DNA of 64,000 nt from Pseudomonas aeruginosa PAO1 (GTDB taxonomy: Bacteria; Pseudomonadota; Gammaproteobacteria; Pseudomonadales; Pseudomonadaceae). The notes beneath the pieces were generated by a model. That model did no database searches. It had not been told where the DNA came from and worked only from the letters and a program-made list of their open reading frames with translations. Positions 1 through 64,000 of the stretch are shown here, piece after piece. Location: NCBI RefSeq assembly GCF_000006765.1, contig NC_002516.2; one strand, given 5' to 3'. Both the position numbers and the translations under genes were made by a program. Within the stretch, counting starts at the first letter, position 1. Every line of letters starts with the position of its first letter.

Positions 1-41
1 TTTGTCGAAAAGTATTTCCGCTCCGAGCACGCTGCGGCGCA

Positions 42-803
42 TTGGCCCATTGCCCGATACCCGGCAAAAATGAGATATTCACGAACGTGAATCATTCTCA
101 TATTTCAATCCCATCTCCCCGCCTGCTGCTGGTCGAAGACGACCCGCGCCTACGCGAGGATCTCGACGCGCATTTCCGCCGGCGCGGCTTCCGCGTAACC
201 GTCTGCGGCGATGGCTCGCACGGACTGGAAGCCGCCGGGCGCGAAGCGTTCGACCTGGTGTTGCTGGACATCATGCTACCCGGCCTCGACGGCCTGGCGC
301 TGCTGGAGTCGCTGCGCCGCGAGCAGGCCACGCCGGTGATGCTGATGTCGGCCCTGGGCGCCGAACAGGATCGCATCAGCGGCTTCACCCGCGGCGCCGA
401 CGACTACCTGCCGAAGCCGTTCAGCCTGGCCGAGCTGGATGCCCGCACCGACGCCCTGCTGCGCCGCGTACGACTGGACCGCCTGCCGTTGGCGCAGCGG
501 CGGGATACCCGGCTGGTGTTCGACGACCAGGCCCAGGATGTGCTCCACCAGGGCCTTCCGGCGGGGCTGACGCCATCCGAGTACCGCCTCCTGGCGACGC
601 TCCGCGAACACGCTGGCGAGGCGCTGAGCAAGCCGTTCCTCTACCGGAGCGTGCTGCACCGCAGCTACACGCGCCTCGACCGCGGTCTCGACGTGCACGT
701 CTGCAACCTGCGGCGCAAGCTCGCCGTGGTCGCCGTCCGTCACCTGCAGATCCAGGCGGTGCGCGGCCAGGGCTACCTGCTGGTGGAGACGGAACACCCC
801 TGA
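42..803 (+). CDS. pfeR: OmpR-family response regulator PfeR (start uncertain; GTG at 87 plausible, frame is also open to the window edge)
   Basis: Receiver domain (LLLVEDD, DLVLLDIMLPGLDG, GADDYLPKPF) plus winged-helix output (LTPSEYRLL, VRGQGY); stop overlaps the kinase start; upstream of pfeA. Confidence 0.9.
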   Translation: MAHCPIPGKNEIFTNVNHSHISIPSPRLLLVEDDPRLREDLDAHFRRRGFRVTVCGDGSHGLEAAGREAFDLVLLDIMLPGLDGLALLESLRREQATPVMLMSALGAEQDRISGFTRGADDYLPKPFSLAELDARTDALLRRVRLDRLPLAQRRDTRLVFDDQAQDVLHQGLPAGLTPSEYRLLATLREHAGEALSKPFLYRSVLHRSYTRLDRGLDVHVCNLRRKLAVVAVRHLQIQAVRGQGYLLVETEHP

Positions 804-2143
804 TGCGCAGGCACCCGCTGTTATGGAAACTGGCGCTGCTGCAGGTCGGCTTCTGCCTGCTGCTGACCTGGCTGATCTACACCTGGGGCCTGTCGGTGGA
901 GCGCAGCACCTACTTCCTCGCCCCGGCCGACCGCCACTACCTGGCGGATTACGCGCGGCAGGCGGAGGATGCCTGGCGCAGAGAGGGCGCCGCGGGCGCC
1001 GAACGCTTCCGCAAGGAACTGTCGGCGAAGGAAGATACCTGGGTGGCGCTGGTCGGACCGCACCTGGAAAGCCTCGGCAGCACGCCGCTAAGCGCCGAGG
1101 AGTCGAGCCACCTGACCTTCATGCGCAAGCTCGACTGGCCGATGAGCCGGCGCCTGCAGGACGAACTGCCGTACGTCAGCATCGAGTTCCCCGGACATCC
1201 CGAGCAGGGCCGGCTGGTAATCCAGTTACCGGAGCGCCTGCTGCCCGGCGGACTGACCCCCTGGACCCACCTGGTCACCCACGGCATAGTCCCGACCTTG
1301 CTGGCCGCCCTGCTCGGCCTGCTGCTCTATCGCCACCTGGTGGTGCCGCTGAACCGCTTGCGCGATCGCGCCGACGCCCTGCGCGCCGACGAACTGGAAA
1401 GCACTCCCCTCGCCGCACCGCTGGCGGCCCGCCGCGACGAACTGGGCGAGCTGGCCCAGGCCCTGGAGCACATGGCCGAGCGCCTGCGCCTGAGTCTCGC
1501 CCAGCAGCGCCTGCTGCTGCGCACCCTGTCCCACGAACTGCGCACGCCGCTGGCGCGCCTGCGCATCGCCCACGACAGCGAGCTACCGCCGGAACAGTTG
1601 CGCCAGCGCCTGGATCGCGAAATCGGCGACATGCAACGACTGCTGGAAGACACCCTCGACCTCGCCTGGATGGACACCGAGCGCCCGCAACTGCCCACCG
1701 AGCCGGTGCTGGCGCTGTCGGTGTGGGAAGCGCTGCGCGATGACGCCTGTTTCGAAAGCGGCTGGGACCCGGCGCGGCTACCCTGCCGCTTGGGCGTCGA
1801 CTGTCGCGTCGAGGTACACCTGGACAGCCTGGCCCAGGCCATGGAAAACCTCCTGCGCAACGCCATCCGTCACTCGCCCGAGGACGGCACGGTCAGCCTC
1901 GACGGCGAGCGCGAGGGCGACTTCTGGCACCTGCGCCTGCAGGACCAGGGCCCTGGCGTGGCGGAAGACCAGTTGGAACGCATCTTCCTCCCCTACCAGC
2001 GCCTGGACGATAGCGCCGGCGAAGGTTTCGGCCTCGGCCTGGCGATCGCCCGGCGCGCCATCGAGCTACAGGGCGGCCGGCTCTGGGCCAGCAACGGCAA
2101 GCCCGGATTGTGCCTGCACCTGTGGCTGCCGGCGGCCGCCTGA
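803..2143 (+). CDS. pfeS: Sensor histidine kinase PfeS
   Basis: Two TM segments, HAMP, H-box LSHELRTPL, N-box ENLLRNAIRH, G-boxes DQGPG and GFGLGLAI. Confidence 0.93.
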   Translation: MRRHPLLWKLALLQVGFCLLLTWLIYTWGLSVERSTYFLAPADRHYLADYARQAEDAWRREGAAGAERFRKELSAKEDTWVALVGPHLESLGSTPLSAEESSHLTFMRKLDWPMSRRLQDELPYVSIEFPGHPEQGRLVIQLPERLLPGGLTPWTHLVTHGIVPTLLAALLGLLLYRHLVVPLNRLRDRADALRADELESTPLAAPLAARRDELGELAQALEHMAERLRLSLAQQRLLLRTLSHELRTPLARLRIAHDSELPPEQLRQRLDREIGDMQRLLEDTLDLAWMDTERPQLPTEPVLALSVWEALRDDACFESGWDPARLPCRLGVDCRVEVHLDSLAQAMENLLRNAIRHSPEDGTVSLDGEREGDFWHLRLQDQGPGVAEDQLERIFLPYQRLDDSAGEGFGLGLAIARRAIELQGGRLWASNGKPGLCLHLWLPAAA

Positions 2144-2184
2144 GGGCGAAGTGTTTAGAAAGTTAATGCGCTTTACTCTCAAAT

Positions 2185-2203
2185 AACAATCAATATCATT
2201 TGT
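2185..2203. promoter_or_regulatory. Fur-box-like site upstream of pfeA
   Basis: Minus strand reads ACAAATGATATTGATTGTT, 12/19 identity by eye to GATAATGATAATCATTATC, in an AT-rich gap before a siderophore receptor. Confidence 0.6.
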
Positions 2204-2241
2204 GATCTCTTGCATTTCGCTGCATTGCCCGGAGATCACCG

Positions 2242-4482
2242 ATGTCCTCACGCGCCCTTCCCGCCGTTCCCTTCCTGCTGCTGTCCAGTTGCCTGCTCGC
2301 CAACGCCGTACACGCCGCCGGCCAGGGCGACGGCTCCGTCATCGAGCTGGGCGAGCAGACCGTGGTCGCCACCGCCCAGGAGGAAACCAAGCAGGCGCCG
2401 GGGGTTTCCATCATCACCGCCGAGGACATCGCCAAGCGACCGCCGAGCAACGACCTGTCGCAGATCATCCGGACCATGCCGGGGGTCAACCTGACCGGCA
2501 ACAGCTCCAGCGGCCAGCGTGGAAACAACCGGCAGATCGACATCCGCGGCATGGGCCCGGAGAACACCCTGATCCTGGTCGACGGCAAGCCGGTCAGCTC
2601 GCGCAACTCGGTGCGCTACGGCTGGCGCGGCGAGCGCGACAGCCGCGGCGACACCAACTGGGTGCCGGCCGACCAGGTCGAGCGCATCGAAGTGATCCGC
2701 GGCCCGGCGGCGGCGCGCTACGGCAACGGCGCGGCGGGCGGCGTGGTGAACATCATCACCAAGCAGGCCGGCGCGGAAACCCACGGTAATCTCAGCGTCT
2801 ACAGCAATTTCCCGCAACACAAGGCCGAAGGCGCCAGCGAACGGATGAGCTTCGGTCTCAACGGGCCGCTCACGGAAAACCTCAGCTACCGCGTCTACGG
2901 CAACATCGCCAAGACCGACTCGGACGACTGGGACATCAACGCCGGCCACGAATCCAACCGTACCGGCAAGCAGGCCGGCACCCTCCCCGCCGGTCGCGAA
3001 GGCGTGCGCAACAAGGACATCGACGGGCTGCTCAGCTGGCGCCTGACGCCCGAGCAGACCCTCGAGTTCGAGGCCGGCTTCAGCCGCCAGGGCAACATCT
3101 ACACCGGCGACACGCAGAACACCAACAGCAACAACTACGTGAAGCAGATGCTCGGCCACGAGACCAACCGCATGTACCGCGAGACCTACTCGGTCACCCA
3201 TCGCGGCGAATGGGACTTCGGCAGCTCGCTGGCCTACCTGCAGTACGAGAAGACCCGCAACAGCCGGATCAACGAAGGCCTGGCCGGCGGCACCGAAGGT
3301 ATCTTCGACCCCAACAACGCCGGCTTCTACACCGCCACCCTGCGCGACCTGACCGCCCACGGCGAGGTCAACCTGCCGCTGCACCTGGGCTACGAGCAGA
3401 CCCTGACCCTCGGCAGCGAGTGGACCGAGCAGAAGCTCGACGACCCCAGCTCCAACACCCAGAACACCGAGGAAGGCGGCTCGATCCCCGGTCTCGCCGG
3501 AAAGAACCGCAGCAGCAGTTCCTCGGCGCGGATCTTCTCGCTGTTCGCCGAGGACAACATCGAGCTGATGCCCGGCACCATGCTCACCCCAGGCCTGCGC
3601 TGGGACCACCACGACATCGTCGGCGACAACTGGAGCCCATCGCTGAACCTGTCCCACGCGCTCACCGAGCGGGTCACCCTGAAGGCCGGTATCGCCCGCG
3701 CCTACAAGGCCCCCAACCTGTACCAGCTGAACCCCGACTACCTGCTCTACAGCCGTGGCCAGGGTTGCTACGGGCAAAGCACCAGTTGCTACCTGCGCGG
3801 CAACGACGGCCTCAAGGCCGAGACCAGCGTGAACAAGGAACTGGGCATCGAGTACAGCCACGACGGCCTGGTAGCGGGGCTGACCTACTTCCGCAACGAC
3901 TACAAGAACAAGATCGAATCCGGCCTGTCACCGGTCGACCACGCCAGCGGCGGCAAGGGCGACTACGCCAACGCGGCGATCTACCAGTGGGAGAACGTGC
4001 CCAAGGCGGTGGTCGAGGGCCTCGAAGGCACCCTGACCCTGCCCCTGGCCGACGGCCTGAAGTGGAGCAACAACCTCACCTACATGCTGCAATCGAAGAA
4101 CAAGGAAACCGGCGACGTGCTCTCGGTGACGCCGCGCTACACCCTCAACTCGATGCTCGACTGGCAGGCCACCGACGACCTCTCGCTGCAAGCCACGGTC
4201 ACCTGGTACGGCAAGCAGAAGCCGAAGAAATACGACTATCACGGCGACCGTGTCACCGGCAGCGCCAACGACCAGCTCTCGCCCTACGCCATCGCCGGCC
4301 TCGGCGGCACCTATCGGTTGAGCAAGAACCTGAGCCTCGGCGCCGGCGTCGACAACCTGTTCGACAAGCGCCTGTTCCGCGCCGGCAATGCCCAGGGCGT
4401 GGTCGGCATCGACGGGGCCGGCGCGGCGACCTACAACGAGCCCGGACGGACCTTCTATACCAGCCTGACCGCGTCGTTCTGA
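2242..4482 (+). CDS. pfeA: TonB-dependent ferric-enterobactin receptor PfeA
   Basis: Signal peptide, plug domain (IDIRGMGPENTLILVDG; IEVIRGPAAARYGNGAAGGVVNIIT), C-terminal Phe; FepA-like. Confidence 0.96.
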   Translation: MSSRALPAVPFLLLSSCLLANAVHAAGQGDGSVIELGEQTVVATAQEETKQAPGVSIITAEDIAKRPPSNDLSQIIRTMPGVNLTGNSSSGQRGNNRQIDIRGMGPENTLILVDGKPVSSRNSVRYGWRGERDSRGDTNWVPADQVERIEVIRGPAAARYGNGAAGGVVNIITKQAGAETHGNLSVYSNFPQHKAEGASERMSFGLNGPLTENLSYRVYGNIAKTDSDDWDINAGHESNRTGKQAGTLPAGREGVRNKDIDGLLSWRLTPEQTLEFEAGFSRQGNIYTGDTQNTNSNNYVKQMLGHETNRMYRETYSVTHRGEWDFGSSLAYLQYEKTRNSRINEGLAGGTEGIFDPNNAGFYTATLRDLTAHGEVNLPLHLGYEQTLTLGSEWTEQKLDDPSSNTQNTEEGGSIPGLAGKNRSSSSSARIFSLFAEDNIELMPGTMLTPGLRWDHHDIVGDNWSPSLNLSHALTERVTLKAGIARAYKAPNLYQLNPDYLLYSRGQGCYGQSTSCYLRGNDGLKAETSVNKELGIEYSHDGLVAGLTYFRNDYKNKIESGLSPVDHASGGKGDYANAAIYQWENVPKAVVEGLEGTLTLPLADGLKWSNNLTYMLQSKNKETGDVLSVTPRYTLNSMLDWQATDDLSLQATVTWYGKQKPKKYDYHGDRVTGSANDQLSPYAIAGLGGTYRLSKNLSLGAGVDNLFDKRLFRAGNAQGVVGIDGAGAATYNEPGRTFYTSLTASF

Positions 4483-4489
4483 GCCATAA

Positions 4490-5416
<927 letters not shown>

Positions 5417-5448
5417 AGACGCACGCTCCCAAGAGAACCGAGGCAACG

Positions 5449-5474
5449 GCGGATAACCGCTTCGCGGTTATTCG
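5449..5474 (+). repeat. REP palindrome, left part, interrupted by the IS (continues as CCCTAC at 6847)
   Basis: GGCGGATAACCGC-TTC-GCGGTTATTCG is an imperfect palindrome; joining it to 6847 onward restores ...GCGGTTATTCGCCCTAC, the P. aeruginosa REP consensus as I recall it. Confidence 0.8.
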
Positions 5475-5490
5475 TATATGGACTCCTCCC

Positions 5491-5749
5491 GGTTTGCCAG
5501 TGTTTGTCTTGATTTCAAACCTGTGTACGACTGCATCCGTATATCCGGCTTCATGGAGTGGTGTTGCAACTCCCGAGCCCTGATGAAATGCGCGCCTGCA
5601 TACCTGATCGCCCTAACGGCTTTGCTTCACTGCAGCAGGGAGCCCACGTATAAACCAGGTTTCATGCAGGCCGGTTCGACCGGTTCGTCATCATTGTCAT
5701 TCACTGAGCAATCGTGGTGGATGTTTCAACTACGGTGTGGCAGGAACGC
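5491..5749 (-). ncRNA. Putative bridge/seek RNA in the IS non-coding end (boundaries approximate)
   Basis: Contains short matches to the target (5608-5615) and to both IS ends (5583-5590, 5539-5544); IS110/IS1111 elements are known to encode such guide RNAs. Confidence 0.65.
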
Positions 5750-6766
5750 TCAACCGGGCCGGTAGCATGTCTCCCGGCTGAGTAAAGCCCAAAGGATCCG
5801 GGCATTCTTGTTGGCCAGGGCAACGGCGACGACATTGGCAGGACGCCGTTGCAGCAGACCTTGCAGCCAGCGGCTGCGGGCATCGGTCTTGTTGGCGCAA
5901 CAGCGCACGACTGCACGGGCGCCATGGATGAGCAAGGTCCGCAAGTAGGTATCGCCGCGCTTGCTGATGTTGCCCAAGCGCTGCTGCCCGCCCGTGGAGT
6001 GCTGCCGTGGCACCAGGCCCAGCCAGGCCGCAAACTGGCGGCCCGTGCGGAATTGCCGTGCATCACCGGCGGATGCCGCCACCGCGCTGGCGCTGATCGG
6101 GCCGATGCCTTCCACCGCCAGCAGGCGCTGGATGCGGGCATCGCCACGTACGTGAGCCTGAATCTGTCGCTCCAGTCGAGCGATGCGCGCCTCCAGCGTC
6201 TGCAATTCATCTTTCAATTCACGCAACAGCTCGCCCATCGGGGCCGGCAAGGGCGCCGGCTCGGTAGCCATGACCGTTTCGAGCAAGGCCATCGTCGCCG
6301 CTCGCCCACGTCGAGTCGCGATCAGCCCGAACTCACCCAGCAAGCCACGCACCTCATTGCACAACGCCGTGCGGGCCCGCACTAGACGACTGCGCACCCG
6401 ATGCATCGACTGCACGGCCTGCTGCTCTGCGCTCTTCACCGGGACATAGCGCATGCTCGGACGACTGGCGGCTTCGCAGATCGCCTCGGCGTCGTGTGCA
6501 TCGTGCTTGTCACCCTTGACGTAGGGTTTTACGAACTGCGGTGCGATCAGGCGTACCGTGTGGCCCAGCTCCCGCAACTCGCGCGCCCAGTAGTGCGCAC
6601 TGCCGCAGGCCTCCATCGCCACCAGGCACGGCGGCAGTTGGCGAAAGAAATCCCGCACCTGTGCCCGCTTGAGTTGGCGACGACATACCACATGCTCGTG
6701 ACGATCAACGCCGTGCACCTGGAATACTTGTTTTGCCAGATCCAGACCAATGCGACTAAGGTTCAT
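5750..6766 (-). CDS. IS110-family DEDD transposase/recombinase (338 aa from ATG 6766)
   Basis: RuvC-like IGLDLAK, VAMEACG, KHDAHDAEAIC; C-terminal GIGPISA and WLGLVPRQHSTGG (catalytic Ser region). Confidence 0.95.
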   Translation of the reverse strand: MNLSRIGLDLAKQVFQVHGVDRHEHVVCRRQLKRAQVRDFFRQLPPCLVAMEACGSAHYWARELRELGHTVRLIAPQFVKPYVKGDKHDAHDAEAICEAASRPSMRYVPVKSAEQQAVQSMHRVRSRLVRARTALCNEVRGLLGEFGLIATRRGRAATMALLETVMATEPAPLPAPMGELLRELKDELQTLEARIARLERQIQAHVRGDARIQRLLAVEGIGPISASAVAASAGDARQFRTGRQFAAWLGLVPRQHSTGGQQRLGNISKRGDTYLRTLLIHGARAVVRCCANKTDARSRWLQGLLQRRPANVVAVALANKNARILWALLSRETCYRPG

Positions 6767-6902
6767 GCTGACTCCCCCTCCGGGACTTGTGGCTGCACCA
6801 TTAGTCTGGCGCTTGACGCCGTAGGAGGGAGGAGTCCATTTCATTGCCCTACCGGAAGCCAGGCATCCGCGCGCCGCTGCATCCCTCTACGCTGCACGGC
6901 AT

Positions 6903-6937
6903 CCTCTCCCGCCTGCGGGAGAGGGTTGGGGTGAGGG
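6903..6937. repeat. CCTCTCCC-N6-GGGAGAGG-GTTGGGGTGAGGG palindromic extragenic repeat
   Basis: 8-bp perfect stem followed by GGGGTGAGGG tail; resembles a widespread proteobacterial intergenic repeat. Confidence 0.55.
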
Positions 6938-6946
6938 AAAATCGCC

Positions 6947-8152
6947 CTACGCCACCACCGGAATCAGCGGGTCGGCCGCCGCCAGCGCCACGGCGCGGTC
7001 CGCCGCCGGCGGGTAGATCCACACGCCATTGATCTCGGTCTTGATCTTCTTGCCCTCCTCGCGCACGAACCGTACCTGGCGGTCCCAGCCCTCGGTGAAC
7101 ACCGCGCCCCAGCCGCCGAGGTCGAGACAGGTCACGTACTTCACCTGGCTGTAGGGAATCGGCTCGACGCCGAGCAGGTCGGCAGCCACGTTATTGCCGG
7201 CCGAGCGCCCCAGGGCGATGGCGTGCTGGCAGGTCATCAGGGCATGGTTGCCGAGGTCGTCGGTAGCCGCGCGGGCCACGTCGCCGGTGGCGTAGACATC
7301 GTCGAGACCGAGCACCTTGAGGTTGCGGTCGACATGCAGGCGACCCTGGGCATCGCGCTCGCCCGGAATCTGCCCGGTCAGGGTGCTGGCCCGCACGCCC
7401 ACGGTCCAGACCACGGTCTTCGCCTCGATCCGCTGGCCGTCGTCGAGCGTCACGCCCTCGGCATCCACCGCCGCCACCGAACGCCCCAGGCACCACTCCA
7501 CGCCCAGTTCCGCCGAGGCCTCGGCGATCAAGCCGCTCAGGTCCGCGCCCATCGATGCGCCGATGGCGGCGCCGCGGTCGACCACGATCACTCGCAGCGC
7601 CGCTTTCTCGCCGAGGATCGCCCGCAGGCGCGCCGGCATCTCGGTGGCGGTCTCGATGCCGGTGAAGCCGCCGCCGGCGACCACCACGGTGTTGCGTGCC
7701 GGCGAATCCGGCAAGTCGCGCAGGGCATGCAGGTGTGCCTCCAGGCGCAGGGCGTCTTCCAACTGGTCGACATCGAAGGCCGCGTCGATGCCGGCGACAC
7801 TCGCCGGACGCCACACGCCGCTGCCGGCCGCCAGCACCAGGCGGTCGTAGTCCAGTTGCGCCAGCGTGCCCTCGGCATCGCGGTACTCCACTCGCTTGCC
7901 GGCCACGTCGATGCGCTGCGCGCTGCCCTGCACGAAACGCACGCCGACCGCGGCGAACAATTCGCCCAGCGGCGCCGCCATGCGCTGCACGTCAGGCTCG
8001 TAGAAACGCGGGCGGATGCGCAGCTCGGGCTGCGGCGCGAGCACCGCGACCTCGACGTCGTCGCGGCCCTGGCGGTCGAGCTGGCGCACTGCGCTCAGCG
8101 CGCTCCACATGCCGGCGAATCCGGCACCGACGATCAGGATACGTTGTTTCAT
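6947..8152 (-). CDS. FAD-dependent NADH dehydrogenase-like oxidoreductase (NDH-2 family), 401 aa
   Basis: Two Rossmann motifs (IVGAGFAG, VAGGGFTG), ATGD FAD motif; ATG at 8152. Confidence 0.88.
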   Translation of the reverse strand: MKQRILIVGAGFAGMWSALSAVRQLDRQGRDDVEVAVLAPQPELRIRPRFYEPDVQRMAAPLGELFAAVGVRFVQGSAQRIDVAGKRVEYRDAEGTLAQLDYDRLVLAAGSGVWRPASVAGIDAAFDVDQLEDALRLEAHLHALRDLPDSPARNTVVVAGGGFTGIETATEMPARLRAILGEKAALRVIVVDRGAAIGASMGADLSGLIAEASAELGVEWCLGRSVAAVDAEGVTLDDGQRIEAKTVVWTVGVRASTLTGQIPGERDAQGRLHVDRNLKVLGLDDVYATGDVARAATDDLGNHALMTCQHAIALGRSAGNNVAADLLGVEPIPYSQVKYVTCLDLGGWGAVFTEGWDRQVRFVREEGKKIKTEINGVWIYPPAADRAVALAAADPLIPVVA

Positions 8153-8196
8153 TGGGGGCTCCTGGAGAGAAAGGACGGGATATCCGGAGAAAAGCC

Positions 8197-8235
8197 TCTC
8201 CGTAACTACGACTATATTTGTCGTAGTTACGGAGA
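8197..8235. promoter_or_regulatory. Perfect 16-bp inverted repeat, candidate Rrf2 operator
   Basis: TCTCCGTAACTACGAC-tatattt-GTCGTAGTTACGGAGA between the divergent oxidoreductase and Rrf2 genes. Confidence 0.65.
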
Positions 8236-8420
8236 TCAATCCCCGAAAAGCGTTCCGACAGGCAATCGCCCCTCGCCGTGAAAGAGAGGAAAAGACGTCG
8301 AAAACATACGAAAAGGATCGGAGATAGAGCGCTTCGAGGCGGAAGACAGCGAACGACCTGTCCTTGTGAGCGACCTGAAAACCGCGCAGAATATTGCGAA
8401 TATTTCTATCGGAGTTAGTG

Positions 8421-8945
8421 ATGGCTCTCTATAGCGCCGGCGTCGAATACGGCATCCACTGCCTGTTGTTCCTCGCCGACGAGAAAGGCGACAGCCGCGA
8501 GTCCAGCGTACGTACCCTCGCCGAGTTGCAGGGCGTGCCGCCGGAACTGCTGGCCAAGGTCTTCACCCGCCTGGCCAAGGCCGGCCTGGTGGCTGCCACC
8601 GAAGGCGTGCGCGGTGGCTTCCGCCTGGCACGGCCGGCCAACGAAATCAGCGTGCTCGACGTGGTCCGCGCCATCGACGGCGACAAATCGATCTTCGAAT
8701 GCCGCGAGGTCCGCGAGCGCTGCGCGATCTTCGAAGGCAACCCGCCTTCCTGGGCGACCCGCAACACCTGCTCGATCCACGCGGTGATGCTCACCGCGCA
8801 GAAGCGCATGGAAGAAGCGCTGGCCCAGCAGACCATCCTCGACCTGGTACGCCGGGTGGGGCGTATCGCGCCACCGGAGTTCGGCGAAGAAGTGCTGCGC
8901 TGGATGGATGCCAGCCGGGAAGGACGCGGCGGCTCCCGCGACTAG
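8421..8945 (+). CDS. Rrf2-family transcriptional regulator with Cys cluster
   Basis: EYGIHCLLFLA, GVRGGFRLARPANEISVLDVVRAIDG; C-x6-C...C motif; GGAG RBS at 8411. Confidence 0.9.
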   Translation: MALYSAGVEYGIHCLLFLADEKGDSRESSVRTLAELQGVPPELLAKVFTRLAKAGLVAATEGVRGGFRLARPANEISVLDVVRAIDGDKSIFECREVRERCAIFEGNPPSWATRNTCSIHAVMLTAQKRMEEALAQQTILDLVRRVGRIAPPEFGEEVLRWMDASREGRGGSRD

Positions 8946-9115
8946 CCCTTGGCGCATACGGAGCGGCGCCGCAAGCCCGTTTCGCGGAAAACACCATTGT
9001 CGACTGCGGTGCTAATCGCGCCGGCGTTTCTCCCTACCCTATCGCCAGAGGCCGCCGCAGAGCGGCCGCCGGCCCACTGCAATGGCCCGTGACCAACTTG
9101 CGTGATAGGTGAACG

Positions 9116-9616
9116 ATGGAACCTGGCAGCTACCAACTGACCATGAGCGTGCTCATGACCCCCGACAAGGCGAACTTCTCCGGCAACGTCCACGGCGGCG
9201 CGCTGCTCAAGCTCCTCGACGAAGTGGCCTTTGCCTGCGCCAAGCGCTACGCCGGACGCTACGTGGTGACCCTGTCGGTGGATCAGGTGATCTTCCGCGA
9301 GCCGATCCATGTCGGCGAACTGGTGACCTTCCTCGCCTCGGTGAACTACACCGGGCGCACTTCGATGGAGGTCGGGGTGAAGGTGATGACCGAGAACATC
9401 CACGAGCGCACCGTGCGCCATACCAACAGTTGCTTCTTCACCATGGTGGCGATGGACGACCAGCGCCGGCCGGTGGCGGTGCGTCCGCTGGAACCGGAGA
9501 CCGCGATCGAGAAACGCCGCTACGCCCAGGCCCTGGCCCGGCGCGAGCAGCGCAAGCTGATGGAACTGCGCTACCAGGAGATCCGCGAACAGGTGGATCA
9601 CGCGATGCCGGCCTGA
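9116..9616 (+). CDS. Acyl-CoA thioesterase (HotDog fold, YciA-like)
   Basis: NFSGNVHGGALLKLLDEVA motif. Confidence 0.9.
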   Translation: MEPGSYQLTMSVLMTPDKANFSGNVHGGALLKLLDEVAFACAKRYAGRYVVTLSVDQVIFREPIHVGELVTFLASVNYTGRTSMEVGVKVMTENIHERTVRHTNSCFFTMVAMDDQRRPVAVRPLEPETAIEKRRYAQALARREQRKLMELRYQEIREQVDHAMPA

Positions 9617-9643
9617 ACGCCGCCCGGCCCGCGGGCCGGGTCC

Positions 9644-9970
9644 TCAGCCCTCGCCGACCAGGCTCTCGAACGCTTCTTCCAGCACGCTGGCGCTGCCGGG
9701 GCGGACCACCCGCGCCACCTCCCGGCCGTCGCGAAGAAAGACGAACGTCGGCCACAGCTTGACCTGGAACGAGCGCCCCAGGCGGCGCCCGGGACCGTCC
9801 TCGACCTTCAGGTGGCCGACCTCCGGATAGTCGCTGAATACTTCCGCCAGCAGCGGCTGGGCGGCCTGGCAATGGCCGCACCAGTCGGTACCGAACTCCA
9901 CCAGCGTCGGACCGGCGAGCCGGTCCAGTTCGTCGCGCGCCGGTGCCTCGGCGCTGTATCGGGTCTTCAT
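9644..9970 (-). CDS. Thioredoxin-family protein, 108 aa
   Basis: WCGHC active site and cis-Pro WPT; ATG at 9970 inside the longer GC-rich ORF. Confidence 0.88.
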   Translation of the reverse strand: MKTRYSAEAPARDELDRLAGPTLVEFGTDWCGHCQAAQPLLAEVFSDYPEVGHLKVEDGPGRRLGRSFQVKLWPTFVFLRDGREVARVVRPGSASVLEEAFESLVGEG

Positions 9971-10050
9971 ACGCTGCTTCTCCATGAGCTTGGCTGACAG
10001 GACGGCAGACTTCCGCGGCGGCGCCAGGTTCGACCCGCGCGACGATGGAC

Positions 10051-11154
10051 TCAGCGTTTCCGCACGCGCGCCATGCAGCGCTGGTAGCGTTCGTCGACGC
10101 GCTTGGCGAACCAGGCGGTGGTCAGCTTGCGGGTGATCTTCGGGCTCTCCAGGGTGATCCCCGGCAGCACGGCGCGGGGCAATGTCTTGCCGGTGGCGCT
10201 TTCGGCCAGGGCGAAGACCTTGCGGTACAGCGCGCTGTCGGCGAACTCCGGGCTGTCGCCCTGCTCCAGCGCCCGGCGGATCGCCGCGTCGCTCATGTCC
10301 AGGCGCTTGCCGAGGCTGCGCACGGCCAGTTCGGTGGAGCCCGGCGTGCGCGTGCCGTAGCGGATCAGATCGCCATCCAGCGCCAGCGGAATCCCCGAGA
10401 CGCGACTCACCGCGCTCTGGAACGCGGCGTTGCGACTGGCATACCAGCCGGCGTTGAAGTCGGCGAAGCGGTACAGCGGCGCCGGGTAGTCCGCCGGATA
10501 GCCAAGCAGGTGGGCGATGCCGAAATACATGCCGCCGCGCCGGCTGAACACCTCGCGGCGGATGCTGCCGTCCAGCGGATAGGGATAGCCGTCCGCGTGC
10601 TGCTCGGCGAAAGCGATGCTGACCTGCATCGGCCCGCCGGTGTGTACCGGGTTGAAGCCGCCGAACAGCTTGCCGCCCATGGGCACGATGGCGATGAAAT
10701 CGTCGAATGTCTCGCTCAGTTCCTTCTCCGTGCGCGCCGCGGCCAGGCGCTGGCTGTAGGTGCGGCCATCGGGCGACTTGATATTCAGCGCCGAGCTGAC
10801 CAGGAACGCCGGCACGTGCAGCTTGCCGGCACGACGCTCGACCTCGCGGGTGGCGATCCTGCCCAGGCCGGCCACCGGCGGGTCGACCTGGTAGGTGGAC
10901 TCCTGCTCGGTCACCGCCAGCACCGCACAGAGATTCTCGTCGCTGGGGTAGATCTGCTGGGCGGAAAAGGCCGCGTAGATATCGCTGGCCCACCCTTGGC
11001 GATCGCGCACCGTGGCCGGCATCAGGCGGACGATCTTCGCCCGTACTTCGTCGGGGTTGGGCGGCGGCGGCTCCGCCGACCGCGAACTGCACCCGGCCAG
11101 CGCCAGGAGCATGAGCAACCCCGTTACGCCGCGACCCTGGCGTACTGCTTTCAT
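10051..11154 (-). CDS. Lipoprotein, DUF1615/YaiW-like
   Basis: Lipobox LAGC; ITLESPKITRKLTTAWFA and HTGGPMQVSIAFAE motifs. Confidence 0.8.
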   Translation of the reverse strand: MKAVRQGRGVTGLLMLLALAGCSSRSAEPPPPNPDEVRAKIVRLMPATVRDRQGWASDIYAAFSAQQIYPSDENLCAVLAVTEQESTYQVDPPVAGLGRIATREVERRAGKLHVPAFLVSSALNIKSPDGRTYSQRLAAARTEKELSETFDDFIAIVPMGGKLFGGFNPVHTGGPMQVSIAFAEQHADGYPYPLDGSIRREVFSRRGGMYFGIAHLLGYPADYPAPLYRFADFNAGWYASRNAAFQSAVSRVSGIPLALDGDLIRYGTRTPGSTELAVRSLGKRLDMSDAAIRRALEQGDSPEFADSALYRKVFALAESATGKTLPRAVLPGITLESPKITRKLTTAWFAKRVDERYQRCMARVRKR

Positions 11155-11267
11155 CTGCGATTCCCTGTTCCGTTGCGAAGTGGGCGGCCGATGGCGACCG
11201 CCGAAGCCAGGGCATTCTAGCCGAGCATCCGGCGGCTTCCGTACCGTCCGTCACGCACGGTCGCGGT

Positions 11268-12179
11268 TCACAGCGCTGCGTCGGTGCGCTGCCGCTTGAC
11301 CCGACGCCAGGTCGAGGGCGAGGCGCCGGCCAGCCGGAGAAAGATCCGCGAGAAATGCGGCTGGTCGGAAAAGCCGCAGGCGACGCCGATCTGCGAAAGC
11401 GGTTCGTCGCTGCCCAGCATCAGCTCCTTGGCCCGGTCGACGCGCATGCGCATCAGCCATTCGTGGGGCGAAACACCGGTGCTGCACTTGAAGGCCTTGG
11501 TGAAATAGCTGCGCGAGAGCCCGCACTCCTCGGCCAGGCGCGCCACCGACACGCCCTCGGCCAGATGCCCGGCGATCAGCTCCTTGGCCCTGCGCAATTG
11601 CCAGGGCGCCAGGCCCTTGCCGGTGCAGACCGGGACCTGGGTCGAAGCGAAGCGATCCTGAACGTGGGTCAACAGCGCCAGCATGACCTGCTCGATGAAC
11701 AGTTCGTTGCGCTCGCCCGCCCTGGCGAAGCTGGGCAGCAGCGCCAGCGCCAGGTGATAGACCACCGGATCGTCGACACCGATGATCCGCTCCGGCTCGG
11801 CGGACGCGCGTTGCCCTTCTTCGTAGAGAAACTCCTTTATCGAAGCGCGCGGCAACATGAAGCGGACATTGTCGTAAGTTGTCCGGTGCTGGCACTTTAT
11901 TTCATCGCCAAGATAGGCGATGGAGATACTTTTCCGTGGATGTCCGCCATCGAAAACCAGTTTGTTTCCATTCCAGAGACGATGGGAATTGAAATCGCGC
12001 AACTGCACGATGACGGAAAACGAATCGGCACAAGGAATATGGATCACCTTGTCCGGATCGGGAGTCGCCTCACTATTGCGAATCAAGGCGTACCCTTCTC
12101 CCCTTATGATGTTCCCTGGCGTGGATTGGTCGCCCTTTGTTCTGTCTATGGCAACAGTCATGACTCCCCCTGATTCCAT
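11268..12179 (-). CDS. AraC-family transcriptional regulator (start 12179 or slightly downstream)
   Basis: C-terminal double HTH (LSRSYFTKAFK; CGFSDQPHFSRIF). Confidence 0.9.
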   Translation of the reverse strand: MESGGVMTVAIDRTKGDQSTPGNIIRGEGYALIRNSEATPDPDKVIHIPCADSFSVIVQLRDFNSHRLWNGNKLVFDGGHPRKSISIAYLGDEIKCQHRTTYDNVRFMLPRASIKEFLYEEGQRASAEPERIIGVDDPVVYHLALALLPSFARAGERNELFIEQVMLALLTHVQDRFASTQVPVCTGKGLAPWQLRRAKELIAGHLAEGVSVARLAEECGLSRSYFTKAFKCSTGVSPHEWLMRMRVDRAKELMLGSDEPLSQIGVACGFSDQPHFSRIFLRLAGASPSTWRRVKRQRTDAAL

Positions 12180-12330
12180 GCGCCTGATGATCTCGTGACA
12201 CTTTTCTCTCGACGCGAAAAACGACGCACGAAAGCTCCCCCAGAGATTAATCCGAGGGAGCCGTTCCGGGGAAATCTAACCGACGAAGATAACTACCAGA
12301 TTACTGCGCTGTTACTCGATGATATAACGC

Positions 12331-12612
12331 TCAACCCTTTTCCTGTTCCGACGGGCCAGCGGCCTGGTCGAGGCGATGCCGACCCGGTAGTTGCCCCAGC
12401 ACATGGCCGACCGAACCCGCCTTGTCGCAGGCCGAGGCGAACGCGCAACCGCCGAGCAATTGCTTGCCGACCGGGATGACCTGCTCGCCGAGCAGGATGC
12501 CGAGCAACCCCACCAGCGCCACCAGCGGCGGAGCCGGCGAACGCACCTGCAGCAGGCTGTAGACGATCCCCACCAACAGTCCGGCGCCCAGCGAGAATAC
12601 GTAGAGCTTCAT
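12331..12612 (-). CDS. Small membrane protein, DUF1427/XapX-like, 93 aa
   Basis: SLGAGLLVG...RSPAPPLVALVGLLGILLGEQ motif; ATG at 12612. Confidence 0.75.
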   Translation of the reverse strand: MKLYVFSLGAGLLVGIVYSLLQVRSPAPPLVALVGLLGILLGEQVIPVGKQLLGGCAFASACDKAGSVGHVLGQLPGRHRLDQAAGPSEQEKG

Positions 12613-12668
12613 CTTCGTTCTCCTTCGCGGCCGTGCCGCCCGGCGGGCCGGAGCGGCACGGCCGGCAT

Positions 12669-13349
12669 TCACTTGGCCGGATTCGGGCCGATGCGTTCGC
12701 CGTGGGTCACCCGCTCGGGCGCCTTGTGCACCATGGTGTAGGCGTAGTCCACGCCCATGCCGTAGGCGCCGGAATGCTCCTTGGCGATGGCCATCACGGC
12801 GTCGTAGGTATCCCGGCGGGCCCAGTCGCGCTGCCACTCCAGCAGGACCTGCTGCCAGGTCACCGGTACCACGCCGGCCTGGACCATGCGGTCCATGGCG
12901 TACTTGTGGGCGTCGCTGGAGGTGCCGCCCGAGGCATCGGCCACCATGTAGATCTCGTAGCCGCCCTCGAGCATGGCGCAGAGGGCGAAGGTGGTGTTGC
13001 AGACCTCGGTCCACAGCCCGGCGACCACGACCTTCTTGCGGCCCGCGGCGGCCAGCGAGTCGCGCACGTTCTGGTCGTCCCAGGAGTTCATCGAGGTGCG
13101 TTCGAGGATCTTCTGCTCGGGGAACACCGCCAGCAGCTCCGGATAGGTCGGGCCGGAGAAGCTGTCGGTTTCCACCGTGGTGATGGTGACCGGGATGTCG
13201 AATACCTTCGCCGCCTTGGCCAGGCCCACTACGTTGTTCTTCAGCGTCTGGCGATCGATGGACTGTACGCCGAATGCCATCTGTGGCTGCTGGTCGATGA
13301 AGATGATCTGGCTGTTCTGCGGAGTTAGAACTTCGAGATAGTGGCTCAT
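12669..13349 (-). CDS. Isochorismatase-family (YcaC-like) cysteine hydrolase
   Basis: FIDQQPQM, RTSMNSW, AGLWTEVC, ADASGG motifs. Confidence 0.9.
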   Translation of the reverse strand: MSHYLEVLTPQNSQIIFIDQQPQMAFGVQSIDRQTLKNNVVGLAKAAKVFDIPVTITTVETDSFSGPTYPELLAVFPEQKILERTSMNSWDDQNVRDSLAAAGRKKVVVAGLWTEVCNTTFALCAMLEGGYEIYMVADASGGTSSDAHKYAMDRMVQAGVVPVTWQQVLLEWQRDWARRDTYDAVMAIAKEHSGAYGMGVDYAYTMVHKAPERVTHGERIGPNPAK

Positions 13350-13815
13350 GATTGTTTCCTGACAACGAACGATGAATTCCAGCTGTTGCGCACAACAGCA
13401 CGCGGGCCAACAGATAATTTCCCGTGGCCGGCCAGACTATGAAGCATGAATATTGGAAAAAACAAACTTTTCGAGAAAATAAATCACTGAACTGCGGCCC
13501 TGGATAAAGTTGAACGGCGATATTCAAAATATTCGACACATCCATACAAAAAGCGCACACAGAGACAATAAAAGAAGGATTACCAGCTAGCAGAATCGAC
13601 AGTCCGCCCTATAAGAAAAAGCCCCCATGAAGTTCAGGACATGTCTCGCGCCTTACTTGCTATCGACCACCAGCAAGTTGCGCTTGCAGGAGGATGCGTC
13701 ATTCGGGAAAACCGCTCTTTCGTCCCGTACGTTTTCCGCCGCACCTATCCTGTCCGGTGGCCTCTCTCGCCGCCGCCCTCGCTGACCGATTCCGCCCCGC
13801 TGCCAGGAGCACGCC

Positions 13816-15795
13816 ATGAGCCACGATCCGCCGAGCAAGGACCGCCGCCATTTCCTCACTACCAGTTCGGTGCTGGGCGCCGCCGGAGTCCTGTGGTCCG
13901 CCCTGCCCTTCGCCAACGCCGCCAGCCTTTCTCCCGCAAGCAACCCAGGAGGTTCCATGACCGCCGACCTGATCCTGCACAACGGCCGTTTCCACACCGT
14001 GGACCGCGACAACCCCACCGCCACCGCCGTGGCGATCAAGGACGGCAAGTTCCTTGCCGTCGGCAACGACGCCGAGGCGATGCTCCATCGCGGCAGCGCC
14101 ACCCAGGTGATCGACCTGCAGAAGCGCACCGTGATCCCCGGTCTCAACGACTCGCACCTGCACCTGATCCGCGGTGGCCTCAACTACAACCTGGAGCTGC
14201 GCTGGGAAGGCGTGCCCTCCCTGGCCGACGCCTTGCGCATGCTCAACAACCAGGCCGAACGCACGCCCAGCCCCCAGTGGGTGCGGGTGGTCGGCGGCTG
14301 GAACGAGTTCCAGTTCGCCGAGAAGCGCATGCCGACCCTGGAGGAATTGAACAAGGCCGCGCCGGACACCCCGGTGTTCGTCCTCCACCTGTACGATCGC
14401 GCCCTGCTCAACCGCGCCGCCCTGCGCGTGGTCGGCTACACCAAGGACACGCCCAACCCGCCCGGCGGCGAGATCGTCCGCGACAGCAGCGGCGAACCCA
14501 CCGGCATGCTGATCGCCCGGCCCAACGCGATGATTCTCTACGCCACCCTGGCCAAGGGACCGAAGCTGCCGCTGGAATACCAGGTCAACTCCACCCGCCA
14601 GTTCATGCGCGAACTCAACCGCCTCGGCCTGACCAGCGCGATCGACGCCGGCGGCGGCTTCCAGAACTACCCGGACGACTACCAGGTGATTCGCGAACTG
14701 GCCGACCAGGGCCAGCTCACCGTACGCATCGCCTACAACCTGTTCACCCAGAAACCGAAGGAAGAACTCGCCGACTTCAAGAACTGGACCGGCAGCGTCA
14801 AGTACGGCCAGGGCAGCGATTTCTTCCGCCATAACGGCGCCGGCGAGATGCTGGTGTTCTCCGCCGCCGACTTCGAGGACTTCCTCGAACCGCGCCCGGA
14901 CCTGCCGCAGACCATGGAGCAGGAGCTGGAGCCTGTGGTCCGCCACCTGGTGGAGCAGCGCTGGCCGTTCCGCCTGCACGCCACCTACGACGAATCGATC
15001 TCGCGGATGCTCGACGTGTTCGAGAAGGTCGACCGCGACATTCCGTTCAACGGCCTGCCCTGGTTCTTCGACCACGCCGAGACCATCACCCCGCGCAACA
15101 TCGAGCGGGTGCGGGCACTCGGCGGCGGCATCGCGATCCAGGACCGCATGGCCTTCCAGGGCGAGTACTTCGTCGACCGCTACGGTGCCAAGGCCGCCGA
15201 GGCCACGCCGCCGATCCAGCGCATGCTCGCCGAGGGCGTGCCGGTGGGTGCCGGCACCGACGCCACCCGGGTCTCCAGCTACAACCCCTGGACCTCGCTG
15301 TACTGGCTGGTCAGCGGCCGCACCGTCGGCGGCATGGCCCTGTATCCGCAGGGCCTGCCGCGGGAAACCGCATTGCAGCTGTTCACCCACGGCAGCGCCT
15401 GGTTCTCCAGCGAGCAGGGCAAGAAAGGACAGATCAAGGTTGGCCAGCTCGCCGACCTGGCGGCGCTGTCGGCGGACTTCTTCGGCGTCGAGGAAGAGGC
15501 CATCAAGTGGATCGAGTCGGTGCTCACGGTGGTCGACGGCAAGGTCGTCTATGCCGCCGCCGAGTTCGACAAGCTCGGTCCGCCGGCGCCGCCGGTGCTG
15601 CCGGACTGGTCGCCGGTGGCCAAGGTACCCGGCCACTGGCGGCAAGGCGCGCCGCTGACCGCCCAGGTCCACCAGTGCGTCGGTGCCTGCGCGGTACACG
15701 CCCACGAGCACAACCGCGCGCGCCACTCCAACGTACCGGTGAGCGACTTCCAGGGTTTCTGGGGCGCATTCGGCTGTTCCTGCTTCGCTTTCTGA
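13816..15795 (+). CDS. Metal-dependent amidohydrolase (YtcJ/NfdA-like) with Tat signal peptide
   Basis: DRRHFL twin-Arg motif; PGLNDSHLH metal motif, RLHAT, FDHAE, GAGTDA. Confidence 0.88.
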   Translation: MSHDPPSKDRRHFLTTSSVLGAAGVLWSALPFANAASLSPASNPGGSMTADLILHNGRFHTVDRDNPTATAVAIKDGKFLAVGNDAEAMLHRGSATQVIDLQKRTVIPGLNDSHLHLIRGGLNYNLELRWEGVPSLADALRMLNNQAERTPSPQWVRVVGGWNEFQFAEKRMPTLEELNKAAPDTPVFVLHLYDRALLNRAALRVVGYTKDTPNPPGGEIVRDSSGEPTGMLIARPNAMILYATLAKGPKLPLEYQVNSTRQFMRELNRLGLTSAIDAGGGFQNYPDDYQVIRELADQGQLTVRIAYNLFTQKPKEELADFKNWTGSVKYGQGSDFFRHNGAGEMLVFSAADFEDFLEPRPDLPQTMEQELEPVVRHLVEQRWPFRLHATYDESISRMLDVFEKVDRDIPFNGLPWFFDHAETITPRNIERVRALGGGIAIQDRMAFQGEYFVDRYGAKAAEATPPIQRMLAEGVPVGAGTDATRVSSYNPWTSLYWLVSGRTVGGMALYPQGLPRETALQLFTHGSAWFSSEQGKKGQIKVGQLADLAALSADFFGVEEEAIKWIESVLTVVDGKVVYAAAEFDKLGPPAPPVLPDWSPVAKVPGHWRQGAPLTAQVHQCVGACAVHAHEHNRARHSNVPVSDFQGFWGAFGCSCFAF

Positions 15796-15843
15796 CGTAC
15801 CCGGGCGGGCCCTTCGCGGCCCGCCTCGCCCGGAGTTTTCCCG

Positions 15844-17151
15844 ATGATCCGCGTTCGACCGGTCGGCCGCCTGGCCCTTTTCCTGGCGCTGGGCGGCACC
15901 TCGCCGTGCCACGCCGCGACAGAGGAAGCCAAGGCACCCGACTACCTGGAGTGGCGCCTGCTCAACCGCAACTACTTCCTCTACAACGACTATCGCCGCG
16001 CGGACGCCGGGCGCGGCTACCGCAAGGAATGGGCACACGGCCTGATCGTCGACCTGGAGTCGGCCTATACTCCCGGCCGCGTCGGTTTCGGCCTCGATCT
16101 CCACGGCTTCGCCGGCTTCAAGCTCGACGGCGGACGTGGCCATGCCGGCACCGGCCTGTTGCCGCTGGACTCATCCGGCGATAACGCCAGCGAGTATTCC
16201 GACGCCGGCGCCGCACTCAAGCTGCGGCTCGGCGAGAGCCTGCTCAAGGTCGGCGAGATGACCGTCGAGACCCCGGTCTTCGATACCAGCGACAAGCGCC
16301 TGCAACCCCAGTACGCCAGGGGCTTCTTCCTGCAGAGCGACGACCTCGACCGCGTGCGGATCCAGGCCGGGCGCTTCACCGCCTTCAAGGAACAGGCCTC
16401 CAGCTCCGGCCATGGCGACTTCGACGGCTACGGCGCGAGCACCGCCGGCAGCGCCATCGGCTTCGCCGGCGCCAGCCTGGCGGCCAGCGACAACCTGAGC
16501 GGCTCGCTGTTCGCCGCGCAACTGGACAACGTCTGGCGCCAGGTCTATCTCAACATGAACCTGCAACGTGCCGCGTTCAGCCTGGATGGCAACCTCTATC
16601 GCACGCGCGACCAGGGCCGCAGCCGGGCCGGCGCGATCGACACCCTGGCCTACAGCCTGCAACTGAAGTACCGCGTCGGCGCGCAGGGTTTCTCCCTGGC
16701 CTACCAGCGTGTCCATGGGGATACGCCGTTCGACTTCGTCGGAGGTGACTCCATCTACCTCGCCAACTCGATCAAGTACGCCGATTTCAACGGTCCGGGC
16801 GAACGCTCCTGGCAGGCCCGCTACGACCTCGACCTGGCCCCGTTCGGCCTGCCGGGGCTGAGCTTCATGGCGCGTTACGTCAGCGGCCGCGCCATCGACG
16901 GCAGCCATGCGCCGGCCGGCGGCGCCTACAACCCACTGGGCGCCGATGGCCGCTACCGGCCCTTGCAGGGCAGCGGCGGCAAGCACTGGGAGCGCGACCT
17001 CGACCTGCGCTACCTGTTCGCCTCGGGCCCGTTCAAGGACCTCTCGCTGAACGTCTCGCACCTCAGCCACCGGGCCAACGCGGCCCAGGCCGGCGACGAC
17101 ATCGACCGCCTCTACCTGATCGTCGAATACCCACTCAAAGGCTCGCTCTGA
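15844..17151 (+). CDS. opdB: OprD-family outer-membrane porin (OpdB-like)
   Basis: RNYFLYND, YTPGRVGFGLD, GPGERSWQARYD motifs of Occ/OprD porins. Confidence 0.8.
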   Translation: MIRVRPVGRLALFLALGGTSPCHAATEEAKAPDYLEWRLLNRNYFLYNDYRRADAGRGYRKEWAHGLIVDLESAYTPGRVGFGLDLHGFAGFKLDGGRGHAGTGLLPLDSSGDNASEYSDAGAALKLRLGESLLKVGEMTVETPVFDTSDKRLQPQYARGFFLQSDDLDRVRIQAGRFTAFKEQASSSGHGDFDGYGASTAGSAIGFAGASLAASDNLSGSLFAAQLDNVWRQVYLNMNLQRAAFSLDGNLYRTRDQGRSRAGAIDTLAYSLQLKYRVGAQGFSLAYQRVHGDTPFDFVGGDSIYLANSIKYADFNGPGERSWQARYDLDLAPFGLPGLSFMARYVSGRAIDGSHAPAGGAYNPLGADGRYRPLQGSGGKHWERDLDLRYLFASGPFKDLSLNVSHLSHRANAAQAGDDIDRLYLIVEYPLKGSL

Positions 17152-17153
17152 CC

Positions 17154-18743
17154 ATGACCGCACCCGCCGCCTCACCCTGGAGTCCCCTGCGCCAAACCAC
17201 CTTCCGCTGGCTATGGCTGGCCAGCATCGCCTCGAACATCGGCACCTGGATGCACGAGGTGGGCGCCGGCTGGCTGATGACCTCGCTCTCCGCCAGCCCG
17301 CTGAACGTGGCCCTGGTGCAGGTCGCCGGATCGCTGCCGATGTTCTTCCTGGCCCTGCCGGCCGGCGCCCTCGCCGATATCGTCGACAAGCGCCGCTACC
17401 TGCTCGGCGTGCAATTGTGGATGGCCTTGGTGGCCACCCTGCTGGCCAGCCTCACCCTGCTCCAGTTGACCAGCGTCTGGCTGCTGCTCGGCCTGACCCT
17501 GTGCATGGGCATCGGCACCGCGCTGATGATGCCGGCCTGGAGCGCCACCACTCCGGAACTGGTGGGCAAGGACGAACTGCCGGCGGCGGTGGCGCTGTCC
17601 AGTGTCGGGGTCAACCTGGCGCGGGCGGTCGGACCGGCCATCGCCGGGGTGCTGGTGAGCCTGGTCGGCCCCTGGCTGACCTTCGCCCTCAACGCCCTCT
17701 CCTTCTTCGCGGTGATCGCCGTGCTGCTGGCCTGGAAACGCGAGGCCGTGCCCTCGGTGCTGCCGGCGGAACGCCTGTTCGGCGCCCTGCGCGCCGGCTG
17801 GCGCTACAGCCGCAGCTCGAGGCCACTGCAATCGGTGCTGGTGCGCGCGGTGGCGTTCTTCCTCGGCGCCAGCGCCGGCATGTCGCTGCTGCCGCTGATC
17901 GTGCGCGGCGAACTGCATGGCAACGCCATGGACTTCGGCCTGCTGCTGGGCAGCGTCGGCGTCGGCGCGGTGCTCGGCGCCGCGTTCCTGCCGCGCCTGC
18001 GCGAACGCCTCGGCAGCGACCGCCTGGTGCTGCTCTCCAGCGTGCTCTACGCACTGGTGCTGGTGGCCCTGGCGCTGCTGCGCAACCTCTATTTGCTGGT
18101 GCCGGTGATGCTGCTCAGCGGCGCGGCATGGATCGCCGTGCTCTCCAGCCTGCAGGTCGCCGCGCAGACCTCCGTACCGGCCTGGGTCCGCGCCCGCGCG
18201 CTGGCGGTCTATATCCTGGTGTTCTTCGGCAGCATGGCCGCCGGCGGCGCCCTGTGGGGTCTGGTCGCCAGCCACCTGTCGATCACCTTCGCCCTGCTCT
18301 GCGCCAGCGCCGCGCTGCTGCTCGGCCTGTTCGCGTCGCTGCGCTGTCGGCTGCCGGTCACCGAGGCCGAGGACCTCGCGCCGTCGCTGCACTGGCCGGC
18401 ACCACTGGTCGACGAAGAGGTGGACCAGGAACGCGGCCCGGTGATGGTCACCCTCGAGTACGATATCGACCCGCAGGACGCCGCGGCATTCCAGGCGGCG
18501 ATGGTCGAGGTGCGCGCCATGCGTCGGCGCAACGGCGCGGTGTCCTGGGGGCTGGTCCAGGACAGCGGCAACCGTCGCCTGTGGCTGGAGTTCTTCATCG
18601 ACGAATCCTGGCTGGAGCACCTGCGCCACCACCAGCGGGTGACCCGCGGCGAGTTGCGGGTCGAGGCCGCCGCCCGGCGCTTCCAGAGCGCCGGCGTGGA
18701 GGTGCGCATCCGCCATTACCTGCACGGCGCGGCCAGGCCTTGA
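17154..18743 (+). CDS. MFS transporter (MFS_3/DitE-like) with C-terminal soluble domain
   Basis: FRWLWLASIASNIGTWM, GALADIVDKRR; 12 hydrophobic segments. Confidence 0.9.
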   Translation: MTAPAASPWSPLRQTTFRWLWLASIASNIGTWMHEVGAGWLMTSLSASPLNVALVQVAGSLPMFFLALPAGALADIVDKRRYLLGVQLWMALVATLLASLTLLQLTSVWLLLGLTLCMGIGTALMMPAWSATTPELVGKDELPAAVALSSVGVNLARAVGPAIAGVLVSLVGPWLTFALNALSFFAVIAVLLAWKREAVPSVLPAERLFGALRAGWRYSRSSRPLQSVLVRAVAFFLGASAGMSLLPLIVRGELHGNAMDFGLLLGSVGVGAVLGAAFLPRLRERLGSDRLVLLSSVLYALVLVALALLRNLYLLVPVMLLSGAAWIAVLSSLQVAAQTSVPAWVRARALAVYILVFFGSMAAGGALWGLVASHLSITFALLCASAALLLGLFASLRCRLPVTEAEDLAPSLHWPAPLVDEEVDQERGPVMVTLEYDIDPQDAAAFQAAMVEVRAMRRRNGAVSWGLVQDSGNRRLWLEFFIDESWLEHLRHHQRVTRGELRVEAAARRFQSAGVEVRIRHYLHGAARP

Positions 18744-18889
18744 GCCTCCCGGGCGACGGTCGTCGCCTGCCCCTGGCGGATCCGCCCACGGCTGTTATCC
18801 TGCTCGCCGATGGCGCCACAAGGACGGTGGCCGGTAGCGATGCCGCGCACCCGCGGCGCCGCGAACGCAACCCACAGGGAAGTCCACGC

Positions 18890-19366
18890 ATGTCCTACGA
18901 CTACGAGAAAACCAGCCTCACCCTCTACCGGGCGGTATTCAAGGCCAACTACGACGGCGACGTCGGTCGCTACCTGCATCCCGACAAGGAACTCGCCGAG
19001 GCTGCGGAAGTCGCCCCGCTGCTGCATCCGACCTTCGACAGCCCCAACACCCCTGGCGTCCCCGCCCGCGCGCCGGACATCGTCGCCGGCCGCGACGGCC
19101 TCTACGCCCCGGACACCGGCGGCACCTCGGTGTTCGACCGCGCCGGCGTGCTGCGCCGCGCCGACGGCGACTTCGTGATACCCGACGGCACCGACATCCC
19201 GCCGGACCTTAAGGTGAAGCAGGACAGCTACAACAAGCGCCTGCAAGCCACCCACTACACCATCATGCCGGCCAAGCCGATGTACCGGGAGGTCCTCATG
19301 GGCCAACTGGACAACTTCGTGCGCAACGCCATCCGCCGCCAATGGGAAAAAGCCCGCGGGCTCTAG
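18890..19366 (+). CDS. tse2: H1-T6SS effector Tse2, 158 aa
   Basis: MSYDYEKTSLTLYRAVFKANYDGDVG recognised as Tse2; followed by its immunity gene. Confidence 0.9.
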   Translation: MSYDYEKTSLTLYRAVFKANYDGDVGRYLHPDKELAEAAEVAPLLHPTFDSPNTPGVPARAPDIVAGRDGLYAPDTGGTSVFDRAGVLRRADGDFVIPDGTDIPPDLKVKQDSYNKRLQATHYTIMPAKPMYREVLMGQLDNFVRNAIRRQWEKARGL

Positions 19367-19375
19367 GAGTGAACC

Positions 19376-19609
19376 ATGAACCTGAAACCCCAGACCCTGA
19401 TGGTGGCGATCCAGTGCGTCGCCGCGCGCACCCGCGAACTCGACGCGCAGTTGCAGAACGACGACCCGCAGAACGCCGCTGAACTCGAACAGTTGCTGGT
19501 CGGCTACGACCTCGCCGCCGACGACCTGAAGAACGCCTACGAGCAAGCCCTGGGCCAATACAGCGGCCTGCCGCCCTATGACCGGCTGATCGAAGAGCCG
19601 GCATCCTGA
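19376..19609 (+). CDS. tsi2: Tse2 immunity protein Tsi2, 77 aa
   Basis: MNLKPQTLMVAIQCVAARTRELDAQ; acidic helical protein; GGAG RBS just after the tse2 stop. Confidence 0.92.
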   Translation: MNLKPQTLMVAIQCVAARTRELDAQLQNDDPQNAAELEQLLVGYDLAADDLKNAYEQALGQYSGLPPYDRLIEEPAS

Positions 19610-19901
19610 CGGCCCGTGGGCAGGCCATCGTTGGCCTGCCCGCTCCAGCGCGCGCAGAGAAACGACAGATGGTCTTCGGCTGGCACGGCGACACCATCAC
19701 CCGCGACACCGCAGTGTGCCGCGACTAGCGCAACGCCCAGGACGTACGGCGCTTCCTCGTCGGGCTGTGCGGCGCCGACTTCCGCTTCGATCGTGCCTTC
19801 ATGGCCTGGATTGGCGACGGCGCGGCAAAATCCCTGAGTGAGGTGGCGGACGAACGGCGACGGCGCCACGCCGACACCAGCCCCTCCGCCTGAGCGAGCG
19901 C

Positions 19902-20921
19902 TCAGGCGCGGAAATGGCTCGGCGGCTGGCCGCTCCAGCGCTGGAAGGCATGGCGCAGGCTGGCGGTCTCGCTGAAGCCGAGTTCCTCGGCGATCCGGTA
20001 GATCGGCATGTCGCCGCTCTGCAACAACTCCTTGGCGCGGGCGAAGCGCAACTCGTCGAGCAATTGCTGGTAGCTGGTGCGCTGCTGCTGAAGGTGCCGG
20101 CGCAGGCTGCGCGACGAACAGTTCAGGCGCCTGGCCAGTTCCTCCAGGCCGGGCGGGTCCTGCAAGCGCTCGGCGAGGATCGCCCGGACCTTGTCCAGCC
20201 AGGCACGACGCGCGGCCAGGTCGATGTTCTGCCGCCGGCACTGTTCCAGCATCTCCCGGTGGGTCACCGGGTCGGCCAGCGGCAACGGGCGCTCCAGCCA
20301 TTCGGCGGCGAAGCCGATGGCGCTGCGCTCGCGTTCGAAGTGCAACTCGCAGGCGAAACCCTCGGCGTAGGCCCGCGCCATCGCCTCGTCGCCGGCATAG
20401 TCGAAGGCCGCTTCCAGCAAGGGCAGCGGCTGGCCGAGCAGGTCGGCGCAGGTGACCTTCAGCGAGCCCAGGCAAAGCTCGGTGTTGAATGGCCGCAGCG
20501 CCTCGTCCTCGCCGTAGCCGGTGGCCACCAGCCAGGCGCGGCCGTCGGCGACTTCCAGCGACAGGTGGAAGTAGGTGCCGAGCAAGACCGGATAGCTGAG
20601 GCCGATGCGCAGCGCCTCGCCGAGGGTCGGCGCGGAGAGCAGCGCGTAGCCGAGCAGGCCGTAGGCGGAAATCCGCGTGCGCAGCCCCAGGCGCAGGCCG
20701 AGGGCAGGCTCGTCGCTGAGCCGGCAGGCGTTGGCGAACACCTGCTGCTCCTGCCAGGGGCTGATCAGGCGCCGCAGGTCGAGCAGGTCGGCGGGGGTGA
20801 TGCCACTGCCTTCGAGCAGTTGCTCGCGGGCGAACCCTTCCTTCTCCAGCAGCGAGAGAGTGAGGGTCGACATGTGCAGCGAGTTGAGCCAGGTGGCGCG
20901 GGAGAAGGTCGAGTCGATCAT
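19902..20921 (-). CDS. AraC-family regulator (OruR-like)
   Basis: N-terminal arabinose-binding-like domain (YGLLGYALLSAPTLGEAL) and C-terminal HTH (LGFSETASLRHAF). Confidence 0.9.
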   Translation of the reverse strand: MIDSTFSRATWLNSLHMSTLTLSLLEKEGFAREQLLEGSGITPADLLDLRRLISPWQEQQVFANACRLSDEPALGLRLGLRTRISAYGLLGYALLSAPTLGEALRIGLSYPVLLGTYFHLSLEVADGRAWLVATGYGEDEALRPFNTELCLGSLKVTCADLLGQPLPLLEAAFDYAGDEAMARAYAEGFACELHFERERSAIGFAAEWLERPLPLADPVTHREMLEQCRRQNIDLAARRAWLDKVRAILAERLQDPPGLEELARRLNCSSRSLRRHLQQQRTSYQQLLDELRFARAKELLQSGDMPIYRIAEELGFSETASLRHAFQRWSGQPPSHFRA

Positions 20922-21034
20922 GGCGTGCCCATCGTTACCGGTGGCCGCGCCGCGCTGTTACCGCGCGGTCGGGATACACAGGGTAGGCAAGTTGCGTGCC
21001 GCCGCGCCTGTCGCCGGTCCCGCAGGCAGTTGGC

Positions 21035-22216
21035 TCAACCGCGCGAGAGGAAGCGCATGCCCTCCTCCAGGCCGCTCAGGGTCAACGGATACATCTGTTC
21101 CTTGACCAGTTCGCGGACCAGGCCGGTGGACGCCGTGTAGTTCCAGGTGTCCTTCGGATAGGGGTTGATCCAGATGAGCTTCTTGTACTTCTCCATGAAG
21201 CGCTGCATCCAGACGTAACCGGCTTCCTCGTTCCAGTGCTCGACGCTGCCGCCGGCCTGGGTGATTTCGTAGGGCGCCATCGCCGCGTCGCCGACGAACA
21301 CCACCTTGTAGTCCGGACCGTACTTGTGCAGCAGGTCGAAGGTGGCGGTGCGTTCGCTGCTGCGGCGCAGGTTGTTCTTCCACACCGACTCGTAGATGAA
21401 GTTGTGGAAGTAGAAATACTCCAGGTGCTTGAACTCGGTCTTGCAGGCCGAGAACAGCTCCTCGCAGACCTTGACGTGGGCGTCCATCGAGCCACCGATG
21501 TCCAGCAGCAGCAACAGCTTCACCGTGTTGCGCCGCTCCGGGCGCATCTGGATGTTGAGCAGCCCGGCGTCCTTCGCGGTGTGGTCGATGGTGCCGTCGA
21601 TGTCCAGCTCCTCCGCCGCGCCCTCGCGGGCGAACTTGCGCAGGCGCCGCAGGGCGATCTTGATGTTGCGCGTACCCAGTTCGACCTGGTCGTCGAGGTT
21701 CTTGTATTCGCGCTGGTCCCAGACCTTGGCCGCCTTGCCCTGGCGCTTGCCGGCGTCGCCGACGCGGATGCCCTCCGGGTTGAAACCGCCGGAGCCGAAC
21801 GGACTGGTACCGCCGGTACCGATCCACTTGTTACCGCCGGCATGGCGCTCCTTCTGTTCCTCGAGGCGTTTCTTGAACTCCTCGATCAGCTTGTCCAGGC
21901 CGCCGAGGGACTGGATCTGCGCCTTTTCCTCGTCGGTCAGCAGGCGCTCGAACTCCTTGCGCAGCCATTCCTCGGGGATCAGCGCCTTGAGGTGGTCGTC
22001 GAGCTTCTCCAGGCCCTTGAAGTAGGCGCCGAAGGCCCGGTCGAACTTGTCGAAGTGGCGCTCGTCCTTGACCATGATGGTGCGCGCCAGGTAGTAGAAC
22101 TCGTCCATGTCGGCGAACACCACGCGGTGCTTCAGGGCATCGATCAGGTCGAGCAGCTCGCGCACCGACACCGGCACCTTGGCTGCGCGCATTTCGTTGA
22201 ACAGGTTGAGCAGCAT
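21035..22216 (-). CDS. VWA-domain (CoxE-like) protein
   Basis: MIDAS-like LDIGGSMD, FYFHN, VFVGDAAMAPYE; in operon with a MoxR-type ATPase. Confidence 0.85.
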   Translation of the reverse strand: MLLNLFNEMRAAKVPVSVRELLDLIDALKHRVVFADMDEFYYLARTIMVKDERHFDKFDRAFGAYFKGLEKLDDHLKALIPEEWLRKEFERLLTDEEKAQIQSLGGLDKLIEEFKKRLEEQKERHAGGNKWIGTGGTSPFGSGGFNPEGIRVGDAGKRQGKAAKVWDQREYKNLDDQVELGTRNIKIALRRLRKFAREGAAEELDIDGTIDHTAKDAGLLNIQMRPERRNTVKLLLLLDIGGSMDAHVKVCEELFSACKTEFKHLEYFYFHNFIYESVWKNNLRRSSERTATFDLLHKYGPDYKVVFVGDAAMAPYEITQAGGSVEHWNEEAGYVWMQRFMEKYKKLIWINPYPKDTWNYTASTGLVRELVKEQMYPLTLSGLEEGMRFLSRG

Positions 22217-22264
22217 GGCTGCGACCTCGTCTGTTGTCCGTTGATCCCGGCGCGCGAGCGCCGG

Positions 22265-22660
22265 TCAGTATTGGTGTTCCTGCGGCAGGTCGTCGGCGAT
22301 GACGTACCAGTCGGCTTTCGAACCCACGTAGATGTGCCGCTGCGCTACCGATGGCAGCGGCGAGTCGAGGGTGCCGAGGGCGATAGAGGTGTACGTCGGG
22401 TCCTCGTTGCCGCCAAGCCACTGCAGGTTCGATCCGCAGTGGCGGCAGAAGGTACGGGTGACGCCTGGCGACGAGTGGTATTCGGCCACCGCGTCCGCTC
22501 CGGCGACATAGCGGAACGCCTCGCGGCGCACCTTGCCGTAGGTGGCGAACGCCGCGCCGTGGGCCTTGCGGCACTGGCTGCAATGACAATGACTGGCCGA
22601 CTCGATGGGCGCGTCGATTTCATAGCTTACCGCGCCGCACAGGCAACTTCCGCTGAGCAT
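22265..22660 (-). CDS. GFA-family (glutathione-dependent formaldehyde-activating) Zn protein
   Basis: GSCLCG, HCHCSQC, FCRHCGS. Confidence 0.88.
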   Translation of the reverse strand: MLSGSCLCGAVSYEIDAPIESASHCHCSQCRKAHGAAFATYGKVRREAFRYVAGADAVAEYHSSPGVTRTFCRHCGSNLQWLGGNEDPTYTSIALGTLDSPLPSVAQRHIYVGSKADWYVIADDLPQEHQY

Positions 22661-22724
22661 GGGATGTTCCTCCGCTGTCTGGCGTGCCGCCCCGCAGCCC
22701 TTTCCCCGGAAAGGGCCGACGCAC

Positions 22725-23570
22725 TCAGCGGCTGGCGCGGCGGCTCATGAACGCCAGGCGCTCGAGAAGCTGCACGTCCTGCTCGTTCTTCACCAGGGCG
22801 CCGGCCAGCGGCGGGATCGCCTTGGTCGGGTCGCGTTCGCGCAGCACCGCTTCGCCGATCTCGTCGGCCATCAGCAGCTTCAGCCAGTCGACCAGCTCGG
22901 AAGTCGAAGGTTTCTTTTTCAGGCCGGGCACCTTGCGCACGTCGAAGAAGATGTCCAGCGCCTCGCTGACCAGCGACTGCTTGATGTTCGGGTAGTGCAC
23001 GTCGACGATCTTCTGCAACGTCTCGCGGTCGGGGAAGGCGATGTAATGGAAGAAGCAGCGGCGCAGGAAGGCGTCGGGCAGTTCCTTCTCGTTGTTCGAG
23101 GTGATGATGATGATCGGGCGCTGCTTCGCCTTGATGGTTTCGTTGGTCTCGTAGACGTAGAACTCCATCTTGTCGAGTTCCTGCAGCAGGTCGTTGGGGA
23201 ACTCGATGTCGGCCTTGTCGATCTCGTCGATCAGCAGGATCACCCTCTCCTCGGCCTCGAAGGCCTCCCAGAGCTTGCCCTTCTTGATGTAGTTGCGCAC
23301 GTCGTGAACCTTGTCCACGCCCAGCTGCGAATCGCGCAGGCGGCTTACCGCATCGTACTCGTAGAGGCCCTGGTGGGCCTTGGTGGTGGACTTGATGTGC
23401 CAGGTGATCAGCTTGGCGCCGAAGGACTCGGCCAACTGCTCGGCGAGCATGGTCTTGCCGGTGCCCGGTTCGCCCTTCACCAGCAGCGGCCGCTGCAGGG
23501 TGATGGCGGCGTTGACCGCGAGCTTGAGGTCGTCGGTGGCGACGTAGGACTGGGTGCCTTCGAACTTCAT
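22725..23570 (-). CDS. MoxR-family AAA+ ATPase, 281 aa
   Basis: Walker A GEPGTGKT, Walker B LIDEIDK, TSNNEKELPDAFLRRC; ATG at 23570. Confidence 0.9.
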   Translation of the reverse strand: MKFEGTQSYVATDDLKLAVNAAITLQRPLLVKGEPGTGKTMLAEQLAESFGAKLITWHIKSTTKAHQGLYEYDAVSRLRDSQLGVDKVHDVRNYIKKGKLWEAFEAEERVILLIDEIDKADIEFPNDLLQELDKMEFYVYETNETIKAKQRPIIIITSNNEKELPDAFLRRCFFHYIAFPDRETLQKIVDVHYPNIKQSLVSEALDIFFDVRKVPGLKKKPSTSELVDWLKLLMADEIGEAVLRERDPTKAIPPLAGALVKNEQDVQLLERLAFMSRRASR

Positions 23571-23732
23571 CAGGAAATCCTCGAACGGTAACGCCCTGGC
23601 TGGAAAACCGGGCAGTTCAGTATTGTTTGAAAACCCGACTATAACGCGGGGACAAGCGCACTGTGAACGCAGACGGGTCATTCAGTCACTGAATGCCCGG
23701 CCACCTCGCGACCCGCCGTTCCGCCCGCGTCT

Positions 23733-24818
23733 TCAGCCGTCGTCGTCGCGCGTCGCCGGGGAACGCTCGAAACGAGCGTTGAACGCCTCGACGAACGCGT
23801 TGCGGAGAATCCCGAGGAACGCCTGGAACGCGCTGACGTCCCGCTGGTGGATATTACCGCTCAGGCTCACACGGGTTGCGAACTGGTCTTTGCGCTGGTT
23901 CTTCAGCACCGTCTCGCCACCGCCGACCAGCGCCTCCCACACCGAGCGGAACAGGTTCTTGTCGCCATCCTCCACGTCCTGCCGCCAGTTGAACACGTCC
24001 ACGTCGCGCAGCAGCGGCTTGATGTAGCCATCCAACTGGCCGCGCTTAGCCTGGGCCTCCAGCACCAGGTCGCCGGTGCCGGCATTGAAGTCGAACTTGC
24101 CATAGGCGCTGGCGAAGTCGTTGAGCCGCTTCAGCTCGACGCGGGTGACCCGCAGGCGCAGGTCGAAGTCCTCGAAGTCGCTCAGCGGGTCGAAATGCGC
24201 CGCCACTTCCAGCGGCGCCTGGCCGAGTATCCGCGCCGTGCCTTCGAGACGCGCCGGCCGCTCGCCCCGGGCGTCGGCCACGTTGGTCAGGTTATAGATG
24301 CTGGCGTTGAGCGCCGAGGCGTGCAGGTTCACCGGCGGCTTCGAAGTGAAGTTGCGGAAACGCAGGGTGCCGTCCACCACCCGCACCTCGTTGAGGGTGA
24401 TCGGCAGCAGCTTGTCCAGTTGCTCGCGCCAGTCGGTGCCGGCACCGGTCTGCGAGGCGTCGCGGTCGCCGCCGGCATCGACGAAGTTGAGCTGCGGACG
24501 CTCGAAGACCACCCGCGCCACTACTGCGTGATCATCCCAGAGCGCCTGCCAGCTCACCGACAGGTCGATGCTCGGCGCGTCGAGGAACGGCACCGGCACC
24601 TTGCCGTTGTCCTTGACGATGCTCAGCCCGTCGATCCGATACGCGCCGCGCCAGAGCGCCAGGTCGACGTCGGCGATGTGCCCACGGTAGTCGCCCATGT
24701 CGGCCAGCTTGCCGTTCAGGTAGTCGCGCACCAGGTACGGCAGCGCCAGGTGCAGCGCCAGCAACAACAGAAGCAGCGCCGCCAGGCTGCCCAGGGGAAT
24801 GGCATAGCGTTTCTTCAT
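23733..24818 (-). CDS. DUF748-like membrane-anchored beta-rich protein, 361 aa
   Basis: N-terminal TM helix, [24 protein letters not shown] motifs; ATG at 24818. Confidence 0.7.
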
Positions 24819-24938
24819 CGGTACGGCCCTCCTGGACAGTGGACACGCGCGGCGCGCCGCTGGTTCGAACGCGTCTGGACGCGCGGGCGGGGGCGGAATA
24901 GGCTGATTGATCTTTCTCCATGCGACAAGGACACCATC

Positions 24939-25913
<975 letters not shown>

Positions 25914-25971
25914 CCACCGACCCGCGGCGCCGCAGCGAACCGGCGCCGCCTTGCGCCAGGCGTATCGAATC

Positions 25972-26586
25972 ATGCTGGAAACCTCGCTCTTCGTAGCCAC
26001 CCTCGCCACCCTGGGCATGCTCTCGCCCGGCCCGGACTTCTTCCTCATCATCCGCAACGCGGCGCGCTACCAGCGCTCGGCGGCGATGATGACCTCGCTG
26101 GGGGTGATCCTCGGCGTGGCCACCCACATGGCCTACTGCGTCGCCGGCCTGGCGGTGCTGATCACCACCACGCCGTGGCTGTTCAACGCGCTGAAGTACA
26201 CCGGCGCGGTCTACCTGATCTGGATCGGCATCCAGGCCCTGCGCTCGCGCGGCGGCGGCACGCTCGACCTGGCGGTCGGCGGCGTGCAGCGCGTCGGCCA
26301 CTGGAGCGCGTTCCTCCAGGGCTACCTGTGCAACCTGCTCAACCCCAAGGCCACGCTGTTCTTCCTCGCCGTGTTCACCCAGGTGCTGAGCCTGGACTCC
26401 AGCTTCGCCGAGAAGCTCTGGTACGCCGGCATCATCGTCGGCCTCGCCGTACTCTGGTGGCCGCTGCTGGTGGTGCTGATCCAGAGCGCGGTGGTGCGCC
26501 GCAGCCTGGCCAGGGCCCAGGGGGTGGTGGACAAGCTGCTCGGCGGCCTGCTGATCGCCCTCGGGGTCAAGGTCGCCCTGAGTTGA
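25972..26586 (+). CDS. LysE/RhtB-family exporter
   Basis: SPGPDF, LKYTGAVYLIWIG, NLLNPKA. Confidence 0.9.
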   Translation: MLETSLFVATLATLGMLSPGPDFFLIIRNAARYQRSAAMMTSLGVILGVATHMAYCVAGLAVLITTTPWLFNALKYTGAVYLIWIGIQALRSRGGGTLDLAVGGVQRVGHWSAFLQGYLCNLLNPKATLFFLAVFTQVLSLDSSFAEKLWYAGIIVGLAVLWWPLLVVLIQSAVVRRSLARAQGVVDKLLGGLLIALGVKVALS

Positions 26587-26784
26587 GGCAGGCAGGCGGA
26601 GCGACGCCCCGTTGCGGTGCCGCCTACTGTCTGCGGGCCCGCAGGTAAAAGCCGCCCCTTTCCTCGCTTCCGGCAACGCGGGATAAAACCCGGGTGCCGG
26701 CCAGCGTTGCCGGCGCCCCCTGAGCGCCGGCGGCGAACCAGTCCGTCGCCGACGCTGTCGTCAGCCGACAGGACACCTACAACA

Positions 26785-27876
26785 ATGAAGACCCGCATCG
26801 CTTCCCTCACCCTCCTCGCCCTCGCTTGCGGCAGCGGCGCAACCCTCGCCGCGGACAACCTGAAGATCTACAACTGGTCCGAATACATCGCTCCCGAAAC
26901 CGTGGCGAACTTCGCCAAGGAAACCGGCATCCAGGCCACCTACGACGTCTACGACAGCAACGAGACCCTCGACGGCAAGCTGATGACCGGCCAATCCGGC
27001 TACGACGTGGTATTCCCGTCGAACCACTTCATGGCCAAGCAGATCCAGGCCGGCGCCCTGAAGAAGCTGGACAAGTCCCGGTTGCCCAACTGGAAGAACC
27101 TCAACCCGGTGCTGCTCAAGGCCCTGGAGGTCAACGATCCGGGCAACCAGTACGGCTTCCCCTACCTCTGGGGCACCACCGGCATCGGCTACAACCCGGC
27201 GAAGATCAAGGCGGTGCTCGGCGACGACGCGCCGCTGGACTCCTGGGATATATTCTTCAAGCCCGAATACATGCAGAAACTGAGCAAGTGCGGGGTGGCG
27301 GTGCTGGACAACGGCCCCGAGCTGCTGCCCATCACCCTCAACTACCTCGGCCTGCCACACCACAGCCAGAAGGCCGACGACTACAAGCAGGCCCAGGCGG
27401 CGCTGCTGAAGGTGCGCCCGTACATCCGCTACTTCCACTCCTCGAAGTACGTCAGCGACCTGGCCAACGGCGAGATCTGCATGGTGGTCGGTTTCTCCGG
27501 CGACATCCTGCAGGCCGCGACCCGCGCCAAGGAGGCCAACAACGGCGTGGAAGTGCGCTACTCGACGCCGAAGGAAGGCTCGCCGCTGTGGTTCGACATG
27601 GTCTCGATGCCGGTCGACGCGCCCGACGAGAAGGCCGGCTACGCCTTCATGAACTACCTGCTGCGTCCCGAGGTGATGGCCGCGATCAGCAACCATGTGC
27701 ACTACGCCAACGGCAACCTGGCCGCCGACCCGCTGGTGGACGCCGAGATCAAGGCCGACCCGGCGATCTACCCGCCGCAGGAGAAGATGGCCAAGCTGTT
27801 CGCCCTCGAGTCCATGCCGCAGAAGATCGACCGCGTGCGCACGCGCACCTGGAACACGGTGAAGACCGGCAAGTGA
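26785..27876 (+). CDS. Periplasmic polyamine-binding protein (PotF/SpuD-like)
   Basis: Signal peptide, IYNWSEYI, YDVYDSNETLDGKL, PYLWGTTGIGYN. Confidence 0.92.
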   Translation: MKTRIASLTLLALACGSGATLAADNLKIYNWSEYIAPETVANFAKETGIQATYDVYDSNETLDGKLMTGQSGYDVVFPSNHFMAKQIQAGALKKLDKSRLPNWKNLNPVLLKALEVNDPGNQYGFPYLWGTTGIGYNPAKIKAVLGDDAPLDSWDIFFKPEYMQKLSKCGVAVLDNGPELLPITLNYLGLPHHSQKADDYKQAQAALLKVRPYIRYFHSSKYVSDLANGEICMVVGFSGDILQAATRAKEANNGVEVRYSTPKEGSPLWFDMVSMPVDAPDEKAGYAFMNYLLRPEVMAAISNHVHYANGNLAADPLVDAEIKADPAIYPPQEKMAKLFALESMPQKIDRVRTRTWNTVKTGK

Positions 27877-27916
27877 AGCCCGGCGCCGGCCCGGTTTGTC
27901 GCCGGGCTGGCGTTTT
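27877..27916 (+). terminator. Possible intrinsic terminator
   Basis: 9-bp stem AGCCCGGCG/CGCCGGGCT with a long loop and a short T run. Confidence 0.35.
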
Positions 27917-28295
27917 AGCGCAAGGCTCGCCCACAGGCTCGTCAAATCCCGGACGGCCCGCTATAGTCCCTCTCGTTGTCTTCATCCACCGGATAGCCTC
28001 CATGAACCAGCGCTCGCACAGCTCGCTCCCCGCCCTTCCGGTAGCCACCGGCGAGGTCGGCGCGCTCCAGCCGTGCGCCAGCCTGGGCTGCGTTTCCCCT
28101 CCTGTAGTCGCCTCGCCGCCGCCTCCCCCTCCCGGTTCGGCCGCCTGCCCGCCGCCGGGCGTCAGTCCCTGACGAGCGCGGTAGCGCCCCAACGCCCTTC
28201 CACAGCCCGCCGCAAGCAGCGCCATCCGCTGCCGAAGCGTGCCGTCCGCCGCCGGCCCGAGCCCGCGGCATGCCCGACTACAAGGTGGCAGATCC

Positions 28296-29159
28296 ATGTT
28301 TGCACTGAACAAATCCGCACTGGCCGGCCTGGCCAGCACCAGCCTCTTCGTCCTGCTCTGGAGCAGCGGGGCCATCGCCTCGAAATGGGGCCTGGCGCAT
28401 TCCTCGCCGTTCGCCTTCCTGGTGTTCCGCTTCGGCATCGCCCTCGCCTGCCTGCTGCCGCTCGCCCCGCTGCTCAGGCTGCGCACGCCGCGCAGCGCGC
28501 GTGAGCGCGGCAAGGCCCTGCTCACCGGCCTGGTGATGCTGGGGATCTATCCGATCTTCTATATCTTCTCGCTGAAGCTGCAGGTCACTCCCGGCATGAT
28601 GGCGACCATCCTCGGCGTGCAACCGATCCTCACCGCCGTCATCCTCGAACGCCGGCAGTCGCCGGCGCGCCTGTTCGGCCTGCTGCTGGGCCTGGCCGGC
28701 CTGGTGCTGGTGGTCTACCAGGGCATCGGCCTGGCCGGGATGTCCACGGCCGGCATCCTCTGCGCACTGCTGGCGCTGGCCGGCGTCACCGGCGGCTCGA
28801 TCATGCAGAAGGGCATCCGCGAGAACCCGCTGGGCACCCTGCCCCTGCAGTACCTCGCCGGCCTCGGCCTGTGCCTGGCGTTCGTGCCCTTCCAGCCGTT
28901 CGAGTTCGAATGGAACGCCGGCTTCCTGGTCCCCGCACTGTGGATGGGCGTCGTGGTCTCGGTGGGCGCGACCCTGCTGCTCTACCGGCTGATCGCCCAG
29001 GGCAACCTGGTCAACGTCACCAGCCTGTTCTACCTGGTGCCGGCGGTGACCGCGATCATGGACTTCATGGTCTTCGGCAACCGCCTCGGCTGGCTCAGCC
29101 TGCTGGGCATGGGGCTGATCGTGGTGGGTCTGATGTTCGTCTTCCGCAAGGCCGGCTGA
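28296..29159 (+). CDS. DMT/EamA-family transporter
   Basis: LFVLLWSSGAI, FRFGIA, 10 TM segments. Confidence 0.9.
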   Translation: MFALNKSALAGLASTSLFVLLWSSGAIASKWGLAHSSPFAFLVFRFGIALACLLPLAPLLRLRTPRSARERGKALLTGLVMLGIYPIFYIFSLKLQVTPGMMATILGVQPILTAVILERRQSPARLFGLLLGLAGLVLVVYQGIGLAGMSTAGILCALLALAGVTGGSIMQKGIRENPLGTLPLQYLAGLGLCLAFVPFQPFEFEWNAGFLVPALWMGVVVSVGATLLLYRLIAQGNLVNVTSLFYLVPAVTAIMDFMVFGNRLGWLSLLGMGLIVVGLMFVFRKAG

Positions 29160-29206
29160 GCGAACCGAGCGGGTCGCGGCCCGCCCATGGCAGAGCGCGC
29201 GCGGAT

Positions 29207-29686
29207 TCAGTTCTGCGCGAGCTTGCCAGCCATCGCCGCGAACCCCGGCCCCGGCACCGCCGTCACATCGCGCGACCCCACCGGCTCGCCGCACTCCGGG
29301 CAGACCATGGTCGGCCGGAACTTGTGGCCACAGGCCTTGTGCACATACTCCACCGGAGCGCCGCGGCCCTCGTCGAGCCAGCGGTCGCCCCAGTTGGCCA
29401 GGGCCAGCAGCACCGGATGCAGGTCGTGGCCCATCTCGGTGAGGCGGTACTCGTAGCGCGGCGGTCGCTCCTGGTAAGGCACCTTCTTCAGCGCGCCCGC
29501 CTCCACCAGCCGGCTCAGGCGGTCGGCCAGTACCTGACGGGTGACCCCGAGGCTGGCCTGGAACTCATCGAAGCGGCGCATGCCGAGAAAGCAGTTGCGC
29601 AGGATCAGCAGCGTCCAGCGGTCGCCGAGGATCGCCAGGCTGCGCGCCATCGAACAGGGCGTTTCGCCGACTTCTTGCCATTTCAT
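29207..29686 (-). CDS. HxlR/DUF24 winged-helix regulator
   Basis: PCSMARSLAILGDRWTLLILR, RRFDEFQ, PPRYEYRLTEMG. Confidence 0.9.
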   Translation of the reverse strand: MKWQEVGETPCSMARSLAILGDRWTLLILRNCFLGMRRFDEFQASLGVTRQVLADRLSRLVEAGALKKVPYQERPPRYEYRLTEMGHDLHPVLLALANWGDRWLDEGRGAPVEYVHKACGHKFRPTMVCPECGEPVGSRDVTAVPGPGFAAMAGKLAQN

Positions 29687-29736
29687 GGGGTTCTCCCGGA
29701 AAAACCTCCGTCCATTCTAGGGGGCCGCTTCGGAGC

Positions 29737-29765
29737 TTGACCAGTTCCAAATTGGAACTTAGTAT
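29737..29765 (+). promoter_or_regulatory. Sigma70-like promoter TTGACC-17-TAGTAT with palindrome AGTTCCA-aat-TGGAACT filling the spacer
   Basis: Read directly; a second copy AGTTCCG-att-CGGAACT lies at 29857-29873. Confidence 0.7.
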
Positions 29766-30039
29766 CCGGCCGAAAAGGTCATGGACCCGGCGCGCTCCTG
29801 GCAGGATCGGACAAACCAGCACTACGGACGGGTCCCATATCAGCGCCCGCATAGTAAGTTCCGATTCGGAACTGTAGAAGCGTCGAGCATGAGAGGGAAA
29901 GGCCGATACGACGGGGTTCCGTGTGCCGCCCGCGCGTCGTCCTTGCAGCACAGCGTCAGGCAGTCCCGAAAGAACGAAGCCCGCACGGCTGGGGTGCGCC
30001 CCAGGTTGCGCCGGCAACGACAACAACGAGGAACACACC

Positions 30040-39311: not shown

Positions 39312-41195
39312 ATGGCCCTCGGGGCAATATGCTGTGGCCACGACACACGCTGTGAGCGACTATCGATGCCAGGGACTGCACTGTTCGAAAAGCCACGCTG
39401 GTTGCGCGACCTCCTGCGCTTCCTGCCCCTCAAGAGCCAATTCGTCCTCTCCGGGAACATCCGCGACCTGCAAGCCTGCGAAGTGGTGCCGGGTACGGTC
39501 ACCGCGCAGAGCTTCAACCAGACCCTCTGCGACGCCCTGCTGGACGCCGGCTACGCCCAGGTGCTGGCCTGGGATCCGCTGGCCGGGTTCCGCGTGCTCG
39601 GCCGGCCGGGCAGCGAGGCGGGGGCCACTCCGCAGGTGCTTCTCGACCTCGGCCTGACCCCGGTGGACGGCGCCGCGCCGGCCGGCATCGACCTACTCGG
39701 CGCGACCCTGCAACGCCTGGTCAACCGTAGCGGCGAGCCGATCGCCCTGATCGTCGACTTCGCCTCGCGCCTGGCGGTGCGCAACGACGCCCTGAGCGCC
39801 GCCGAGCACCAGTTGTTCACCCAGGCCCTGGTGCTCTCCCACCAGGCCCGCAGCCGTCCCGCCGGGGAACAGCGCAAACCGTTCTTCAACAGCGTGCTGT
39901 GGGTGGTGGAAAAGGAAGGCGACCTGCCCGACTGGCTGCTGGTGGACAACCCGCGCCTGCGCCATATCCCGGTGTCGAAGCCCGACCAGCCGGCGCGCCG
40001 GGCCCTGGCCCCGGCGCTGCTCCGCGGGCTAGGCGGCGCGGGCGTCGCCGAGGAGGCCCTGCAACAGGCCGCCGCAACCTTCGTCGAGAACACCGAAGGC
40101 CTGCTACTCCTCGATCTCAACGCCATCGTCCAGTTGGCGCGCGTGGAAGGCCTGGCCATGGAACGCATCGCCGACGCCGTGCGCCGCTACAAGGTCGGCG
40201 TCACCGAAGACCCCTGGCTGAAGATCGACCGCCAGCGCATCCGCCAGGCCGACGAGATCGTCCGCCGCCGGGTCAAGGGCCAGCAGCACGCGGTGACCCA
40301 CATGCTGGACATCGTCAAGCGCGCGATGACCGGGGTCGGCGCCAGCCGCAAGGGCAACCGCCCGCGCGGCGTGGCCTTCCTCGCCGGGCCCACCGGGGTC
40401 GGCAAGACCGAGCTGGCGAAGACCGTCACCAGCCTGCTGTTCGGCGACGAGAGCGCCTACATCCGCTTCGACATGTCCGAGTTCAGCGCCGAGCATGCCG
40501 ACCAGCGCCTGATCGGCGCGCCGCCCGGCTACGTCGGCTACGACGTCGGCGGCGAACTGACCAACGCGATCCGCGAAAAACCCTTCAGCGTGGTGCTCTT
40601 CGACGAGATCGAGAAAGCCCACCCCCGGATCCTCGACAAGTTCCTGCAGATCCTCGACGACGGCGTGCTCACCTCCGGGCGCGGCGATCGCGTGTACTTC
40701 TCCGAGGCGCTGATCGTGTTCACCTCGAACCTGGGCATCTACCGCCAGGGGGAAAACGGCGAACGAGTCGCCAACGTGCTCCCCGGCGAGCCCTTCGAGG
40801 CGGTGCAGGGCAAGGTCCACGGCGAGATCGAGCGCTACTTCAAGCTGGTTCTCAACCGCCCGGAAATCCTCAACCGGATCGGCGAGAACATTATCGTCTT
40901 CGACTTCATCCGCGCCGACGTCGCCGAGCAGATCTTCACCCAGATGGTCAACGGCACCTTCGCCGACCTCCGCGAGCAGCGCCTCGTCATCGAACTGGCC
41001 GAGGCGCCGCGCCAGGCGCTGCACGACCTCTGCCTGGGCGACCTGTCCAACGGCGGCCGCGGCATCCGCAACCAGCTCGAAGCGCGCCTGCTCAACCCGT
41101 TGTCGCGGGCACTGTTCGACCAGGACGCGCAGCCGGGCGAGCGCTTCCTGATCAGCGCCCTGGACGCCGACGGCCTGACCCTGGAACGCCGCTGA
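39312..41195 (+). CDS. ClpA/B-type AAA+ ATPase (intact D2 module, degenerate N-terminal module); alternative start 39366
   Basis: GPTGVGKTELAK, FDMSE, LIGAPPGYVGY pore loop, VLFDEIEKAHP, LQILDDG, FTSNLG. Confidence 0.9.
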   Translation: MALGAICCGHDTRCERLSMPGTALFEKPRWLRDLLRFLPLKSQFVLSGNIRDLQACEVVPGTVTAQSFNQTLCDALLDAGYAQVLAWDPLAGFRVLGRPGSEAGATPQVLLDLGLTPVDGAAPAGIDLLGATLQRLVNRSGEPIALIVDFASRLAVRNDALSAAEHQLFTQALVLSHQARSRPAGEQRKPFFNSVLWVVEKEGDLPDWLLVDNPRLRHIPVSKPDQPARRALAPALLRGLGGAGVAEEALQQAAATFVENTEGLLLLDLNAIVQLARVEGLAMERIADAVRRYKVGVTEDPWLKIDRQRIRQADEIVRRRVKGQQHAVTHMLDIVKRAMTGVGASRKGNRPRGVAFLAGPTGVGKTELAKTVTSLLFGDESAYIRFDMSEFSAEHADQRLIGAPPGYVGYDVGGELTNAIREKPFSVVLFDEIEKAHPRILDKFLQILDDGVLTSGRGDRVYFSEALIVFTSNLGIYRQGENGERVANVLPGEPFEAVQGKVHGEIERYFKLVLNRPEILNRIGENIIVFDFIRADVAEQIFTQMVNGTFADLREQRLVIELAEAPRQALHDLCLGDLSNGGRGIRNQLEARLLNPLSRALFDQDAQPGERFLISALDADGLTLERR

Positions 41196-41196
41196 G

Positions 41197-41835
41197 ATGG
41201 AACTGAGCCTGTCGCGGGTGCATTTCCCGGTGACCACCCTGGGCCCGGGACGGCGCCTGGGCATCTGGTTCCAGGGCTGTAGCATCCGCTGCCCCGGCTG
41301 CATCTCCGCCGATACCTGGGGGCCGGGCAGGCGGCGTATCGCCCTGGCACGCCTGCTCGCCGACATCCAGCCATGGCTGGAGCAGGCCGAGGGCATCACC
41401 GTCTCCGGCGGTGAACCCTTCGAGCAGTTCGCTGCCCTCCTCGCCCTGCTCGGCGAACTGCGCCGGCGCAGCCGCGCCGACATCCTGGTCTACAGCGGCT
41501 ACCCGCTGGAGCATCTGCACGCGCAACTGGAACAGGCCGCCGGGCTGATCGACGCGCTGATCAGCGACCCCTACCAACAGCACGCCGAACAGAGCCTGGC
41601 CCTGCGCGGCAGCGACAACCAGCGCCTGAGCCTGCTCACCGAACTCGGCCGCGCGCGCCTCGGCGGCTACCAGCGGCCACTGCGCGAAGACGACAAGGCC
41701 CTCGACCTGATGTTCGACCATGACGGCAGCGTGTGGATGGCCGGCATCCCGCGCCGCGACGACCTGCTGCGGCTACAGGACCTGCTGCGCGAACAGGGCC
41801 ACCAACTTAGCGTCAGCGCCCATCGGCCGCGCTGA
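41197..41835 (+). CDS. Radical SAM protein, NrdG/PflA activase-like
   Basis: WFQGCSIRCPGC (CxxxCxxC), VSGGEPF, GSDNQR; starts 1 nt after the AAA+ stop. Confidence 0.9.
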   Translation: MELSLSRVHFPVTTLGPGRRLGIWFQGCSIRCPGCISADTWGPGRRRIALARLLADIQPWLEQAEGITVSGGEPFEQFAALLALLGELRRRSRADILVYSGYPLEHLHAQLEQAAGLIDALISDPYQQHAEQSLALRGSDNQRLSLLTELGRARLGGYQRPLREDDKALDLMFDHDGSVWMAGIPRRDDLLRLQDLLREQGHQLSVSAHRPR

Positions 41836-41849
41836 ATGGATCGATACCG

Positions 41850-44800
41850 ATGATACGTTTCTGCCCCAACTGCCAGAGCGAACGCTCGCTTTCGGAAATC
41901 TTCTGCGAAGGCTCGATCCAGGGCCAGCCCTGCGGCTGGGACCTTTCCGCCGAAGCCATCCATCCCGCCGGCTGGCGACCACAGCCGGTGCTGACCCAGG
42001 AAGCCATCGCGCCGCCCGCCAGCGAGCCGCCAGCGGCGTCCGCCCCGCTCTGCGCCAACGGCCACCCGCTGCAACCCGGCGACCTGATGTGCCTGGAGTG
42101 CGGCGCCGCGCCGGCCGAAGGCCCGCTGCCGATGCAGGCCGAGGCCACGCCGCAGCCCGCCGTCACGGAAACCCTGATCGACGGCTGGCGTCTGCTGCGG
42201 CAGATCGCCAGCAGCGACGGCGTGCGCGAGCGCTACCTGGCCGAACATGCGGAAAGCGCCCGCCAGGCGGTGCTCACCCTGTATCGCCCGGGCGCCGAGC
42301 CGGACCCGGCGATCTACGACGTGATCCGCCGCCTGCCGCGCGAACACGTACCGGAAATCCTCGCCACCGGCCGCTGGGACGAGCGCGCCTACGAAGTGGT
42401 CGAGGAACTCACCGGCGGCAGCCTCGCCGAGCTCGGCACCGTGCTGGAGGACCGCGAGGCGGTGCGCCACGTGGTCCGCGAGCTGGGCCACGCCCTGCAC
42501 GTGTTCAACGAAGCCGGCCTGCGCCACCGCGACCTGCGCCCGGCCAGCCTGCTGGTGCGCAGCCACGAGCCACTGGACCTGGTGATCAGCGGCTTCGGCT
42601 CGGCGCGCCTGTCGGAGTTCGACCTGGATATCGTCTCGCCGCTGGAGACCAGCCGCTACATGGCCCCCGAGGCGATCGCCGGCGGCGTGGCGGCGGCTTC
42701 CGACTGGTGGAGCCTGGGCATGATCCTGCTGGAGCAGTTGACCCGCGGCGCCTGCTTCGAAGGAGTCAACGCCAACGCCTTCCTGATCCACGTGCTGGCC
42801 AACGGCGTGGCGCTGCCCGACGACCTCGACCCGCAGTTGCACCTGCTGCTGCGCGGCCTGCTTGCACGCGACCGCCACCAGCGCTGGCAGTGGCCGCAGG
42901 TACAGGCCTGGCTGAACGGCGAGGCGGTGGACGCGCCGGCCTCGGCGGACAGCGAAAAGGACGACGCCGAAGGCGCCAGCATCGCCCTCGGCGCACGGCG
43001 CTTCCGCAAGCCGACGGTCTTCGCCCTGGCCGCGGCCCAGGCCGAGCACTGGGCGGAGGCCCTCGACCACCTGCTGCGCGGGGCGATCGTCACCTGGGCC
43101 GAGCACATCGGCCTGTCGCCCAGGCTGCTCGCCGGCCTGCGCCAGGTGGCCCAGCACGAGGGGCTGGAGGACGACTTCCGGCTGATGCTGGCGCTCAAGC
43201 TGCTGAACCCGGAAATCCCGCTGATCCAGCGCGGCGAGATCGTCACCCCCGGCTGGCTGCTGGAGCATCCGCTGGAAGGCTACCGGCTGATCAGCGGCTC
43301 GGTGCCCGACCTGCTCGAACAGTTGCACACCGAAAGCTGGCTGTCGCGGCTCAAGACCCGCGCCGAGAACGTCCGCCAGCGCGCCCTGCACCAGCACATC
43401 GAACTCGCCGAAGAACAGTTGCGCATCTACCTGCTGTCGACCTCGCGGGCGCGCCTCGCCGCGCAGTGGCAGGAGCGCCAGCGCCTCCTGCCGGACACCG
43501 AGCACCCCGGCCTGCTGGCCCTGGCCGAGCGCCGGGTGATCGCCGAGGAAGACCTGATCGTCCTGCTCAGCGCCAACATCGGCCAGTTCCGTGCCGCCGA
43601 GACGATCGTCGAGGAAGCCGCCGGCCTGGCCCGCGACGCCGATGTGCACCTGTTCGACGCGGAGACCGCGCGCGGCCTGTTGCAGCACTCGCGGCAGGAG
43701 TTGTACCGCCGCGTCGACGAACGCATCAGCGGCTTCGCCCACAGCGGCGTGCCCAGGGTCGACGAATGGGCCGAGCAGTTCCGCCTGGAGCGGCGCATGC
43801 CGTTGGCGAGGGTCCTGGTGCTGCTGGCGATCCCGCCGGAACAGTGGCTGGAACCGCAGAAGCAGCAGTACGTGTCGCAGATCCTCGATTTCTTCGAGAA
43901 GAAAGTGGTCGCCGCGGTGATGCGCGGGCCGCTGGTGCGCATGAGCATCGGCAAGAGCACCCCACGCATCGACCTCAACGAACTGGATAGCGCGCGACGC
44001 CCCGCCGCCGCCCTGCTCGACCACCTGCTGCAACGCAACGCCCGCGCGGTGAGCCTCGACCCGGACAGCTTCCTCGCCAACCCGCAACTGGAAGTGCGGC
44101 TCAACGCGCTGTCCCGGCAAAGCTCGCTGTACAAGCGCGACACCGGCATCGACGGGCTCTACCTGGGCTTCCCCTTCCTGCTCAACCGCGACCCGCGCGG
44201 CACCACCCGCACGCGCATCGTGCCGCTGCTGCTGTGGCCGCTGAAGCTGCAACTGGAAGTCGGCAGCCGCGGCCAGGTGGCGCTGGCCTTCGACGGCGAG
44301 CGCGAGGAAGTACGCCTCAACCCGGCCCTGGAAAGCCTGCTCGGCCCCGAGCCGTGCAAGCGCTGGCGCAAGGTCGCCGACGAACTGCTCGGCCGCTCCG
44401 CGCTGCGCGCCGCCGACGTGATGGATGCCTTCGGCCTGCTCGCCACCCCGCGCGGGCGGGTGCTGGAAGGATTGCCGCCGAGTTCCACCGAGGTCACGCC
44501 CTACCAGGACCAACTGGCCTGCGCCGCGGTGCTGTTCCACGTCACCTTCATGGGCCAGGCGATCGGCGAGGACCTGCGCCAGTTGAAGAGCCTGCCGCCC
44601 TCCGGCACCGGCCTGGAGACCGCGCTGCGCCTGCGCGAGAACGGCGAGCCGGAAGCCCGCGAGAGCCCGCCGGAGTTGCAGCGCTACTTCACCGTGGCCA
44701 GCGACCCGTCCCAGGAGGCCGCCGTGTTGCAGGCCCGGCAGAGCCCGGGGCTGCTGGTGGAAGGCCCGCCCGGTACCGGCAAGAGCCAGACCATCGTCAA

Positions 44801-45482
44801 CATGGTCGCCGACGCCATCGGCCGCCAGCGCAGCCTGCTGATCGTCTGCCAGAAGCACGCCGCCCTGGAAGTGGTACACAAGCGCCTGGTGGCCGAGGGC
44901 CTGGGCCAGCGCATCGTCATGCTCAACGACGTCAACCGCGACCGCGAACCGGTGATCCGCAACATCCGCGAGCAGCTCGAAGCGCTGTTCGCCGACGCCG
45001 GCGGCGCCCAGGGCTGGGAGCGCCAGCGCGAGCGCCTGGCGGCGCGTATCGAGGCGCTGGAAGGCGAACTGGACCGCTACCACCAGAGCCTGCACCGCGT
45101 GGACGAGGCCACCGGGCTGAGCTACCGGCGCCTGCTCGGCGAACTGATCGAGCTGGAGAAAGGCTCGCCGCCGCTGGACTTCCCGGCCCTGCGCCACGCC
45201 TGGCGGCGCTGGACATCGGCAGCCTGGCGCGCCTGGAGGAAAACTGCGCGCCGCTGGTCCGCCTCTGGCTACCGGCCCGCTACGAAGGCAGCCCGCTGGC
45301 GCAACTGCGCGCCTTCGCCACCGACCAGGCCACCCTGCAAGCCTTCGCCGACAGCCTGCGCGCCTTCGGCGAAGCGGAGAACGCCCGGCAGAAAGCCCTC
45401 GACGAACACCCGGCGAGCTTCGAGGTCGACGACCCGACGCCCTACCGCGCCTGGCTGGCAAGCCAGGTCGGTACCCTGCTGA
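41850..45482 (+). CDS. N-terminal fragment of a Zn-ribbon / kinase-like / DUF4011-like / SF1 helicase protein (true frame lost at about 45196)
   Basis: CxxC ribbons; HRDLRPAS, GFG, YMAPE, SDWWSLG; Walker A GPPGTGKSQT. Confidence 0.85.
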   Translation: MIRFCPNCQSERSLSEIFCEGSIQGQPCGWDLSAEAIHPAGWRPQPVLTQEAIAPPASEPPAASAPLCANGHPLQPGDLMCLECGAAPAEGPLPMQAEATPQPAVTETLIDGWRLLRQIASSDGVRERYLAEHAESARQAVLTLYRPGAEPDPAIYDVIRRLPREHVPEILATGRWDERAYEVVEELTGGSLAELGTVLEDREAVRHVVRELGHALHVFNEAGLRHRDLRPASLLVRSHEPLDLVISGFGSARLSEFDLDIVSPLETSRYMAPEAIAGGVAAASDWWSLGMILLEQLTRGACFEGVNANAFLIHVLANGVALPDDLDPQLHLLLRGLLARDRHQRWQWPQVQAWLNGEAVDAPASADSEKDDAEGASIALGARRFRKPTVFALAAAQAEHWAEALDHLLRGAIVTWAEHIGLSPRLLAGLRQVAQHEGLEDDFRLMLALKLLNPEIPLIQRGEIVTPGWLLEHPLEGYRLISGSVPDLLEQLHTESWLSRLKTRAENVRQRALHQHIELAEEQLRIYLLSTSRARLAAQWQERQRLLPDTEHPGLLALAERRVIAEEDLIVLLSANIGQFRAAETIVEEAAGLARDADVHLFDAETARGLLQHSRQELYRRVDERISGFAHSGVPRVDEWAEQFRLERRMPLARVLVLLAIPPEQWLEPQKQQYVSQILDFFEKKVVAAVMRGPLVRMSIGKSTPRIDLNELDSARRPAAALLDHLLQRNARAVSLDPDSFLANPQLEVRLNALSRQSSLYKRDTGIDGLYLGFPFLLNRDPRGTTRTRIVPLLLWPLKLQLEVGSRGQVALAFDGEREEVRLNPALESLLGPEPCKRWRKVADELLGRSALRAADVMDAFGLLATPRGRVLEGLPPSSTEVTPYQDQLACAAVLFHVTFMGQAIGEDLRQLKSLPPSGTGLETALRLRENGEPEARESPPELQRYFTVASDPSQEAAVLQARQSPGLLVEGPPGTGKSQTIVNMVADAIGRQRSLLIVCQKHAALEVVHKRLVAEGLGQRIVMLNDVNRDREPVIRNIREQLEALFADAGGAQGWERQRERLAARIEALEGELDRYHQSLHRVDEATGLSYRRLLGELIELEKGSPPLDFPALRHAWRRWTSAAWRAWRKTARRWSASGYRPATKAARWRNCAPSPPTRPPCKPSPTACAPSAKRRTPGRKPSTNTRRASRSTTRRPTAPGWQARSVPC

Positions 45483-45484
45483 AT

Positions 45485-48145
45485 TTGCGCGAGGAGCAGC
45501 GCCAGCGCCTGGCCCACTGGCTGCCGCTGTTCCGTGACGCCGCACCAGGACAGCCGAGCCGTGGCGACGGCCTGTTGGCGGAGGCCGAGCAGATCGAACG
45601 GCAACTGCGCCAGCTCGACCTCGAACGGCATGCGCCGCTGCTGTCGCCGGCCCTCGCCATGCTCGAAGAGAACAACCTCGAACGCTTCCAGGCCCACACC
45701 CGCCAGGTGCTCGAGGCACGCACCTGGCTGGCCCGGCTCAACCCGCTGCACCTGCTGCGGCGCGGCCGCCTGCGGCGCTTCCTGCGCGAGCACGGCGAGG
45801 CCGACGACGACAGCCGCCTGGCCGCCCTCCTCGGCGCCTGCGACCTGGAGCGCCAGTGGCGGCCGCTGCGCCGGCAACTGGCGGCGCTGCAACAGAGCCT
45901 GGGGCTGGCGACAGTCGCCACCGATGCCGGTCCGGAACTGACCGGCCTGGCCGGCCACGCCAGCCAGCAACTGCGCGAGATCCAGACCCTGGCTCGTGGC
46001 CTGGCCCAAGCGCCGCGCGCCGAGCAGCTCGACGCGGTGATCCTCACCGGCGAGAAACAGCGCTTCGAAGCGCTGCTCGGCGACCTCGACGCCGCGCTGA
46101 TCCGCCAGGCCGCACGCCAGCTCAGCCTGGACAAACTGAAGGTGCTCGCCGACTGGCTCGGCGACGAACTGCTGGAACAGCTGCACCGCGCCATCGCCGG
46201 CAACCAGAGCAACCTGCCGGCCCTCGGCCGCCTGCGCGAGGCGCTACCGCAACTGGTCGCCTACCAGCGCTTCCGTGGCCGCGCCGGCCAGCTCGAAGCC
46301 ACCGACCTGGAATTCCTGGCCCTGCTGCGCCAGCGCCAGGAACGACTCGACGCGATTCCCGTCGAAGAACTCGAAGCCACGGTGCGCCGCATGCTCAACC
46401 GCGAAGCGCGGCTGGGCTGGAAGCAGCGCCTGGAACAAGACAATCCGGAACTGCTGTTCAGCCAGGACGAAGCCAGGGCCAGGGTCGCCAGCCTCGCCGA
46501 AGCCGATGTGCAGATGCGCGCGCTGAACCGCGAACTGCTCGGCAAGGGCATCGACGCCGCGCGCCTGGGCAGCCGCAAGCAATGGGAAGACGTCACCCGC
46601 CTGACCGGCAAGCGCTCGCGGCGCCTGCGCGAGTTCATCGAGCTGGGCGCCGAACTCGGCCTGATGAGCCTGCGCCCGGTCTGGCTGATGAACCCCGACC
46701 TGGCCAGCCGCGTGCTGCCGCTCAAGGCCGGGCTGTTCGACATGGTGATCTACGACGAAGCCTCGCAGATGCCGGTGGAGTTCGCCCTGCCGACCCTCTA
46801 TCGCGGGCGGGTCACGGTGGTCAGCGGCGACGAGAAGCAGATGCCGCCGACCGCGTTCTTCTCCAGCCGCGTGGAAAGCGACGAGGCCGAACTGTTCGAC
46901 GGCGAAGCGCCCGACGAGGACGCCGACGAGGAGCAGCGCGAAGCCTACGAGGACACCTGGAACCGCCGCGAGATCAAGGACTGCCCGGACCTCCTGCAAC
47001 TGGCGCGCAACGCCCTGCCCAGCACCACCCTGCAGATCCACTACCGCTCGGCCTACCGCGAGCTGATCGGCTTTTCCAACGCCTCGTTCTACGGCAACCG
47101 CCTGAGCGTGCCGGTACGCCATCCGCAGGCCAACATACTGCGCATCAAGCCGCTGGAACTGATCCAGGTGAACGGCCTGTACCAGAACCAGAGCAACGAG
47201 CGCGAGGCCGAGCGAGTCGTCGACTACCTCGCCGAACTCTGGCGCCAACCCTACGCGGCGCGGCCGTCGGTGGGCGTGGTCACCTTCAACCGCAAGCAAG
47301 CCGACCTCATCGAGGAGCGCCTGGAACTGCGCGCCGAGCAGGACGAGACGTTCCGCGCCGCCTACAGCGAGGAGCGCGAGCGCAGCGAAGACGGCGAGGA
47401 CATGGGCGTGTTCGTGAAGAACGTGGAGAACGTGCAGGGCGACGAGCGCGACGTGATCGTCTTCTCCTCCACCTTCGGCCGCAACGGCCAGGGCAGCTTC
47501 CGGCGCAACTTCGGCGTGCTCGGGCAGACCGGCGGCGAGCGCCGCCTCAACGTGGCGGTGACCCGCGCGCGGCGCAAGGTGGTGATGATCACCTCGATGC
47601 CGATCGGCGACATCTCCGACATGCTCGGCACCCAGCGCTCGCCGAGCAGCCCGCGCGACTACCTGCAAGGCTACCTGGAATACGCCCGCGCACTGTCCGC
47701 CGGCGAATTCGCCGGCACCGGCCAGCTGCTCGAGCGCCTGCAAACCGACCGCAGCGACCAGCGCCGCCAGCACTACCAGCGGCACGACGGCTTCAGCGAG
47801 ATCGTCGGCGAGTATATCCGCTCGCTGGGCTGGTCCGCCGCGCCCGCCGGCGAAGGCGACGCCTTCGGCCTCGACTTCGCCATCGAGAACCCGGCCACCG
47901 GCCTCTACGCCATCGGCATCGAATGCGACGCCCCCTGCCACCCGCTGCTGGAACGCGCCCGCGCCCGGGAAATCTGGCGACCCTCGGTGCTGCGACGGGC
48001 GATCCCGCACCTCCACCGGGTTTCCTCCCAGGGCTGGTACCACGACGGCGACAACGAACGCGCACGGCTGCGCGCCGCCATCGAGAAGGCCCTGGCGCCC
48101 AGCGCGGAAACCCATCCCACGGCAGCAGCGGAGGCCTCCCAATGA
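45485..48145 (+). CDS. C-terminal fragment: SF1 (Upf1/DNA2-like) helicase core plus very-short-patch-type nuclease domain; coding frame actually begins at about 45197
   Basis: DEASQM, GDEKQMPP, HYRS, VQGDERD, RRLNVAVTRAR; C-terminal LDFAI...IGIECD...RVSSQGWY. Confidence 0.85.
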   Translation: MREEQRQRLAHWLPLFRDAAPGQPSRGDGLLAEAEQIERQLRQLDLERHAPLLSPALAMLEENNLERFQAHTRQVLEARTWLARLNPLHLLRRGRLRRFLREHGEADDDSRLAALLGACDLERQWRPLRRQLAALQQSLGLATVATDAGPELTGLAGHASQQLREIQTLARGLAQAPRAEQLDAVILTGEKQRFEALLGDLDAALIRQAARQLSLDKLKVLADWLGDELLEQLHRAIAGNQSNLPALGRLREALPQLVAYQRFRGRAGQLEATDLEFLALLRQRQERLDAIPVEELEATVRRMLNREARLGWKQRLEQDNPELLFSQDEARARVASLAEADVQMRALNRELLGKGIDAARLGSRKQWEDVTRLTGKRSRRLREFIELGAELGLMSLRPVWLMNPDLASRVLPLKAGLFDMVIYDEASQMPVEFALPTLYRGRVTVVSGDEKQMPPTAFFSSRVESDEAELFDGEAPDEDADEEQREAYEDTWNRREIKDCPDLLQLARNALPSTTLQIHYRSAYRELIGFSNASFYGNRLSVPVRHPQANILRIKPLELIQVNGLYQNQSNEREAERVVDYLAELWRQPYAARPSVGVVTFNRKQADLIEERLELRAEQDETFRAAYSEERERSEDGEDMGVFVKNVENVQGDERDVIVFSSTFGRNGQGSFRRNFGVLGQTGGERRLNVAVTRARRKVVMITSMPIGDISDMLGTQRSPSSPRDYLQGYLEYARALSAGEFAGTGQLLERLQTDRSDQRRQHYQRHDGFSEIVGEYIRSLGWSAAPAGEGDAFGLDFAIENPATGLYAIGIECDAPCHPLLERARAREIWRPSVLRRAIPHLHRVSSQGWYHDGDNERARLRAAIEKALAPSAETHPTAAAEASQ

Positions 48146-49491
48146 GCGGACCGAAAGTCGTACGAATCGTCACCCGGGAAGAAGCCATCGCCACCTGCGA
48201 GCGCGACCTGCAACGCCTGGACAAGGCCCTCGCGCGCTGGGAAAACCAGGCCAGCCGGCTCGCCCAGCTCAGCGACGCCGAGCGCGCCGCCGCCCACGCC
48301 CGCCGCGCCAGCCTGCACGCCCTGCTCGAACAGGAACGCTGGCTGGACGTGCAACTACAGGTGAAGATCGAAAGCGAATTCCTCAAGCGCGACCTCGCCG
48401 AACGCGAAGAGCGCGCCATCCGCCAGGCCGCGGAAACGCGCCAGCAACACCGCCGCCTCCAGGAAAACGCCAGCGCCCTGCTCCAGGCCCTCGACGCCAG
48501 GCCCGATGCCGCCAGCGCGGCACTCCGGCAAACCCTGCATACGCTGGCCGACGGCGCCCTCCGCGACGACGCGGAAGCCCTGCTCGCCCAAGGCCTCGCC
48601 GCCCTCGCCAGCGCCCCCGCCGAAGAACGCCTCAGCGAAGCCCAGCGCGAACTCGCCCAGCGCCTGAAGACCGGCGAAACGCCCATGTCCCTGGAACAGT
48701 GGCGCGCCCGCCAGCAACAGGACGCCCCGCACGAACAGCGCCTGGCGCGCATCGACCGGCACATCGCCGAACTGCAACTGCTGCAAGGCGAGGCCAGCGC
48801 CCAAGCGTTCCTCGAGCGACTGGCACGCGCCGAAGCCGAACAGCGCCCGGAGCGCCGCAACCTGCTGCTCGACAGCCTGGTCCTCGACCTCGCCCAGGCC
48901 GCCCGCGAACACCAGCAGCAACGCCAGCGCCTGGAACACCTGCAAGACCTCGCCAGCGAAGTCGCCGCCCTGGGCGCCGCCGAACACGCCGAACTGCTCC
49001 AGCGCGCCGCCGCCTGCCAGCCCGACAGCGATCCGCAGCAACTCGCCGAACTCACCGAGCGATGCAACGCCATCCTCACCGCCCACCTCCAGCAACAGGC
49101 CGCCCTCGCCCGCCGCCAGGCCGTGCTCCAGGGCCTCGCCAGCCTCGGCTACGAAGTCCGCGAAGGCATGGCCACCGCCTGGGCGCAGACCGGCAGGGTC
49201 GTCCTGCGCAAACCCGCCACCCCCGGCTACGGCCTGGAAGTCGGCGGCAAGGCCGACAACGGCCGCCTGCAACTGCGCGCCGTCGCCCTCAACGCCAACC
49301 GCGACAGCCAGCGCGACCGCGACATCGAAACCCTCTGGTGCGGCGAATTCCAACGCCTCCAGGCCCTGCTCGCCGCCCAGGGCGGCGAACTCAGCGTGGA
49401 ACGCGCGCTGGGAGTGGGAGAAGTGGCGTTGAAGGAGATTGGCGAGGAGGAGCAGCGGGAGATGGGGGTGGCGCGGCAGAGGGGGTTGTGA
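48142..49491 (+). CDS. Coiled-coil hypothetical protein, 449 aa
   Basis: ATG overlaps the helicase stop (ATGA); long Ala/Gln/Glu/Arg heptad region and a compact C-terminal domain. Confidence 0.8.
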   Translation: MSGPKVVRIVTREEAIATCERDLQRLDKALARWENQASRLAQLSDAERAAAHARRASLHALLEQERWLDVQLQVKIESEFLKRDLAEREERAIRQAAETRQQHRRLQENASALLQALDARPDAASAALRQTLHTLADGALRDDAEALLAQGLAALASAPAEERLSEAQRELAQRLKTGETPMSLEQWRARQQQDAPHEQRLARIDRHIAELQLLQGEASAQAFLERLARAEAEQRPERRNLLLDSLVLDLAQAAREHQQQRQRLEHLQDLASEVAALGAAEHAELLQRAAACQPDSDPQQLAELTERCNAILTAHLQQQAALARRQAVLQGLASLGYEVREGMATAWAQTGRVVLRKPATPGYGLEVGGKADNGRLQLRAVALNANRDSQRDRDIETLWCGEFQRLQALLAAQGGELSVERALGVGEVALKEIGEEEQREMGVARQRGL

Positions 49492-49541
49492 AGGGGCCGG
49501 CTGGCGCCTCGGCGAGGCATTCGATCCGGGCAGTCCATCGC

Positions 49542-49570
49542 TTGACCCCTGGATGCCCCCTCGCTACCCT
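49542..49570 (+). promoter_or_regulatory. Sigma70-like promoter TTGACC-17-TACCCT upstream of the C4-like leader
   Basis: Read directly. Confidence 0.55.
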
Positions 49571-49608
49571 GCCGGCCAGGTGCTGAACACACCTTCTCTA
49601 GGCGGTTA

Positions 49609-49637
49609 GCCGCTCCCGAAAGCCAAGCGGTTTTTTT
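49609..49637 (+). terminator. Leader attenuator hairpin plus T7
   Basis: GCCGCT...AGCGG-TTTTTTT, with a competing hairpin GCGG-TTAG-CCGC just upstream. Confidence 0.6.
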
Positions 49638-49680
49638 GCGTCCATAAGTTTTGCAGGATCTAATCTTCGGTCATGCCCGC

Positions 49681-49768
49681 TTATGGCCGGGTGGCGCGCA
49701 GCCATACAAGACCCTTCGGGGGAAAACTGCGGGCCGTCCTAGAGCGGTGTTCAAGCGCCCGGCCGCCT
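49681..49768 (+). ncRNA. C4-like antisense RNA (phage P1 c4 / P4 CI type)
   Basis: Closing stem TGGCCGGGTGGCGC...GCGCCCGGCCG, internal hairpin CCCTTCGGGG, and CCTAGAG/GTGTTCA segments complementary to upstream and downstream CTCTAGG/TGAAC(AC) repeats. Confidence 0.7.
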
Positions 49769-49812
49769 CTCTGAACAGGAGGCGAAACTGAACGATCTCT
49801 AGGAAAAAACTC

Positions 49813-50037
49813 ATGACCATCAAGAAAGCTTCTCTTTCGAAGTCTCGGCATTTAAAAGTCGGTTATCAGCTTTATGAAAGCCGTCATAGCGACTGGGAAC
49901 GTCGTGGCAAACCACGGCAAATTCCCTACCTGCGGTTGAGTGGCGATTGGCTGGAGGCTGCGGGCTTTGAGGTTGGCTGCAAGGTGAGCATTCAGGTCAC
50001 CAGGCGGCGCCTTGTCATGCAAGTGGTTGAGGATTGA
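49813..50037 (+). CDS. symE: SymE-family type I toxin, 74 aa
   Basis: LKVGY...PYLRLSGDWLEAAGFEVG...IQV matches the SymE AbrB-like signature; AGGA RBS. Confidence 0.85.
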   Translation: MTIKKASLSKSRHLKVGYQLYESRHSDWERRGKPRQIPYLRLSGDWLEAAGFEVGCKVSIQVTRRRLVMQVVED

Positions 50038-50042
50038 GGCCA

Positions 50043-50081
50043 AGCGCCCCTCGGGCAGAGGGTATCTGCTCAGGGGGCGCT
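50043..50081. terminator. GC-rich hairpin after symE
   Basis: AGCGCCCC...GGGGCGCT outer stem with an inner GGCAGA/TCTGCT stem; no long U tract. Confidence 0.4.
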
Positions 50082-50659
50082 GGTTTCGCTATGAACCTTC
50101 ATCCCATTCTTGCCGCATCTCGCCCTGCGCACGCACGCTAGGCATCGATGCGAGCCAGCAAATGTACTTGCTTTTATCAGCAGACTTGAGCACGGCATCT
50201 TGCAATAACAGCTATCGATCTAGACAAGCATTCTTTTGCATCTAAATATAGTCATTTGTCATTCCCTACCCTCCTTATGGAGTTTGAGAAGAAGGATAAA
50301 TCTACTTAAATTCTTCAAACTCTTTAGATAGCTAAAACTGATAGCGTTATTCCGAATTCGCTCTGCTTGCCTCAGGCCGCCCTTAAACTCCCATGCGCCT
50401 TAGGGAAAAGGGCGCCGCTCAAATAACTGGAAAACCGAACACCAACCACCATATAATTTCATCATAGAATATTGAGCTGCAAGCTAAAGAATCAATGATA
50501 GATTCAACATGAGGCGCTACTGAGTTATCCAGCACAACAGAAAGCTTTTTCACCCATGTTTAACCAATATCTCTCTGCTGCTTTTATTTTTGGTGAGAGG
50601 TATAGTTATTTGGCTCTCATATATTTTGTGCGAGTTTGCTGTGCGGCGGTAGTCGTTGC

Positions 50660-51613
50660 TTACTGGATTGAGTATTCCTCAGGTACGTCCCAATCCTTAA
50701 AGCGCGCCTCGCCAGTCTGGTAAAACTGTTTGACCTGTTTAACGTAATTTAGGAAATCTCGATTCTCTGTGGCCAACCGGTTTGCCATATCCCAGTCAAT
50801 TGCGTCACGCTCACGCGCGGGAATCAGCACTTGACTGTCAGCGGGGTTATCTACATCTAGTCTGATGAAGCCAATACCATGCGCAGCAAAGAGCATTCGT
50901 AACTCTTTCAGTGTTTCCTGCCCACTGACTTCCGCCGCAACCAAGTAGCCAAAATTACTCCACGACGAATTCGATACCGCTTGGAAAAAGCATTCGCGTA
51001 TATTCGAGCGATTGATCAGCAACTTGACTTCAAAAGACCAAAGTTTGGTGCGCTTATCGGAATACTGCTTCACACAGTCACGTACCTCCCGGTGCCAATC
51101 TGCACCCAAGTCCTGCATGCCGACCATGTCCGGGTATAGCCATCGATTTCCATTCGGCCCGCGTTTGTTCGATGAGCGCTTCTCGTTGATGCGTTTGGAA
51201 AAGACGCCGAACTCTTCCCAGAGGTACTGAGAGAGCAGTGGGTACAATGCGTGTTCGTCAAGCATCGAAGTACCAATATCTGCTGCTGCCGTAGCGCCCT
51301 CACCCTCGGCGGCGGCCACTTCGGCACTGTCCGATTTTTCCGAGTAGTAATACTTGCGCGGGCGCCCTTCGGTGGTTTTCAACGCTGGATGCTTCATTTG
51401 CATACGGGGTCGCTGCGAGCTGATTTCCGCGACAAGCTGCTGCACCAAATCCGCATCCGACTTGATGTAGTCGCCTCGACTATTGGCCCGTTTTTCTTGG
51501 CACTCCGCGGGGTAAGTAGCGAACACCCACTCGGCGATCTGCCTGGCAGTGAATTTTTCCTCGGGCCGTACCTGCAAATAGCCCACTACCGCTTTTGAGA
51601 GATTCAGCGCCAC
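50660..51613 (-). CDS. HrgA/COG2958-like protein: N-terminal winged HTH plus PD-(D/E)xK nuclease-like domain
   Basis: YPDMVG...WSFEVK, FFQAVSNSSWSNFGYLV. Confidence 0.75.
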   Translation of the reverse strand: MALNLSKAVVGYLQVRPEEKFTARQIAEWVFATYPAECQEKRANSRGDYIKSDADLVQQLVAEISSQRPRMQMKHPALKTTEGRPRKYYYSEKSDSAEVAAAEGEGATAAADIGTSMLDEHALYPLLSQYLWEEFGVFSKRINEKRSSNKRGPNGNRWLYPDMVGMQDLGADWHREVRDCVKQYSDKRTKLWSFEVKLLINRSNIRECFFQAVSNSSWSNFGYLVAAEVSGQETLKELRMLFAAHGIGFIRLDVDNPADSQVLIPARERDAIDWDMANRLATENRDFLNYVKQVKQFYQTGEARFKDWDVPEEYSIQ

Positions 51614-51643
51614 GTTATTTCTCCATTCTTTCCTGCCACGATA

Positions 51644-52231
51644 TCACCGGTGAAGATTCACATTGACATGCACGACATGGATCAGCTCTGCGCTCACATG
51701 CCTGTGATCGCTGACATAAGCCCATTTCATCGGGTGATCGAATGTCGCTCCATGTTGATACGCGGGAAGATCGGCATCTGCCTTTTTACGCAGTCTGAGC
51801 ACTAGTTCAGCAATGCCAGGCTTCTTGAAGTACTCGACGACATAGCCACGGCCTTGCCGCCCAGTGGAGTAGCGGGAAACCAACTGTTCGATCGCCTGCG
51901 CGTGATACGTGGGTCCTGCATAGATCTTCGCCTCAGCCAGCCGCTGCTCTGGAAACATCATGCTCTCAGCCCTGATCGTTAGATCGACCCGCCCATTGCT
52001 GTATCCCTCACGCGTCACAGCAAGGCCCGGCATCCTCAAAGCTGCCGCTAGGAACGCGGATAGCTTTTCTTCGCTGTCAGCAGTTAAGTGATGGGCTTCC
52101 GCTTCCATGCGCTGAACACAATCCTCGAAATGACGGTCAAGAAAATCGTCGAACTCCTCCGCCGTTCTGGCTTGGAATAATTTTCGCAGCACTGGAAACC
52201 AGCCCAACAGTGTTTTCAGACTATCGCCCAT
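51644..52231 (-). CDS. Hypothetical protein with a restriction-endonuclease-like E..D..EAK motif (ATG 52231)
   Basis: SEEKLS, GRVDLTI, LAEAKIY; start overlaps the hsdR stop. Confidence 0.7.
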   Translation of the reverse strand: MGDSLKTLLGWFPVLRKLFQARTAEEFDDFLDRHFEDCVQRMEAEAHHLTADSEEKLSAFLAAALRMPGLAVTREGYSNGRVDLTIRAESMMFPEQRLAEAKIYAGPTYHAQAIEQLVSRYSTGRQGRGYVVEYFKKPGIAELVLRLRKKADADLPAYQHGATFDHPMKWAYVSDHRHVSAELIHVVHVNVNLHR

Positions 52232-55200
52232 GCGCAATCCTCTGTGCATCTTGAAGCGCCCAACGAATCGACAGGCATTCGGCCCAGTCGTCGCCCTCCG
52301 GATCTTTCTGCGCCAATAAGCGCACTTCGTCGAAACTCATCGTCTGTGGAGTATCCGTGCTGCCTACACGGACAAACTCTCGATTCAGGATTCCGACATC
52401 GTGGGCCGATAACAGATTCAGAACGGGAAACAGAACATGGCTTACCGACAACCCGCTGGTTTCTTCGATGAGGGCGAGATCGGCAATACCCAGACTGTTC
52501 CTTCCTCCCGCTGCCAATCTATCCAGTAGCATATCCACGGCTTGTGACCAGACCACCGCAGCATCGAATCTGTCTCGAACAATGTCCAACGCACGCATAC
52601 GGACATCCTCTACCCCATGGGCAGGGTTCTGCTGGTACGTCACATCGAACACCATGTCCGTCAGCCAGCGTTTGAAATTCGGGTTGTCGCTGAACTGCTT
52701 GAACAATTCTGTGTGGTCGGACAGCAGCTCCAGCACAACCCGGTTGAGTGCCTTGTCGTGCTCCAACTTGGCGTTCTGGCGGTCGGAGTTGACCTGCGCG
52801 TTCTGATACGCTTTGTCCTGCGCCACGCGCACCGGAATTTCCTCGGCGATGACCTTGCCGATTTTGTCGGCATCCTTCCAGTCGATGTTGCCGAAAAGAT
52901 CGTTGAAGGTTTTGAGGATGTTCGACAGCTTGTCGATATCCGGCTCGCCCTTGCCGCCACCGCCACCGACCGGAGCCACTTCGACTGTGGCGTCGGTATC
53001 GTCCATCGCCATCTTGAGTGCAGCCCGTGCTTCAACACGGTAACTGTCGATGTCGATGGATTCGAGTACACCCTTCGACAGATCCTCTTCCTTCGGCGCG
53101 GGCAGCTTCGGGATCAGGAAATTCAGGAAGATCGACAACTTCTCCCATGCCGGATGGCCGTAGCTCAGGATCGCGGCGAGGAAGCCGTAGCTGCGTACAA
53201 AGGCTTTGGCCTTGCCCTTGAACTCGACCTGGTTGTCCTCGTCCAGATTGGCTTGGTATTGCTCGACGCAGTGATCGAGGATGGGATCGAGTTTGTCGCG
53301 GTCGGCACCACTGAGATACAGCGCCACCAAGTCCTCTACCTGCGGCCAGCTGTAGATCTGCTTGTCATCCAGATCGGCTTTCAGGTCATGCAGCTTGTTG
53401 GCATCGGTTTCACCGGTCTGGATCGTAGCGCGGTAGTAGTCCTGGAACGCCTTCTTCACAGCTTCGGCGTTGTCGGCGAAGTCCAGCACGAAGGTGTCAT
53501 GCTTTTGCGGGTGCGCTCGGTTCAGGCGCGATAGCGTCTGCACCGCCTGTACGCCCGCCAGCTTCTTGTCCACATACATCGTATGCAGCAGCGGCTCATC
53601 GAAGCCGGTGACGAATTTGTTGGCGACGATCAGAAAGCGATACGGGTCTTGCCTGAGCCTGTCCGGAATCTCCTTGCTCGGGAAATCGTTGAGGTCGGCC
53701 TCGGTCTTCTTTTCGCCGCCAATCTCGAACTCGCCCGAGTACGCGACGATGGCTTTGTACGGGCTCTTGATCTGTTCGAGATAATCCGACACCTCGCGCC
53801 AGTAGTCGATGGCCCGTGCAATGCCATTGCAGACGATCATTGCCCGCGCCTTGCCACCGATCTTCTTGGCGCCCATCACCTGTGCGACGAAGTGATCAAC
53901 CATGATCTCCGCCTTGCGCCGGATGGCCTTGTCGTGGGATTCGACGTAGTGGCGGATCTTTTTCAAGGCCCTGGCCTTGTCGAAGTCCGGATCGTTCTCC
54001 ACCGTCTTGGCGACCTGGTAGAAACTGTCCAGCGTGGTGTAGTGGGCAATCACGTCGAGGATGAAACCCTCCTGTATCGCCTGTTTGGTGGTGTAGGTCA
54101 GTTCCTCTGGCGAGCGGAATTCCACCTTGTCGTCCACCACGGTCTTCTCGCCGAACAGTTCCAGTGTCCTGTTCTTGGGCGTGGCGGTGAAGGCGAAGTA
54201 GCTGGCGTTGGACAGCATCCGACGCGACTGAATGCGCTTCTCGATCTCGGTGTTCACCGCGTCCTGCGTCGCGTCTTCCTCGAAAGCCTCCTCGTCGGTC
54301 TTGCCGGAAAGGGCTTCATGCATCCTGGCCGTGGTCTTGCCGCCCTGGCTGGAGTGCGCCTCGTCGATCAATAGCGCGAACGTCCTGCCCGACAGGTCGC
54401 CGATTTCTTCGAGGATGAAGGGAAACTTCTGCACCGTGGTCACGATGATCTTCCGGCCCCGGCGCAGGTAGTCGCGCAGTTCCTGCGCGTTGTCGGAATG
54501 GCCGAAAATCGAAGCCACATGGTCGTAGCCCTTGATGGTGCGCGCGATCTGCGTATCCAGCGCACGCCGGTCGGTGATGACGATGATGGAATCGAACTGC
54601 GGCATCAAAGGGTCGGCTACGCTGCGCAACTCCACCAACTGGTGCGCCAGCCAAGCAATGGTGTTGCTCTTGCCGCTACCTGCCGAGTGCTGGATCAGGT
54701 AACGCTTGCCCACACCGTCGCTGCGAGTGCGGCGCAGCAGGGCGCGCACGGTGCGCAACTGGTGGAAGCGGGGAAACACCGGCTTGCGCTTTTTCTTCTT
54801 CCGCCCTGTGGTGGCGTCGGTTTCCTGCTCCTCCACCACCTGCGCGAAGCTTTCGATGATGTTGGCCAGCGATTCCTTGGCCAGCACCTGCTTCCACAGG
54901 TAATCGGTCTTCAAGCCGTTGGGGTTGGGCGGGTTGCCCGCACCGTTGTTCCAGCCCTGGTTGAATGGCAGGAACCACGACGCCTTGCCCTTCAGCTCCG
55001 TGCAGAAATACACCTCGGCATCGTCTACCGCGAAGTGCGCGATGCAGCGCCCCGGCTGGAACAGCAGCTCCTGCGGGCTGCGTGTGCTCTGGTACTGGAC
55101 GATGGCATCGGCCACGGTCTGCTTGGTCAGCGAGTTCTTCAACTCGAAGGTCAGCACCGGCAGGCCGTTGACGAAGATCACCAGGTCGAGTTCGTTGCCG

Positions 55201-55661
55201 GAGTCGTGACTGTAGCGTACCTGCCGGGTGATGCTGAAGATGTTCCGGCCAAAGGCCTCGGCGGCGTTGGTGTTGCCCGGCGTGGGCAGCAGCCTGTAGA
55301 GATCGACCCTCACCGGCCCATGGCTTACGCCCTTGCGCAGCACATCCACCACACCGCGCTTGGTGATCTCGCCTTGCAGGCGATGCAGGAACTGTGTGCG
55401 CTTGATGCCCTCGTGCGCCAACTCCAGCGTTTCCACCGCATCAGGCTGCGTGGCTTGCAGAAAGGCCAGCAGTTGCACGGTATCCAGCGCCACATCGCGG
55501 TTGAAATCCGTCGCTCGGCCCAGTACGTAGCCGCCCAGTGCATAGATGGCCCCCGGACTCTGTACGGCATTTGGAGGAACGGAAGCATGCTCGCTGATAC
55601 CCGCCAGGTGGCGCACGATCAATTGCTCCAGTGCCTTCTCGCTGGTATCGGTGGGTTTCAT
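52221..55661 (-). CDS. hsdR: Type I restriction endonuclease subunit R, 1146 aa
   Basis: Nuclease DLVIFVNGLPVLTFELK, Walker A QHSAGSGKS, DEAH, FTATPK, TGFDEP. Confidence 0.95.
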   Translation of the reverse strand: MKPTDTSEKALEQLIVRHLAGISEHASVPPNAVQSPGAIYALGGYVLGRATDFNRDVALDTVQLLAFLQATQPDAVETLELAHEGIKRTQFLHRLQGEITKRGVVDVLRKGVSHGPVRVDLYRLLPTPGNTNAAEAFGRNIFSITRQVRYSHDSGNELDLVIFVNGLPVLTFELKNSLTKQTVADAIVQYQSTRSPQELLFQPGRCIAHFAVDDAEVYFCTELKGKASWFLPFNQGWNNGAGNPPNPNGLKTDYLWKQVLAKESLANIIESFAQVVEEQETDATTGRKKKKRKPVFPRFHQLRTVRALLRRTRSDGVGKRYLIQHSAGSGKSNTIAWLAHQLVELRSVADPLMPQFDSIIVITDRRALDTQIARTIKGYDHVASIFGHSDNAQELRDYLRRGRKIIVTTVQKFPFILEEIGDLSGRTFALLIDEAHSSQGGKTTARMHEALSGKTDEEAFEEDATQDAVNTEIEKRIQSRRMLSNASYFAFTATPKNRTLELFGEKTVVDDKVEFRSPEELTYTTKQAIQEGFILDVIAHYTTLDSFYQVAKTVENDPDFDKARALKKIRHYVESHDKAIRRKAEIMVDHFVAQVMGAKKIGGKARAMIVCNGIARAIDYWREVSDYLEQIKSPYKAIVAYSGEFEIGGEKKTEADLNDFPSKEIPDRLRQDPYRFLIVANKFVTGFDEPLLHTMYVDKKLAGVQAVQTLSRLNRAHPQKHDTFVLDFADNAEAVKKAFQDYYRATIQTGETDANKLHDLKADLDDKQIYSWPQVEDLVALYLSGADRDKLDPILDHCVEQYQANLDEDNQVEFKGKAKAFVRSYGFLAAILSYGHPAWEKLSIFLNFLIPKLPAPKEEDLSKGVLESIDIDSYRVEARAALKMAMDDTDATVEVAPVGGGGGKGEPDIDKLSNILKTFNDLFGNIDWKDADKIGKVIAEEIPVRVAQDKAYQNAQVNSDRQNAKLEHDKALNRVVLELLSDHTELFKQFSDNPNFKRWLTDMVFDVTYQQNPAHGVEDVRMRALDIVRDRFDAAVVWSQAVDMLLDRLAAGGRNSLGIADLALIEETSGLSVSHVLFPVLNLLSAHDVGILNREFVRVGSTDTPQTMSFDEVRLLAQKDPEGDDWAECLSIRWALQDAQRIAHGR

Positions 55662-56732
55662 GCGTCGTCTCCCTTCTTCTTGCCCGGCTTATTGTCGAGT
55701 TGGTGCGGCGGTTCGATCTGCTTGAGCAGACGATCGAAATCGCTTTCGAACAGCCTGTCCTGCACGATGCGGTATTTCTCGAATTCGCTTTCGGCGTGCG
55801 CCCTGGCGATTTCGGCGGTGACTCGGCCCGCGTCCTGCAGCACCTCGCGGTCAGTCGCTTCGATGAAGCGGTTCAGGCGCGTTTCCCAATCCTGCATGGT
55901 CATGGGGATCTTGCGCAGCGCCATGCTTTCAGCCACATCCAGATACGCGTTCACCAGCCGGGAAAGTTGCGCCATTTCGTCTTCGGTCAAATAGTTCTTG
56001 GCGACCGCCACATCGAACTTCTGGATTTTTCCTAATGACGCATCCGTCCACGTGGTCAGTCCCATATGCTGCTTGTTGGCGTCGGCGCGGGTATGGACGA
56101 CTTCTGCTGCCGTCTGCCCGTGGATGGCCCTGTGCAGCTTGTTCTGCACCGTGGCGAAGAAGCGTTTGGTGGCTTGCGCCGTCACGTCGTAGTCGATGGA
56201 CGTGGCGTAGATGTCGGTGATCTTCTGGTAGAACTTGCTCGGACAGGCGAATCTCGCGAACGCGCTGGAGCTGCTCCTCGAAGTAGCGTTCCGTCAGGAC
56301 GGAGCCACCGCTTTTCAGGCGCTGATCGTCCATCGTGTAGCCCTTGACGGCGAACTCCTCAACGATGGTCGTCGCCCACTTGCGGAACTGCAGGGCGCGT
56401 TCGGAATTCACCTTGTAGCCCACGGCGATGATGGCCGCGAGGTTGTAGTGCTGGGTGTCGTAGCTTTTGCCGTCGGAAGCAGTTATCCGAAATTTTCGGA
56501 TAACTGCTTCCGCCTGCAACTCGCTGTCGGAAAACACTTTCTTCAGGTGGTAGTTGACGGTGCGCACATCCACGTCGTAGAGCTGAGCCATCATTTTTTG
56601 CGTCAGCCAGACGTTTTCGTCGGCGTACACGGCCTCCACGCCGCCCTGCCCGGTGGCCGCAATGAACGTCAGGTATTCCGCCGCTGAGGAGCGCACCAGC
56701 GCGGTTTGCGTCGTTGTATCGGCCTTTTTCAT
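55658..56732 (-). pseudogene. RhuM-family protein with an apparent 2-bp deletion near 56237
   Basis: VWLTQKMMAQLY, HYNLAAIIAVGYKVNS, FRKWAT in frame 55929..56732; the continuation KFYQKITDIYATSIDYD...FFATVQNKLH is in frame 55658..56185. Confidence 0.85.
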
Positions 56733-56756
56733 GGGCGATCCAGTGGGCAGGCCAGA

Positions 56757-58130
56757 TCAGTCTTCAGCATCGGCTTCCTCGTCATCGCTACTACCTGCGT
56801 CATCATCTCCCAACGCGGCAAGGTCGTCGTCGCTCACCACATCGTCCGGGCCGGGCTGCCAGCCGCGCAGGTCTACTTGACCGGTGACGGCATCGGCGAT
56901 CAGGCGGTCGCGGTATTCGCGGATGAGCTTGATCTCGTCCTCGGCGCGGGCGATGGTTTCGTCCAAGTCTTTCGTCTCGCGCCCTATGTGCGACAGGATC
57001 GCTTCCTGTTCATCTTTGCGAGGAATCGGAAGCCGAACATTGCCGATGAAGTTCCAATCGGCGCGTGGCATCTTCGCACCCGCCGTCGAACTGCTGATTA
57101 GGTCAATGACACGCTTGCAGCGCAGTAGTTGTTCAAGATATGCGGGCAAGATGAGTTCTTGGCGAGAACGTAGTACGAGAAACTCACTTACGCATACACC
57201 AGCACAAACCACTCGCGTTACCTTCGCCAAGTACGGACGGAGCTTGCCGAACAGTACATCGTCTGCAACAAACCGCTTCACCGTGCTCGCAAATTCGACT
57301 TCGCCGCCGAGCGGTCGCGCCACACCCGTCCAGCTTTGGACGTGCTCCAATGCGAGATAAATTTCGTCATCCGCCTTCGTCGTGGTCTGGCTGGTGATGT
57401 TGCCGGCAAGGAACTTCAGACGCTTCACTTCCCAATGTGCTGGCACCTCGCCTAGCCACTCGATATCGGAAGGTTTGAGCTTGACCGACGCATCTAGCCC
57501 ACGCGTGACGGCGTGGTCGATGATGCGCAGCTTCTGTTCGGTCAGCAGCGCAATGAGATCGCGCTTGGCCCTGATGAAGCAGGCGATATGCGCGTCCTGC
57601 GTACGCAGGTAGGTGACGATCTGGTCTTGCTCAGGGCGCGGCGGAACCAGCGATGGCATCTGCTTGAAGGATTCCCAATACAGACGGTTGCGGTCAGCCA
57701 CGATGCCACGAGAGAACTTGTTCACCTCTTGCATGTAAGCCGCAGTGCGGAACAAGTAGCTGAAATAGGTGCTGTTGGCTTCTGCATAGGGCTTGACTAC
57801 GACATAAGCAGGGCTGACCAAGCCATCCTCCGGCACGGGGCCGACCGCGCCCTGCCACATGCGCATCATGTTGTAGGCAATGTCACCCTTGACGGCACGC
57901 TTGTACTTCTCCTTCTGGCTCATGACCTGCTTGCGCTTCAGGTTGTCCATATCGCGCACCCGCACACCGGTGCGCAGCGACACTTCCAGAATAGGCAGAT
58001 CAGGAAAGCCGGTTTCCACGCGATGGCCAAACAACCGTCCATTACGCAGCACCTGCCAACCTTCGGGTACCTGCGGGACCCAAGGGAGGCCGGATACACG
58101 GTAGCTGGGATATCTGCTCGTGGCTGTCAT
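56757..58130 (-). CDS. hsdS: Type I R-M specificity subunit S
   Basis: Two TRDs with conserved spacers (PPRPEQDQIV, PRKDEQEAIL), YRDRLIADAVTG; TGATG coupling with hsdM. Confidence 0.93.
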   Translation of the reverse strand: MTATSRYPSYRVSGLPWVPQVPEGWQVLRNGRLFGHRVETGFPDLPILEVSLRTGVRVRDMDNLKRKQVMSQKEKYKRAVKGDIAYNMMRMWQGAVGPVPEDGLVSPAYVVVKPYAEANSTYFSYLFRTAAYMQEVNKFSRGIVADRNRLYWESFKQMPSLVPPRPEQDQIVTYLRTQDAHIACFIRAKRDLIALLTEQKLRIIDHAVTRGLDASVKLKPSDIEWLGEVPAHWEVKRLKFLAGNITSQTTTKADDEIYLALEHVQSWTGVARPLGGEVEFASTVKRFVADDVLFGKLRPYLAKVTRVVCAGVCVSEFLVLRSRQELILPAYLEQLLRCKRVIDLISSSTAGAKMPRADWNFIGNVRLPIPRKDEQEAILSHIGRETKDLDETIARAEDEIKLIREYRDRLIADAVTGQVDLRGWQPGPDDVVSDDDLAALGDDDAGSSDDEEADAED

Positions 58131-60508
58131 CAAGCTGTCCCCACGATCTTGTGCAACAAACCTTCCGTCTGCTGCTCCAGCTTCAGGATATCGGCGCGGA
58201 TGTCGTCCAGCGGACGCAGCGGCGTCGGCTTATAGAAGTAGCGGGCGAAGGAGATTTCGTAGCCGATCTGGGTCTTCTCGCCGTCGATCCACGCATCCGG
58301 CGCGTGCGGCAGCACTTCGCGCTCGAAGAAGGCGTCGATGCCACCAAGTTCCTTCAACGGCACTTGCTCGGTGTCGCGCAGATCGGCATCCGGTTCATAC
58401 CAGACGACTTCGCGGTGCTTGCCCGTTTCGATGAAGTAGCGGCCATCGAAACTCGGAATGAAGGCGTCGCTGGCTTTCAGCTTGTGCCGCTTGGCCACCA
58501 CTGGCGGCGCGGTGTCGTCACGCCAGCTCACCGCCTTGAAGATGGCTTTTTTGTCTGCCGCAGTGAGCTTTTTGTCATGTGCCTTCATCGCTATATCGAA
58601 TTCCGCCCGAAAGACATTGTGGTCATCGAATACGGCGTCACCCAAAACCTTCTGCGCCAGCAGCGCCAGATCGAGCAGCCCCTTGTCGCGTTGCCAGGTC
58701 GTGGCATCGAGCAGCCTCTTGCGACGCTTTTCTGGCACGGCTTTCTTCGCGTGTGTGCCTTCTTCGTCGCCGTCCTCGGCATCATCATCGTCCTCGCTGC
58801 CACCCTTGAGCCAAGCTTCGATTTCGGGCTTCAGTTTGGCAAAGCTGGTGTAGAGCTTGTCACCATGCTCGGCGTAGATCTCGGTGCGCAACTCCTCGTC
58901 GCCACTGGCGAAACGCAGGGTATCAATGGCGCTGGTTTTCAACTGGCTCTTCAGGCGCAGTGGGCGTTCGACCGTGATCTTCCAGTAGCCGAAGTCCTGC
59001 GTGTCGAACCATTTGCTTTGATCGGTGCTGGAGTCGGTTTCCTGCGCTTCGCCCAAATACAGGTCGAGAATGCGCCGGATGTCGCCCTCTGCCAGCTCAC
59101 AGTTCTTCTTGCCAAGATTGCGGCGCAGTGGCGCGAACCACTGGCTCGCGTCGATCAACTGCACCCTGCCCTTGCGATGCTCAGCTTTTTTGTTGGCCAG
59201 CACCCATATATAGGTGGCGATCCCAGTGTTGTAGAAAATGTTGAGCGGCAGGGCGATGATGGCTTCCAGCCAGTCGTTCTCCAGTACCCAGCGGCGGATA
59301 TTGCTTTCGCCTTGGCCAGCGTCGCCAGTGAATAGCGCCGAGCCGTTGTGGACGAGGGCGATGCGGCTGCCGAGCGCGGTGTCATGTTTCATCTTGGACA
59401 GCTTGTTCACCTGGAACATGAGCTGCCCGTCGCTGGAGCGAGTGATGAGCTTGAACTCGGCATCGCCGCCGTGATTGACGATAAAGCGCGGGTCGCTGAA
59501 CTCCTTCTTGCCGCCCATGCGCTCCAGATCGGTCTTCCAACTCTTGCCGTAGGGCGGATTGGAAATCATGAAGTCGAATTCGCGCGAACGGAACTGATCG
59601 GCGGATAGCGTGGATTTATCCGCCCCGCCGACGATGTTCTCCGCTTCCGCCCCTTCGCCTTTCAGCAGTAGGTCGGCCTTGCAGATGGCGTAGGTTTCAT
59701 CACTGATTTCCTGCCCGAACAGATGGATGGAGACGTCCTTGCCGTGCTGCTCAGCCAGTTCCTTCAAGGCTTCCTCGGCCACTGTGAGCATGCCGCCCGT
59801 GCCACAAGAGCCGTCGTACAGCGAATAGGTGCTGGACTCGATCCGGTCGGCCACTGGTAGGAACAGCAGCTTGGCCATGAGTTGAACGACGTCGCGCGGG
59901 GTGAAGTGCTCACCGGCCTCTTCGTTGTTCTCTTCGTTGAAGCGGCGGATCAACTCCTCGAACACCGTACCCATGCCATGGTTGTCGAGCGCGGGCAGCT
60001 TGGTGCGCCCGTCGGCATCCTTGACCGGCAGCGGCGAGAGATTGACCTCGGGATCGAGGAAGTCTTCGATCAGGTAGCCGAGGATATGGGCATCCACCAG
60101 CTTCTGGATCTGGTTGCGGAAATTGAACTTGGTGAGAACTTCCTGCACGTTGGGCGAGAAACCGTCCAGATAAGCGATGAAGTCCTCGCGCAGCCGCTGC
60201 CCGGCAGCACTGGCCTTGAGCTTGGCCAAGGTGAACTCGGAAACGTTGTAGAAGGCTTGTCCGGCAGCGGCCTGGAGCGCGCCGTTCTGATTCGCCACTT
60301 TGGCGCTGTCCAGCAGCTTCTTGCGTTCCAAGACTGCCTGTTTGGTCGGTTCCAGCACTGCATCGATCCGCCGTAGCACGGTAAAGGGCAGGATCACATC
60401 GCGGTACTTGCCACGAACGTAGACGTCGCGCAGACGGTCGTCAGCGATATTCCAGATGAAATCGGCGACCCACTTGATCTGGCTTTGGTCTTGCTGTCGT
60501 TTCTGCAT
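58130..60508 (-). CDS. hsdM: Type I R-M N6-adenine methyltransferase subunit M
   Basis: GEHFTPRDVV, YDGSCGTGGML (motif I), ISNPPYG (motif IV). Confidence 0.95.
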   Translation of the reverse strand: MQKRQQDQSQIKWVADFIWNIADDRLRDVYVRGKYRDVILPFTVLRRIDAVLEPTKQAVLERKKLLDSAKVANQNGALQAAAGQAFYNVSEFTLAKLKASAAGQRLREDFIAYLDGFSPNVQEVLTKFNFRNQIQKLVDAHILGYLIEDFLDPEVNLSPLPVKDADGRTKLPALDNHGMGTVFEELIRRFNEENNEEAGEHFTPRDVVQLMAKLLFLPVADRIESSTYSLYDGSCGTGGMLTVAEEALKELAEQHGKDVSIHLFGQEISDETYAICKADLLLKGEGAEAENIVGGADKSTLSADQFRSREFDFMISNPPYGKSWKTDLERMGGKKEFSDPRFIVNHGGDAEFKLITRSSDGQLMFQVNKLSKMKHDTALGSRIALVHNGSALFTGDAGQGESNIRRWVLENDWLEAIIALPLNIFYNTGIATYIWVLANKKAEHRKGRVQLIDASQWFAPLRRNLGKKNCELAEGDIRRILDLYLGEAQETDSSTDQSKWFDTQDFGYWKITVERPLRLKSQLKTSAIDTLRFASGDEELRTEIYAEHGDKLYTSFAKLKPEIEAWLKGGSEDDDDAEDGDEEGTHAKKAVPEKRRKRLLDATTWQRDKGLLDLALLAQKVLGDAVFDDHNVFRAEFDIAMKAHDKKLTAADKKAIFKAVSWRDDTAPPVVAKRHKLKASDAFIPSFDGRYFIETGKHREVVWYEPDADLRDTEQVPLKELGGIDAFFEREVLPHAPDAWIDGEKTQIGYEISFARYFYKPTPLRPLDDIRADILKLEQQTEGLLHKIVGTA

Positions 60509-60625
60509 TATCAGCGCTTCAACTCTTCATTCAAATATGTTTAGTGGCAAGCCACAGTTGACGTGTGCGGGCCGTGGCCATGGGATGCCTTGATAGGGAA
60601 AATACGCTCCGGCCATTCGTGCCCA

Positions 60626-60979
60626 TTAATCCAGCACAACCAGAAACTCAGTCGCCAGCGCGGTCGGCTGAACATCTCGAACATTGCGCTGCAGCGAAAC
60701 TAGGCCGTAATCCGCCATCATCCGCAGGGTGCGCGACAGGTTCGGCACCTTGCGGCCGCTGAGTTCAGCCAGTTCGGTCAGGGACTTAGGTTGTTTGTCA
60801 TGGATCAGGCGAAGCAGGCGGCGATTGTCGTCCGACAGCACTGCGGCCAGTGATGCCAGAGACGGAAACCAAATGCTGGGCGTTTCGCTCCGCTGCGGTG
60901 GCGAACCTTCTGGCTGTCGGATACCCACAATGCAGCGCTTCATGATGGCTAATCCAATGACACGTTGATTTACAATCAT
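60626..60979 (-). CDS. Predicted HTH transcriptional regulator (HVO_A0114/MarR-like; start may be ATG 60943)
   Basis: IWFPSLASLAAVLSDDNRRLL...SLTELAELSGRKVPNLSRTL. Confidence 0.75.
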   Translation of the reverse strand: MIVNQRVIGLAIMKRCIVGIRQPEGSPPQRSETPSIWFPSLASLAAVLSDDNRRLLRLIHDKQPKSLTELAELSGRKVPNLSRTLRMMADYGLVSLQRNVRDVQPTALATEFLVVLD

Positions 60980-61261
60980 ATCAGTGCCTGATAATCATCG
61001 TCGATCACAAGTACTTTCACAAAAGGAAAGGCAAGGGAATGGAATCGAGATCAACGCCCTTTATTCAAAAAGGAAAGGCAGTCTCTCCCCGGTTGAGCTC
61101 ACACCACCAAATTGGCCAGTGGAACCGGACCACGCCTACATCATCTCCAGCACCCGCTCGGCGCACTCGGAGCGACCCGGAGCCTACTAACTAGGCAGCG
61201 ACACCAAAGTTGGTACAGTACATAAATTGGGCAAGACTCAGTAGCACCAATCGACAGACAT

Positions 61262-61298
61262 AAAAAAACCCAACCACCGTAAAGTGGCTGGGTTTTTT
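61262..61298 (-). terminator. Intrinsic terminator downstream of tRNA-Pro (bidirectional form)
   Basis: A7-CCCAACCAC...GTGGCTGGG-T6 hairpin. Confidence 0.85.
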
Positions 61299-61306
61299 AG
61301 GTTTTT

Positions 61307-61384
<78 letters not shown>

Positions 61385-61472
61385 CTGTACTTCCAAGCTC
61401 AGTGACTGTGCTTCCGAAGTGAGCCGCACTATATACTAAGCTTCTGATAAGTGGAAGTTTTTTTTGCTTCCG

Positions 61473-61829
61473 TCACTTCTTCAGGACCAGCAGGACTTCT
61501 TCCAGCTCGGCGATCATCTGGCGGATGAGCTGCTTGTACTGGGTGACGTCGTCCTTGGCCTCGTCGCCGGAGAGGCGCTGGCGCGCCCCGCCGATGGTGA
61601 AGCCCTGGTCGTAGAGGAGCGCGCGGATCTGGCGGATCATCAGCACGTCCTGGCGCTGATAATAGCGGCGATTTCCGCGGCGCTTCACCGGGTTGAGCTG
61701 CGGGAATTCCTGCTCCCAGTAGCGCAGCACGTGGGGCTTGACCGCGCACAAGTCGCTGACTTCGCCGATGGTGAAGTAGCGCTTGCCGGGAATCGGTGGC
61801 AGCTCGTCGTTATGACTTGGTTCCAGCAT
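61473..61829 (-). CDS. MerR-family HTH protein conserved downstream of ihfA
   Basis: [25 protein letters not shown]...NRRYY; ATG 61829 overlaps the ihfA end. Confidence 0.9.
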
Positions 61830-62112
61830 ATGCCTCAACCCTGGCCTTCAGTTTCTGCCCTGGACGAAAGGTGACAACGCGGCGGGCCGTGATCGGGATT
61901 TCTTCGCCGGTCTTTGGGTTGCGTCCGGGGCGCTGGCGCTTGTCGCGCAGGTCGAAGTTGCCGAAACCGGACAACTTGACCTGCTCGTTATGCTCCAGCG
62001 CCTGGCGGATCTCTTCGAAGAACAACTCCACCAACTCCTTGGCTTCCCGTTTGTTCAGGCCCAGCTCTTCGTACAGACGTTCCGCAATTTCAGCTTTCGT
62101 CAGAGCCCCCAT
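61810..62112 (-). CDS. ihfA: Integration host factor alpha
   Basis: [45 protein letters not shown]. Confidence 0.98.
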
Positions 62113-62115
62113 ACG

Positions 62116-64000
62116 CTATTTCCTTAACGTGGCATTGAACCTTTCTTCCAACGACGTGACGATGTTCTGCGTCGTGCTATTGACTTCATCGTCATTAAGA
62201 GTGCGCGATGGATGCTGCCAGGTCAAGCCGACGGCAAGGCTTTTTCTATGCGGATCAATGCCTTTACCGTGATACACATCAAACAGCCTGAGGTCCGTCA
62301 GCCATTCGCCGGCCGCCGCACGGATTTGTGTCAGGATGTCTTGTGCCGGCACGTCCTGATCCACCAGCAGCGCCAGGTCGCGGCGCACTTCGGGGAAGCG
62401 CGACAGCTCGCGGAACTTCGGCAGGTGGCCGTCGACCACTTCGGCCAGCAGCAGCTCGAAGAGGAACACCGGCTGCTCGAGGTCGAGTTTCTTCGCCAAT
62501 TCCGGATGTAGCGCACCCAGGTAGCCGACCAGCCGCCCTTCCCGCTCGATGCGTGCGGTCTGCCCCGGGTGCAGCGCCGGGTGCTCGCCGGGCACGAAGC
62601 TGAAGTCGCCGAGGGCACCAGCACTGGCCAGCACTGCCTCGACATCGGCCTTGGCGTCGAAGAAGTCCACGCCGTCACGACCATTGGCCCAGCCTTCCGG
62701 CAGGCGCTTGCCGCAGATGGCGCCGGCGAGCATGGCTTCCTGCTTCAGGCCTTCCAGTTGACCGACGAAGCGCAGGCCACTTTCAAACAGGCGGACCCGC
62801 GACTGCTGGCGGTTGAGGTTGTGCTGCAGCGCCTTGACCAGGCCCGGCCAGAGGCTGGAACGCATCGCCGCCATGTCGGCGGAGATCGGGTTGGCCAGGG
62901 TCAGCGGCTGGGTGCCCGGATCGAACAGTTCGAACAGGGCCGGATCGATGAAGCTGAAGGTGATCGCTTCCTGGTAGCCGCGGGCGACCAGCAGGCGCCG
63001 CAGCAGCGGCAGCGCGGCGCGCGCTTCCGGCTTGTTGTTCGGCGCCAGGCGCGCCTGCGGGTAGCGCACCGGCAGGCGATTGTATCCGTAGAGACGGGCC
63101 AGTTCCTCGATCAGGTCGACTTCCAGGGAAATGTCGAAGCGATGGCTCGGTACGCCGACCGACCACTGCCCTTCCCCGTCGGCTACCACCGTTAGTTCCA
63201 GGGCTTGCAGCAGGCGCACGATCTCGGCGGCGTCCAGCGGCATGCCGAGCATCTGGGTCACGCGCTCGGCGCGCAGGGTGATCGGCGCGACCTTCGGTAG
63301 GTGCGCTTCGCTGACCTGCTCGACGATCGGCCCTGGTTCACCGCCGACGATGTCGAGGATCAGGCGCGTCGCGCGCTCCATGGCCTTGCGCGCCAACTGG
63401 CTGTCGACGCCGCGCTCGAAGCGATGCGAGGAGTCGGTGTGCAGGCCATAGGAGCGGGCCTTGCCGGCCAGGGCGATGGTGTCGAAGAACGCGGCTTCGA
63501 GGAACAGGTCGCGGGTGCTGTCGCTGACGCCGCTGTGCTCGCCGCCCATCACCCCGGCGATGGCCAGGGCGCGCTGGTGGTCGGCGATCACCAGGGTGTC
63601 GGCGCGCAGGGTGATTTCCTGACCGTCGAGCAGGACCAGTTTCTCGCCGTCCTCGGCCATGCGCACGCGCACGCCGCCGTTGATCTCGGCAAGGTCGAAG
63701 GCATGCATCGGCTGGCCCAGTTCGATCATCACGTAGTTGGTGACGTCGACCACCGGGTCGATGCTGCGGATGTCGGAACGGCGCAGGCGCTCGACCATCC
63801 ACAACGGGGTCGGCCGGCTCAGGTCGACGTTGCGGATCACCCGGCCGAGGTAGCGCGGGCAGGCAGCCGGCGCGGCGAGTTCGACCGGACGGGTCTCGTC
63901 GTGCTGCGCGGCGACCGCGTCCACCGCCACCGGCGCCAGCGGAACGTCGTAGATGGCGCTGACTTCGCGGGCCAGGCCGGCGAGCGACAGGCAGTCACCG
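62116..64000 (-). CDS. pheT: Phenylalanyl-tRNA synthetase beta subunit (5' part outside the window)
   Basis: B3/B4 domain, DLIEELARLYGY, C-terminal FDX-ACB (SRFPEVRRDLA, KSLAVGLTWQ); upstream of ihfA. Confidence 0.97.
   Translation of the reverse strand, partial: GDCLSLAGLAREVSAIYDVPLAPVAVDAVAAQHDETRPVELAAPAACPRYLGRVIRNVDLSRPTPLWMVERLRRSDIRSIDPVVDVTNYVMIELGQPMHAFDLAEINGGVRVRMAEDGEKLVLLDGQEITLRADTLVIADHQRALAIAGVMGGEHSGVSDSTRDLFLEAAFFDTIALAGKARSYGLHTDSSHRFERGVDSQLARKAMERATRLILDIVGGEPGPIVEQVSEAHLPKVAPITLRAERVTQMLGMPLDAAEIVRLLQALELTVVADGEGQWSVGVPSHRFDISLEVDLIEELARLYGYNRLPVRYPQARLAPNNKPEARAALPLLRRLLVARGYQEAITFSFIDPALFELFDPGTQPLTLANPISADMAAMRSSLWPGLVKALQHNLNRQQSRVRLFESGLRFVGQLEGLKQEAMLAGAICGKRLPEGWANGRDGVDFFDAKADVEAVLASAGALGDFSFVPGEHPALHPGQTARIEREGRLVGYLGALHPELAKKLDLEQPVFLFELLLAEVVDGHLPKFRELSRFPEVRRDLALLVDQDVPAQDILTQIRAAAGEWLTDLRLFDVYHGKGIDPHRKSLAVGLTWQHPSRTLNDDEVNSTTQNIVTSLEERFNATLRK

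Follow-up and report, generated by a model that had tools for sequence, protein, structure and literature searches.

RNA-guided target choice by IS110 and IS1111 elements was published in 2024, and ISPa11 was among the elements studied. In particular, Siddiquee, Pong, Hall and Ataide (2024, Nat Commun, PMC11187229) describe an RNA that co-purified with the ISPa11 transposase and maps downstream of tnp; by small-RNA sequencing this seekRNA has a 96-nt main form and a longer form, and the 96-nt form, as described there, carries a match to the top strand of the REP target 5′ of a match to the bottom strand. Extended Data Fig. 10c of Durrant et al. (2024, Nature, PMC11208160) includes ISPa11 among six elements with predicted LTG, RTG, LDG and RDG, target and donor, and Supplementary Table 5 of that paper assigns the ISPa11 bridge RNA to the right end. 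The bridge RNA or seekRNA of ISPa11 is already known, and what we report here is a correct rediscovery of the 2024 work with nothing new for biology as such. The comparison does provide a compact illustration of natural reprogramming, with ends and targets defined and guides aligned for 49 distinct relatives, as well as sequence-based support for donor guides in an IS1111 clade, a point left open by the experimental seekRNA paper.

IS621 of E. coli (IS110 group) resembles ISPa11 in having a DEDD recombinase, one RNA with target-binding and donor-binding parts, left guides that pair with the bottom strand and right guides that pair with the top strand, half-sites that both overlap at the crossover, and a REP target. 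ISPa11 differs from IS621 in that its RNA is placed in the right end, downstream of the gene, and not in the left end upstream of it, the guide order is reversed within each part (right guide 5′, left guide 3′, as reported for IS1111 members in PMC11187229), the two donor guides are situated on either side of a hairpin within a multi-branch loop instead of lying in a simple internal loop, the shared crossover is a single C and not a CT dinucleotide, and the element carries long 13-bp subterminal inverted repeats. The seekRNAs of ISEc11 and ISXne4 (IS1111 group) are alike in their downstream non-coding location, a top-strand and then a bottom-strand target match, a circle-junction promoter (putative in ISPa11, below) and natural retargeting by loop changes with the stems kept, as is seen across our relatives L001-L080; they have other targets, and their proteins are about 30% identical to those of the ISPa11 clade. 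Guides have been reprogrammed by experiment in ISEc11 and IS621; for ISPa11, retargeting in nature is visible among relatives. ISPpu9 and ISPpu10 of P. putida (IS110 group) belong to the same superfamily, use one REP position and are helped by a bridge RNA (PMC12288879; PMC1525189), but that RNA lies upstream of tnp, insertion makes a 2-bp duplication, and ISPpu9 has the extra small RNAs Asr9 and Ssr9.

The window (the whole 64-kb stretch of DNA that was analysed) contains an insertion sequence of 1372 bp at 5475-6846, delimited by its subterminal inverted repeat and by comparison with 55 relatives; it and all of its features discussed here lie on the minus strand, referred to below as the transposase strand. 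Its transposase gene (5750-6766, 338 aa plus stop) encodes a DEDD/RuvC-like N-terminal domain (PF01548 at 2e-16) and an IS110-type C-terminal domain (PF02371 at about 9e-25, 9.2e-25), both beyond the curated Pfam cut-offs, and the C-terminal motif GLVPRQHSTG agrees with the published GL-P----S/T-G pattern. Because the transposase is 100% identical to the ISPa11 protein (338/338 residues; Source Data of Siddiquee et al. 2024, PMC11187229), and the Pfam domains, inverted repeats, downstream non-coding region and REP site all fit, the element is ISPa11, which belongs to the IS1111 group of the IS110 family and is inserted in a P. aeruginosa REP. The left subterminal inverted repeat, ATGGACTCCTCCC (6827-6839), is a perfect 13-bp match to the right one, GGGAGGAGTCCAT (5478-5490). 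A 7-nt left-end extension, CAATGAA (6840-6846), precedes the left repeat and a 3-nt right-end extension, ATA (5475-5477), follows the right one, a layout common to the 55 relatives, so that on the transposase strand the order is GTAGGG, C, AATGAA, ATGGACTCCTCCC ... GGGAGGAGTCCAT, ATA, C, GAATAAC. The C at 5474 and 6846 is one nucleotide common to target and element, and the ends are accordingly ambiguous by 1 nt. Upstream of the start codon there are 80 nt of the element, and a non-coding stretch of 275 nt separates the stop codon (5750-5752) from the right end (5475); the right end and non-coding region of a metagenome contig (L089) are identical to those of ISPa11 here. The neighbours of the element (2242-5416 and 6947-8239) are two plus-strand genes, one TonB-dependent receptor-like and one of 304 aa, and a minus-strand gene of 430 aa that is flavoprotein-like. 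This layout probably corresponds to pfeA-pfeE, ISPa11 and PA2691 of PAO1.

The interrupted target consists of a left half, GTAGGG (6847-6852), placed by flank comparison, and the junction C plus right half, C GAATAAC (5467-5474), beyond which the REP hairpin runs on to about 5445. Rejoined on the transposase strand the flanks read ...CCGGTAGGG/C/GAATAACCGCG, and GTAGGG/C/GAATAACCGCGAAGCGGTTATCC is a P. aeruginosa REP; one C is shared, and the target is not duplicated. These flanks equal those of copy ISPa11-4 of PAO1 (Tobes and Pareja 2006, Additional file 2), and the same authors found all six of six PAO1 ISPa11 copies between the sixth and seventh base of REP. Further insertion sites were collected with a metagenome pattern scan and from the 2006 supplementary alignment, the text of which is imperfect and lacks the opening bases of the right REP fragment; insertion is specific for site and orientation, and its position is the same in the six PAO1 copies and in the metagenome copies, and the PAO1 flanks show uninterrupted REPs GTAGGGCGAATAAC....

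Relatives were found by a protein-based scan of one genome per species, which gave 80 loci with transposases 48-80% identical to that of ISPa11; ISPa11 itself is absent from this collection, where relatives reach up to 80% identity. A search of a plasmid collection with the whole element likewise gave no ISPa11, the only match being an 81% fragment in an Aminobacter plasmid. Together with ISPa11, 55 of the 80 loci have the same end layout and clean boundaries. Their flanks vary widely (e.g., GTAGCC/C/GGATGA, CTGACC/T/GCCCCC and TTGGTAC/T/GTCAAC), and the regions downstream of their transposase genes align well. Structure counts below refer to 49 distinct sequences, whose proteins are 51-71% identical apart from ISPa11 itself.

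Position 5523 to 5719 of the minus strand very probably encodes the bridge RNA (= seekRNA) of ISPa11 in its long form of about 197 nt, an assignment made by covariance model and covariation; that the RNA is transcribed and bound by the transposase is reported in the published work (PMC11187229). A covariance model built from 46 relatives, with ISPa11 left out, matches exactly this interval over its full length (129.2 bits, E=5.9e-35) and finds no other copy in the 64-kb window. The consensus structure (RNAalifold with manual completion; 42 pairs in eight helices) has 87% of its cells paired in the 49 sequences, versus 31-46% in controls with the 3′ partners shifted by 1-3 columns; its covariation score is 0.452, versus at most 0.122 in the controls, and was reached by none of 500 shuffles, and 28 of the 42 pairs have changes on both sides. 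An outer stem, ACGAUUGC / GCAGUCGU (5708-5715 / 5527-5534), encloses the long form. Inside it the target-binding arm (5595-5670) is built from P1 (5664-5670/5595-5601), with compensatory changes in all seven pairs, P2 (5655-5659/5603-5607) and the P3 hairpin (5641-5644/5618-5621), which covary too, around a 10+10-nt internal loop. Upstream of the arm lies a hairpin CCGG-UCGAA-CCGG (5671-5683), and arm and hairpin together would make up about 97 nt (5591-5687), nearly the 96 nt published for the seekRNA. Downstream of the arm is the P4/P5 hairpin, GGCU...AGCC around GGGAGU...ACUCC (5547-5579), in which P4 is 100% paired with two covarying pairs and P5 has compensatory changes in 5/5 pairs. The minimum-energy fold of the ISPa11 sequence alone has the same helices as the consensus. 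Its folding energy is not significant (z = -0.76 for 279 nt and -1.24 for 197 nt), so that the RNA could not have been flagged from thermodynamics alone. A search of 5300-7000 against Rfam 15 with E up to 10 gave chance-level matches only and no bridge RNA family, which reflects a missing curated model; a match to a curated family is not a defining feature of such an RNA. A short GCG/UGC helix that had been drawn to close the donor loop was dropped, as its bases belong to the covarying outer stem.

The target guides lie on the two sides of the internal loop of the target-binding arm. The left target guide, UAGGGCGA (5608-5615), occupies the 3′ side. In sense it agrees with the top strand, TAGGG/C/GA, and its pairing is thus with the bottom strand. 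Its DNA, minus-strand TAGGGCGA (plus TCGCCCTA), had been singled out in an earlier note made from the letters alone as identical to the reconstituted target junction; it is in place and spans that junction, and the part of it that stands as a guide is the left 5 nt, the junction nucleotide and 1 nt beyond, with family-wide support for UAGGGCG (5609-5615), the last A lacking such support. The same note had found no clear second target guide. There is one, UUAUACG (5647-5653), on the 5′ side of the loop and complementary to the right half-target CGAATAA at 6 of 7 positions, with one A.A mismatch. Guide matches are thus 8/8 on the left and 6/7 on the right, and the mismatched position is A or G at other ISPa11 sites in metagenomes, never T. 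This order, 5647-5653 followed by 5608-5615 within the arm of about 97 nt, agrees with the layout published for the seekRNA of the same element, to the extent that its description in PMC11187229 gives it.

Retargeting in nature is visible across the relatives, in which the guides track each element's own, different target. Comparison of cognate and non-cognate flanks in 45 elements shows that the left-guide side of the loop (in ISPa11 GUUAGGGCGA, 5608-5617) agrees in sense with the left flank of its own element, with a mean longest exact match of 6.36 nt (76% with 6 nt or more) versus 3.24 nt (1.4%) for non-cognate flanks, and that the right-guide side (in ISPa11 UUUAUACGUG, 5645-5654) is the complement of the right flank of its own element, with means of 5.98 and 3.35 nt, respectively. 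Four wrong-sense or wrong-side controls run on these 45 elements gave no signal. By position, identity of the left guide to its flank is 89-95% at -5 to -1, and for the junction nucleotide and position +1 it is 84% and 80%, respectively; the right guide is 80-95% Watson-Crick at flank positions 1-7 and covers the junction nucleotide in about 57% of the elements. Pairing between guide and DNA tolerates rU.dG and rG.dT.

An unoccupied REP-like half-site is present at 6940-6951 (minus GTAGGGCGATTTT), 94 bp from the left end of the element. It matches the left target guide (TAGGGCGA) in full, its right side, TTTTCCC, has no match to the right target guide, and it is a natural example of the fact that a match to one guide alone does not make a used site.

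The donor guides are found on either side of the hairpin at 5547-5579, which is flanked by CGCGCAUUUCAUCAG and GGAUAUACGGAU, and they lie outside the short form of the published RNA. The right donor guide, CAUUUCAU (5583-5590), is complementary to left-end positions 2-9 (ATGAAATG): minus-strand CATTTCAT (plus ATGAAATG) at this place is the complement of the left end, which reads ATGAAATG on the transposase strand (plus 6837-6844 CATTTCAT), as the earlier note had stated. The pairing of 5583-5590 with the left end holds, and it stops short of the junction, since the adjoining junction-proximal CA (5581-5582) is unpaired with the left-end CA in ISPa11. The left donor guide, AUAUACG (5538-5544), has the same sense as the right end ATATA plus the junction C and the first flank G and pairs with the bottom strand; the ATATAC that the earlier note had matched to the right terminus at 5474-5479 is its greater part, and it is identical to that terminus as claimed (minus 5539-5544, plus GTATAT). 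Nucleotides that bind the donor and lie within a multi-loop are reported for many IS1111 members in PMC11208160, and ISPa11 has the same arrangement. The bridge RNA predicted for ISPa11 in that paper, as far as it is described there, is computational only and concerns the same element and the same right end, with four guides aligned on the core.

It might be proposed that only the target arm guides, that the transposase recognises the ends of the element through the subterminal inverted repeats, and that the donor matches at 5583-5590 and 5538-5544 are dispensable or auxiliary. The account of ISPa11 in PMC11187229 concerns target matches and leaves recognition of the ends open; by its authors' own account, neither what the long RNA does nor how the ends are bound is known, and their 82-nt short seekRNA of ISEc11, with target matches only, moved a mini-IS better than the long form did. 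The donor in that ISEc11 assay was, however, flanked by target, so that the target guides could have read the junctions. The two junction-proximal mismatches of the ISPa11 right donor guide also fit with a dispensable role, and in the family as a whole only 33/49 are paired at the junction nucleotide and 21/49 at the position beside it. Against this, the donor columns of the RNA follow the ends of the elements: opposite left-end position 5 the column forms Watson-Crick pairs in 49/49 (C:G 33, U:A 15, A:T 1), and the one opposite position 6 is paired in 44/49 (29 Watson-Crick plus 15 wobble) over at least eight left-end variants, among them AATGAA, AATGGG, AATGGT, AATGGA, AATGAC, GATGAT and GATGTG. 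The 3′ donor segment copies the right-end variants ATACTA, ACACAT, ATAGAT, ATATAA and ATACAT, and T for C at the junction. These counts are uncorrected for shared ancestry, and the number of distinct types of pairing variants is the stronger point. Donor guides for ISPa11 are among the predictions of Durrant et al. in the figure cited above (PMC11208160). We consider it unlikely that the target arm guides on its own. Such covariation of the donor columns is hard to explain other than by selection for pairing, which speaks for selection on the donor guides within the ISPa11 clade; whether they are necessary for transposition is a separate matter.

The matches are short, and RNA and single-stranded DNA look the same at the level of sequence, so they might instead act as DNA, either as internal copies that bind the transposase or as single-stranded guides like those of IS200/IS605. 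This is highly improbable: the loops that hold the guides are bordered by helices rich in compensatory changes, G-U pairs among them (UG 26 and GU 12, with similar numbers at several pairs), their pairing with DNA allows the two wobble combinations mentioned above, nuclease tests identified the nucleic acid bound in the ISEc11 complex as RNA, and RNA was found with TnpPa11 as well (PMC11187229). For ISEc11, rescue by the region supplied in trans, as a transcript from a separate plasmid, has already been shown.

The earlier note had warned that matches of 6-8 nt can occur by chance, and for each match singly this is correct. In 20,000 dinucleotide shuffles of the 259-nt region, with either sense allowed, an 8-mer from the 25-nt target occurred in 6.1%, an 8-mer from the 16-nt left end in 7.3% and a 6-mer out of the right end's final 8 nt in 14%; some target 8-mer is also present in 55 of the 478 other 259-nt chunks of the real window. 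All three matches occurred jointly in 0.06% of the shuffles. That the matches are not chance is shown by their occurring together, by each having the correct strand polarity and by the covariation in relatives; the idea of three coincidences in a 259-nt GC-rich stretch is already refuted by that covariation, the homologous positions of 48 other elements matching their own, different targets and ends. Comparison of guides with targets across relatives was one of the checks that the earlier note had proposed, and the RNA positions do change with each element's own flanks and ends. Its reading of the matches as guides is supported, each one being in the aligned position and polarity expected of a bridge-RNA guide. 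The case is useful for calibration: three of the four guides that a genuine bridge RNA carries were picked out from the letters alone.

Upstream of the target arm, the bridge RNA contains a near-invariant UGAUGR (5688-5693) that resembles the left-end DNA of the element ((T)GATGG / AATGAA) and is complementary to YCAUC (5582-5586) of the right donor guide; 97.6% of cells are paired (columns 37-42 with 158-162 of alignment A1), and both the consensus and the fold of ISPa11 contain the helix. The guide column agrees better with the left-end DNA (49/49) than with its UGAUGR partner in the RNA (39/49 Watson-Crick). Judging from this complementarity, UGAUGR could mask the right donor guide in the free RNA. 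A further proposal, that the donor-binding half is both selected and gated, with UGAUGR as a decoy that must be displaced by the donor, is speculative and in our view probably wrong; if true, it would amount to a switch not reported before, by which excision could be kept apart from insertion, or the long form of the RNA from the short form. UGAUGA was also considered as a box C (motif RUGAUGA) of a box C/D kink-turn; no conserved CUGA partner was seen, and the IS110-Nop5 preprint makes no mention of it.

The ISPa11 bridge RNA thus has a target-binding arm and a donor-binding region, both inside one outer stem. Its two target guides jointly read a 13-bp stretch of the P. aeruginosa REP and fix the position and orientation of insertion. 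By analogy with IS621 and ISEc11, the DEDD transposase would bind the RNA and bring donor and target together, strand exchange would take place at the shared junction C and give insertion without duplication, and the same guides, applied to the two junctions between element and flank, would serve in excision to a circle. The joined ends of the circle would then form a promoter that drives the transposase gene and the RNA, and the RNA would be trimmed to the shorter form. Joining the ends in silico places a -35-like hexamer, CTGGCA (5495-5500, in the right end), 18 nt upstream of a junction-spanning -10, TACAAT (TA from 5475-5476 and CAAT from 6843-6846). Hexamers and spacing are conserved in a joined-ends scan of 56 elements, and the -10 is a perfect TATAAT in relatives with junction nucleotide T. 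We infer that CTGGCA/TACAAT is the junction promoter of the excised circle, and the arrangement fits the junction promoter known for the IS1111 group. A promoter and terminator scan of the integrated copy gave no sigma-70-like promoter, and its sole terminator-like site is the REP hairpin in the flank.

Several of the relatives are unusual in ways that deserve mention. The shared junction nucleotide is usually the same at both junctions (C/C, T/T or A/A), and it differs in four loci (L001, L017, L025 and L047), with C at the left and T at the right in three and T at the left and G at the right in one; in L017 both target guides specify C. Such elements may have inserted into a site whose junction nucleotide differs from that of the donor. 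In another element, present in four contigs (L011, L037, L081 and L093), the left target guide matches the left flank GTAATC/C, and there is no complementarity between the right-guide region, GAGACCCGG, and the right flank, CGACCCTTGG, which instead have GACCC in common in the same sense; all four contigs have the same flank and may represent one insertion site. The non-coding region of the Ectopseudomonas oleovorans copy (L007) ends just past UGAUGACGA and continues into unrelated REP-rich sequence, so that guide RNA and right end are missing, and this copy is probably immobile. Another element (L026) has about 200 extra nt between the guide RNA and the right inverted repeat and is 1587 bp long, versus about 1350-1410 in the others. 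Finally, two metagenome loci (L084 and L085) are close relatives of ISPa11, with about 83% ungapped identity in the non-coding region and the same REP position. Their left target guide is that of ISPa11, and their right target guide is different, GUUAUCCG, which would pair perfectly with the REP variant CGGATAAC, an ISPa11 site in locus L082.

Follow-up and report, generated by a model that had tools for sequence, protein, structure and literature searches.

A one-base deletion in the Pseudomonas aeruginosa PAO1 lineage splits a conserved helicase-nuclease gene within a four-gene cassette

The window, i.e. the entire stretch of 64,000 nucleotides analysed here, corresponds to approximately positions 3,038,001-3,102,000 of AE004091.2 (P. 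aeruginosa PAO1), and an 11.6-kb stretch of that record is reproduced without mismatch at window positions 37850-49482. This region holds a cassette of four genes, all on the plus strand. The first (39312-41195) encodes a Clp/Hsp100-like double-ring AAA+ protein with Walker A (GPTGVGKT) and Walker B (LFDEIEKA) motifs in D2. Its true start is probably at 39366, giving a protein of 609 residues, and it was modelled as a ClpC/ClpB-like double-ring unfoldase with a degenerate N-terminal ring without recognisable Walker motifs. The second gene (41197-41835) encodes a 212-residue radical-SAM protein of the NrdG/PflA-like activase type with an intact CxxxCxxC motif. Its scores of 74.7 bits for NrdG (cut-off 126) and 51.9 bits for PflA (cut-off 232) point to a relative of these enzymes that falls short of equivalog level. 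No protein that could be its partner was seen to carry a recognisable glycyl-radical motif; the segment HRVSSQGW near the C-terminus of the large protein described below was considered as a glycyl-radical site and rejected, by inspection only, being located inside the REase domain match. The fourth gene (48142-49491) shares 4 nt with the end of the large gene, stop codon included, an arrangement that is usual across loci, and encodes 449 residues that mostly form long helices (coiled coil or bundle) with a small C-terminal alpha/beta domain (AlphaFold2 pLDDT 86.3). At E <= 0.001 its fold matched nothing in the PDB, and it could be assigned to no family of Pfam or NCBIfam.

The third gene of the cassette is present in two pieces, and we take this ORF pair to be PA2727 and PA2728 of the PAO1 annotation, a naming consistent with the locus tags in the literature cited below. 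PA2727 (41850-45482, plus strand) encodes 1210 residues, with an exact match at AE004091.2 3,079,850-3,083,482. Its native-frame part, 41850-45196, covers residues 1-1115 and two bases of codon 1116, and the product is the normal protein through ...PPLDFPALR. What follows are 95 out-of-frame codons, namely the altered codon 1116 and 94 missense codons, with a tail (45197-45482; HAWRRWTSAAW...) that is rich in Arg, Trp, Ala and Pro and ends at TGA 45480-45482. A second plus-strand frame is open at 44234-48145, the overlap of the two open frames thus extending over 44234-45482. It is junk up to 45196 (...GPAP), and from 45197 it reads RLAALDIGSLARLEENC... until the stop at 48143-48145, i.e. residues 1117-2098 of the native protein (45197-48145). 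PA2728 is the 886-residue ORF in this frame, for which gene callers take TTG 45485 as the start. Relative to intact alleles, one base is missing between 45196 and 45197 (AE004091.2 3,083,196/3,083,197), visible as a gap in the alignment. The 982 remaining native codons are without a proper start in PAO1, and the PAO1 product keeps Walker A, with Walker B, helicase motifs III-VI and the nuclease lost. We conclude firmly that PAO1 is unable to make the intact 2098-residue protein.

Comparison with intact alleles confirms the split. P0136, an intact P. aeruginosa protein, matches the first piece over its residues 1-1115 without gaps (1108/1116 identical) and the 982 residues encoded from 45197 onwards, again gapless, over its residues 1117-2098 (966/982 identical). 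Both pieces are accordingly 98-99% identical to intact 2098-residue P. aeruginosa proteins, and only one codon straddles the break. At the DNA level, alignment with the intact allele in AP040362 (locus L004) opens exactly one additional column, which falls between window positions 45196 and 45197, and outside this gap a single position differs over 160 aligned nucleotides. These results bear out the original prediction that a single-base deletion splits a gene of about 2098 codons, and the junction peptide that it predicted after insertion of one base is the exact sequence found in the intact proteins. A search with the downstream ORF returned 2098-residue P. aeruginosa proteins at 99% identity, in clusters of 3452 and 2367 distinct sequences, as well as relatives of approximately 2100 residues throughout Pseudomonas, Xanthomonadales, Burkholderiales and beyond. 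The intact protein P0136 was found on 457 contigs (819 index blocks) and a second intact protein, P0122, on 190. In other species, 65 of approximately 70 complete orthologous loci contain an uninterrupted ORF of at least 2050 codons; the five exceptions (L041, L056, L061, L074 and L075, mostly metagenome bins) are interrupted elsewhere in the gene. It had been named in advance as counter-evidence that most orthologues be split at the same place with both halves translated independently, and no examined orthologous locus is split there. All 26 diverse loci that were checked codon by codon encode a single ORF of 2061-2149 residues. In addition, the two halves match consecutive parts of the same profiles (PDC-S37 positions 289-442 and 579-1351; ProA positions 643-803 and 836-1719), a co-linearity that is far beyond chance. 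The intact gene is the rule, nearly all other strains having it, and PAO1 is one base short.

The intact protein combines CxxC pairs, a kinase fold, DUF4011, a Upf1-like SF1 helicase and a Vsr-like MTES_1575 nuclease of the REase fold. In window coordinates, all on the plus strand, the N-terminal part starts with two zinc-ribbon-like CxxC pairs (41862-41873 and 42090-42101), followed by the kinase-like domain (Pkinase PF00069, residues 161-351, 42330-42902), DUF4011 (44073-44342) and the start of the SF1 helicase (AAA_11, 44703-44960), these three as Pfam matches. The C-terminal part contains helicase motif III (46823-46849), AAA_12 (47009-47596) and the Vsr-like MTES_1575 REase (PF18741, 47792-48082), the latter two again by Pfam, with the D..ExD motifs of the nuclease at 47870-47932. 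Walker A (GPPGTGKS, 44763-44786) was located 5' of the break and Walker B (DEASQ, 46754-46768) 3' of it, as had been claimed; both motifs are invariant in 44 of 44 orthologues. Intact orthologues thus carry the Upf1-like SF1 helicase on one polypeptide, and PAO1 does not. The nuclease assignment is a prediction based on a score of 60.4 bits for PF18741 (gathering score 38.2), in which the candidate acidic catalytic residues D2009 and E2025 are invariant and D2027 is kept in 43 of the 44 orthologues.

For the kinase label given to the large protein, the fold stands and the catalytic residues do not. The domain scores 70.1 bits against PF00069 (cut-off 31.7) and aligns to the structures of RSK, PknA and PknE. 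Of the four canonical positions, P. aeruginosa shows T for the beta3 Lys, D at the HRD Asp, S for the catalytic-loop Asn and G for the DFG Asp, i.e. not the complete Lys, Asp, Asn and Asp set of a catalytically competent kinase, with the placement of the beta3 Lys resting on the multiple alignment only. Most of the 44 orthologues show T/D/(S,T)/G at these positions, Gly replacing the DFG Asp in 34, and K/D/N/D is kept only in two loci from Verrucomicrobiota (L064 and L069). Lacking all of the canonical residues but the HRD Asp, the domain is probably a pseudokinase in Pseudomonas.

We propose, with a probability of about 0.93, that the PAO1 lineage has fixed a genuine one-base deletion and that a core gene of P. 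aeruginosa has thereby become a pseudogene, annotated as two ORFs. The original prediction had left open whether the missing base is a real mutation or an error in the PAO1 record, and the data decide for the former. An error has a certain prior, as single-base indels in GC-rich sequence are common in genomes finished around 2000, and this prior is the only point in its favour. The identical gap is present in de novo assemblies from Logan, which are not reference-guided, of two independent runs, SRR13861592 and SRR13861391. Over 8,982 and 8,712 bases, respectively, these assemblies match the window at every position, which identifies the samples as PAO1-lineage; since all gap-confirming assemblies are of this lineage, they exclude an error in a single record, without implying coverage of every PAO1 subline. 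The exact 1210- and 886-residue products are moreover found on 37 and 40 contigs, respectively, from NCBI, JGI and Logan (41 index blocks), and the position has repeatedly been tabulated as a difference from PAO1 in resequencing-based comparisons. Table 2 of Bezuidt et al. 2013 (PMC3697988) gives a one-base insertion relative to PAO1 at 3,083,197 in PA2727, equivalent to window position 45197, that is common to clone CHA, PA14, 2192, C3719, PACS2, 39016 and the taxonomic outlier PA7. Because the insertion is shared by the other strains including this outlier, parsimony identifies PAO1 as the derived state. In a study of clone ST406 (PMC4918941), 'PA2727 + PA2728' is entered as one gene. The sequencing-error explanation is hence refuted, leaving it a negligible share of the probability; the deletion is specific to the PAO1 lineage, and the indel was already known from published variant tables (PMC3697988).

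A real deletion could still be compensated, either by recoding or by joint action of the two products. In principle, the two frames could be fused by a -1 shift at any point where they overlap, whether through programmed ribosomal frameshifting or transcriptional slippage, which would restore the full-length protein in PAO1. However, the overlap contains a single X XXY YYZ heptamer, CCCGGGG at 44744, 450 nt 5' of the break, and since it precedes Walker A, a shift at this position would scramble that motif. No slippery heptamer was found within 450 nt of the break, and homopolymer runs of five or more are absent within 45001-45400. Relatives also lack a two-frame layout, and because orthologues encode the protein in one continuous frame, there is no recoding signal under selection. 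The earlier statement that programmed frameshifting is unlikely for want of a slippery run therefore holds, and we consider recoding the least probable of all readings, to the point that it can practically be disregarded. Slightly more credible, and nevertheless very improbable, is that the split gene still works, with PA2727 and PA2728 both being made, the second by termination-reinitiation, and reassembling non-covalently. The break falls in a long helical insert of approximately 650 residues between Walker A and Walker B, outside the catalytic motifs, and reinitiation is conceivable as TTG 45485 lies two bases past the TGA at 45480-45482. Furthermore, the remainder of both ORFs has no further stops and all motifs intact, and a test for relaxed selection gave no significant rise in dN/dS on the PAO1 branch (10 non-synonymous and 19 synonymous changes vs 11 and 41 on the branch of an intact strain; Fisher p = 0.20). 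Against this, native residues 1117-1212 would be missing from both products, a segment that among 10 diverse orthologues contains many invariant columns, e.g. L1118, E1130, W1140-A1143, D1195, P1198, R1200 and W1202. No recognisable ribosome-binding site precedes TTG 45485, and a two-gene layout at this place occurs in 0 of approximately 65 complete orthologous loci. We therefore retain loss of function by the one-base deletion as the preferred reading. Given the lack of further stops, the intact motifs and the non-synonymous change that is not significantly raised, the deletion may have arisen recently, or the two pieces may still be of some use; residual activity of the PA2727 and PA2728 fragments is possible, as judged from sequence.

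The cassette as a whole, in the order Clp/Hsp100-like ATPase, NrdG-like radical-SAM protein, helicase-nuclease giant and 449-residue coiled-coil protein, is strictly conserved across phyla. Among 78 distinct related loci, drawn from contigs at one genome per species, the AAA+ and radical-SAM genes are found upstream in the same order in 76 and the 449-residue gene downstream in 72, the misses being contig ends. The loci belong to Pseudomonadota, Bacteroidota, Acidobacteriota, Verrucomicrobiota and Chlamydiota, and identity of the large protein outside Pseudomonas is 39-65%. In 27 loci, the 105 flanking ORFs contained no recurrent Pfam family (three members at most), and PADLOC matches among them were single and scattered. 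Since the genes flanking the four are heterogeneous, the cassette appears self-contained. A plasmid search yielded close relatives only on rhizobial and Caballeronia megaplasmids or chromids; matches on conjugative Klebsiella and Ralstonia plasmids were rejected as distant helicase relatives.

Among named anti-phage families, the architecture resembles that of Hhe (NF042953, PDLC02194), a single-gene anti-phage protein described by Gao et al. 2020 that likewise is one giant chain with DUF4011, SF1 Upf1-like helicase and Vsr-family MTES_1575 REase. Anantharaman et al. 2013 (PMC3710099) first described this architecture, as MTES_1575, and defined the REase of such giant HEPN-helicase proteins as a nuclease of the Vsr family. 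Hhe differs in having an N-terminal HEPN domain (in MTES_1575 together with transglutaminase and wHTH), whereas the protein of the PAO1 locus has CxxC pairs and a kinase fold; no Pfam match to HEPN was found in either piece. Moreover, Hhe acts as a single gene, while the PAO1-locus protein belongs to a fixed four-gene cassette. The two pieces score 90.4 and 232 bits against the Hhe model NF042953 (322 summed), compared with an equivalog cut-off of 2000 bits. The best-scoring named models for both halves, each matched co-linearly, are ProA (NF058533) and PDC-S37. For ProA, 142.8 and 361.1 bits (504 summed) compare with a cut-off of 1500 bits, and as the NCBIfam scores are far below the equivalog cut-offs, the large protein belongs to neither the ProA nor the Hhe family. 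PADLOC PDC-S37, a model without a curated cut-off, is the best match for both halves with 132 and 352 bits over profile positions 289-1351 of 1550, ahead of Hhe and MkoA, and is itself a computational single-gene defence candidate only. MkoA of Mokosh type I, with a Ser/Thr kinase domain and an RNA helicase, likewise joins a kinase fold to an SF1 helicase in one protein, and its PADLOC model PDLC03920 partially matches both parts (100 and 80 bits). In Mokosh, however, MkoA is paired with a separate PLD nuclease, MkoB, whereas the nuclease of the PAO1 locus is a fused Vsr-like REase. No PLD domain was found in the neighbouring genes, and the locus is thus not a Mokosh type I system.

The gene has previously served as a genomic landmark. 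Johnson et al. 2023 (PMC10250203) used the 'DUF4011 protein' PA14_RS11765, which is the orthologue of, and the same gene as, PA2727/PA2728, as the core gene that marks the right flank of core defense hotspot 1 (cDHS1). They found this marker in every P. aeruginosa isolate and reported that cDHS1 of PAO1 holds only a type I R-M system; the gene was assigned no function there and the PAO1 frameshift is not mentioned. In the window, a low-GC block at approximately 50-62 kb contains hsdR, a RhuM-family gene, hsdS and hsdM, followed by tRNA-Pro (61307-61383) and pheT, in agreement with the reported tRNA-Pro and a hotspot with a type I R-M system only. Literature on PA2727 and PA2728 consisted of variant tables only, and for PA2725, PA2726, PA2729, PDC-S37, ProA, DUF4011 and MTES_1575 no functional study of the gene or cassette was found.

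By analogy to Hhe- and Mokosh-type proteins, the large protein might load onto nucleic acid, move along it and cleave it through its Vsr-like nuclease, serving a conflict or defence-type system as the part that tracks and cuts nucleic acid. Sensor or regulatory functions could then fall to the degenerate kinase domain and the zinc-ribbon-like CxxC pairs; the unfoldase and the radical-SAM enzyme could be accessory remodelling or activating factors, and the coiled-coil protein an accessory as well. The domain repertoire, the patchy cross-phylum spread at high identity and the position adjoining a defence hotspot favour such a role. Conversely, the gene is core in P. aeruginosa (PMC10250203), the cassette's flanks in other genera are mostly ordinary genes, and the scores against the named anti-phage families are far below the cut-offs. 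On balance, we regard a conflict or defence role of the large protein as tentative, at somewhat less than even odds. The original prediction spoke of a mutation that hides the system in this strain, a wording that presumes a defence system, which is plausible. The broader suggestion that the four-gene cassette would constitute an immune or genome-surveillance system, undescribed so far and spread horizontally, of which PAO1 would be a natural loss-of-function mutant, is a further step that we hold to be possible, with about one chance in three.

The lesion is an ordinary one that earlier variant tables already contained; this analysis adds that it is a real, PAO1-lineage-specific change explained by neither error nor recoding, and it adds the probable pseudokinase assignment and the four-gene context. 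P. aeruginosa genetics takes PAO1 as its reference strain, and phage work favours it as an indicator host; if the immune or surveillance role were true, the null allele could partly explain the absence of a phenotype for these genes as well as the phage permissiveness of PAO1. PA2727 and PA2728, treated separately in mutant libraries, transcriptomics and orthologue tables, are two halves of one pseudogene, and the function of this core and deeply conserved cassette is to be sought where it is intact, e.g. in PA14.

The break in PAO1 is one of several disruptions of the large 2098-aa helicase-nuclease gene (41850-48145, + strand), which in this strain is split as PA2727/PA2728. Independently disrupted copies were found as two further P. 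aeruginosa protein alleles (P0004 and P0108), one of which carries a 154-residue in-frame deletion and the other frameshifts at both ends, and as five orthologous loci of other species (L041, L056, L061, L074 and L075), where the gene is interrupted at differing places. All of these are independent of the PAO1 break. In addition, the large gene of a cystic-fibrosis isolate has been reported to gain a 15-bp insertion during infection (PMC4918941). PAO1 also carries four amino-acid changes, A585T, R631H, A1284T and R1301H (in the region of window positions 43602, 43740, 45698 and 45749), that are missing in nearly all of 20 sampled intact P. aeruginosa alleles, with R631H present in just one. 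Each represents a G-to-A change on the coding strand, a pattern that with n=4 is too small to interpret.

The kinase-fold domain of the same protein has lost the β3 lysine, the catalytic-loop asparagine and the DFG aspartate (42525-42599) in Pseudomonas and in most proteobacterial orthologues, whereas the canonical residue set is complete in two Verrucomicrobiota orthologues (L064 and L069), and the asparagine and aspartate are retained in two from Bacteroidota (L049 and L070). As judged from these alignments, this distribution suggests a transition within the family from an active kinase to a degenerate pseudokinase.

The 449-aa protein of the cassette (48142-49491) shares an invariable N-terminus, MSGPKVV..., with its orthologues, and its conservation is highest in the C-terminal ~100 residues; G336, Y337, G364, E366, W399 and C400 are invariant in the alignment. 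The predicted model is confident, and a search for a known fold or family returned no match. At the other end of the cassette, the Clp-like gene is probably annotated with a start codon that lies too far upstream, as the orthologue alignments begin only at approximately residue 13-27 of the 627-aa product (the N-terminal segment in doubt corresponding to 39312-39365), and an alternative annotation of the identical sequence begins at a methionine to yield 609 aa.

Immediately 3' of the 449-aa gene, bordering the low-GC hotspot, Rfam places an sRNA-Xcc1 match (RF02221; 49685-49772, + strand; 82.6 bits versus a gathering score of 53). On the corresponding side of the cassette in an intact strain (L004), a SymE-toxin-family gene is found. 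The hotspot itself, at ~50000-62000 with a GC content of 0.50-0.61 compared to ~0.68 in the flanks, is the small cDHS1 of PAO1, matching its description in PMC10250203. It holds the type I restriction-modification genes hsdR (52224-55661), hsdS (56760-58133) and hsdM (58133-60508), among them a RhuM-family gene (55932-56732), all on the minus strand and followed by tRNA-Pro(GGG) (61307-61383) and pheT. An Rfam scan of the window at the gathering threshold listed zero tRNAs, missing even this ordinary tRNA-Pro, and is therefore neutral on the tRNA-Trp(CCA) called by ARAGORN (20257-20354, + strand), which at 98 nt is of unusual length for a tRNA.

Follow-up and report, generated by a model that had tools for sequence, protein, structure and literature searches.

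Phages P1 and P7 encode in their immI operon the c4 antisense RNA (RF01695, clan CL00128; Citron and Schuster 1990, as cited in later work), which is known to be a substrate of RNase P. Its hairpin-2 loop and the adjoining junction hold boxes that match sites both upstream and downstream of it, and the downstream site lies on the ribosome binding site of the first ORF. The CI RNA of satellite phage P4, as summarized in PMC4825925, is processed from an untranslated leader transcript, pairs with sites on either side (seqA and seqC) and acts by premature transcription termination. In the Salmonella prophage Gifsy-1 the order is IsrK, STnc1160, orf45 and anrP. The terminator of the IsrK leader was found by experiment to be partial, STnc1160 is a stable processed RNA downstream of IsrK, and the long transcript adopts two conformers; the read-through RNA is not translated until it is activated in trans by the short leader RNA (PMC4825925). 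A fourth RNA, sRNA-Xcc1, was first found in Xanthomonas campestris as a discrete 88-nt RNA by RACE and Northern analysis (PMC2996969). In the papers searched it figures as an sRNA that acts in trans, is linked to virulence and has many predicted targets, and the Xylella homologue has so far been treated as a possible cross-kingdom effector. Its linkage to symE has already been reported for Xanthomonas integron cassettes, without a mechanism (bioRxiv 10.1101/2025.06.18.660453). In the sRNA-Xcc1 literature searched we found neither a link to C4 nor paired target boxes on both sides of the RNA, although an earlier mention of C4 is possible.

We have analyzed a 64-kb stretch of the Pseudomonas aeruginosa PAO1 chromosome, called the window below, in which an RNA of this kind lies directly upstream of a symE gene. 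A summary of the features is presented in Table 1; every motif listed in the initial annotation was recovered at the same position by direct reading of the sequence. The upstream boxes are called a1 and b1, those within the RNA a' and b', and those before the gene a2 and b2. We consider it probable that the segment is a co-transcribed antisense-RNA switch of the C4/CI/IsrK class placed before a SymE toxin gene.

Table 1. Features of the symE cassette and its surroundings; positions are those of the window.
Feature	Position	Strand	Basis or remarks
PDC-S37-like candidate defence gene	41850..48145	+	protein kinase, DUF4011, AAA_11/AAA_12 helicase, MTES_1575 nuclease
Gene for 449-aa protein	48142..49491	+	no family match
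Sigma-70-type promoter	49542..49570	+	TTGACC 49542-49547, 17-nt spacer, TACCCT 49565-49570 (weak -10); sequence reading
Leader hairpin AGGUG/CACCU	49578..49594	+	7-nt loop presents box a1; fold of leader alone
Box a1, TGAACAC	49584-49590	+	sequence reading
Box b1, CTCTAGG (49596-49602) with CGGU extension	49596..49606	+	sequence reading
Leader intrinsic-terminator-like hairpin	49610..49637	+	CCGCT 49610-49614 / AGCGG 49626-49630, then T7 49631-49637
Three-way-junction RNA, 88 nt, sRNA-Xcc1 (RF02221)	49685..49772	+	covariance model
Box b', CCTAGAG	49738-49744	+	in hairpin-2 loop of RNA
Box a', GTGTTCA	49747-49753	+	across hairpin-2 3' strand and single-stranded junction
Target box a2, TGAAC	49789-49793	+	sequence reading
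Target box b2, CTCTAGG	49797-49803	+	A 49804 also pairs; overlaps Shine-Dalgarno AGGA 49801-49804
symE, intact, 74 aa	49813..50037	+	Pfam PF08845 SymE_toxin
GC-rich inverted repeat	50043..50081	+	just 3' of symE stop; sequence reading
Type I restriction-modification island (hsdR, RhuM-family gene, hsdS, hsdM)	52221..60508	-	lower-GC DNA

The RNA matches the sRNA-Xcc1 model with 82.6 bits (gathering score 53, E value 1e-13) over model positions 1-87 of 87. It thus belongs to the same covariance family as the X. campestris RNA, has the same length, and shares with the Xanthomonas integron cassettes a position upstream of symE; the window differs from those cassettes in its P. aeruginosa host, its non-integron site and its flanking defence genes. 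Among 65 distinct relatives, in an alignment fitted to the covariance model, 96.3% of cells are paired, compared with 37-51% in slid controls, and 18 of the 21 pairs show changes on both sides. A tRNA-like closing stem followed by R-C-C is found in 42 of 59 members (GCC directly 3' of the stem in the window RNA), and (T/A)AT precedes the RNA start in 31 of the 59. One search pattern was copied from positions 49704-49724 of the window, with the tetraloop and a further base allowed to vary. Folding energies of the single leader, RNA and UTR sequences were not better than those of shuffled sequences (z-scores not significant), and the argument therefore rests on co-variation and not on energy.

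The initial annotation had called this RNA C4-like and had suggested a scan with the Rfam C4 and c4-a1b1 models. That scan, run over positions 49300-50300 and extended to isrK, gave no match at E ≤ 10. The Rfam family matched is sRNA-Xcc1; it is in architecture that the comparison with C4 stands. Both RNAs are of similar size and have a closing stem, two hairpins, a single-stranded junction and a CC-rich 3' tail. In both, the hairpin-2 loop and junction hold boxes with matching sites on either side of the RNA, the downstream one lying on the ribosome binding site of the first ORF. The window RNA departs from C4 in a longer hairpin 1 with a conserved internal loop, in a closing stem of 9 bp as against 17 bp, and in a hairpin-2 loop of 6 nt as against 12 nt. 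The cargo is a SymE toxin in place of icd/ant, and no repressor-controlled operator is evident; relatives of the window cassette do carry antirepressor cargo, as c4 does. Any kinship with C4 is therefore putative and one of topology, since only the architecture is shared. Like the IsrK locus, the window has a leader with upstream boxes, a terminator in the same place and an RNA downstream, but its leader matches neither isrK (RF01394) nor c4-a1b1 (RF03163) at E ≤ 10, and the regulated gene encodes SymE instead of an antirepressor that switches on an antiterminator. With P4 CI the window shares an RNA, presumably processed from an untranslated leader transcript, that has complementary sites on either side. 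P4 CI acts by premature termination, whereas the downstream site of the window falls on a Shine-Dalgarno sequence, and co-variation gave no support for an effect of the RNA on the leader terminator.

The E. coli SymE-SymR pair resembles the window in its SymE_toxin domain and in a small RNA predicted to block the translation initiation region. It differs in that the window RNA lies upstream on the same strand and is not antisense to the gene. SymR (RF01809) has no match in the window, either at the gathering score or at E ≤ 10, and the scanner called no minus-strand promoter from which a SymR-like antisense RNA could start. The E. coli toxin promoter is under SOS (LexA) control; the LexA box has the pattern CTG-N10-CAG, and a pattern scan found no such box in 49400-49900. 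E. coli SymE is also longer, at about 113 aa compared with 74 aa in the window.

Upstream of the RNA, a promoter of the form TTGACN-17/18-TAnnnT is located 7-8 nt 5' of the leader hairpin in 16 of 18 related cassettes. The window -10 hexamer matches the consensus at three of six positions and is the poorest among the 16 aligned promoters. A generic promoter and terminator scanner called neither the window promoter nor the leader terminator, whose 11-nt loop exceeds the scanner limit; it also called no promoter between the leader terminator and the RNA. In 49 of 67 loci the interval from b1 to the RNA contains a GC stem that ends in a T-run, and the stem occurs in seven different compensatory variants. 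The initial annotation had called the cassette one of antisense/attenuator type, and the leader terminator is supported by this positional conservation and these stem variants in relatives. The classical form of attenuation, in which an upstream GCGG would form an alternative hairpin, was dropped: this strand tracks the terminator stem in only 1 of 13 variant loci and so shows no co-variation with it.

The Shine-Dalgarno AGGA overlapped by b2 sits 8 nt 5' of the symE ATG (49813). The bipartite motif TGAAC-N(1-10)-CTCTAGG, sought on both strands of the 64 kb, has three matches, all within the cassette, where shuffled sequences gave a mean of 0.06 and reached three in 0 of 100 cases. CTCTAGG alone is unremarkable (4 found, 3.7 expected), and the pattern search found no site elsewhere in the window that matches both boxes. 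By RNAduplex the specificity region of the RNA pairs with the leader at -26.2 kcal/mol, compared with a non-cognate mean of -18.1, and the duplex with the a2/b2 target has -18.1 kcal/mol; the CGGU extension of b1 is predicted to be able to pair with the 5' strand of RNA hairpin 2. In the predicted fold of a leaderless transcript b' pairs with b2 and a' with a2 in cis. When the full-length leader is included, a1/b1 are predicted to pair with a'/b', leaving the Shine-Dalgarno free.

The same wiring is borne out by co-variation across about 75 related loci, in which the hairpin-2 loop b' and the 3' junction a' change jointly with a1/b1 and a2/b2. For a test set of 62 nonredundant viral or plasmid loci, which contain 60 distinct b' and 45 distinct a' sequences, complementarity of 6 nt or more at all four boxes was seen in 39 comparisons within a locus but in only 0.5% of pairings between loci. 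Mean duplex energies of cognate and non-cognate combinations were -18.5 and -12.8 kcal/mol on the ribosome binding site side, and -23.6 and -17.4 kcal/mol on the leader side. Box b2 ends a median of 9 nt 5' of the start codon, and in 47 of 51 loci it touches or overlaps an SD-like motif. Among the SymE-linked cassettes there are six box specificities, each matched in b1, b' and b2, and in metagenomic SymE loci the RNA lies about 40 nt upstream of the gene in 13 of 18 cases. The second cassette of one of these loci (L118) has a changed a box that is matched in a1, a' and a2, as well as a G-C to A-U exchange in the stem of the leader hairpin. Such compensatory changes in SymE cassettes elsewhere require selection on the pairing itself.

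The gene that follows the RNA differs with the genomic setting. An antirepressor (Rha, Bro-N, AntA, P22_AR or KilA-N) occupies this place almost invariably on contigs of phages and plasmids, whereas SymE, with six or more box specificities, does so on chromosomes and in integron-like arrays. A census of 62 downstream ORFs gave Rha 9, Bro-N 9, P22_AR_C 8, AntA 8, P22_AR_N 6, KilA-N 4, ORF6N 2, ANT 1 and SymE 4; small ORFs that could not be assigned to these families match PHROG antirepressor families. The boxes are identical in two cassettes, one with SymE on a metagenome contig (L122) and one with BRO on a megaplasmid of P. aeruginosa (L002); by eye, without computation, their regulatory regions are closely alike and diverge from about the start codon. 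On one phage contig (L066) C4/isrK units stand beside an sRNA-Xcc1 unit with a shared order of elements, similar promoters and paralogous cargo. The C4 matches there score 52-74 bits, the C4 model shows no cross-match at the sRNA-Xcc1 site, and the isrK model matches directly upstream of C4, in the position that the leader occupies in the window. The antisense layout at symE proposed in the initial annotation is backed by this contig, by the antirepressor cargo, by the co-variation of the boxes and by the placement of b2 on the Shine-Dalgarno. A blastn search of the cassette against the phage collection found nothing, and no SymE relatives were present in the viral contigs searched. A search of genome contigs with a single SymE protein returned only one distant SymE, from a Chitinophagaceae contig (L001) on which no RNA was found upstream. 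The L118 relatives carry attC-like repeats; within 49001-50700 we found neither a GTTAGGC/GCCTAAC core nor likeness to the L118 repeat, and the window cassette was rejected as an integron gene cassette since no attC bounds it in that interval.

The ORF that follows the RNA had been annotated as SymE, and this identification is borne out: the match of its product to PF08845 covers profile positions 2-53 of 54 and scores 61.1 bits (cut-off 29), P. aeruginosa proteins that bear the name SymE family toxin are 93-99% identical to it, and it has all of the invariant columns of alignment A4. The inverted repeat after the stop codon is possibly the end of the transcript; it has no T-run and was not called by the scanner, and the start of the repeat motif is common to other alleles. 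In the commonest form on P. aeruginosa contigs the cassette is kept (98-99% identical) and symE is broken by one frameshift, while the intact window allele recurs in other genomes. In one P. aeruginosa allele and two metagenomic loci, which represent three independent events, the RNA is lost and symE is intact; the RNA is thus dispensable in at least some loci with an intact symE. These RNA-deleted and symE-frameshifted alleles speak against the view that toxin and antitoxin are strictly obligate partners in P. aeruginosa.

We propose the following course of events. Transcription from the sigma-70 promoter would start near 49577 and produce a leader that displays a1 in a hairpin loop with b1 adjoining it, followed by an intrinsic terminator that is presumably partial. 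Transcripts that read through would give rise to a discrete, stable 88-nt RNA, by analogy with the Xanthomonas homologue and with P1 C4, and the tRNA-like closing stem with R-C-C after it suggests that RNase P is probably the enzyme that releases it. Boxes b' and a' of this RNA may then pair with a2/b2 (49789-49804) and cover the Shine-Dalgarno, so that symE would go untranslated. The predicted stronger partner, a1/b1, is most likely a competitor, either in cis or as a short terminated leader RNA. How much of the putative toxin is made would then depend on how abundant leader RNA is relative to mature RNA, a dependence shown for IsrK in Salmonella.

Other readings of the same layout differ in what they make of the natural alleles and of the predicted folds. 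It is unlikely, in our judgement, that the cassette is a largely inert remnant of phage or integron origin on the flank of a defence-island hotspot, in which the promoter has weakened, the toxin is being lost and the layout merely records ancestry. The poor -10, the single frameshift that splits symE in otherwise nearly identical cassettes on most P. aeruginosa contigs, the three independent losses of the RNA and a frameshift in the adjoining PDC-S37-like gene of the window would all fit such decay. Yet the window retains all of the boxes, the RNA and the 74-aa symE in intact form, the same allele recurs in other genomes, and SymE-linked cassettes elsewhere have acquired compensatory box changes. 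A cis-only riboregulator, in which the RNA stays within the 5'-UTR of the mRNA and toggles between a1/b1 (Shine-Dalgarno open) and a2/b2 (Shine-Dalgarno closed), would have exactly the two states given by the predicted folds, and the long IsrK transcript has two such conformers (PMC4825925). We nevertheless regard it as improbable: the founder of the family is a discrete RNA whose RACE-mapped 88 nt equal the model length (PMC2996969), a stable processed STnc1160 is reported downstream of IsrK (PMC4825925), and the R-C-C after the tRNA-like stem in most members fits processing.

It is still harder to see the RNA as an independent trans-acting regulator of unlinked host or virulence genes with only an incidental proximity to symE. 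Lists of predicted targets and control by HrpG/HrpX have been reported for the Xanthomonas and Xylella homologues, but throughout the roughly 75 loci, with at least 60 specificities, the sequences of the variable loop and junction follow those of the adjacent flanks; the boxes fall on the Shine-Dalgarno of the next gene, and no other site in the window matches both of them. That the boxes work at the level of DNA, as operators bound by a protein or as recombination sites (attC remnants, for instance), seems scarcely credible. Viewed as DNA, the bipartite motif does occur in two direct copies and one inverted copy, and some relatives are found within integron-like arrays. Against this, the boxes differ at almost every locus with no linked DNA-binding gene able to co-evolve with them, the inverted copy is invariably found where a covarying RNA structure has its loop and single-stranded junction, b2 keeps to the Shine-Dalgarno, and neither an attC-like core nor a likeness to the L118 repeat was found within 49001-50700.

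The co-transcribed antisense switch provides a mechanism that can be tested base by base for a family until now treated, in Xanthomonas, as a virulence-linked trans-acting sRNA. The comparative data say that the primary targets of sRNA-Xcc1 would be its own flanks, and that in phages it would act as an immunity RNA for antirepressors. Among type I toxins SymE alone has a broad phylogenetic range (PMC5367252), and our results suggest an RNA that may regulate a clade of short SymE toxins without SymR. The promoter, leader, RNA, target and Shine-Dalgarno appear to form a portable control cassette, whose cargo, antirepressor or toxin, can be exchanged at the start codon. The natural alleles of P. 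aeruginosa offer a ready comparison series, with an intact module, a frameshifted toxin and a deleted RNA.

Since the RNA family controls antirepressors of mobile elements and the L122 and L002 boxes are identical, a chromosomal cassette may also be wired into the immunity circuits of phages and plasmids, as an RNA-sensed trigger of abortive infection at a defence-island hotspot; this extension is speculative and on balance doubtful. If it is true, the resident RNA could be depleted, and SymE released, by the leader RNA of an invader, with a1/b1 acting as a decoy, or by the invader's shut-off of host transcription; conversely, the resident RNA could silence the antirepressor of the invader. 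The many box specificities would then be the signature of an arms race comparable to the heteroimmunity of P1 and P7.

The initial annotation had placed the cassette at the edge of a defence island, and correctly so: the PDC-S37-like gene lies on one side and the type I restriction-modification island on the other. In the window the PDC-S37-like gene is divided by one frameshift into two overlapping frames, while three related loci (L113-L115) have a single 2098-aa product in its position. The gene for the 449-aa protein always precedes the cassette in P. aeruginosa. On the far side, the lower-GC DNA of the restriction-modification island reaches a tRNA-Pro gene (61307-61383).

We identified the structured RNA of the symE cassette as a member of the sRNA-Xcc1 family (RF02221; 49685-49772, 82.6 bits over the full model), and this is the only above-threshold Rfam match in the whole window. 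The initial annotation had taken the RNA to be C4-like and proposed a scan with the C4 and c4-a1b1 models; neither of these, nor the isrK or SymR model, matches at the cassette, even at E<=10. Northern and RACE analysis showed the founding sRNA-Xcc1 member, from X. campestris, to be a discrete RNA of 88 nt (PMC2996969), equal in length to the match found here. The helices of the RNA co-vary strongly in an alignment of relatives fitted to the model.

The motif positions of the initial annotation were all borne out by direct reading of the sequence and are listed in the table below. In the Rfam structure of sRNA-Xcc1, b' is the loop of hairpin 2, while a' covers the 3' strand of that hairpin and the single-stranded junction ahead of the closing stem. 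The downstream CTCTAGG overlaps AGGA, 8 nt 5' of the ATG at 49813, and the ORF that begins there (49813-50037) encodes a complete 74-aa protein with a SymE_toxin domain, with 84-99% identity to P. aeruginosa proteins. Three instances of TGAAC-N(1-10)-CTCTAGG are present in the 64-kb window, versus an expectation of 0.06, and all three lie within the cassette; the frequency of the CTCTAGG heptamer by itself is unremarkable. The promoter position is kept in 16 of 18 cassettes, among which the -10 of the window is the weakest.

Elements of the symE cassette in the window
Feature	Sequence and position	Strand	Basis
Promoter	TTGACC 49542-49547, 17 nt, TACCCT 49565-49570	+	sequence reading
Leader boxes	TGAACAC 49584-49590 (a1); CTCTAGG 49596-49602 (b1)	+	sequence reading
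Leader hairpin, CCGCT/AGCGG then T7	49610-49637	+	sequence reading
RNA boxes	CCTAGAG 49738-49744 (b'); GTGTTCA 49747-49753 (a')	+	sequence reading
Downstream boxes	TGAAC 49789-49793 (a2); CTCTAGG 49797-49803 (b2)	+	sequence reading

The regulatory part was found without symE in two plasmid records by blastn, preceding a BRO-family gene on a P. aeruginosa megaplasmid (L002) and a Rha-family gene on an Arsenophonus plasmid (L003). The b box of both differs from that of the window, and within each plasmid the identical change is seen in the leader, the RNA loop and the ribosome binding site. The megaplasmid is KPC-carrying. The Arsenophonus plasmid also has five clustered tRNA genes (115-607), which precede a KilA-N gene and the Xcc1-Rha unit, and a SymR-like Rfam match below threshold (771-841, - strand; 36 bits against a gathering score of 61). 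Viral contigs were scanned with the RNA core and then with a covariance model built from the three RNAs (window and two plasmids), which yielded 67 sites; every site re-tested in Rfam was sRNA-Xcc1. In 39 of 62 non-redundant loci, each of the four flanking boxes is complementary, for 6 nt or more, to the RNA of the same locus, compared with 0.5% of cross-locus pairings. Distinct sequences number 60 for b' and 45 for a'. Cognate and non-cognate duplex energies lie about 6 kcal/mol apart on the leader side and the ribosome binding site side alike. Across loci, a median of 9 nt separates the end of the downstream box from the start codon, and in 47 of 51 this box abuts or overlaps a Shine-Dalgarno-like motif.

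A phage contig (L066, 2380-3880) carries isrK-C4, Xcc1 and isrK-C4 units in tandem on one strand. No ORF belongs to the first C4 unit, which continues into the promoter of the Xcc1 unit; paralogous Rha-like genes follow the Xcc1 unit and the second C4 unit. Both types of unit have similar promoters and the same arrangement. After the promoter come a1, displayed in a hairpin loop, then b1 and an intrinsic terminator; next is the RNA, whose hairpin-2 loop holds b' and whose junction holds a'; and last are a2, b2 on the Shine-Dalgarno and the ATG. The C4 and sRNA-Xcc1 models also have a common topology and a CC-rich 3' tail. Since there is no cross-match between these two Rfam models, the RNA is filed under sRNA-Xcc1; by analogy it probably works like C4, and membership of the C4 family is not claimed.

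Transcription would start near 49577, with many transcripts ending at 49637 and read-through RNA giving rise to the 88-nt RNA. RNase P may carry out this processing, given the C4 precedent and the R-C-C that follows the closing stem in 42 of 59 members. The RNA would then mask the symE Shine-Dalgarno via a2/b2. In the fold predicted without the leader, a'/b' pairs with a2/b2; with the leader, a1/b1 is predicted to pair with a'/b', leaving the Shine-Dalgarno free, and the leader duplex is the stronger (-26.2 versus -18.1 kcal/mol on the a2/b2 side). We infer that the leader is a competitor rather than part of a classical attenuator. Of the attenuator in the initial annotation, the leader terminator is supported, its stem co-varying among relatives; the strand that might serve as antiterminator does not follow this stem, and for that reason a classical attenuator is not claimed. 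The closest experimental analogue of the leader is IsrK of Salmonella, where a leaky terminator gives a short leader RNA that acts in trans to open a translationally silent read-through RNA, with a processed stable RNA downstream; its authors likened the mechanism to P4 seqA/CI (PMC4825925).

SymE accounts for only 4 of 62 downstream ORFs, and the majority belong to antirepressor families (Rha 9, Bro-N 9, P22_AR_C 8, AntA 8, P22_AR_N 6, KilA-N 4, ORF6N 2, ANT 1). Several 80-aa ORFs without family assignment match PHROG antirepressor families. In mobile elements the sRNA-Xcc1 family thus occupies the place that c4 has in P1, ahead of an antirepressor gene and with its target on the ribosome binding site. 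Neither sRNA-Xcc1 nor SymE is new as a family, and a 2025 preprint noted that the two lie side by side in Xanthomonas integrons and took this to suggest a divergent regulatory mechanism (bioRxiv 10.1101/2025.06.18.660453). Neither the box wiring of sRNA-Xcc1 nor its equation with C4 is described in the papers searched, a set that does not include the 2011 sRNA-Xcc1 paper.

Further SymE loci were obtained by looking up SymE homologues and by scanning metagenomes; in 13 of the 18 loci from the scan, the RNA lies about 40 nt 5' of symE. Six b specificities are found among the SymE cassettes, and for each of them b1, b' and b2 correspond, with one G.U pair and one mismatch in all. In one cassette the a box is altered as well, consistently in a1, a' and a2, and the stem of the a1 hairpin shows a compensatory change. 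An integron-like array (L118, 1-2000) holds two RNA+symE cassettes of orthogonal specificity, differing in both a and b; in front of each stands a copy of one attC-like repeat, about 50 nt long, with GTTAGGC at its end. A SymE locus (L122, 345-470) and the BRO locus of the megaplasmid (L002, 3111-3240) have the same boxes and, judged by eye, a closely similar regulatory cassette, and their sequences part from about the start codon. The control cassette thus appears portable and its cargo exchangeable, and the sequence of this pair points to cargo exchange or possible cross-talk.

Three allele classes of the cassette occur in P. aeruginosa. The first is the intact module of the window. The second, the form on most contigs, is 98-99% identical with all boxes intact, and its symE is split by one frameshift; in L140-L143, symE (49813-50037 in the window) is represented by overlapping ORFs of 54 and 33 aa. 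In the third, the promoter, a1/b1 and terminator remain, the RNA and a2 are absent, and symE is intact but differs at its 5' end. Besides this allele, two metagenomic loci have lost the RNA by other routes, and there are at least three independent forms of loss. The loci in which the RNA is lost, with promoter and a1/b1 kept and an intact symE directly downstream, are L113-L115, L119, L120, L124 and L132; L113-L115, L119 and L120 retain the leader terminator as well. To judge from these sequences, the RNA-less and frameshifted alleles argue against an obligate addiction pair in P. aeruginosa. The same natural variation, with frameshifted symE on most contigs and RNA-loss alleles besides, leaves room for a module that is decaying in many strains.

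The cassette lies downstream of a PDC-S37-like kinase/helicase/nuclease gene followed by a 449-aa gene. The PDC-S37-like gene (kinase/DUF4011/helicase/MTES_1575, 41850-48145) is in two overlapping frames in the window, with one frameshift, and encodes a single 2098-aa product in L113-L115. Downstream of the cassette the GC content falls from 0.70 to 0.47; the lower-GC island that follows carries a type I R-M system and a RhuM-family gene and ends at the tRNA-Pro adjoining pheT. The same site in other strains holds MazG-like and SLFN-type helicase genes, an integrase, an IS element, or nothing; the cassette thus sits at the constant border of a defence hotspot with variable content, in agreement with its earlier placement at the edge of a defence island. 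Between symE and hsdR, two ORFs of 317 and 201 aa (50660-52249, - strand) without Pfam match occupy the lowest-GC stretch of the window, and the second has a weak PADLOC match to PDC-S54 (E 2e-4). Elsewhere in the window, the 'tRNA-Trp' called by ARAGORN at 20257-20354 is unusually long (98 nt), which could mean a false call or a tRNA-like element.
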